This document shows, one piece after another, positions 1 through 32,000 of a DNA stretch of 32,000 bases. The number at the start of each line of letters is the position of its first letter. Within the stretch, counting starts at the first letter, position 1. Made by a program: the position numbers and the translations under genes. The stretch spans positions 150,001 to 182,000 of the forward strand of contig CP178758.1 in the NCBI GenBank assembly GCA_047651235.1. The letters are read 5' to 3'. This DNA is from Candidatus Electrothrix yaqonensis (lineage in GTDB: Bacteria; Desulfobacterota; Desulfobulbia; Desulfobulbales; Desulfobulbaceae). A model generated the notes under the pieces. It did not search any database. It was not told the DNA's origin and saw only the letters and a list, made by a program, of their open reading frames with translations.

Positions 1-36
1 ATCCAGAAATTAGACAGGCTATTGATAACATTCTGA

Positions 37-570
37 CGGTTACAAGATGAATTCAGCAATAGACCAATCGGCAAAAGGAACATATCCGTTTTCATCGGTA
101 TTACAAATCGTGCCGCTGAACCAGGATGTTGAGTAAAGTGAGTAAAGATCCAAAGCGAAGCCAGCTTCAGTTTGGAAAAAATTCCGGATTTGCATCTTGA
201 CTGTTTGAAATATGCAGATATAGGTCAACATGGCCAGAACAGTTTCAACGCATCATGCGTACATGTTCAAATCTGACTCTGGATTTCCCTCTGGAATCAT
301 CTGTCAATTATAGGGTATATCACATCCCGTGTGATAATATTCTTATTGGCAGAGGTCCGTTCACAATCTCGAAGGTCCTCACCGACAACGGAAAGGAGTT
401 CACCTGTCGTTTCTGTCCGTCCGGAGAGCATGAGCCGACGGGAAACATCTGTTCGGAAGTGTGCCGATCAGTCGGGGCTTGACATGCATCACCAGTCTAT
501 CGCTGCGACGCCCGGCTGCAGCGTCAGTTCATCTTTCTTGTACGGAATATATTGTTTTTTCTTTCCGCTG
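37..570 (+). pseudogene. IS481-family-like DDE transposase (integrase-core) remnant, frameshifted and truncated
   Basis: The frame of ORF 255..482 reads GPFTISKVLTDNGKEFTCRF...GEHEPTGN, matching the TDNGxEF block of rve/DDE integrase cores. An upstream frame (from 37) reads GKRNISVFIGITNRA, resembling the YLFVAID(R)ATR block but with the catalytic D lost. The downstream continuation (CADQSGLDMHHQSIAATPG) lies in another frame. No intact ORF remains. Confidence 0.45.
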
Positions 571-682
571 CAACTATGTTATATATTCTATGCTGCATAA
601 CCTATGCAGAGTTTTTCATAAACTCCGGAATCACCGGATATGCTGAAGAGAAAGAAAGAACAGTGACGCCGCGAAACGCTCT

Positions 683-2590
683 ATGTTTTTTGCAGATTGG
701 ACCGATATTTCTGTTTTTCCGCGCAGGCTGAAGGCTGCCCTGCTGCTGTTTGCCTTTGCAGCAGGACTATCAGGAGTCGGCGGATGCGTCGGACATACAC
801 CTTCTGCCCGTAAGGGGAAAGGGATAAAGCCTGCATCTTCTGTCAGCAGAAGTAAAGCCGATCAGGCGGTTGATTCTGCTGAGTCGGATTCTGATAAATC
901 TGCACCTGAAATCACCGGAGAGAAAGAAACAGCAGATTACAGCTGCAGTTATTTCCAGTTTCTCCGGGGGCGTCATGCTGAACTGGCCGCAGAATATGAA
1001 GAGGCGCTTGCCTGCTACGAAAAGTCTTTGCGCTGCGACCGGGATGCTGATTTTGTTTTCCGTAAAATCCCTCTGCTCCTCCTCCATCTGAACCGCAGTG
1101 ACGAGGCGGTTTCCAGATTAAAAAAATATTTAACCGATCATCCTGAAGATACGATGTCCAGGCTGCTGCTGGCCAAAATTTTTATCCGTCAGGACGAATT
1201 CGAAAAAGCCGCCCGGCAGTACCGTGAAATTCACGGTCTGCATCCTGATGAGACCGGTTCCCAGATTCTGCTTGCAGAACTTTATCTTGCCGAGAATAAA
1301 ACAGATAAGGCTGAATCAGTCCTGCGGGACATTCTTACTGCGAATGATGACTCCTATCCGGCCCATCTCCTGCTGGCCCGGCTGCTGATTGCGGAAGAAG
1401 ATTTTGCAGCAGGCCGACGGCATTATCAGCAGGCCCTCGATCTTCTCTGGTCTGAAGAGCTGCAGATGGAACTGGCCGAGGTGCTGATCCGGCAAAAAAA
1501 GTATGCCCGCGCAGTTGAAATGTATCAGGAGATCCTGCAGCATGACGAGCTGAACGAGGAGGTCAGAATTTCACTGGTTCAACTGTACCTCCTGCAGGGA
1601 AAAGAAAAAAAGGCCATGGCCGAGCTGAGGCGGCTGAAGAAGAACACGCAGCATCTGGAACAGGTTGAACTGGGCGTTGTCCGGTTGTATATCCGTTGGG
1701 AAAAGTACGACAGGGCCATCCGTCTGCTGGAAAAACTGCTGCAGAGGAAGGAGCTGTCCGGGGCCCGGTATCTGCTTGCCGTGCTCCGTTTTCAGGAAAA
1801 GCAGTATGACGTGGCCTTGCGTGACCTGAAAAAAATCGGTCCGGATGCCGGGGAATATGAAGATGCTGTTTTTCTGCAGGTCCGCACGCTGCAGGAGCTG
1901 GAACGGCATAAGGAGGCTGTCCGGCTTCTGGAGTCGGCTGTTGCCGAAGAAGAAGGACGGACTCCAGATCTGTATGTTCTGCTTGCCGGAATATATGAGT
2001 TTTTAGGCTGGCAGGAGCGCGGCCGGAAAACCTTTCTCCGGGCCTTGAAGGTCTATCCGGAGAATGAGGAGGTGCTGTACGAGTACGGACTGTTTCTCCA
2101 TCATATCGGAGAACAGCCGCAGGCCCTGGAGATCATGCAGCGGATTATTGCCGTACAGCCGGAACATGCAGGTGCGCTGAATTATGTCGGGTACATGTGG
2201 GCGACAAAAAAAATGCATCTGGACAAGGCCCTGCAGTATATCTCCCGCGCTGCACAACTGAAGCCGAAGAACGGTTATATACAAGACAGCCTCGGCTGGG
2301 TGTATTATCAGCAGGGCAAGTTTATCCGGGCTGTCAAGGCGCTGGAGCAGGCCCTGGAGCTGAGCCCTGATGCTCCGATGATCCTTGATCATCTTGCAGA
2401 TGCCTATCTGGCTGCCGGACAGACGGAAAAAGCCCTGGCAATCTGGCGCAGGGCCTTGGAGCTGTACAGGCAAAATACAGATGAGAACGGCAAAGGGGAC
2501 AGCAGTCGGAAAGAAGAAAAAAGCAAAATCGGACAACTGGAGAAAATAGAAAAAAAAATGCGTGGCCTTGAACAGAAGGAGAAAAAGTGA
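683..2590 (+). CDS. TPR-repeat lipoprotein
   Basis: 635-aa ORF. The N-terminal signal peptide ends in a lipobox (LSGVGGC). The body is many degenerate 34-aa TPR-like units (AxxxYxxAL / LGxxYxxxGxxxxA patterns). The C-terminus is Lys/Glu-rich. Confidence 0.85.
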   Translation: MFFADWTDISVFPRRLKAALLLFAFAAGLSGVGGCVGHTPSARKGKGIKPASSVSRSKADQAVDSAESDSDKSAPEITGEKETADYSCSYFQFLRGRHAELAAEYEEALACYEKSLRCDRDADFVFRKIPLLLLHLNRSDEAVSRLKKYLTDHPEDTMSRLLLAKIFIRQDEFEKAARQYREIHGLHPDETGSQILLAELYLAENKTDKAESVLRDILTANDDSYPAHLLLARLLIAEEDFAAGRRHYQQALDLLWSEELQMELAEVLIRQKKYARAVEMYQEILQHDELNEEVRISLVQLYLLQGKEKKAMAELRRLKKNTQHLEQVELGVVRLYIRWEKYDRAIRLLEKLLQRKELSGARYLLAVLRFQEKQYDVALRDLKKIGPDAGEYEDAVFLQVRTLQELERHKEAVRLLESAVAEEEGRTPDLYVLLAGIYEFLGWQERGRKTFLRALKVYPENEEVLYEYGLFLHHIGEQPQALEIMQRIIAVQPEHAGALNYVGYMWATKKMHLDKALQYISRAAQLKPKNGYIQDSLGWVYYQQGKFIRAVKALEQALELSPDAPMILDHLADAYLAAGQTEKALAIWRRALELYRQNTDENGKGDSSRKEEKSKIGQLEKIEKKMRGLEQKEKK

Positions 2591-3441
2591 GATTGATCGG
2601 GCAGGGGATAAAACAGTGGATACTATGGGCTTGTGCGGGACTGCTGCTCCTGAGCGGTTGTGCGGCAACGCCGCCCAAAACCGTAGAGATCAGCGGGGGA
2701 GACCTGCAGCAGGTGGAGGACAGATTGTCCCGTTTTCTGGGTCAATCCTGTGTGAGTTCTGTGGACAGCGATGTGCAGCTCCTGCTGCAGGCGTACGGTC
2801 AGGAGAAGAAACTTTCCGCTGTGATGCAGGCCATGCGGCCGTGTTTTCTCCGTCTTGCCGTGACGGATCCTCTCGGCAGACCGCTGATGATTCTGGGAAC
2901 GGATGAACACAGGTTTACCTTTGCGGATAACAGCGAATCTATCGGGTATACAGGCTCGATGGACCTGGACGTGGTGCATAAATTTCTGCCTGCATTTATT
3001 CCGACCAGGGATGTTTTTTACTGGCTCAGTGGCCGGATCAACGGCATCGGGATGCAGGTGCTGGAAAGCAAAGTGGATGCTGCTGAGGATTCGCTGTACT
3101 GGTATACAGTCGAATACAGCGGTAGCGGTCAGAACGGTCACAATCAGAGTAAGAATGAAGGGATAACCCATATGCTGGCCCTGAACGAAAAGAATCAGCT
3201 GGTCCGTCATCTGGTGCTGGATGCGGAGAAGGATATTCAGTTTGAAGCCAAGTACAGTCAGTATTCCTCAACACCGAAAGCCTGCAGCTGGCCCGGCAGG
3301 ATAGACATTTCAGGCGAGGCATTGGAGTCGGATTTTACTGTGGAGTTTTCCGAGATCTTTGATTTTAACCCGAAGCCGAACAATCATTTTCAGATTAAAC
3401 TGCCGCCGCATTTCACAGTCCGGAAAATCATCAACTCCTGA
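2587..3441 (+). CDS. Outer-membrane-type lipoprotein, possibly LolB/DUF4292-like
   Basis: 284-aa ORF whose GTG start overlaps the upstream stop (GTGA). It has a signal peptide with a lipobox (LLLLSGC). Pairing with a TPR protein is common in Desulfobacterota; the family call is tentative. Confidence 0.75.
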   Translation: MRLIGQGIKQWILWACAGLLLLSGCAATPPKTVEISGGDLQQVEDRLSRFLGQSCVSSVDSDVQLLLQAYGQEKKLSAVMQAMRPCFLRLAVTDPLGRPLMILGTDEHRFTFADNSESIGYTGSMDLDVVHKFLPAFIPTRDVFYWLSGRINGIGMQVLESKVDAAEDSLYWYTVEYSGSGQNGHNQSKNEGITHMLALNEKNQLVRHLVLDAEKDIQFEAKYSQYSSTPKACSWPGRIDISGEALESDFTVEFSEIFDFNPKPNNHFQIKLPPHFTVRKIINS

Positions 3442-3678
3442 ACGGGCAGGTCATCTCTGCTTTCTCTCCTTTCCCGCTGCATTTTCTGAAGGTTCCCTGT
3501 CTCCCTGCCCGGACGGGACAGGGACCTCATGCCGGACGTTCCCGTTGAACCGGCGTTTCCGCTCCTTCCGCTTTTTATCTCTTCCCCCATTTCTGTCTTC
3601 TGTCAGGTGCTGCCGATTGTAAACTTTTGAACCGCAGGCTACCCGGTGAGCAGAACAGTCAGTTTTTATGTGACACGG

Positions 3679-3708
3679 TATCAAATTTATTATACAATTT
3701 TTTATAAT
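3679..3708 (+). promoter_or_regulatory. Candidate sigma70-type promoter for the ATPase operon (-10 only is convincing)
   Basis: A perfect TATAAT lies at 3703-3708 inside an AT-rich stretch about 105 nt upstream of the ATG at 3815. The -35 region is weak (TATCAA). Confidence 0.25.
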
Positions 3709-3814
3709 CAGCTTCAGTGCTCCTGCCCGGACTGTTGTTCTGCAAGAGGATCAGCAGCCGGACAGGCGGATAATTGCCTGACAACAGGCGGTACAGAAAC
3801 AAGGCAGGCTGCAT

Positions 3815-5113
3815 ATGCGTATTGAGGACCCCCGGCCCCGAACAATCAGGGTCGGCTATCGTATACAACTGGAGAGGTGTCAGTCATGGGATGAGAGCTG
3901 TCATATCTTTGATGAAGAATCCGCCTTTGCCGTGGAGATGGCACTGGCCACCGGGCGGCCTCTGCTGATCCGCGGCGAGCCGGGCAGCGGCAAGAGTCAG
4001 CTGGCCCGTGCTGCTGCGCAGGAGCTGAACCGCTGCCTTCTTGCCGAGACTATTACTGCAGCTTCCGAGGGAAGGGATCTGCTCTGGCAGTATGACCCGG
4101 TAGCCCGGCTCAGTGAGGCCCAGGCCGGAGCTGCCGAGTCGGCAATACGACGGCAGCGCAGACTACTTGCCCGTGAAAATGAGGAGATGCTGTCTGCTGC
4201 GGCCGAAAATGACACCGGTCCACAGAACGGCGTAACCAGAAAAAAGAAAGTTCCTAGGTATAAAAAGAAAAAGCCGACCCACCGAAAAGACAGAAGGTTT
4301 TCATCGTTCGCCCGCACGGCAACAGCAGAACCGCTCAGTCGGATTAATTTTCCGGAACGGAAAGAACATATCCTGCGGCCTGCCCAGTACGTCAGTCCGG
4401 GCTTGCTCTGGTGGGCGTTTGACAGTATTTCTGCGTACAGGCAGTATACAACCTGCCGATACCCGTTTTATACCCCCGGTTTTTTATATGAGGACACTGA
4501 TGAGCATGATGCGGCGGAGCGCGGTTTTGTTGTCCTGATTGATGAAATCGACAAGGCTGATTCCTCCCTGCCCAATGCCCTGCTTGAGGTGCTGGGGAAC
4601 GGCGGCTTTTATGTGCCTATGGTTGATGAATCTGTGGGTACGGCATTGGCGCGGAAAAAACCGCTGGTGATCATCACCACCAATGAAGAGCGGGAACTGC
4701 CTCCGGCCTTTGTCCGCCGCTGTCTGGTACTGCATCTCCGTTTTGACGACGAAGAATATCTGCGTTCTTGGTGGCAGCAGCAGGCGGACCGGTCTCCGCA
4801 GCTCTATCCTCTTGATGCATTTGCCCGGGAAGCAGCCCTGATCCGCTGGCTGGCAGAACGGGGGGAAATACATTTTCAGGGGATATTCACTGAGCGGGTC
4901 AGGGAAAGGGCGGCGCTGCTGCTGGTCCGGGATCGGCGGGCGGCGCAGCGTATCGGTGCGGTCCGGCCGGGACAGGCGGAATTTCTTGATCTGTTGCGGG
5001 CCCTGCGCGACATGCCAGGCCCAGACAGTTCCGGCGAGGCCCTGGAGTTGTATCAGCTGGCTCTGCTGAAAAAAATCAGCCGGTATGCTCTGGTCAAATC
5101 CGCTGCAGAATAG
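3815..5113 (+). CDS. AAA+ ATPase, MoxR/AAA_5-like, with a large basic insertion
   Basis: Walker A is GEPGSGKS (3974-3997) and Walker B is VVLIDEIDKAD (D/E at 4541-4546). The AAA_5-like tail reads LPNALLEVL...PLVIITTNEERELPPAFVRRC. About 180 aa separate Walker A from Walker B, including TRKKKVPRYKKKKPTHRKDRR. Confidence 0.85.
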   Translation: MRIEDPRPRTIRVGYRIQLERCQSWDESCHIFDEESAFAVEMALATGRPLLIRGEPGSGKSQLARAAAQELNRCLLAETITAASEGRDLLWQYDPVARLSEAQAGAAESAIRRQRRLLARENEEMLSAAAENDTGPQNGVTRKKKVPRYKKKKPTHRKDRRFSSFARTATAEPLSRINFPERKEHILRPAQYVSPGLLWWAFDSISAYRQYTTCRYPFYTPGFLYEDTDEHDAAERGFVVLIDEIDKADSSLPNALLEVLGNGGFYVPMVDESVGTALARKKPLVIITTNEERELPPAFVRRCLVLHLRFDDEEYLRSWWQQQADRSPQLYPLDAFAREAALIRWLAERGEIHFQGIFTERVRERAALLLVRDRRAAQRIGAVRPGQAEFLDLLRALRDMPGPDSSGEALELYQLALLKKISRYALVKSAAE

Positions 5114-5116
5114 ACC

Positions 5117-7597
5117 ATGAATCGGCTCCGGACACAGGTCAGCAGGGCGGACATCCTGCGTCTGCTTGCAGTGCAGCGGACAGCCTCTGTGGATGCCGCA
5201 GCCCGACTGAGCGGGTATATAGCTGAAAAAATTTCTGAAAAACAACATCGCCCAGCGGGATCGCCGGAACCGATAAAGAATCAAGTTCTCCCGCAGCGCA
5301 GGCCGACAGAAACTGCGGTTGAGGAAGAGCCTGTAGAAACTGAGGAAGTCACCGATTTCCTGCCGCCGGAACGTTTCTGGTCTGTGCATAAACGGCAGCA
5401 GGTTCAGCAATCTGTTTACGGATCAGTTTACAGTATTCCAGCGTGGCAGAAAGAGGTTCCGGGAGATGGTGTCGCCCTGCCGGTTGCCCTGCAGAAGATA
5501 GTCCCTCTGCAGCCTGAGGAGCTGCGCCTTCCTGAATTTATCCCGTGCAGCAGGAGTCAATCAGCAGGCCGGGAACCCTGTTCATTTTCCGGCTCTTTTT
5601 CTGCTCTGCCTGACAGAATCGGGAAGCAGGCCCTTTCCGGTGCAGGCATCAACAGACTGGTCGTTGCGCTGGCCAAGTTCTCCCCTCTGCACCGGCTTTC
5701 CCACCGCAGCAGGGGCCAGTCTGCTGTCCGACAATCTGCTGCAACGTCTTCTGCAGCACAGCCGGAAAAAAAGTTCCGTCTTCATATACGACGCCTGCTG
5801 GGTCTGCTTGCAGTAACCACGTATGCGGATTCCCGGTTATTCTCCGGTATTTTACGTCTTCTGCCTTCTTCATTTCCTGATCTTGAAATAGAAGCGGCTG
5901 TCCGGCTGCACCCTGATGTGCAGTGGAACGAGCGGATGCAGTTTGCCGTCAGACCGGAAAAACTGGCTGCATATCAGCAGGTCTTTGCCGAGGAAGCCCC
6001 TGCGGTGCAGGCCGGAATGGTGGATCTGCTGCGACAGCACCGTTCCGTGGATGCTCCGGCGTTATTTGCTCTGGAGCTGCTGCATCTCTGCCCGCTGTTC
6101 CGCTCGGCAGAGATGATGAAGCGGTATGCGGGCCAGCTGCTGGAGGGGTTTATGCTGCGGGTTGTCCGTACCTGGTTTGCGCGCCCGGAAGACAGCTCCC
6201 TTCTCCGGTATGCCCGTCGCCTTTTCCGGCTTCTGGAGATGCTGCCGGAAACCGTGTGGAAGCAGCGCCCCGGTCCTTCTTTTTTGTACGGTATCGTACA
6301 TCGGGAACGCCTGCGGGCCGGAGCAGTTGTGCCGCCGCAATATGATCCGGAAGCTGTGCTCTGTCCGGTGCGGCAGGTCATTGTCCCGTCTGCCGGATAT
6401 CTGCTCCAGCAGCAGGGAGAGTGTATTTTTTTGTCCCGAATGTCTCCTGCCGGGACAGACCGGGGCCCGGTAAGTCCGCTTGCCGAACTTGTCCTGTCCG
6501 CAGACTGTCTGCTGCTGTATCGGGAAGAGCAGGTTGAAATCCTGCCGGTCCGTTCCGGCAGGCCGATCTTCAACTGCAGCGGTCGGACAGCAGGATTCTG
6601 TCTCCAAACCCCGCTTGAAAAAATATCTGTCCGGACCTGCTTCCGACCTTTCTGGGCCCGGTCCATCGGCCGGAACAGCAGGGGACTGTTCGTTGACGTC
6701 TCCTGGCTTGGTAGAACTGAACGTCTGCTGTGGAAGAATCAGAGCGGAAACAGGGGAAACAGGACAGGCTGCTGGGTCGGGACCGGGAGCACCGGGGGGA
6801 TAGGGACGGATCAGTACGGGCTGTATGCGGATGTTGCGCTTGGTGATCGGGCTATGCAGCGGTTCCGCCGGATAGAGCCGGGCAGATTTATGATGGGCTC
6901 GCCTGCGGACGAGACGGAACGGGAAAGTCTGGGCAGGGAGTCGCTGCATGAGGTCGTTTTAACCAAAGGATTCTGGATGGCAGATACTGCAGTTACCCAG
7001 AAGATGTGGCAGGCCATGATGGGGGAAAATCCCGCCTGCTTTCAGGGCGACAGCCTGCCGGTGGAAAATGTGAGCCGTCACGATGCGCTGCGGTTTGTAC
7101 GCCGACTGAACAGACTGATTCCCGGGATTGTAGCGCGCCTGCCCACGGAAGCGGAATGGGAATACTGCTGCCGGGCCGGTACTTCCACCCCTTTTTTTTT
7201 CGGAGAACAGATCAGCCCGCAACAGGTGAATTATAAGAACAAGCAGCATCCCCGGCAGGATACGTCCCGTCCGGGAACATCCGGAAATAACAGCAGAGGA
7301 ACTGTGGCGGTGCAATCGCTGCCCTGCAATGCTTGGGGGCTGTACGAAATGCACGGTAATGTCTGGGAATGGTGTCAGGATTACTGGCAGGACGACCTTG
7401 CTGCTGATGAACCTGTGATTGATCCCCAAGGACCGGCAATGGGAGAGTTCTGCGTTGTACGCGGCGGTTCCTGGTTTCTTGGCAGCCGCGGGGTCCGTTC
7501 GGCTGTCCGGGGAAAATTTGCGCCGCATTTCAGTAACAACCGCATCGGTTTCCGGCTTGTCCTGAACTTAGAGCAGGGAGAGGAACGTGTACCGTAA
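5117..7597 (+). CDS. Large uncharacterised protein with a C-terminal FGE/SUMF1-type (C-type-lectin-fold) domain
   Basis: 826-aa ORF starting 3 nt after the ATPase stop. The C-terminal ~255 aa (about 6800-7570) carry FGE-sulfatase signatures: RFRRIEPGRFMMGSP, LPTEAEWEYCCRAG, NAWGLYEMHGNVWEWCQD, VVRGGSW, IGFRLV. I recognise no family in the N-terminal ~560 aa. Confidence 0.85.
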   Translation: MNRLRTQVSRADILRLLAVQRTASVDAAARLSGYIAEKISEKQHRPAGSPEPIKNQVLPQRRPTETAVEEEPVETEEVTDFLPPERFWSVHKRQQVQQSVYGSVYSIPAWQKEVPGDGVALPVALQKIVPLQPEELRLPEFIPCSRSQSAGREPCSFSGSFSALPDRIGKQALSGAGINRLVVALAKFSPLHRLSHRSRGQSAVRQSAATSSAAQPEKKFRLHIRRLLGLLAVTTYADSRLFSGILRLLPSSFPDLEIEAAVRLHPDVQWNERMQFAVRPEKLAAYQQVFAEEAPAVQAGMVDLLRQHRSVDAPALFALELLHLCPLFRSAEMMKRYAGQLLEGFMLRVVRTWFARPEDSSLLRYARRLFRLLEMLPETVWKQRPGPSFLYGIVHRERLRAGAVVPPQYDPEAVLCPVRQVIVPSAGYLLQQQGECIFLSRMSPAGTDRGPVSPLAELVLSADCLLLYREEQVEILPVRSGRPIFNCSGRTAGFCLQTPLEKISVRTCFRPFWARSIGRNSRGLFVDVSWLGRTERLLWKNQSGNRGNRTGCWVGTGSTGGIGTDQYGLYADVALGDRAMQRFRRIEPGRFMMGSPADETERESLGRESLHEVVLTKGFWMADTAVTQKMWQAMMGENPACFQGDSLPVENVSRHDALRFVRRLNRLIPGIVARLPTEAEWEYCCRAGTSTPFFFGEQISPQQVNYKNKQHPRQDTSRPGTSGNNSRGTVAVQSLPCNAWGLYEMHGNVWEWCQDYWQDDLAADEPVIDPQGPAMGEFCVVRGGSWFLGSRGVRSAVRGKFAPHFSNNRIGFRLVLNLEQGEERVP

Positions 7598-8417
7598 TCA
7601 TCTCTCGCCACCGCAGTTCCCTGCGCCGTGGGCTGCTGACTGGGGAGAGGATAACTACGGTCTGTGGATGACCTGTGCTCTGCACAGGGCGCGCCAGATC
7701 TTCCGCTGGATCAGGCCGGGAACCTTCATGATGGGCGCAGCAGCGGAGAAAGGCGGCCGGAGTCCCTGGCTTGGGCGGGTAACGCAGCACCGGGTGACCC
7801 TGTCCAAAGGTTTTTGGCTGGCCGACACAGCGGTTACTCAGGAGATGTGGACTGCAGCGATGGGTGAAAATCCGGCCTGTTTTACAGGTGCTGGCCTGCC
7901 TGTTGAACGGGTGAGCTGGCATGATGCGCAGGCCTTTATTCGGCAGCTGAATACCCTGCTTCCCGGTTTCAGAGCACGGTTACCCTTTGAGGCGGAATGG
8001 GAGTATGCCTGCCGGGCCGGAACAGCAACCCCTTTTTCGTTCGGCAATGAGGTCACGCCGGAGCAGGTTAATTATAACGGCAGATATCCCTGCAGCCGGG
8101 AGAGCCAGGGTGGTTCCGGGGTTCCCGGGCTGTACCGCCGGGAAACAGTACCGGTGAAAAGCCTACCCTGTAATTCCTGGGGCATGTACGAAATGCACGG
8201 CAATGTCCGGGAATGGTGCCAAGATTGCTGGCAGCCTGACCTGACTGCAGACCCTGCGGTTGATCCGCAGGGCCCGGTCAGGGGCTATGCCCGTCTGGTC
8301 CGGGGCGGTTCATGGGCTGATGATGCTTGGTCTGCCCGTTCCGCCTGCCGGGAAAGCTGCAGTCCCGATTTCCGCTCAGCAGGTATCGGTTTGCGGCTGG
8401 CAGTGAATTGCTTGTAA
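7587..8417 (+). CDS. Stand-alone FGE/SUMF1-type (C-type-lectin-fold) domain protein, paralog of the upstream C-terminus
   Basis: 276-aa ORF overlapping the upstream gene by 11 nt. It carries the same motif series: FRWIRPGTFMMG, LPFEAEWEYACRAG, NSWGMYEMHGNVREWCQD, LVRGGSW, IGLRLA. Confidence 0.85.
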   Translation: MYRNHLSPPQFPAPWAADWGEDNYGLWMTCALHRARQIFRWIRPGTFMMGAAAEKGGRSPWLGRVTQHRVTLSKGFWLADTAVTQEMWTAAMGENPACFTGAGLPVERVSWHDAQAFIRQLNTLLPGFRARLPFEAEWEYACRAGTATPFSFGNEVTPEQVNYNGRYPCSRESQGGSGVPGLYRRETVPVKSLPCNSWGMYEMHGNVREWCQDCWQPDLTADPAVDPQGPVRGYARLVRGGSWADDAWSARSACRESCSPDFRSAGIGLRLAVNCL

Positions 8418-8444
8418 AGAGGTTTGTAAAGCGAAGACTGCCGG

Positions 8445-8477
8445 AACAACGATTTCGGAGTATCGGGTTGTTTTATT
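8445..8477 (+). terminator. Candidate Rho-independent terminator of the ATPase/FGE operon
   Basis: AACAACGAT (8445-8453) pairs with ATCG-G-GTTGTT (8462-8472, one bulged G) and is followed by TTATT. It lies 28 nt after the stop at 8417. Confidence 0.45.
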
Positions 8478-8888
8478 CTATGCAGCGGTAGCGTAACAAC
8501 CGTAAGAAGAAATCCAGAATTTGCTTTTATGCTGGCCTGTGGCGCCGCAGATGGAACAACGGATATCCTGCGGATTTTCTTGAGCAACAAATTGTGTATT
8601 GAGCAGATTGTGCAGGACAAGAGGCTTGGCATAAGCGCCATCGACCAGGGCTGTGAATACGATATCATATATGGTCATCTTTCTTCCGCAGGAACATATG
8701 CAGGCATCGGATTCAAAAAAATAAGCTTGGCTGCTCAACGTGCCGGGCTGAACATCAAGCAGGTGTTCTGTTGCCTCGATATCGCTGTCCTGTACCCGGA
8801 CGATTCTTGCCTCTTCTCCGTCGTCCAGAAACCTCAGGCCGTCAAACCCCTCTTCCGTCATTGATTTTACAAGATAATAATAGCTCAT
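8478..8888 (-). CDS. Hypothetical Cys-rich protein (possible zinc-ribbon: CICSCG ... CSICG)
   Basis: 136-aa ORF in an AT-richer stretch. It has two Cys clusters (DACICSCGRK and RCSICGATG) and is coupled to the upstream ORF by an ATGA overlap. I recognise no family. Confidence 0.55.
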   Translation of the reverse strand: MSYYYLVKSMTEEGFDGLRFLDDGEEARIVRVQDSDIEATEHLLDVQPGTLSSQAYFFESDACICSCGRKMTIYDIVFTALVDGAYAKPLVLHNLLNTQFVAQENPQDIRCSICGATGQHKSKFWISSYGCYATAA

Positions 8889-9094
8889 TCTAATAACTCA
8901 TTCCGAATATTTTGAGAAAGTTGTCTTGATGAATTCTGTTTGTGAATAAGGCGTTGCAGCGTCATCGTCCGGAACGCCCTGTTCCATGACTCTTCTACTC
9001 GTTTATAGCAAGGAGTATGCCGAAGAAAAAATATCCGGTGATACCTTGTGCAACCCTCTGTTGTTTCGTCGGAAACCTGCTGGAGGCTAAACAT
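8885..9094 (-). CDS. Hypothetical small protein (69 aa), translationally coupled to the Cys-rich protein
   Basis: GGAGG lies 4 nt upstream of the ATG (minus strand). The stop overlaps the downstream ATG (ATGA at 8885-8888). I recognise no family. Confidence 0.4.
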   Translation of the reverse strand: MFSLQQVSDETTEGCTRYHRIFFLRHTPCYKRVEESWNRAFRTMTLQRLIHKQNSSRQLSQNIRNELLE

Positions 9095-9106
9095 ATTGCC
9101 TCCAGC
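9079..9106 (-). promoter_or_regulatory. Hairpin enclosing the SD and start codon of the 69-aa ORF
   Basis: A perfect 9-bp inverted repeat, GCTGGAGGC (9079-9087) / GCCTCCAGC (9098-9106), flanks a 10-nt loop. On the minus-strand mRNA the 5' arm contains the GGAGG SD and the loop contains the AUG. Confidence 0.4.
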
Positions 9107-9490
9107 ATCATCAGTGGCAACAGGTATTTTTTATCCGTTTCAGGAATGGCTTCCGGGTATTTTTTATTCAGTCCGCAGAGTTATAGGAATAATAGAGGAG
9201 ATCACGCTCCCTTGCTGAATCCCGCCGGCATGACCGGGTAATTTTTATCCGGTTTCAACAGTATATTCGGATAGTTTTTATTCACTTTGGCGGAGCTGCA
9301 GGCAATGCCCGGCGGGTTCAACTTTCCATCTTTTGCCGGTAAAGCGCTTCACCTGCGCATAACAACTTATTGTTAATAAATATTATCTTTAACATGCAAT
9401 ATATTGTCCCCGGACTTTTCTGCGGCTCTTCAGCGGATTTATTCGAAGCAGCATTATGGTCGAAAATACAGTCTGTTCTGCAGCGGAAAC

Positions 9491-9520
9491 TTGACAAATT
9501 TACCCACCACGAGGTATCAT
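9491..9520 (+). promoter_or_regulatory. Near-consensus sigma70 promoter
   Basis: TTGACA (9491-9496), an 18-nt spacer, then TATCAT (9515-9520). It sits at the end of an AT-rich intergenic region and faces the leader and the 244-aa gene. Confidence 0.5.
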
Positions 9521-9527
9521 TAAAGTG

Positions 9528-9672
9528 ACATAAGGCGAAGCTTATTCATCAGCGGGTGCCTCACTTTCTGGTCAGAACCGGAAAGTTGATCAAGCCACAA
9601 CCGTCGTGAGACGGTGCCGGAAAGCCAAGGGTCTCAGGGGAGACAGCCGGGTTGCCTACTTTTTTCTCTACC
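9528..9672 (+). promoter_or_regulatory. Structured 5' leader (unclassified; possible riboswitch or attenuator)
   Basis: Three hairpins are present. H1 is 9564-9572/9577-9585 (9 bp, loop CAGA). H2 is 9600-9605/9610-9615 (6 bp, GNRA loop GTGA). H3 is 9631-9635/9640-9644. Direct repeats are CCGGAAAG (9578-9585, 9617-9624) and GGTGCC (9555-9560, 9613-9618). A T6 run lies at 9660-9665 just before AGGAGG (9673-9678). Confidence 0.35.
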
Positions 9673-9686
9673 AGGAGGTATATGTC

Positions 9687-9914
9687 ATGAGAGCCGCAGA
9701 ACAGGCCGTCAGTCAGAATTCACTTCTTCTGGCAGGATTATTTCCTGTCTCCTTGCCTTTCCCGTTTGCCGCGCTGGCAGCAGCAATGCAGAATGCGTAT
9801 CGCGCAGCAGCTTTCTCCCCTGCCGGAAAACTGCGTGCAGCAGCATTTTCCTTTGTCATCGGACGGCTCCGAGCCGGGTTCCGCTCGCATCCCAAGTTTC
9901 TCCTGTTTTTCTGA
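9687..9914 (+). CDS. Possible small ORF (75 aa, Ala/Phe-rich, hydrophobic)
   Basis: AGGAGG (9673-9678) lies 8 nt upstream of the in-frame ATG at 9687. The product is MRAAEQAVSQNSLLLAGLFPVSLPFPFAALAAAM.... The region has competing overlapping frames, so its coding status is uncertain. Confidence 0.3.
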   Translation: MRAAEQAVSQNSLLLAGLFPVSLPFPFAALAAAMQNAYRAAAFSPAGKLRAAAFSFVIGRLRAGFRSHPKFLLFF

Positions 9915-9995
9915 AGTTCAGCGGCAACTGCAGCTGCCGGGCGACGATCCTGTCGCGCTGAACAGGAGAATACAAGATCATAGGGAGGCTATATT

Positions 9996-10730
9996 ATGAC
10001 AACGGAAACCATGACAAAGGAGACGGAGAAAGTGTATACAATTAATTTTGATTTCAGGAACAGAGAGCAGAGAAGAATCCTTGAGTATATGCAGCAGAGA
10101 GGCTATAAACTGCTGGGCTTCAAAGGGGCTGAAGGGGACTGCCGGACCGCCGGGCTGCCGGTATGGTTTTCCGTGCCGTATATCAAAATGCGCGGTGAAG
10201 TATGCAATGAATACAAGCCGCTGTATAAGGTGTATTATATGAATTCGTCTGTTCAGTCCGACGTAACCATCCGGATGGATGCCCTGTCCGAAAAAATTCG
10301 GCTCGGCGCACGGGTAACCCTGCATGTGGACGGCACCTTTTCTGTTGAATACGGCGGGCCGAAGAATGAGATTCTTTTTGTCAACGACAGACCGGTTGAC
10401 ACCGGCAGGATTACTGCCGGGCTGGCTGCTCTTGTTAATGGAGAGTATTCTCCTTTCTGCGCATTTGATGTCGGCCCGCACAGATCGCTGCGCATGAAGC
10501 CCAACGAAAAAGTTTCTCTCTTTGCCGTACCGACTATCATGCGAACAGGCTCACTTGCAGATGAGGCCGTGTCCTCCGGCTGCCTGTTTGACCTGATGAA
10601 TCCGGACTGCCATCGTATTGATCTGGAAATGGATGAAAACTGCAACGAGTTCAATCCGGTTGCCTGCGGCGTGCCTATGCGGCGGATCAATTCCGGCCAG
10701 CCGCTCATGCCGCTGATGGCTTCCTGCTGA
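9996..10730 (+). CDS. Hypothetical protein (244 aa), no recognisable family
   Basis: GGGAGG lies 8 nt upstream of the ATG. It is a clean 244-aa ORF followed by a strong terminator. The sequence is Cys-containing and has no signal peptide or TM segment. Confidence 0.75.
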   Translation: MTTETMTKETEKVYTINFDFRNREQRRILEYMQQRGYKLLGFKGAEGDCRTAGLPVWFSVPYIKMRGEVCNEYKPLYKVYYMNSSVQSDVTIRMDALSEKIRLGARVTLHVDGTFSVEYGGPKNEILFVNDRPVDTGRITAGLAALVNGEYSPFCAFDVGPHRSLRMKPNEKVSLFAVPTIMRTGSLADEAVSSGCLFDLMNPDCHRIDLEMDENCNEFNPVACGVPMRRINSGQPLMPLMASC

Positions 10731-10794
10731 CTTGCCATTTGACTTCTCATTGACCGATCCGGACAGCCTGTTATAATCAGCAAAAAACAGGTCA

Positions 10795-10841
10795 GGCGGG
10801 GCAGAGGCATACCTGAAAAGGTGTGTCTCACCCGCCTTTTT
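10795..10841 (+). terminator. Rho-independent terminator
   Basis: GGCGGG (10795-10800) pairs with CCCGCC (10831-10836). An inner stem of about 10 bp (10804-10813/10820-10829) has loop TGAAAA. The hairpin is followed by TTTTT. Confidence 0.65.
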
Positions 10842-10875
10842 GTATCAGAATGTATCAGAAACGGAAGGCACCTGT

Positions 10876-11193
10876 ATGAACGAAGAATACTGCATTGTGC
10901 TCACCACCTATGCTGACGAGAGCAACGGACAAAAAATTATTAATGCCCTGCTCGCGGAGCGGCTGGCAGCCTGCGTCCAGGTCATGCCGATCTGTAGTTA
11001 TTATCCTTGGCAGGGCAAGGTAAACCGCGATGATGAGCAGCTAATGCTGATCAAAACCAAATGCTCCCTGTATTCCCAAGTGGAGGCAACCATCCTCGCC
11101 CGTCACGCCTACGAGACCCCAGAAATCCTGCAGGTGCCGGTCAGCGGAGGATTCAGCGGGTATCTGCAGTGGCTTGACCGGGAATGCCGCTGA
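10876..11193 (+). CDS. cutA: Divalent-cation tolerance protein CutA
   Basis: 105 aa from the ATG at 10876 (GGAAGG upstream). CutA1-type sequence: CIVLTTYADESNGQKIINALLAERLAACVQV...YPWQGKV...ETPEILQVPV. Confidence 0.85.
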   Translation: MNEEYCIVLTTYADESNGQKIINALLAERLAACVQVMPICSYYPWQGKVNRDDEQLMLIKTKCSLYSQVEATILARHAYETPEILQVPVSGGFSGYLQWLDRECR

Positions 11194-11194
11194 C

Positions 11195-12193
11195 ATGTCC
11201 TTTCCCTTTCCTGCGGTCCTTTTCTTGGCCTGCCTGCTTGATGCGCTTTTCGGTGATCCGCGCTGGCTGCCCCATCCGGTCCGGATGATCGGATGGGCGG
11301 CTGTCTGGGCAGAGACCTTCACCCGAAGACTCCCTCTGAGTGCGTTCAACAGCGGCAGACTGACGGTTCTCCTTGTTCTGCTGAGTACCGGCGGAGTCTG
11401 CGCCTTCTTCTTTGTTCTGCTTGATCTGCTCCCCCGACCATTTTTTCTCCTTGGTGCGGCAGTGCTGCTGTATACGTCTATTGCTGCCCGCGACCTGTTG
11501 CATCATACCCAACAGGTTGCTGATGCATTGGATGTGAATATCAGGACGGCACGGCAGCAGGTCGGCATGATTGTCGGCCGGGATACGGACCGGCTGGATG
11601 AGGCCGGAGTGATTCGGGCCTGTGTGGAAAGCGTTGCAGAGAACATGTCTGACGGCATTATTGCCCCGATCTTCTGGGCAGTAACTGGTGCCTTTGCTGC
11701 ACAGCAGTTCGGCGGAGATGCAGTTGTCTGGGGCGTGACAGCGGCCATGCTGTACAAAGCCGTGAATACGATGGATTCCATGTTCGGTTACACAAACGAA
11801 CAGTATCTCCAGTTCGGCTTCTGTCCGGCCCGGCTTGACGATGCGGTCAATTTTTTTCCGGCCCGTCTTTCAGGCATAACCCTTGTTGCTGCAGCGTTTT
11901 TATGCGGCAATAATGCAGGCAACAGCTGGCGCATTCTCCTCCGCGACCGGCAGCAGCACAGCAGCCCTAATGCAGGCTGGCCGGAAGCCGCAATGGCCGG
12001 TGCCCTCGGTCTACAGCTCGGCGGAACCTCCTCCTATTTCGGCAGAACCTGCTACAAACCGACCCTCGGTGATCCTCTTGATTCACCGGGAAAAAAGCAT
12101 ATCCGCATGGCCAACACCCTGGTGCTGACCGCCTCTCTGCTCTGCCTGCTGCTGTTCAGCAGCCTCTACATTGTCGGTACACTGCTTTTCTGA
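11195..12193 (+). CDS. cbiB: Adenosylcobinamide-phosphate synthase CbiB/CobD
   Basis: ATG at 11195, 1 nt after the cutA stop. The N-terminus LLDALFGDPRWLPHPVRMIGW is typical of CbiB. It is a polytopic membrane protein and carries ...HSSPNAGWPEAAMAGALG.... Confidence 0.9.
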   Translation: MSFPFPAVLFLACLLDALFGDPRWLPHPVRMIGWAAVWAETFTRRLPLSAFNSGRLTVLLVLLSTGGVCAFFFVLLDLLPRPFFLLGAAVLLYTSIAARDLLHHTQQVADALDVNIRTARQQVGMIVGRDTDRLDEAGVIRACVESVAENMSDGIIAPIFWAVTGAFAAQQFGGDAVVWGVTAAMLYKAVNTMDSMFGYTNEQYLQFGFCPARLDDAVNFFPARLSGITLVAAAFLCGNNAGNSWRILLRDRQQHSSPNAGWPEAAMAGALGLQLGGTSSYFGRTCYKPTLGDPLDSPGKKHIRMANTLVLTASLLCLLLFSSLYIVGTLLF

Positions 12194-12259
12194 TTTTTCC
12201 CGGCTGCACCTCATGATCTTGAAATAGTGACTTCATCCTGTTATCATAGAAGCTGTAAT

Positions 12260-12297
12260 GGTCTCTCCATTCAACATTGAGACCATATGTTGAATGG
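12260..12297. repeat. Two interleaved inverted repeats in the cbiB-downstream spacer
   Basis: GGTCTC (12260-12265) / GAGACC (12279-12284) is interleaved with CCATTCAACAT (12267-12277) / ATGTTGAATGG (12287-12297). Both are perfect. Confidence 0.9.
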
Positions 12298-12354
12298 TTG
12301 AAAATATCTTCAGGTTTAAGGTTTATTTTTGTCTGATCTATGCGGAGGTTAAAA

Positions 12355-12816
12355 ATGTCCGGAAAAAACATGCTCTTTGCTGCCTTTGTTCTCCAGTTTA
12401 TTTTCCTGTCTGTTGCACCTCTGCATGCCTCGGCTGAACATAAGAATCTTGGGCAGGACGGGCAACAGTGCGGTGTTCCTCTGCCGGACCCGGAAAAACT
12501 CTCCGAGGAAGAAAAAGCATGGTTCCGAGCTTTTCAGGAGGGAACCTTCTATGTTCAGGGATGGAAAGACATCACCGCAGAAGTTCTTGAGAAAATTCAG
12601 CAGAAAGAGGTAAAGGATGAGCTGCGTCAGACGCTGACCATGCTGGGTATCAGGATAGGCTGTGAGTGGAGCAAAGATAACGATATCAGAAAGATCAATA
12701 ACGATATGCTGGAACAGTGGGGTGATCGGCTGCAGAAAATTGCCGAGGAAAAACCGCATGAACTGCCTGTAGTAATTGCGGATATCCGGCAGCAGGTGGT
12801 TGCTCTGCTGGAGTGA
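12355..12816 (+). CDS. Secreted/periplasmic hypothetical protein
   Basis: GGAGG (12344-12348) lies 6 nt before the ATG at 12355. The signal peptide is MLFAAFVLQFIFLSVAPLHASA/EH. The product is an acidic helical protein of no recognised family. Confidence 0.65.
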   Translation: MSGKNMLFAAFVLQFIFLSVAPLHASAEHKNLGQDGQQCGVPLPDPEKLSEEEKAWFRAFQEGTFYVQGWKDITAEVLEKIQQKEVKDELRQTLTMLGIRIGCEWSKDNDIRKINNDMLEQWGDRLQKIAEEKPHELPVVIADIRQQVVALLE

Positions 12817-12858
12817 GTTTCTCTGTATTCGTATTCCGCAGACTCTTCGACTCTTCCT

Positions 12859-12887
12859 GTCCGGTAAGGTGTATCCGGACTGTTTTT
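12859..12887 (+). terminator. Candidate Rho-independent terminator
   Basis: GTCCGG (12859-12864) pairs with CCGGAC (12875-12880) and is followed by TGTTTTT. Confidence 0.5.
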
Positions 12888-12953
12888 ATGCTGTCCCGAC
12901 AGGTTCCGCTTTCTTCTTTCTCAACTTATTGATTGCAATGAAAAAAATACGTA

Positions 12954-14675
12954 ATGTTAATTAGCTACATTATTATTGCATTCATATCTTTTCTGCTCTC
13001 CGTTGTAATTCTCTTGATTTTTTTAAAGAAAAAATCAAGGGAGCATGACTCTGTCGTCAGAAATTTCGAGCAAAAAATTGAGATACTTGTTGATGAGCAA
13101 CAAACTTTGTCACAGCAAAATGTTGCACTACAGGAGGAGAGAAAAAGGTTACGAACGACAGTTCAAGCTTTATCACGCTACAAAGGTATTGTTAAAATAG
13201 ATGAGGTAATAGCTCAAAAGAAAAGACACTTTTTAGAAGAACGAAATAAGGCTCTTGAAAAACTCAATCAGCAGATAAGAGAAACCAAGAAAAAGATTAA
13301 AACGGCTACCCAAGAATCACTGAGGCGAGAAGGTATTGTTAATAGATCAATAGAAGCAAAAGAGAAGAAAGTAAAGAGCACTATACAGCAAGCAGAGGAA
13401 CAAATTCTCCAACAAAAAAACGATACAAAACAAACCATAAAGGAGATGTATAAAGAAGCCAAAAAGAAGCATGAGGAAATCTTTATGTCTTCTTCCGCGG
13501 ATGCCTCAGAAATAATTGCTCGCGCAGAACAACAAGCAAAAGAAATAGCCGGAGACGCATTAAAAGCTGTAGCTCACGAAAAGGAACTTGAAAAGGCCAT
13601 CAAGGCTATGAGGAATACCATTAAAGGATATGGTGAGGAGTATCTTATTTCAAGCGACAACTTCCTTGATGAACTGGCAGATGAGTATAATTTTAAAAAG
13701 GCTGGTCAGGAACTTAAAAAGGTTCGAGAAAGCATCAGGCTCATGATTAAAAACGAGACTGCTGCTGATTGTGATTATGTGGAAGTCAACCGGAGGAACT
13801 ACGCCATCCATTTTGTACTTGACGCTTTCAATGGAAAGGTCGATTCGATTTTGTCAAAAGTGCGCCATGATAACTATGGAAAACTACAACAGCAAATTCT
13901 TGATGCTTTTAATCTGGTTAACCACAATGGTTCGGCATTCAGGTCAGCCAGAATCAACCAACCATATCTTGATCTCAGGATGGAAGAGTTAAAATGGGCC
14001 GTTGCCGTTCACGAATTGAAGGTGCAAGATAGGGAAGAACAAAAAAGAATCAAGCAGGAAATGAGAGAAGAGGTCAAAGCCAAAAAAGAGTATGAAAAGG
14101 CCATCAAAGAGGCAGAAAAAGAGGAAAAAATATTGCAAAAAGCTATGGAGCAGGCAAGGAAAGAGCTTTTAAGCGCTACAGATGCGCAGCGTGAGGAATA
14201 TGAAGCGCGGTTAAAAGATCTGGAAGAAAAAATCCATGAAGCTGAAGAAAAAAATCAAAGAGCAATCTCTATGGCTCAGCAAACAAAAAGGGGCCATGTC
14301 TATGTCATTTCCAACATTGGCTCTTTTGGTGATAATGTCTTGAAAATTGGCCTTACAAGACGACTGGAACCTATGGACCGGGTAAAAGAACTCGGTGATG
14401 CAAGCGTTCCGTTTCCTTTTGATGTCCATGCAATGATGTTTAGTGAAGATGCTCCTGCTCTGGAGAAGGAATTGCACCAGACATTCAATAACTACCAAGT
14501 AAACAAGGTTAATCAACGAAAAGAATTTTTTCAGATAAAGGTTGCCGATGTTAAAGAGGCTGCGGCAGGGCTCGGAATTGAAACCCATTGGACGATGAAA
14601 GCCGAAGCAAGAGAATATCGCGAGTCGATCATCTTGGCTCAATCGGAAAAGAATAGATCTGCTGTACCCGTATAA
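12954..14675 (+). CDS. Membrane-anchored coiled-coil protein with DUF4041-like region and C-terminal T5orf172/MUG113 (GIY-YIG-like) domain
   Basis: 573 aa. The N-terminal TM helix is ISYIIIAFISFLLSVVILLIFL, followed by long Lys/Glu-rich heptad-like stretches. The DUF4041-like core reads FVLDAFNGKVDSILSKVRHDNYGKL...YLDLRMEELKW. The C-terminus reads GHVYVISNIGSFGDNVLKIGLTRRLEPMDRVKELGDASVPFPFDVHAMMFSEDAPALEKELH. The gene is markedly AT-rich. Confidence 0.85.
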   Translation: MLISYIIIAFISFLLSVVILLIFLKKKSREHDSVVRNFEQKIEILVDEQQTLSQQNVALQEERKRLRTTVQALSRYKGIVKIDEVIAQKKRHFLEERNKALEKLNQQIRETKKKIKTATQESLRREGIVNRSIEAKEKKVKSTIQQAEEQILQQKNDTKQTIKEMYKEAKKKHEEIFMSSSADASEIIARAEQQAKEIAGDALKAVAHEKELEKAIKAMRNTIKGYGEEYLISSDNFLDELADEYNFKKAGQELKKVRESIRLMIKNETAADCDYVEVNRRNYAIHFVLDAFNGKVDSILSKVRHDNYGKLQQQILDAFNLVNHNGSAFRSARINQPYLDLRMEELKWAVAVHELKVQDREEQKRIKQEMREEVKAKKEYEKAIKEAEKEEKILQKAMEQARKELLSATDAQREEYEARLKDLEEKIHEAEEKNQRAISMAQQTKRGHVYVISNIGSFGDNVLKIGLTRRLEPMDRVKELGDASVPFPFDVHAMMFSEDAPALEKELHQTFNNYQVNKVNQRKEFFQIKVADVKEAAAGLGIETHWTMKAEAREYRESIILAQSEKNRSAVPV

Positions 14676-14721
14676 CCAAGGCGAAAAGTATGCTCAACGC
14701 TGGATATCCTGCAAAGCGACT

Positions 14722-14877
14722 GACTTGTCCGACGGGCTATGGAGCAAGATTTTCAATACCGCCAGCGTAATCAGCGCAATGGAAGCAATCTCCGGTACGC
14801 CATTTCAGTACAAGGACGACATGGTTCAATCTATGCGGTATCACTCGAAAAAATACGCAAAAGCATCTTTGTTTTAA
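14722..14877 (+). pseudogene. mntA-like (MNT nucleotidyltransferase antitoxin) 3' remnant
   Basis: The frame reads ...KIFNTASVISAMEAISGTPFQYKDDMVQSMRYH.... The intact MntA at 17102..17485 reads ...MNLNTAGTISAMEAISGTPLF[18 aa]QYEDDMAQLRRHY. The DNA differs mostly at third codon positions. There is no start codon and no N-terminal half. Confidence 0.6.
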
Positions 14878-14895
14878 ACATATTATTCCGTAGTT

Positions 14896-16665
14896 ATGCC
14901 CAAACCATCGCAATATATTCCAGTCCTGATTGCCCTGCTCTGTGTCTGCGGTATTATCGGGTACCTCGTGTACCAAGAACAGAACACGGAACGGCCGGAT
15001 CAGATCGAGGTGACCACAGCCGGTTTTCTGGAGATGTGCCTGTCCTGCCATAAGGACGAAAAGCCGGACCCGGCCCATGCGGCCCAGATGATCGGCTGCT
15101 CGCCCTGTCATCTCGGTAATGCCAAGGCTATTACTAAAGAAAAAGCCCATGAGGGTATGGTTGTCAACCCCGGTGACCTGCGGGTGGCGGAAAAAACCTG
15201 CGGTACCAAGGGCTGTCATCCGGCGGATGTGCAGAAAGTCAAGAATTCGCTCATGGCCACCAACCGGGGCATCCTGTCCACTCTGCTCTATTACTGGGGG
15301 GAGCGGGATACTCAGGATGCGGAAATCACGGTGGAGCAGCTGCTGAATTCCGGCGAGACCTCGCTGGCCCTGGATTATTTCCGTAAACTCTGCGCCACCT
15401 GTCACCTCTGGAAGCAGAAAAACGATCTGCCGGGCTACCCGAAATTTTTTAATGAAAAAGGCGGCGGCTGTTCAGCCTGTCATTATATCCCGGCCGAGGG
15501 AGATAAGCGCACCACCGTGGCTTCATTTGAAGAGGACAGCAGCGGCAAGCCGGAGAAAAAACCGCATCCGCTGATCAGCAAAAAAGTGCCGGACGAAAAC
15601 TGCATCCGCTGTCATAACCGTTCCGGCCGGATCGGCATTTCGTATACCGGAAAATTTGAGGCTGAGGGCTACGGTACGCCCTATGAGAAGGGGCAGCATT
15701 CCTCACACCGCCTGCCCGGCAACCGATTTTATCTGGAAATTGCTGAGGATGTGCATCATACAAAGGACATGTCCTGCATTGACTGCCACACCCGTGAGGA
15801 AATCATGGGTGACGGCACCCAGTATGCCCATTATGAAGAGCAACTGGAGATCAGCTGCACAGGCTGTCATTCCGGAAAACCCGGCCTGACCCGCAAGAAC
15901 CGGAAGATCACCAATATCAAGAAGGAAGAGAACGGCTTTATCCTGACCGGCCGCAATAACGGCAGGGTTTATCCTCTGAACCCGCCGAAAAAGAATGTCT
16001 GCACCTATCCGGGCCACAAACGGATGACCTGCGAAGCCTGCCATTCCACTTGGGTGCCCCAGTGCTACGGCTGCCACGCCAAGCGCGATGCCCGCGACAC
16101 CCATCTGGATAAACTCACCATAAAGGAGACCGAGGGCTGGTGGGAGGAAGGCCGTTCGTACCTCCGCTATGAGCAGCCCATGTTAGGGGTCTGGGGCGAC
16201 AAGGTGGTGATTGTGACGCCGGGCTGTCAGGATATCGTAACCCTGATTGATGAAGACGGAAATATTGATAAAGAGGGCAGCTTCAACCGATTCACTATGG
16301 CTGCGATCAATCCGCATACCACCCAGGCCAAAGGGAGGCCCTGCAAGGACTGCCACAGCTCGCCCAAGACCGTCGGTCTCGGTGAGGGCACGGTGGTGAA
16401 AAAGGACGGCAAGTGGGAGTTCCATCCGGTCGGGCAGGGAGTAGATACCCTCAAAGGCAGAACTGTGCCGCTGGACGCCTTTGTCACCATTGACGGCAAA
16501 CAGCTTCAGCACGGCTCCCGTGCCGATCTGCGGCCCTTTAATGCGGAAGAGCTCTGGCGCATCCTGCGGGTCGGGCTCTGCCTGCCCTGCCATACAGACT
16601 ACAATGATCCGGCCTACCGGAATTACGATCCCCAACGCCCCTGCCCGGAATATCAGGAACCGTAA
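14896..16665 (+). CDS. Membrane-anchored multiheme c-type cytochrome (11 CxxCH + 1 CX4CH)
   Basis: 589 aa. The N-terminal anchor is IPVLIALLCVCGIIGYLVY. Heme motifs are CLSCH, CSPCH, CATCH, CSACH, CIRCH, CIDCH, CTGCH, CEACH, CYGCH, CKDCH and CLPCH, plus CGTKGCH (15199-15219). Confidence 0.9.
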   Translation: MPKPSQYIPVLIALLCVCGIIGYLVYQEQNTERPDQIEVTTAGFLEMCLSCHKDEKPDPAHAAQMIGCSPCHLGNAKAITKEKAHEGMVVNPGDLRVAEKTCGTKGCHPADVQKVKNSLMATNRGILSTLLYYWGERDTQDAEITVEQLLNSGETSLALDYFRKLCATCHLWKQKNDLPGYPKFFNEKGGGCSACHYIPAEGDKRTTVASFEEDSSGKPEKKPHPLISKKVPDENCIRCHNRSGRIGISYTGKFEAEGYGTPYEKGQHSSHRLPGNRFYLEIAEDVHHTKDMSCIDCHTREEIMGDGTQYAHYEEQLEISCTGCHSGKPGLTRKNRKITNIKKEENGFILTGRNNGRVYPLNPPKKNVCTYPGHKRMTCEACHSTWVPQCYGCHAKRDARDTHLDKLTIKETEGWWEEGRSYLRYEQPMLGVWGDKVVIVTPGCQDIVTLIDEDGNIDKEGSFNRFTMAAINPHTTQAKGRPCKDCHSSPKTVGLGEGTVVKKDGKWEFHPVGQGVDTLKGRTVPLDAFVTIDGKQLQHGSRADLRPFNAEELWRILRVGLCLPCHTDYNDPAYRNYDPQRPCPEYQEP

Positions 16666-16704
16666 CGGACAGGCACATTTTTAGCTACGGCAAGGCGGAG
16701 AACT

Positions 16705-17118
16705 ATGCTTAACGGTGTGATCACGAGAAAAATTGAAGCCCTTGAAGAAACCCTGGATGAACTTGAGTCCCTCGGTAAAGTAACCCTTGATACTCTAAAA
16801 ACGGACTGGGTTGTCCGCCGGGCAGTGGAGCGTGATCTGCAGGTTCTGGTAGAGGTTGTTATCGATGTCTGCCATCGGCTTATTTCCGGGGCGGAAGTTT
16901 CCCCCGCATCCAGTGCAATTGAGGCAATCAAGAAGTGTGTCCGGCTGGGTGTCCTCTCATCTGAAGAGCCGTTTCGGCGAATGGTGCAGTTCAGAAACTT
17001 TATTGTCCACCGTTATGAACAGGTTGACCCGGAAATCCTCGTCGGGATCGTCAATAAGCACCTGCAAGATTTCAGGCTGTTTCAGGAAGAGGTACTGCGC
17101 TATGTCGGCAATGCGTAA
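16705..17118 (+). CDS. hepT: HepT (HEPN/DUF86) toxin
   Basis: 137 aa. The Rx4HxY motif is present as RNFIVHRY. It overlaps the downstream MNT gene. Confidence 0.85.
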   Translation: MLNGVITRKIEALEETLDELESLGKVTLDTLKTDWVVRRAVERDLQVLVEVVIDVCHRLISGAEVSPASSAIEAIKKCVRLGVLSSEEPFRRMVQFRNFIVHRYEQVDPEILVGIVNKHLQDFRLFQEEVLRYVGNA

Positions 17119-17485
17119 AGTTGACCTCTTCAGAGCGGAGAAAATCTGGCAGACGTATCCCGGCATTATTGCGGTCTGGAGCTTCGGCTCTGCCCAGAAC
17201 GGCAAAATCGCCTTTGGCAGTGATCTTGACATAGCGGTGCTGTTTGCCGACCCGCCGGAGTTCGAAACGCTGTGCGATCTCAGGGCTGATCTGCAGGAAA
17301 TGCTGGAGCTTGAGGATATTGATCTGATGAACCTCAACACAGCAGGAACGATCAGCGCGATGGAGGCGATTTCCGGTACCCCGCTTTTCTGCCGCGACCG
17401 TGGCAAACGGGCTGAATTTGTCTCGTTGACTGCACGGCAGTACGAGGATGACATGGCCCAGCTCCGGCGGCATTACTACCGCTGA
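17102..17485 (+). CDS. mntA: MntA (MNT-type nucleotidyltransferase) antitoxin
   Basis: The GSx10DxD motif is FGSAQNGKIAFGSDLDIAV. The start is taken at ATG 17102 (MSAMRK), not the long track ORF from 16856, which overlaps hepT out of frame. Confidence 0.85.
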   Translation: MSAMRKVDLFRAEKIWQTYPGIIAVWSFGSAQNGKIAFGSDLDIAVLFADPPEFETLCDLRADLQEMLELEDIDLMNLNTAGTISAMEAISGTPLFCRDRGKRAEFVSLTARQYEDDMAQLRRHYYR

Positions 17486-17492
17486 AGCAGAA

Positions 17493-17960
17493 CTATTTGT
17501 GGTAATTATGCCCGGCCTTGATGGAACAGGCCCGATAGAGCTGTTCTATAAGGATGAAGCGGGTCATTTCATGGGTGAAGGTGAGCCGGGACAGGGACCA
17601 GATGTGGTTAGCCTGCTGCCGAACCTTCGGGTCCAGACCAAGGTGCCCGCCGATGAGGAAAATGATGGTCTGGATACCCTGATTTTCCCAGCCTTCCAGG
17701 AGAGAAGCCAGTTCCTCCGAGGTATGTTCCCGGCCTGTCGGGTCAAGCGCTACGATCAGAGAGGATGCAGCGGTCTGGCTGAGCAGCAGCTCGGCCTCAC
17801 GGGCCATGATGACCTGGCCGCTGTCATTTTTTCCGTGTTTACATTTCAGCACCTTGATCTCCAGGGGCAGATAGCGACGCAGGCGTTCGGCATAGTCCCG
17901 GACAGCTTGGTCCAGATATTTTTCTCTGGTTTTTCCGACAAAGGGGAGGAGGAGTTTCAT
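17493..17960 (-). CDS. rlmH: 23S rRNA (pseudouridine1915-N3)-methyltransferase RlmH
   Basis: 155 aa, SPOUT family: MKLLLPFVGKTREKY...IFLIGGHLGLDPKV...SLSRLTFTHEMTR. Confidence 0.9.
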   Translation of the reverse strand: MKLLLPFVGKTREKYLDQAVRDYAERLRRYLPLEIKVLKCKHGKNDSGQVIMAREAELLLSQTAASSLIVALDPTGREHTSEELASLLEGWENQGIQTIIFLIGGHLGLDPKVRQQANHIWSLSRLTFTHEMTRFILIEQLYRACSIKAGHNYHK

Positions 17961-18508
17961 TGCTGTTCCGTTATGCAGAGAGTAGTATTTTTTCGCCAGT
18001 CCTGCTTTGAATGATGATTATTTGCCCTTGCAATATCAGCAGGGCTGTGTCATTATTTCGTAACCTTTTTATACACCATTCATTTTAAAAACACATGTTG
18101 ACAACCTGTCTGTATAACTGAAGCCGTTGTAACGGCATCCGGCCCCGGGTGGGTCGGCAGGAAATGTCAGCGGTTCTTCTCCTCTCCTGATTTCTCTCCC
18201 GGAATATCTTTTTCCTCTCCGGCAAATCAGACGGACAAAGAGCCGTCTGCCGCATCTCAAACTCTGCTGGAATCCGTGCTGTCTCTGCGGAGCAGCAGTG
18301 CATATTATCGCACGGAAAGAGCAAGTATCTCTATTGCCATCTCAGCTGCCGCACCGCAGCAAACCTGATTTGTACTGCTTACTCGTTGTTTTCGTCCGAC
18401 AGTTTTTCGTCACAAAATGCACTGTATCTTTGCAGAAAAAAGGACTGGAATATTCCCGGTCCGTGCGGATCAACTGACCTGTCCAACCAATTTTATCAGG
18501 AGATAACC

Positions 18509-18853
18509 ATGCTTGAAGTGACTGAAGCCGCAGCAAAAAACGTCAAAGACTACCTGGAAAATCAGAATGTTGAGTCTGCTGTCCGCATTACCATGATGTC
18601 CGGCGGCTGCTCCGGGCCCAGCCTCGGCTTGGCCATTGACGAGGTCAAGGAAAACGACCTGACTTTTGAACAGGACGGGGTCAATTTTCTCGTCGAAAAA
18701 AGGCTTTCCGATACCTGCGGCGCTATCAAGGTGGATTTTGTCGAGTCAGGGAGCGGCTGCGGTTGCTCCGGTGGCGGCTTCAGCATCAGCAGTGAAAAGC
18801 CTCTGCCTTCGACCGGCGGCGGTTGCAGTTCCTGCGCAGGTTCCTGCGGTTAA
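18509..18853 (+). CDS. IscA/HesB-family Fe-S assembly protein with Cys/Gly-rich C-terminal extension
   Basis: Start at ATG 18509 (MLEVTEAAAKNVK). It carries the GGCSG and GCGCSGGGF motifs of the IscA/HesB family, plus an extra tail GGGCSSCAGSCG. Confidence 0.8.
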   Translation: MLEVTEAAAKNVKDYLENQNVESAVRITMMSGGCSGPSLGLAIDEVKENDLTFEQDGVNFLVEKRLSDTCGAIKVDFVESGSGCGCSGGGFSISSEKPLPSTGGGCSSCAGSCG

Positions 18854-18872
18854 TTTCAGAAGGGAGAACAAC

Positions 18873-19250
18873 ATGAGTGATTTTGAAGTAAAAGCCTACC
18901 CGGAACTGTGGAAATCCCTGAATATGGATGTGGAGCGTTTTGACAAGGCCCGCAAGATGCTGGGCGATGTGTATGCGCAATCTTTTCTCAGCCAAAAGAA
19001 CCGGCCCGAGGGTATGGCCTATTTTGATGAGATGATCGCGGAGCTGCACGGCGGTCGGATCAAGGAGCTGTTTGAACAATTGAAGGAAGAAGCGGACCGG
19101 ATAGAACATCCTGTTCAGCTGACCAGCTGGGGGAGGAAGCACAAGGCTGATTTTGAACGGCTTTTGCCGCCGTATGATGGGGAGTTGGTTAATTATTGTC
19201 AGGAGTTAAGAGAGGTTTTAGAGAATTCGCCGGAGGAACTGGCGGCGTGA
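18873..19250 (+). pseudogene. Probable truncated 2-hydroxyacyl-CoA-dehydratase/double-cubane-cluster-family gene (N-terminal ~70 aa only)
   Basis: AGGGAG lies upstream of ATG 18873. The first ~70 aa (PELWKSLNMDVERFD...FLSQKNRPEGMAYFDEMIAELHGGRIKEL) resemble, from memory, the conserved N-terminus of YjiM/dehydratase-family proteins, which normally run ~380-420 aa. The remaining 55 aa look unrelated and the ORF ends at 125 aa. Confidence 0.45.
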
Positions 19251-19335
19251 GATGAAGAAAGGGGCGATTTTAAAGATCGCCTCTTTCGTTTATGTAGGAT
19301 GCGTGGAACGTATCCTACAGAGCTTTTTAAATGAG

Positions 19336-19824
19336 TTATTGTGTTTCATTATCTATAGCTTCCATCATTCTGTACCAATTTTCGTGACTACTGCTACCTC
19401 CAGCTCCTCCACTACTACTACCGCTGCTCATTCCTCCTGAATGATGAGAACCTCCACTACCGCCGCCGCTCACTCCTCCCGAATGATGAGAACCACCGCT
19501 ACTTCCGCCACTGCTTGATGAAGAACCTGGGGCCTGCGCAGTATCACTTTTCAATACACCACTAACAATTTTTCCTGGTATTCCAGTTCCTACCTTTATT
19601 GCTTCTCTAACTACTGTTTCTACAGCCTTACCTGTTACACCAGAATCTTTAATAGCTTTTCCCATCGCAGCTACCCCTGGGTTTGCAAACATACCATTTG
19701 CTCCGCCTTCAATTTCAAGACCAGGAAGTTCTGCCTCTCTTTGGGGTTCCGAATTCCTTGCCAAACTATTAGTGGCAGTAATTACGAACAATAGCCCAAT
19801 AGAAAAGAAGATTGTTTTTTTCAT
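19336..19824 (-). CDS. Secreted Gly/Ser/His-rich repeat protein
   Basis: 162 aa. The signal peptide is MKKTIFFSIGLLFVITATNSLA. The C-terminal half contains GGSGGSHHSGG twice (DNA repeat 19432-19452 / 19474-19494, period 42 nt). Both the gene and its upstream region are AT-rich. Confidence 0.7.
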   Translation of the reverse strand: MKKTIFFSIGLLFVITATNSLARNSEPQREAELPGLEIEGGANGMFANPGVAAMGKAIKDSGVTGKAVETVVREAIKVGTGIPGKIVSGVLKSDTAQAPGSSSSSGGSSGGSHHSGGVSGGGSGGSHHSGGMSSGSSSGGAGGSSSHENWYRMMEAIDNETQ

Positions 19825-20015
19825 AATTATTCTCCGGTGAACAAGCTTTATATTGATAATTATTATTTATATATAATATATCTCATGCACCATATACATG
19901 TAAACCGAAAAACAACTATTTTCATTGACTTCAACCTCTCTCCGCTGTAATTTATTTACCGTCCACGGCAAAATCCGTGGGCCGGGTTTGGAAGCCCGAA
20001 GCCAAAGGTGACACC

Positions 20016-20046
20016 ACCACCTTTTTGATTTTCAGGTGGTTTTTTT
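20016..20046 (+). terminator. Orphan terminator-like hairpin
   Basis: ACCACCT (20016-20022) pairs with AGGTGGT (20034-20040) and is followed by T6 (20041-20046). No plus-strand gene lies upstream. It is preceded by the hairpin CCACGG...CCGTGG (19962-19979). Confidence 0.35.
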
Positions 20047-20799
20047 GTGTCTATAGTTCGGTATTGCTTACTTTGGGTGAGCCGGACAGGGAGCCTCACG
20101 GCTCGCCGGTTTACTTTGGCCCGGTCTTCCAACCTGTCCGGTTTCGCCCTTTTTGTATTTGGAAGTGCAAAGGGCGGAGAATTTTTTAATTCTCAGTCAA
20201 AGGAGCAATATCATGACGCAGCAAAGCGTTATGCCGTTCAGGTCATCACCGAGATCAAGGCCCATGCCCTGGGTATTCGCCATCACCTGCCCGACTGCAC
20301 CACTATCGTTGATGTGGGCGGGCAGGATTCCAAGGTCATCACCCTGAATGCTCAGGGCAAGGTGGCCAATTTTCAGATGAATGATAAATGTGCTGCTGGA
20401 ACCGGGCGTTTTCTGGAGATCATGGCTGCCTCTCTGGCCTATCCGCTGACGGAGTTTGGCCAAGCTGCCCTTGGTGCGGAGCAGGAGGTGCAGATCAGCT
20501 CCATGTGTACGGTCTTTGCCGAATCCGAGGTGATCTCCCTGAAAAACCGAGGTGTTCCCCGTGAGCAGATCGCCCGGACTGTGCATAGTTCCGTGGTGAC
20601 CCGCCTAGTCGCCATGCTTTCCCGCACCGGCTACGGTGAGGCGGTGGCCTTTTCCGGCGGAGTGGCCAATAATCCCTGTATGGTGCGGATGCTCCAGGAA
20701 CGGCTGGGTGATACCCAGGTGCTGGTGCCGGAGTTCCCGGATATCACCGGGGCATTCGGGGCGGCGTTGAGTGCTATTGAAAATAAGAAGCTGTTTTAA
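20047..20799 (+). CDS. BcrA/HgdC-type CoA-enzyme activase (BadF/BadG/BcrA/BcrD ATPase), 5'-truncated, possible pseudogene
   Basis: From about 20220 onward the sequence is typical activase: VITEIKAHALG...IVDVGGQDSKVI...NDKCAAGTGRFLE...CTVFAESEVISL...FSGGVANNPCMV. The first ~60 aa of the ORF (GTG start) are unrelated, and the N-terminal phosphate-1 motif (GIDxGST) is missing. A good RBS with ATG at 20213 is out of frame. Confidence 0.7.
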   Translation: MSIVRYCLLWVSRTGSLTARRFTLARSSNLSGFALFVFGSAKGGEFFNSQSKEQYHDAAKRYAVQVITEIKAHALGIRHHLPDCTTIVDVGGQDSKVITLNAQGKVANFQMNDKCAAGTGRFLEIMAASLAYPLTEFGQAALGAEQEVQISSMCTVFAESEVISLKNRGVPREQIARTVHSSVVTRLVAMLSRTGYGEAVAFSGGVANNPCMVRMLQERLGDTQVLVPEFPDITGAFGAALSAIENKKLF

Positions 20800-21219
20800 A
20801 AACCCTGCTGAGCCAGTCGTCTTACGGGAATACTGATATCCCTTTCCGAAATAACTTTTCAATTCCGAACGTATCCGCAAGGATATGCCGATTCCGGCCC
20901 TTGACCAGTTTCCCGCCGTCAAAGCCAAACCGCACATCCGTCAGATCCGACGGATATACCTGATGCTTACCTGCTGCTCATATGACTTCATTCTTCGTCT
21001 TCTGTCTCTGTGCTTCGTTGGATTGAGACAGGAAGTTTATCCGGAAACGGAGGTTTTTAAAACAGCTTCTCAGAGGCAGACCGTATTTTCAGATCAGTAA
21101 AATCAGATCAGTCAAAAGCAATCTTGAAAAAGTAATGCTTCTTTGTTAGAGTAGCATTTTTTATTACAAGTTTGTAAATACATGCGGGCAAACTTCCGGA
21201 GAAAAGGAATAAGGAATAA

Positions 21220-21560
<341 letters not shown>

Positions 21561-21561
<1 letters not shown>

Positions 21562-24128
21562 TGTCTGCGGAACTGCATGCACAGCGGCAGGCCCTGGAAG
21601 AGCTGTGGCAGCAGGGGCTGAGCGGCCACGAGCTGCTGCAACGGCATACTGAACTGGTTGACCAGTTTATTCTTGCGCACTTCAATGCCTCTCCGGCAGT
21701 GCAGCAGGCTTGTGGTGACATCGCCCTGGTGGCGCTGGGCGGCTACGGGCGTCGGGAACTGTATCCCTATTCTGATGTGGATCTGCTCCTGCTCCATGAC
21801 CGGAAGGCCAAAAAATCCATGCAGGAAGTGGCGGAATCCATCCTCTATCCGCTCTGGGATGCGGGCTTTGAGGTGGGGCACAGTGTCCGCAGTATCAAGG
21901 ATGCAATCCGGTTCGCCCGCACGGATTTTATTTTTACGGTCTCTCTGCTGGACGCCAGACTGCTCATTGGCTCGGAAGCCCTGTACCGGGAATTACTCAG
22001 CCGGTATCAGAAAAAAATTCTGTATGGCCGACGCGAGAACTTTGTGCGCACTATGGACGAAATGTGTCTGGAGCGCCGTCAGAAATATGGGACCCATGCC
22101 TATCTTCTGGAACCGCACATTAAAGAAGGCAGAGGAGGAATGCGGGATATTCAGGCCATGCTCTGGACAGCCAAGGCGGTCTTCGGGCTTGCCGGGCTGG
22201 AGGCAATAGAGGAAGCCGGGATGCTGACTCCGGACGACCGCAGCAGTTTTCAGCAATCTTGGGACATGCTGGCCCGGATACGAAACCGGCTTCACTATAT
22301 CAGCCGTCGACATAACGATCAGATGCATTTTGAACTGCAGGAAGAAATGGCTGCCGCCTTCGGGTATCAGGATGAACAGGGGATGCTGGCTGTAGAGCAT
22401 TTCATGCGGCACGTCTACGGCCATCTGCAGACCATCGCGGTGACCACGGATCTGTTTTTTGAACAGGTGCATGAAAATCTCGGCCTGACAGGCAAAGGCA
22501 GAAACGAGCAGGAACTTGAGCAGCACATTGTTGTCCGAGCAGGTACTCTGCGGCTGACCGTCACGGAATCCGGGCTTGCCGAGCGGCCTTATGTACTTAT
22601 GCGCCTGTTCCTCCAGTCTGTGCGCAGCGAGCTGCCGATTCACCACAGCAGCCGTCGTCGGGTTGCCCGGCACCTGCATCTGGCAGATGAGCGTTTTCAG
22701 GCATCCAAACGGGTGGGGAAAATTTTTCTCACCCTGCTCACAGAGCAAAACAATCCTGCACCTGCTCTTGAAGTCATGCTGGAAACCGGCCTGCTGCCAG
22801 CCTATATTCCGGAATTCGGCACGGTTGAATCCCTGGCCCAGCATGACCTCTACCATATCTACACCGTGGACCGGCATCAGATACAGACGGTGGCCGAGCT
22901 GCACAAGCTGCGGCAGATAGAGAAGGAGCTGTATGCCCCGCTTTCCGCGCCACATCTCCTGTATCTGGCTGCCCTGCTGCACGATATCGGCAAGGGGCAG
23001 CAGACAGATCATTCCGTGCTGGGAGCTGAAAAAATCAGCAGAATCGGTTGGAGAATGGGCTTGAGTGAGGAAGAGTGCGATGCTCTGTCCTTTCTTGTCC
23101 GCTACCATCTGTTTCTGCCGGAAAATGCCCTGCGCCGCGATCTTGAGGATCACGATTTTATCCGGGAGACAGCGGAGCTGATCAGCGATACCGAACTGCT
23201 GACTATGCTCTATCTGCTCTCTGTGGCCGATTCCCAGGCAACCGGGCCGTCTGCCTGGTCTGACTGGAAGGCGACCCTGCTGACCGAGCTGTTCCTCAAG
23301 CTGCGCTCCTGCCTGGAAGGGGAATGTACAGCCATTGCTGCCGGGACAGAACAAGGCCATAAGCAGGGAACGGCTTGGCTGCTGGATCAGATCACGGAAC
23401 AGCTCGCGCCTGACGAATCTTTCCGCATCCGGCCGGAGGATCTACCTCCGGATTATCTGACTGGCTTTACCCCGGAACAGGTGCTGCAGCATCTGCGTCT
23501 GCACCGGGATCAGGCTGCCCTGCTCCAGCAGAAGGTGCTGCTCTTCCCGGAAAAAGAGGACAGCTCATGGTCGCTGCTCATGCTTTGCCGGGACCGGCAG
23601 GGCCTGCTGGCCAAGCTCTGCGGTGTCCTGGCCCTGCACAGACTCTCTGTACTGGCGGCCCGGATTTTCACCTGGCCGGACGGCACAGTGGTAGATGTGC
23701 TGGATGTGACCCCGCAGCTTGCAGTGGGCTTTGCCGAGCAGGACTGGCAGGCTCTGGAAAACGATCTCAACCGGGCGGTCAACTACCGCCTTGATGTCGG
23801 TTTCCGGCTGCACAGCAGACTGGAGAATACCAGGCTGCCCCGCAGGGTCCAGCAGCCGCGCAATGAGGTTATTATCAGCAATACCGCTTCAGACCGGTAC
23901 ACGGTGATTGAGGTCTACGGCGGCGACCATCTGGGTGCTCTGTACCAGCTCACCCAGACGCTGTCTGATTTCCGTCTGGACATTCATCGGGCCAGGATCG
24001 CCACCGAAGTGGAGCAGCTGATTGATATCTTTTATGTCACCATGGAAGACGGGAGCAAAGTGGAAGATCCTGCCCTGCTGGAAAAGGTCAGATACGCTTT
24101 GCTCCATATTATCCAGGAGCAGCTGTAA
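21561..24128 (+). CDS. glnD: [Protein-PII] uridylyltransferase/uridylyl-removing enzyme GlnD
   Basis: 855 aa. The nucleotidyltransferase motif is ALGGYGRRELYPYSDVDLLLL and the HD domain is LLHDIGKG. Two ACT-like C-terminal repeats are present. The start overlaps the glnB stop by 1 nt (TGATG). Confidence 0.9.
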
Positions 24129-24215
24129 AGAAAAATGCGGAAAAGCGGTAAGATATGCGCAGAGTTGAGAGCCGTACAGCGCTTAATGTTTCAGCGTTTC
24201 AGTATAAACCAAACC

Positions 24216-24232
24216 GTCCGGCCCGGCCGGAC
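24216..24232 (+). terminator. GC hairpin between glnD and glnA (possible terminator or attenuator)
   Basis: GTCCGGC / GCCGGAC form a perfect 7-bp stem with a 3-nt loop. It is followed by the T-rich ATCTTTCATTCTTTATTT. Confidence 0.3.
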
Positions 24233-24270
24233 ATCTTTCATTCTTTATTTAAGAACAAGGAGATAGTGAG

Positions 24271-25599
24271 ATGACCCGTGACGAGATTATGAAAATTATT
24301 GAGGAGCAGAATGTCCATTTCTTCCGGCTCCAGTTTGTCGATATTCTGGGCTTTATGAAGAATGTCGCCGTGCCCCTGAGCCAGATCGAAAAGGCGCTGG
24401 ACGGCCAGATGATGTTTGACGGCTCCTCTATTGACGGCTTTGTCCGCATCAATGAATCCGATATGTATCTGAAGCCGGACTATGACACCTTCACTGTCCT
24501 GCCCTGGCGGAACCAGAACGGCACCAATGCCGCCCGGATTATCTGCGATGTATACAAGTCCGACGGCACGCCCTTTGAGGGCTGCCCGCGCAACAACCTG
24601 AAGCGGGTTCTGGCCGAGGCCAAAGAGCTGGGCTACACCATGAATGTGGGCACTGAGGCGGAATTTTTCCTGTTTGAACAGAATGACGACGGCACCGGCA
24701 GCACGGTCACCCACGACGTTGCCGGATATTTTGATGTAGATCCCGAAGACAAAGGTATCAGCTGCCGCCGCGAGATCATCGAGACCCTGGAGGCTATGGG
24801 CTTTGAGATCGAGGCGTCGCATCACGAGGTTGCCGAAGGCCAACACGAGGTCAACTTCAAGTACGCCGATGCTCTGGCTGCCGCAGACAACACCGTGACC
24901 TTCAAGTGGGTTGTCCGTTCCATTGCTGCCGAATACGGCCTCCATGCCACCTTTATGCCCAAACCGGTTTTCGGCATCAACGGTTCTGGTATGCACACCA
25001 ACCAGTCCCTGTTCAATCTGGACGGCACCAATGCCTTCTTTGATGAGAACGGCCCGCTCCAGCTCTCCGAGACCGCCTACAAGTACATCGCCGGTATTGC
25101 CAAGAATGCCAAGGGATTTGCTGCGGTAACCAACCCGCTGGTCAACTCCTACAAGCGGCTTGTTCCTGGCTATGAGGCCCCGGTCTACGTGGCCTGGTCA
25201 GCTTCCAACCGCTCCGCCCTGATCCGCATCCCGGCCTCACGCGGCATGGGAACCCGCACCGAGGTCCGCTGCCCGGATCCGACCTGCAACCCGTACCTGG
25301 CTTTTGCCATGATGCTGAATTCAGGTCTGGACGGCGTTAAAAACAGCCTGGAAGCACCGGATTCGGTCAATCAGGATATCTTCAAAATGACTCCGGCCGA
25401 GAAGGAAGCCGCCTGTATCGAGAGCATGCCTGCCAATCTGAAGGAGGCCATCGATGCCCTCAAGGCCAACCCGATAGCCAGAGAGACTCTCGGTGATCAT
25501 ATCTTCGATCACTACATCGAGAACAAAGAGAAAGAATGGGATGACTACCGTACTGCAGTCACTGACTGGGAAGTGGATAATTACCTGAATAACTACTGA
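24271..25599 (+). CDS. glnA: Glutamine synthetase type I
   Basis: 442 aa. AAGGAG is upstream of the ATG. GS signatures: FDGSSIDGF, GTEAEFFLF, KPVFGINGSGMHTNQS, NSYKRLVPGYEAP. Confidence 0.95.
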   Translation: MTRDEIMKIIEEQNVHFFRLQFVDILGFMKNVAVPLSQIEKALDGQMMFDGSSIDGFVRINESDMYLKPDYDTFTVLPWRNQNGTNAARIICDVYKSDGTPFEGCPRNNLKRVLAEAKELGYTMNVGTEAEFFLFEQNDDGTGSTVTHDVAGYFDVDPEDKGISCRREIIETLEAMGFEIEASHHEVAEGQHEVNFKYADALAAADNTVTFKWVVRSIAAEYGLHATFMPKPVFGINGSGMHTNQSLFNLDGTNAFFDENGPLQLSETAYKYIAGIAKNAKGFAAVTNPLVNSYKRLVPGYEAPVYVAWSASNRSALIRIPASRGMGTRTEVRCPDPTCNPYLAFAMMLNSGLDGVKNSLEAPDSVNQDIFKMTPAEKEAACIESMPANLKEAIDALKANPIARETLGDHIFDHYIENKEKEWDDYRTAVTDWEVDNYLNNY

Positions 25600-25633
25600 T
25601 CAGGCGTTACGGCATTTCCTTTTTATCTGCTCT

Positions 25634-25680
25634 GTCCGGGACGGTGTTGCTGTCTCGGACACCTCTCTCTTTGTCATTTT
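25634..25680 (+). terminator. Candidate glnA terminator
   Basis: GTCCGGGAC (25634-25642) pairs with GTCTCGGAC (25652-25660) as 9 bp with one G-U. It is followed by the T-rich ACCTCTCTCTTTGTCATTTTT. Confidence 0.45.
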
Positions 25681-25981
25681 TCACTGTTTCTTTCAAAATA
25701 TAGATGAGTTGCCTAATTCGACTGCAGGCAGGGTGTTGAACGGGTCGATCCGGGAGGAGGGAAATTTAAGTCACCGCCTGAAACCACGTTGGTCTATGCG
25801 TAGGGCAGGTGCCGAAGGGGGTTGTGTGTGAAGTGAGTGGTCATTCGTTCTCCGTCATTGCCCGGCCAAGCCGGGCAATTTAGACGCTTGATCTATCGAA
25901 ATTTGTAGGCACGGTTGTCAGCCGACTCCTCGAATAAGAACATTAATTAAGTTGGAAACTAATACGATAAAACTATACATC

Positions 25982-26245
25982 TTAACCTCTTAAGGTAAGT
26001 TGAACATCAACCCCGTATTCTGAAAAGGAATCTGGTTCCCTGTAACTAACAGATTCAACAGCAAAACCTACTCTATCCCTACGGGATGTTTCTTGAAACT
26101 GAAATGCAGCTGGAGAAGCTATAACTGTTCCGTCAATCCACTGATCTCCAGTGATTGGTGGTGCTCCGTTAATATGGGACATAGAGATATAGCTGGAGCA
26201 ACATAATTTGAATATGCCCACAAGAGGCATAAGTTTTGCCTTCAC
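25982..26245 (-). CDS. Hypothetical ORF (87 aa), doubtful, possibly a gene fragment
   Basis: The ORF sits in an AT-rich degraded region. I see no clear RBS and recognise no family. One arm of the 17-bp inverted repeat lies within it. Confidence 0.2.
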   Translation of the reverse strand: MKAKLMPLVGIFKLCCSSYISMSHINGAPPITGDQWIDGTVIASPAAFQFQETSRRDRVGFAVESVSYREPDSFSEYGVDVQLTLRG

Positions 26246-26298
26246 GCCTTTCAGATAGCTGATCCTGTATTCAGTTTATACTGCTCCAGCTATATCTC
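26184..26298. repeat. 17-bp perfect inverted repeat with 81-bp spacer
   Basis: GAGATATAGCTGGAGCA (26184-26200) and its exact reverse complement TGCTCCAGCTATATCTC (26282-26298). Confidence 0.9.
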
Positions 26299-26364
26299 CA
26301 GAGGTTTGAGAAATTCTTCCAATAAAACATCGCCGGGAGTGATTAGAGATAATTTTTTCGCCAT
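26290..26364 (-). pseudogene. HigA-type (Xre HTH) antitoxin N-terminal remnant
   Basis: The minus strand from ATG 26364 reads MAKKLSLITPGDVLLEEFLKPLEI*, matching the ITPGEILxEEFLxPLGI start of HigA antitoxins. An in-frame TAG follows, then LEQYKLNTGSAI* (compare SQYKLAK). The rest of the HTH is absent. Confidence 0.45.
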
Positions 26365-26368
26365 ACTT

Positions 26369-26866
26369 TTATCCTTCCTGCTCCGTAAGTTCCTGTTTTT
26401 CACCATCCCCCTCAAGAATTTGCAACACCAAAAAGATCGCCACCCCGACGAAAATCGCTGAATCCGCCACATTAAAGGCAGGCCAATGGTATTTGCCGAT
26501 ATAGACATCCAGAAAATCCACCACTGAGCCGTACAGCACCCGGTCGATGACGTTGCCCACAGCCCCGCCGCCGATGCAGGCGAAACAGAGGGTGTACCAG
26601 GCGTTCTCTTTTCCCATCTTGCGCTGCATAAGAACAAGTGCCACCAGGGCAACCGCTGCAATGGAGATGAAAAAAATCTGCCGCCAGAGCAAAGGCATGT
26701 CAGAGAGCATACCAAAGGCGGCCCCGGTATTACGGAGAAAGGTCAGGTTGAAAAAGCCCGGAATAATAACTCTGGAATCATAGAGAGCAAAGTTGTCCAG
26801 AATCGAGACCTTGGTCAGCTGGTCGCCAACCACGACCAGCACCATGATGATGAAAAAACGGATCAT
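26369..26866 (-). CDS. lspA: Lipoprotein signal peptidase II
   Basis: Start taken at MIRFFIIM (26866), 2 nt after the ileS stop. LspA motifs: FNLTFLRNTGAAFG, VGNVIDR, FNVADSAI. Confidence 0.9.
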   Translation of the reverse strand: MIRFFIIMVLVVVGDQLTKVSILDNFALYDSRVIIPGFFNLTFLRNTGAAFGMLSDMPLLWRQIFFISIAAVALVALVLMQRKMGKENAWYTLCFACIGGGAVGNVIDRVLYGSVVDFLDVYIGKYHWPAFNVADSAIFVGVAIFLVLQILEGDGEKQELTEQEG

Positions 26867-26868
26867 AA

Positions 26869-29685
26869 TCAGCCTGCCAGCTCCTTGACCACAGCAAGAC
26901 AGCGGCTGCACAGGGTCGGATGTTCGCTGTCCTCGCCCACTGAGGGAGAAATGGTCCAGCAACGTTCACATTTATTGCCCGGTGCGGGCCGAACAGCAAT
27001 CTGCAAGTCCTTCATTTCCTCGCCAGCAACAAAGCTGGCATCGCCTGCCTCGGTAACGACCTGCAAACTGGAGATAATACAGAGTTCCTGCAGCAGGGCC
27101 TGATTTTCGCGGAGAAAGGCGGCTGTTTCCGCATCTGCCTGCAGCAGCACTTCGGCATCCAGGGACAGGCCGATGGTCTTGTCCCGGCGGGCTGCCTCCA
27201 GCACCCTGGTGATTTCACTGCGCAGGGCGAGCAGTCGCTGCCAGCGGGCATCCAGTTCCGCATCCGGCACAATATCATCCACCCTGGGAAAGTCGGCAAA
27301 AAAGACCGATTCTTCAATAGGCGATTTCTGATCCAGCCCGTGCAGATGCTCCCAAGCCTCGGCTGCGGTCACGCTGAGGATGGGCGCGATAAGGCGCAGC
27401 AGCCCATCCAAAATCCGGTAGATCACGGTCTGCGCAGCCCGGCGGCCCGGCTCATCCGTGCCGGAGCAATAGAGCCGGTCTTTGAGGATATCTGCGTACA
27501 GGTTGGAAATGGTGGTGCCGCAGAAGTTGAGCAGCCGGTGATAAATAGCGTGAAACTCGTACTCGGTATAGGCGCGTTCCACCCGGTGCACCAGTTCGGC
27601 AAAACGGGCCAGGGCCCAGCGGTCCAGCTCGCTGAAGGTCTCAAGGCCCACGCTGTTTGTGTCCGGATCAAAATCATCGAGATTGGAGAGCAGGAAGCGG
27701 ATGGTATTCCGAATCTTGCGGTAGGCATCCGAGACATGACGCAGGATTTCCTCGGAGACCTTGACGTCATCCCGGTAGTCCTCGCTGGCCACCCAGAGGC
27801 GCAGGATTTCCGCCCCGAACTTGTCGATCATCTCCTGGGGCAGGATGACGTTGCCCACGGATTTGGACATCTTCTTGCCTTTGCCGTCCACCACATAACC
27901 GTGGGTGAGCACACCTTTGAACGGTGCGCAGTCGCGGGTGCCCACCGAGGCCAGTAGAGAGGACTGGAACCAGCCCCGATGCTGGTCACTGCCTTCCAAG
28001 TACAGATCTGCTGGAGAGCGCAGCTCGTCCCGAGCCTCCATAACCGCCGCATGGCTGACCCCGGAATCAAACCAGACATCCAGGATATCTGTCTCTTTCT
28101 CAAAATGGGTTGAGCCGCAGGAGCATTGTACCTCGTCCGGGAGAAAGTCCGCTGCCTCATGCTTGAACCAGGCATCGGCTCCTTCTTGTTCAAACATGGC
28201 CTCAATATTTTCACAGACCGCAGCATCCTTGAGGATCTCGCCGCAATCCGCGCAGGTCAGCACGGTAAGCGGGACACCCCAGGAACGCTGGCGGGAGACA
28301 CACCAGTCCGGTCGGCCTTCCACCATACCGTAGATACGTTGCTGGCCCCAGGCCGGGGTCCACTTGACCTTGTTGATGGCCTGCAGGGCCTTGTTACGCA
28401 GGTCATTATTCTTCATGGAGATGAACCACTGCTTGGTGGCTCGGTAGATCACCGGTTTTTTGCAACGCCAGCAATGGGGATAGGAGTGATTGATCTCGCT
28501 CTCCTTGACCAGGGAGCCGTCTGCTACCATGTCATCGTTGATCTCCCGGTTGACCGCCGGGATCTGGCGACCAGCGTATTTGCCTGCCTCTTCTGTGTAT
28601 TCACCTGCGTCATTTAGGGGCGAAAGCACCTCCAGGTCATAGCGCAGACCGGTGATATAGTCATCTGCACCATGTCCGGGTGCGGTATGGACACAACCGG
28701 TACCGGCTTCAGTGGTGACATAATCAGCCAGCACCATCAGGGAGTTCCGATCCAGGAAGGGGTGGCGACATTTCTTGCCTTCCAGCCCCTTGGCGGAAAA
28801 GGTGGTCAGCACCTTGTAGTCGCTGATCTCGAAGTCCTCAAAGCATTTTTCTACCAGCTCTTGGGCCAGAATCCAGACCTCATCCTTGACCGCAACAGCT
28901 GCATAGACAAAATTTGGATGAAAGGCCACGCCCATATTGGCGGGCAGGGTCCAGGGGGTGGTGGTCCAGATCAGCACCTTGAGGTTTTCCAGGCCAGCCA
29001 GTTCAGGCACGGCCTCTTTCAGCTCCTCTGGCTCCTCAGCCACAGGAAATTTGACATAAATAGACGGTGAGGTATGATCGTAATATTCCACCTCAGCTTC
29101 GGCCAAGGCGGTGCGGCAGGAGGAACACCAGTACACCGGTTTTTTGGAACGGACCACGCCGCCGGAAAGCAGAAACCGGTTGAACTCGCGGGCAATGGCT
29201 GCTTCATAACCGTAGTTAATCGTCAGATAGGGATTGTCCCAGTCACCCAGCACGCCCAGCCGCCGGAACTGCTCTTTCTGGGTCTTGATCCATTTCTCCG
29301 CATACTTGCGACAGGCCCCGCGCTTTGCCAACACCGGGATGGTTTCTTTTTTCTTGCCCAGCTCCTTGTCTACATTATGCTCAATGGGCAGACCGTGGCA
29401 GTCCCAGCCCGGAATATACGGGGCCTGGAAACCAGCCAATCGGCGGGACTTGAGGATAATATCCTTGAGTACCTTATTAAAGGCTGTACCGAGATGAATA
29501 TTACCGTTGGCATAGGGAGGTCCATCGTGCAGGATGAACAGGGGCCTGTCCGCTGCGGCCTGCTGCAGTTTCTGATACAGTTTTTCCTTGTCCCAGCGTT
29601 TCAGGTACTGCGGCTCCTTCTGGGTCAGATTGGCCTTCATCTTGAATTTGGTTCTGGGCAGGTTCAGGGTGTCCCGGTAGTCCAT
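26869..29685 (-). CDS. ileS: Isoleucine--tRNA ligase
   Basis: Start taken at MDYRDTLNLPRTKF (29685). The HIGH motif is PYANGNIHLGTA and the KMSKS motif is KKMSKS. The C-terminal zinc motif is CERCW...CSRC. Confidence 0.95.
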   Translation of the reverse strand: MDYRDTLNLPRTKFKMKANLTQKEPQYLKRWDKEKLYQKLQQAAADRPLFILHDGPPYANGNIHLGTAFNKVLKDIILKSRRLAGFQAPYIPGWDCHGLPIEHNVDKELGKKKETIPVLAKRGACRKYAEKWIKTQKEQFRRLGVLGDWDNPYLTINYGYEAAIAREFNRFLLSGGVVRSKKPVYWCSSCRTALAEAEVEYYDHTSPSIYVKFPVAEEPEELKEAVPELAGLENLKVLIWTTTPWTLPANMGVAFHPNFVYAAVAVKDEVWILAQELVEKCFEDFEISDYKVLTTFSAKGLEGKKCRHPFLDRNSLMVLADYVTTEAGTGCVHTAPGHGADDYITGLRYDLEVLSPLNDAGEYTEEAGKYAGRQIPAVNREINDDMVADGSLVKESEINHSYPHCWRCKKPVIYRATKQWFISMKNNDLRNKALQAINKVKWTPAWGQQRIYGMVEGRPDWCVSRQRSWGVPLTVLTCADCGEILKDAAVCENIEAMFEQEGADAWFKHEAADFLPDEVQCSCGSTHFEKETDILDVWFDSGVSHAAVMEARDELRSPADLYLEGSDQHRGWFQSSLLASVGTRDCAPFKGVLTHGYVVDGKGKKMSKSVGNVILPQEMIDKFGAEILRLWVASEDYRDDVKVSEEILRHVSDAYRKIRNTIRFLLSNLDDFDPDTNSVGLETFSELDRWALARFAELVHRVERAYTEYEFHAIYHRLLNFCGTTISNLYADILKDRLYCSGTDEPGRRAAQTVIYRILDGLLRLIAPILSVTAAEAWEHLHGLDQKSPIEESVFFADFPRVDDIVPDAELDARWQRLLALRSEITRVLEAARRDKTIGLSLDAEVLLQADAETAAFLRENQALLQELCIISSLQVVTEAGDASFVAGEEMKDLQIAVRPAPGNKCERCWTISPSVGEDSEHPTLCSRCLAVVKELAG

Positions 29686-30054
29686 TTTTTTTCTCGCGGA
29701 TAAAATATTGAATCTTATTTTTTCAGTACGCCGGACGTTCTGTACGGCCTGTTGATATTCTGCTGCCATATGCTGTCATTGAACAGGGAAAAAGATTTTA
29801 CCCCGAACCGGAGAAGATGCAAGGGAAAAGCCCGGCTTTTCAGGGAAGCGGGACAGTTTACCGGCGGGAAGAAGATGACGGAATAACCTTGCACAAAATC
29901 CCTGCCGCATGAAGCCCAATTATCATTTTATTCGCTCCGGATTAATTTTGCTTCTCTCATGGAGTTTACCCTTCCATATTCCCGGCAAATCGTCTAAAAT
30001 TAAAATTTTTTATCAATCACGCCGGAGATCTTGTACTCGTGCCCAGATAAAGCC

Positions 30055-30966
30055 ATGAACTCAGCCAAACGCATACTCTTTCCAATTCCGGAAGATGAAC
30101 GAAGTCCACTGGTTGATTGCCTTCTTCAGTTCATTGACTGGCAAAGGGGACGCATTGAACATCTGGAAAAAGAACTTGAGAAGCTGAAAAAACAGCAGAC
30201 CGACAACGTTGATACCGTTGAAACCATTGGCACCGCCGGTACGACGCACTCCACCAGGATGGCGGACAGCAGACCGGAACGGGAAAAGCCGGAGCAGCGG
30301 AAGCCGCAAAACAGTCAGTTCGATCAAGCTGATCAAGCCGATACCGACGCTGAAACGGCTCATCACAGCAGGATGGCGGACAGCAGATCGGAACAGAAAA
30401 AACTGATTGAAAAAAAAAAAAGAGTACAAAAGAAAAAAATAGACATACTGAATATCAATGAGGACGGATTCGTCACGCCTGAAAATATTCAACAGCTGCT
30501 GGTAAAAAACATACAGCAGCAGCTGGTAAACATGGAACATAAAAACAGGCGAAGATTCACCAGGATACCTATTGACTGGAATGCTGATTTGGACTTCGGA
30601 GTAAAAAAATACTATCAGCATCCTCTTAAGGATATAAGCCTGAGCGGCGTTTTTGTTACAGGAAGTTTCAAACAGAAAAAGGGAGATATATGCTCAATAA
30701 TGCTGACGCAGTCAAGAGTGGATTCAGATCTTACAATCAGGGCTGCCTGCTCAATTGTCAGAATCAATGGTCACGGCATGGCTCTCGATTTTATCTCTAT
30801 GAAAATAGACGATTTTATACATCTGCAGACTGTGCTGCTGCATGAGGCGAATGACCCCATTATTCTGGGTACTGAATTTGTCAACAACATTGACCTGGAA
30901 TTTGAAGATGATCTTATTTTATGTAAATCATATAAGTTTGATAATGACAAGAAAAAGAAAAAATAG
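30055..30966 (+). CDS. PilZ-domain protein with repeat-containing, Lys-rich N-terminal half
   Basis: Start taken at ATG 30055 (MNSAKRILF). PilZ motifs are RRRFTRIP and DISLSGVFV. The internal duplicated peptide is RMADSR(P/S)E. Poly-Lys tracts are present. Confidence 0.8.
   Translation: MNSAKRILFPIPEDERSPLVDCLLQFIDWQRGRIEHLEKELEKLKKQQTDNVDTVETIGTAGTTHSTRMADSRPEREKPEQRKPQNSQFDQADQADTDAETAHHSRMADSRSEQKKLIEKKKRVQKKKIDILNINEDGFVTPENIQQLLVKNIQQQLVNMEHKNRRRFTRIPIDWNADLDFGVKKYYQHPLKDISLSGVFVTGSFKQKKGDICSIMLTQSRVDSDLTIRAACSIVRINGHGMALDFISMKIDDFIHLQTVLLHEANDPIILGTEFVNNIDLEFEDDLILCKSYKFDNDKKKKK
30255..30394 (+). repeat. 26-nt direct repeat inside the PilZ gene (1 mismatch, 114-nt period)
   Basis: CAGGATGGCGGACAGCAGA(C/T)CGGAAC occurs at 30255-30280 and 30369-30394. 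Confidence 0.9.
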
Positions 30967-31082
30967 CATAATTATGAGGTGATAAACCCAATAACTCTTC
31001 CCCTCCCCTCTCGTTATATCCTGTCGATACTGACTCAATCAGCTGAAGCTATATAGCTGCCAGAGCCTCCTACGCTTTTTTG

Positions 31083-31111
31083 TTGACAAATACAAACCAT
31101 CTGTTTAAGTT
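31083..31111 (+). promoter_or_regulatory. Candidate dsrA promoter
   Basis: TTGACA (31083-31088), a 17-nt spacer, then TAAGTT (31106-31111). This would give a ~150-nt 5' UTR before the GGAGGG RBS. Confidence 0.3.
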
Positions 31112-31269
31112 CGCCTCCTAAATACCGGGTAATCAGTAAGGTAAAATGTTGCTGTTTTTCTGAACAACGTTGTTGAATTACACCTGTACTTCTACAGAGT
31201 TTGAGTAATTTTATACAGTTGTAGGCTTGTTTTATTTTTTCATATCATTTTAGCGAGGAGGGAACACCG

Positions 31270-32000
31270 ATGGCAAAGCATGATACGCCTATGTTGGACG
31301 AACTGGAAAAAGGCCCGTGGCCGAGTTTCGTTACCGACATGAAGCGCCAGGCAGAGACGCACCCTGAGTGCTGGGATATTCTCGGCCAGCTGGAGCTTTC
31401 GTTTGAAGACAAGATCACCCACTGGAAGCATGGCGGTATCGTTGGTGTATTCGGTTACGGCGGCGGTATCGTCGGTCGTTACTCCGATGTGCCGGACCGT
31501 TTCCCCGGGGTTGAGCATTTCCATACCGTCCGTATTGCCCAGCCTTCCGGTCTGTACTACTCCACCAAGAACCTCCGGGCTCTGATGGATCTGTGGGACA
31601 AGTACGGTTCCGGTATGACCAATATGCACGGTTCCACCGGCGACATGATCTTTCTCGGTACCCGTACCGAGAATCTGGAGCCGCTGTTCTGGGATCTGAC
31701 CCATGATCTGGAGCAGGATCTGGGCGGTTCCGGGTCCAACCTGCGGACCCCGTCCTGCTGTCTGGGCGAGTCCCGTTGTGAGTGGTCCTGTTATGATGCA
31801 CAGGATGTCTGCCATCATCTGACCATGCATTATCAGGATGAGATTCATCGTCCGGCCTTTCCGTACAAATTTAAGTTCAAATTCTCCGGTTGTCCCAACG
31901 ACTGTGTTGCCTCCATTGCCCGTTCCGATTTTGCTCTGATCGGTACCTGGAAGGACGATATCCGGATTGATCAGGCTGCGGTCAAAGAGTATGTTGCAGG
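31270..32000 (+). CDS. dsrA: Dissimilatory sulfite reductase alpha subunit (partial, runs off the window)
   Basis: ATG at 31270 after GAGGAGGG. The product reads [27 protein letters not shown]...[16 protein letters not shown]...[13 protein letters not shown]...[15 protein letters not shown], which is typical DsrA. The ORF track misses it because there is no stop in the window. Confidence 0.95.

What the first reader, a model, noticed from the sequence alone, without database searches (positions are those of the whole stretch)
3815..8417. AAA+ ATPase + 826-aa orphan protein ending in an FGE/C-type-lectin-fold module + stand-alone FGE paralog: candidate NTPase-driven conflict (defence/sensing) operon
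Seen in the sequence: three co-directional genes are packed with a 3-nt gap and an 11-nt overlap. An AT-rich upstream region carries a perfect TATAAT, and a hairpin terminator follows the last gene. Gene 1 has clear Walker A/B and an AAA_5/MoxR-like core. Genes 2 and 3 carry the full FGE-sulfatase (SUMF1/EgtB/PvdO) motif series. No sulfatase, ergothioneine or pyoverdine gene is nearby that would explain an enzymatic FGE role. I see no vWA/MIDAS (DxSxS) partner, so this is not the classical MoxR-vWA pair. Established knowledge: the FGE domain has a C-type-lectin-like fold that is widely reused as a ligand-binding module. To my recollection, comparative-genomic surveys of NTP-dependent conflict systems in multicellular or filamentous prokaryotes list FGE-type modules among variable sensor/effector ends. 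Inference: an ATPase-gated sensing or abortive-infection type system, with the FGE modules as recognition heads and the 560-aa region as adaptor or effector.
Basis: partly seen in the sequence, partly recalled or inferred. Interest (0 to 1): 0.75.

Follow-up and report, generated by a model that had tools for sequence, protein, structure and literature searches.

The report
Stripped-down MoxR immune-sensor operon
This three-gene operon of a cable bacterium is a conserved, cut-down descendant of a predicted bacterial immune-sensor system: it keeps the ATPase and two lectin-fold binding proteins, but it has lost the killing enzyme, the adaptor domain and the mutator that its relatives carry.

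Summary
The three genes are real. The window comes from Candidatus Electrothrix sp. YB6. Gene 1 (3815-5113) is an intact MoxR/AAA_5 ATPase. Gene 2 (5117-7597) and gene 3 (7587-8417) end in FGE/C-type-lectin-fold domains that lack both catalytic cysteines, so they are binding modules and not formylglycine enzymes.

The 826-aa protein is not an orphan. Its central module defines a family of about 177 clusters. The order ATPase, then large FGE-ending protein, then small FGE protein recurs in 19 loci from five phyla. In those loci the large protein also carries a divergent vWA-like domain. A gene abutting the ATPase upstream carries variable TIR, trypsin, SEFIR or nucleosidase heads. Several loci hold a diversity-generating retroelement whose variable region is the C-terminal end of the FGE domain. 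This matches the MoxR-vWA "ternary conflict systems" predicted by Kaur et al. 2020 and Doré et al. 2024.

The cable-bacterial ATPases nest inside that clade (bootstrap 99-100). Their operons have lost the effector gene, the vWA domain and the retroelement. The ATPase has gained a lysine/arginine-rich insert. The triad is inherited vertically and is under purifying selection (dN/dS 0.07-0.21). The former variable region is now the most conserved part of gene 2.

Verdict: a new reduced variant of a known, predicted kind. Its function is probably fixed-ligand sensing or sequestration, not abortive infection.

The parts
3670..3708 (+). Promoter-like elements in the AT-rich spacer: GTGACA-17 nt-TACAAT (3670-3698) and TATAAT (3703-3708).
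   Evidence: The count of such sites is not above the shuffled expectation, so this is suggestive only. A terminator-like hairpin at 3444-3462 follows the upstream gene, which fits a separate transcription unit.
3815..5113 (+). Gene 1: MoxR-type AAA+ ATPase, 432 aa.
   Evidence: AAA_5 E 1.7e-13. Walker A, Walker B, sensor-1 N290 and R301/R302 are invariant across 11 homologs. dN/dS is 0.074. Homologs are 55-68% identical in Electrothrix and Electronema and about 41% identical in other phyla.
3974..3997 (+). Walker A, GEPGSGKS (residues 54-61, K60).
4124..4372 (+). Insert of about 83 aa, rich in Lys and Arg (residues about 104-186, with the motif RKKKVPRYKKKK). It is full length only in cable bacteria and sits between the conserved DPVARL..AQ segment and the SPGxLWW segment.
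   Evidence: Alignment A4. It is absent from the ~320-aa homologs of Methylomonas, Uabimicrobium and others; the sister-clade homolog P0063 and Oceanospirillum P0083 carry shorter inserts at the same site. A second insert (residues about 315-341, nt 4757-4837) is shared with the sister homolog P0063.
4529..4555 (+). Walker B, VVLIDEIDK (residues 239-247).
5117..7597 (+). Gene 2: 826-aa adaptor/sensor protein (conserved N-terminal helices, degenerate linker, MID module, FGE-fold domain).
5117..5236 (+). Conserved N-terminal helical segment (residues 1-40), shared with the full-length family.
   Evidence: HMM hit of 3e-11 in the window, and hits in most relatives. Two helices, 10-19 and 25-31, in the AF2 model.
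5237..5761 (+). Mostly low-confidence, fast-evolving linker (residues 41-215). Its C-terminal part (about 140-219) occupies the place of the vWA-like domain of relatives.
   Evidence: pLDDT is below 50 for 40-80, 144-176 and 188-211. dN/dS is 0.37. BLASTP against the L089 protein aligns its residues 1-135 with 1-139 here, and 343-940 with 220-824. Residues 136-342 of L089, the vWA-like domain, have no counterpart here.
5762..6766 (+). MID module (residues 216-550): a helical domain (214-418) followed by a beta-rich domain (421-540). This is the family-defining core.
   Evidence: AF2 block-mean pLDDT is mostly 82-97 over residues 221-540, with one block at 71. 177 clusters in the representative search. 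HMM E 1e-81. No Pfam family.
6794..7564 (+). FGE-sulfatase / C-type-lectin-fold domain of gene 2 (residues 560-816), non-catalytic.
   Evidence: PF03781 E 2e-43. In the alignment to human FGE, L replaces C336 and C341 falls in a gap.
7451..7564 (+). Segment equivalent to the DGR variable region (residues 779-816). It is frozen here.
   Evidence: It is homologous to the VR of L089 (6135-6262), where 16 of 21 TR/VR mismatches have A in the TR. Mean entropy is 0.31 bits among 10 Electrothrix orthologs, against 0.63 for the rest of the domain. In non-cable relatives the values are 1.85 against 1.63.
7587..8417 (+). Gene 3: stand-alone, non-catalytic FGE/C-type-lectin-fold protein, 276 aa.
   Evidence: PF03781 E 4e-43. 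The best PDB sequence match is the DGR variable protein TvpA, 2y3c, at 1.1e-23. A and S replace the catalytic cysteines. Orthologs follow gene-2 homologs in all loci examined. dN/dS is 0.134.
8426..8476 (+). Hairpin followed by UUUUAUU after gene 3; a possible terminator.
   Evidence: Minimum free energy -12.8 kcal/mol, z -0.25 against shuffles. Not flagged by the scan. Weak evidence.

Best explanation
The operon is a vertically inherited, streamlined derivative of a MoxR-vWA "ternary" conflict system whose sensors are FGE/C-type-lectin-fold proteins that are often diversified by a retroelement (DGR).

Shown:
- The ancestor-like relatives encode, in this order: an effector protein with a variable TIR, trypsin, SEFIR or nucleosidase head; the MoxR ATPase; a protein with N-terminal helices, a divergent vWA-like domain, the MID module and an FGE-fold domain; and a second FGE-fold protein. 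Some also carry HRDC and a reverse transcriptase that mutagenise the C-terminal face of the FGE-fold domain.
- The cable-bacterial lineage lost the effector gene, the vWA-like domain and the DGR. It kept an intact ATPase, the N-terminal helices, MID and both lectin-fold proteins, all under purifying selection. It also gained a Lys/Arg-rich insert in the ATPase.

Inferred:
- The ATPase ring uses ATP to remodel a cytoplasmic complex of genes 2 and 3.
- The two lectin-fold domains bind one fixed ligand through the now invariant former variable surface.
- The output is ligand sequestration or a conformational signal, not effector-mediated cell death.

The evolutionary identity is well supported (about 0.85). 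The mechanism is a reasoned guess.
For: Identity and distribution:
- The window is Electrothrix sp. YB6; only ten gene-2 homologs were found by word search, most named Electrothrix and the rest unnamed metagenome sequences.
- The triad is syntenic in E. sp. Rat3 and E. communis with the same downstream neighbours, and in Electronema.
- ATPase homologs occur in at least 18 named cable-bacterial assemblies.

The wider family:
- 19 loci from Gamma- and Betaproteobacteria, Acidobacteriota, Verrucomicrobiota, Planctomycetota and Myxococcota show the order ATPase, vWA-like-MID-FGE protein, FGE protein.
- All 15 non-cable loci examined for it have an abutting upstream gene. Of these, 5 carry TIR_2 and 4 carry Trypsin_2; single cases carry SEFIR, PNP_UDP_1, DUF676 or TCAD9. 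PADLOC matches the heads to LmuA, bSEFIR, ThsB and PN effector families.
- The vWA-like domain is a confident alpha/beta fold in AF2 (block-mean pLDDT mostly above 90 over residues 101-310 of P0139). It has invariant Asp at the ends of two strands (D69 and D137 in the motif LSDLG). It gives sub-threshold VWA_CoxE hits (E 0.02 and 0.0014).
- DGR: L089 has HRDC and RVT_1 between the two FGE genes, with a TR/VR pair showing adenine-specific mismatches. RT homologs are also in L010, L022 and L031, with HRDC homologs in L010 and L022.

The cable-bacterial version:
- The cable ATPases are nested within complete systems in a neighbour-joining tree (bootstrap 99, 100 and 100 of 100).
- No RT, HRDC or TR is present in the window.
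- The catalytic cysteines are absent.
- dN/dS is 0.074 for gene 1, 0.206 for gene 2 and 0.134 for gene 3, against 0.22 for neighbouring cobD and cutA.
- The former variable region is frozen.
Against: - No experiment exists for any member, including the parent family. The literature found is computational only.
- The vWA assignment rests on sub-threshold Pfam hits and fold topology. I could not run a structure search on the isolated domain.
- Only 32 kb of the genome was available. An unlinked effector or a DGR acting in trans elsewhere in the chromosome cannot be excluded.
- Physical contacts between the ATPase, gene 2 and gene 3 were not modelled.
- The ligand is unknown.
- The role of the Lys/Arg-rich insert is unknown.
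Confidence: 0.55

Rival explanations
1. It is still a working anti-phage or abortive-infection system. The lectin-fold heads sense an invader, the ATPase relays the signal, and the effector is encoded elsewhere in the genome or resides in the MID module.
For: - It is homologous to predicted conflict systems with TIR or protease effectors.
- Kaur et al. describe unlinked effectors recruited through adaptor domains, and FGS domains as possible "neutralising" binders.
- Cable bacteria are multicellular filaments, the habit with which these systems are associated.
Against: - No effector gene flanks the triad in five cable-bacterial loci with three different upstream contexts.
- No EAD or other adaptor Pfam domain is present in genes 1-3.
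- There is no PADLOC match.
- The locus is conserved and vertically inherited, not in a variable island.
- The recognition surface is the most conserved part of gene 2, and dN/dS is at or below that of housekeeping neighbours. This is the opposite of the rapid evolution reported for vWA and VMAP components.
Confidence: 0.25
2. It is an enzymatic FGE-family pathway: sulfatase maturation, thiohistidine (EgtB/OvoA-like) synthesis or PvdO-like chemistry, assisted by a chaperone ATPase.
For: - Strong PF03781 matches and weak NCBIfam hits to PvdO, EgtB, SenA and OvoA.
- One related locus (L090) has a PF00884 sulfatase gene 3 kb upstream.
Against: - Both copper-binding catalytic cysteines of FGE are absent from genes 2 and 3.
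- All NCBIfam hits are far below their cut-offs (72-84 bits against 360-500).
- There is no DinB-like N-terminal domain as in EgtB and OvoA.
- No sulfatase or pathway gene lies in the window or in the other cable-bacterial loci.
- The best sequence match of gene 3, and the best structural match of a full-length homolog of gene 2, is the non-enzymatic DGR variable protein TvpA.
Confidence: 0.04
3. It is a decaying remnant of a defence system with no current function.
For: Three components have been lost (effector gene, vWA-like domain, DGR). A low-confidence, fast-evolving linker now sits where the vWA-like domain was.
Against: - The ORFs are intact in Electrothrix and Electronema, two genera.
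- All ATPase catalytic motifs are invariant.
- dN/dS is 0.07-0.21, equal to or lower than cobD and cutA.
- The MID and FGE domains fold confidently.
Confidence: 0.05

Closest known systems
MoxR-vWA-centric ternary conflict systems, VMAP and iSTAND types (Kaur, Burroughs, Iyer and Aravind, eLife 2020, PMC7159879)
   Same: - A MoxR-type AAA+ ATPase is followed by a large protein ending in an FGS (FGE-fold) domain.
- In full-length relatives the gene order is third component, then MoxR, then vWA component.
- The third component has variable TIR or trypsin heads with Trypco1/Trypco2 neighbours.
- The vWA is CoxE-like with N-terminal helices. FGS is the commonest effector of the iSTAND type, and that type is concentrated in proteobacteria.
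   Different: - The Electrothrix operon has no vWA domain and no third component.
- Pfam VMAP and TCAD models do not match the core proteins. Only one upstream protein of a relative hits TCAD9.
- I could not decide whether the relatives' third component is VMAP-like or iSTAND-like.
- The MID module has no Pfam family.
- Evolution is slow, not rapid.
DGR-linked MoxR loci of multicellular bacteria (Doré et al., PNAS 2024; Thiohalocapsa PB-PSB1 DGR8/DGR9 and RT clade 5A)
   Same: - A MoxR-like ATPase lies immediately upstream of a C-type-lectin-fold DGR target whose N-terminal extension has no recognised domain.
- A trypsin gene lies upstream in DGR9, and there are additional stand-alone lectin-fold targets.
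- The sister locus L089 has exactly this layout, with HRDC, RT and an A-biased TR/VR pair.
   Different: The window has no RT, HRDC or TR, and the region equivalent to the VR is invariant among orthologs.
Treponema denticola TvpA (PDB 2y3c), a DGR variable protein with an FGE-type C-type-lectin fold
   Same: - It is the best PDB sequence match of gene 3 (E 1.1e-23).
- It is the best Foldseek match of the full-length homolog model (E 5.7e-17, TM 0.73 over the target).
- It is non-enzymatic, and its ligand-binding surface is formed by the C-terminal segment.
   Different: TvpA is a lipoprotein diversified by a DGR. Genes 2 and 3 show no obvious signal peptide or hydrophobic N-terminal stretch by eye (no predictor was run) and are not diversified.
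Formylglycine-generating enzyme (SUMF1/FGE)
   Same: The fold is shared, and so are most structural motifs (RGGSW, GNVWEW, the WEYACR-like motif).
   Different: The catalytic cysteine pair is absent and there is no sulfatase partner.
Classical MoxR-vWA chaperone pairs (RavA-ViaA, CbbQ-CbbO, NorQ-NorD; from general knowledge)
   Same: An AAA_5/MoxR ATPase is translationally coupled to its client or adaptor gene.
   Different: The Electrothrix partner has no vWA/MIDAS domain, and no metalloenzyme client is in the neighbourhood.

Membership tests
MoxR-vWA ternary conflict system (VMAP/iSTAND, Kaur et al. 2020) | MoxR-type AAA+ ATPase | tested here: met
   AAA_5 E 1.7e-13 and intact catalytic motifs. 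Some homologs carry precomputed PF20030 bpMoxR hits.
MoxR-vWA ternary conflict system (VMAP/iSTAND, Kaur et al. 2020) | vWA co-chaperone domain: a six-stranded Rossmannoid fold with conserved Asp at the ends of strands 1 and 4 | tested here: not met
   - It is absent from gene 2: no vWA-like HMM hit, and the segment is missing in the alignment with L089.
- A divergent version is present in non-cable relatives: invariant D69 and D137, and VWA_CoxE hits at E 0.02 and 0.0014.
MoxR-vWA ternary conflict system (VMAP/iSTAND, Kaur et al. 2020) | A third core component (VMAP or iSTAND protein with an N-terminal effector or EAD) encoded immediately upstream of MoxR | tested here: not met
   - In the window a 373-nt spacer and an unrelated lipoprotein-like gene lie upstream.
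- It is absent in the Rat3, communis, Electronema and L090 loci.
- It is present in 15 of 15 non-cable loci examined.
MoxR-vWA ternary conflict system (VMAP/iSTAND, Kaur et al. 2020) | Variable C-terminal effector or sensor on the vWA component (FGS is common) | tested here: met
   An FGE-sulfatase domain is present in 48 of 50 family members. Rare members carry TIR_2, CHAT or NB-ARC-TPR instead.
MoxR-vWA ternary conflict system (VMAP/iSTAND, Kaur et al. 2020) | Rapid evolution of the non-ATPase components relative to housekeeping genes | tested here: not met
   dN/dS is 0.21 for gene 2 and 0.13 for gene 3, against 0.22 for cobD and cutA.
DGR target (variable C-type-lectin-fold protein) | C-type-lectin/FGE fold with a C-terminal variable region | tested here: met
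   The fold is met. The segment homologous to the VR of L089 was identified.
DGR target (variable C-type-lectin-fold protein) | A cognate reverse transcriptase and a template repeat with adenine-specific mismatches | tested here: not met
   - No RT or HRDC homolog occurs among the window ORFs.
- The only repeats are the gene 2/gene 3 paralogy, with no adenine bias.
- The rest of the genome could not be tested.
DGR target (variable C-type-lectin-fold protein) | Hypervariability of the VR among close relatives | tested here: not met
   The VR-equivalent segment is the most conserved part of gene 2 (0.31 bits).
Formylglycine-generating enzyme | Catalytic cysteine pair (human C336/C341) that binds copper | tested here: not met
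   Gene 2 has L at the first position and a gap at the second. Gene 3 has A and S.
Formylglycine-generating enzyme | Association with a sulfatase substrate gene | tested here: not met
   There is none in the window. Only L090 has one nearby.
EgtB/OvoA sulfoxide synthases | N-terminal DinB-like iron-binding domain fused to the FGE-like domain, scoring above the NCBIfam cut-off | tested here: not met
   No DinB Pfam hit. The NCBIfam EgtB score is 47 bits against a cut-off of 360, and OvoA scores 25 against 400.
Known defence systems in PADLOC-DB v2.0 | A match of the core proteins to a system model | tested here: not met
   Gene 1 gives only weak, partial local hits, mostly around the P-loop. 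Genes 2 and 3 give none. The same holds for the Methylomonas core proteins.
MadB family AAA-type ATPase (NCBIfam NF047784) | A score above the curated cut-off of 475 bits | tested here: not met
   76 bits for gene 1 and 66-128 bits for relatives. It is a remote relative only.

The most novel reading that the evidence does not exclude
The triad is a domesticated immune sensor. After losing its effector, vWA adaptor and mutator in the stem lineage of cable bacteria, the MoxR ATPase (now with a Lys/Arg-rich insert) and the two fixed-specificity lectin-fold proteins were recruited to recognise a conserved self or environmental ligand. The purpose would be something specific to the filamentous, electrically conductive lifestyle, for example filament integrity or kin sensing, or the handling of an abundant cytoplasmic polymer.
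Probability: 0.3. Interest if true: 0.7.

Novelty: new variant of a known kind. Interest (0 to 1): 0.45.

Why it matters
The parent systems are among the most elaborate predicted immune devices of multicellular bacteria, and none has been tested. A naturally minimised version with three genes, no toxin and no mutator, conserved in the cable-bacterial genomes and MAGs examined here, has two uses.

First, it is a tractable core for asking what the MoxR ATPase does to the lectin-fold sensor proteins.

Second, it is a candidate example of an immune sensor whose hypervariable site became fixed. That would bear on how defence parts are recycled into cell biology in multicellular prokaryotes.

For genome annotation, it shows that "formylglycine-generating enzyme family protein" is a misleading name for these proteins.

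Tried and rejected
- **Profile word search.** The third word-indexed search (alignment A2) returned only the same ten Electrothrix proteins. The full-scan representative search was needed to reach the family.
- **vWA-like domain against the PDB.** A profile of this domain against PDB sequences gave nothing below E 0.7.
- **Effector C-terminal region.** jackhmmer with the C-terminal half of the Methylomonas effector protein found no relatives among the fetched loci. I therefore could not define or classify (VMAP-C or iSTAND) the conserved part of the third component.
- **MadB lead.** The NCBIfam hit is a remote similarity far below the cut-off. No literature connects MadB with MoxR.
- **Enzymatic FGE, EgtB or PvdO role.** Rejected on the missing catalytic residues and sub-threshold scores.
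- **DGR within the window.** Rejected: there is no RT, HRDC or TR, and the gene 2/gene 3 repeats show no adenine bias.
- **Literature.** Searches for cable bacteria together with formylglycine, MoxR or DGR found nothing relevant.
Full report
**1. The observation**

ORF listing confirms three co-directional genes: gene 1 at 3815-5113 (432 aa), gene 2 at 5117-7597 (826 aa) and gene 3 at 7587-8417 (276 aa, GTG start). They are separated by a 3-nt gap and an 11-nt overlap.
- Gene 1 matches Pfam AAA_5 (E 1.7e-13).
- Genes 2 and 3 match PF03781 FGE-sulfatase over nearly the whole model (E 2e-43 and 4e-43).
- TATAAT is at 3703-3708. A second promoter-like pair, GTGACA-17-TACAAT, lies at 3670-3698. 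Such sites are no more frequent than in shuffled sequence.
- The hairpin after gene 3 exists but folds no better than shuffles (z -0.25).
- No sulfatase, EgtB/OvoA or pyoverdine gene is in the window. The neighbours are a TPR protein, a lipoprotein-like ORF, CutA1, CobD, a T5orf172 protein, a multihaem cytochrome, GlnD, GlnA and IleRS.

**2. Source and conservation**

The window is from Candidatus Electrothrix sp. YB6, a cable bacterium (100% match).

The triad is syntenic in E. sp. Rat3 and E. communis, with the same downstream genes but different upstream genes. It is also syntenic in Electronema aureum and a related MAG, in other contexts. ATPase homologs of 55-68% identity occur in at least 18 named cable-bacterial assemblies.

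For the unsaturated Rat3-communis pair, dN/dS is:

| Gene or region | dN/dS |
|---|---|
| gene 1 | 0.074 |
| gene 2, whole | 0.206 |
| gene 2, linker | 0.37 |
| gene 2, MID | 0.19 |
| gene 2, FGE | 0.12 |
| gene 3 | 0.134 |
| cobD and cutA (neighbours) | 0.22 |

These are maintained genes, not a decaying relic.

**3. The FGE domains are not enzymes**

Residue-level alignments to human and Streptomyces FGE show that both catalytic cysteines are missing. Gene 2 has Leu at the first position and a gap at the second. Gene 3 has Ala and Ser.

NCBIfam hits to PvdO, EgtB, SenA, OvoA and GldK are all far below their cut-offs. The best PDB sequence match of gene 3 is TvpA (2y3c), a DGR-diversified binding protein. 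The best structural match of the full-length homolog model is the same entry.

**4. Gene 2 is not an orphan**

The AF2 model of gene 2 (mean pLDDT 79) shows four parts:
- two short N-terminal helices;
- a mostly low-confidence stretch, residues 41-215;
- a confident helical domain (214-418) plus a beta-rich domain (421-540), here called MID;
- the FGE fold.

A profile of the Electrothrix N-terminal 560 residues, run against 1.8 billion cluster representatives, finds 177 clusters at E<=1e-3. Most are 900-1000 aa, and they match from MID onwards. Of 50 members scanned, 48 end in FGE-sulfatase, and rare ones carry TIR_2. In Streptomyces, MID instead precedes CHAT or TIR-NB-ARC-TPR.

**5. Synteny beyond cable bacteria**

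The ATPase family extends to ~320-aa homologs of about 41% identity. Custom HMMs were run on all fetched loci. They show the order ATPase, then a protein with N-terminal helices, vWA-like domain, MID and FGE, then a stand-alone FGE protein. This holds in 19 loci from Gamma- and Betaproteobacteria, Acidobacteriota, Verrucomicrobiota, Planctomycetota and Myxococcota.

All 15 non-cable loci examined for it have a further gene abutting the ATPase upstream. Its N-terminal head varies: TIR_2 in 5, Trypsin_2 in 4, and single cases of SEFIR, PNP_UDP_1, DUF676 and TCAD9. PADLOC relates these heads to LmuA, bSEFIR, ThsB and a PN-superfamily effector model. Trypco1 or Trypco2 genes accompany the trypsin versions.

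**6. The lost adaptor**

The extra ~200-aa module of the relatives (residues 115-312 of P0139) is a confident alpha/beta domain (block-mean pLDDT mostly above 90). It has invariant aspartates ending two strands: D69, and D137 within the motif LSDLG. Members give sub-threshold hits to VWA_CoxE (E 0.02 and 0.0014).

This fits the vWA definition used by Kaur et al., a Rossmannoid fold with Asp at the ends of strands 1 and 4, though the DxSxS motif is not kept. The assignment is an inference. A profile search of PDB sequences found nothing, and the domain could not be fold-searched alone.

Gene 2 lacks this module. BLASTP against the 940-aa protein of L089 aligns its residues 1-135 with 1-139 of gene 2, and 343-940 with 220-824. 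Electronema proteins (670 aa) also lack part of MID.

**7. The lost mutator**

L089 holds the closest non-cable ATPase (48% identity). Its gene order is Trypco1, Trypsin_2, ATPase, 940-aa FGE protein, HRDC, RVT_1, FGE protein.

A 128-nt repeat links the 3' end of the large gene (6135-6262) with a copy after the RT (7878-8005). Of 21 mismatches, 16 have A in the second copy, which is the DGR signature. RT homologs also lie in L010, L022 and L031, with HRDC homologs in L010 and L022.

The window has no RT, HRDC or TR. The gene 2/gene 3 repeats are ordinary paralogy.

The segment of gene 2 equivalent to the VR (residues 779-816) is its most conserved part among ten Electrothrix orthologs: 0.31 bits, against 0.63 for the rest of the domain. 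In non-cable relatives it is more variable than the rest of the domain (1.85 against 1.63 bits).

**8. Direction of change**

A neighbour-joining tree of the ATPases gives these bootstrap values, out of 100:
- cable-bacterial clade: 99;
- that clade plus L089: 100;
- that group plus the Methylomonas and Oceanospirillum trypsin/Trypco2 systems: 100.

The reduced triad is therefore derived from a complete system. The cable ATPases also gained a Lys/Arg-rich insert of about 83 aa (residues about 104-186, with RKKKVPRYKKKK-like motifs). A second insert is shared with the L089 homolog. All catalytic residues stay invariant.

**9. Comparison with what is known**

The complete relatives match the MoxR-vWA ternary conflict systems predicted by Kaur et al. 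2020. The matching features are the gene order (third component, MoxR, vWA component), the variable TIR or trypsin heads with Trypco partners, the FGS domains and the DGR linkage. The CoxE-like vWA and the proteobacterial bias resemble their iSTAND type.

They also match the loci of Doré et al. 2024, in which a MoxR-like ATPase precedes a DGR target with an uncharacterised N-terminal extension.

No PADLOC model covers the core proteins. I found no experimental study of these systems and no paper linking them to cable bacteria.

The Electrothrix operon fails three defining features of the ternary systems: the vWA domain, the third component and rapid evolution. It also fails two defining features of DGR targets. 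I therefore file it as a reduced variant and not as a member.

**10. How it probably works**

Shown: an intact ATPase is translationally coupled to two non-catalytic lectin-fold proteins. All three are constrained, and the former variable surface is fixed.

Inferred:
- The ATPase remodels a complex of genes 2 and 3, perhaps through the conserved N-terminal helices and MID.
- The complex binds one constant ligand.
- Without an effector, the output is sequestration or a conformational signal.

Rivals are a still-active defence system with an unlinked effector (0.25), an enzymatic FGE role (0.04) and a dead remnant (0.05).

The most novel reading that the evidence allows is domestication for a function specific to cable bacteria (0.3).

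Noticed in passing
window 9584-9659 (+): A c-di-GMP-I riboswitch aptamer (RF01051, 54 bits against a gathering score of 35). It lies upstream of a small ORF (about 9687-9914) and a 244-aa ORF with no Pfam family (9996-10730). A similarly placed 237-aa gene with no Pfam family, probably its ortholog, lies in the other Electrothrix loci.
   Followed up: partly
window 20069-20151 (+): A match to the C4 antisense RNA family (RF01695, 54.5 bits against a gathering score of 45) at the 5' end of a BcrAD_BadFG-type ATPase ORF (20047-20799). This is an unexpected place for a phage-type antisense RNA.
   Followed up: no
window 12954-14675 (+), within the low-GC stretch 13000-15000: A 573-aa protein with T5orf172/MUG113 and DUF4041 domains sits in a stretch of 38-43% GC, against about 52-57% in the adjacent 1-kb bins. 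It is probably a mobile or defence-related insertion next to cobD.
   Followed up: no
window 14896-16665 (+): A 589-aa protein with cytochrome c7/c3-type multihaem matches. It may be relevant to electron transport in cable bacteria.
   Followed up: no
window 9120-9290: Four copies of a GGTA(T/A)TTTTTAT(C/T)C-like motif, spaced about 35-80 nt apart, in the 1.1-kb intergenic region upstream of the riboswitch. Seen by eye only.
   Followed up: no
window 683-3441 compared with L001 and L003 upstream flanks: The flank upstream of the triad differs between YB6 (a TPR protein and a lipoprotein-like ORF) and Rat3/communis (thiamine biosynthesis genes). The downstream flank is shared: a DUF8243-like ORF at 8478-8888 on the minus strand, the 244-aa ORF, CutA1 and CobD. 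A rearrangement breakpoint therefore lies at the operon's 5' edge.
   Followed up: partly
L024 and L029 (Streptomyces): Here the vWA-like domain is a separate ~320-340-aa protein after the ATPase. MID forms the N-terminus of 1300-aa proteins ending in CHAT or TIR-NB-ARC-TPR. MID therefore behaves as a portable adaptor that is not tied to FGE domains.
   Followed up: partly
window 19409-19492: A 42-nt tandem duplication (83% identity) inside a 162-aa minus-strand ORF (19336-19824).
   Followed up: no
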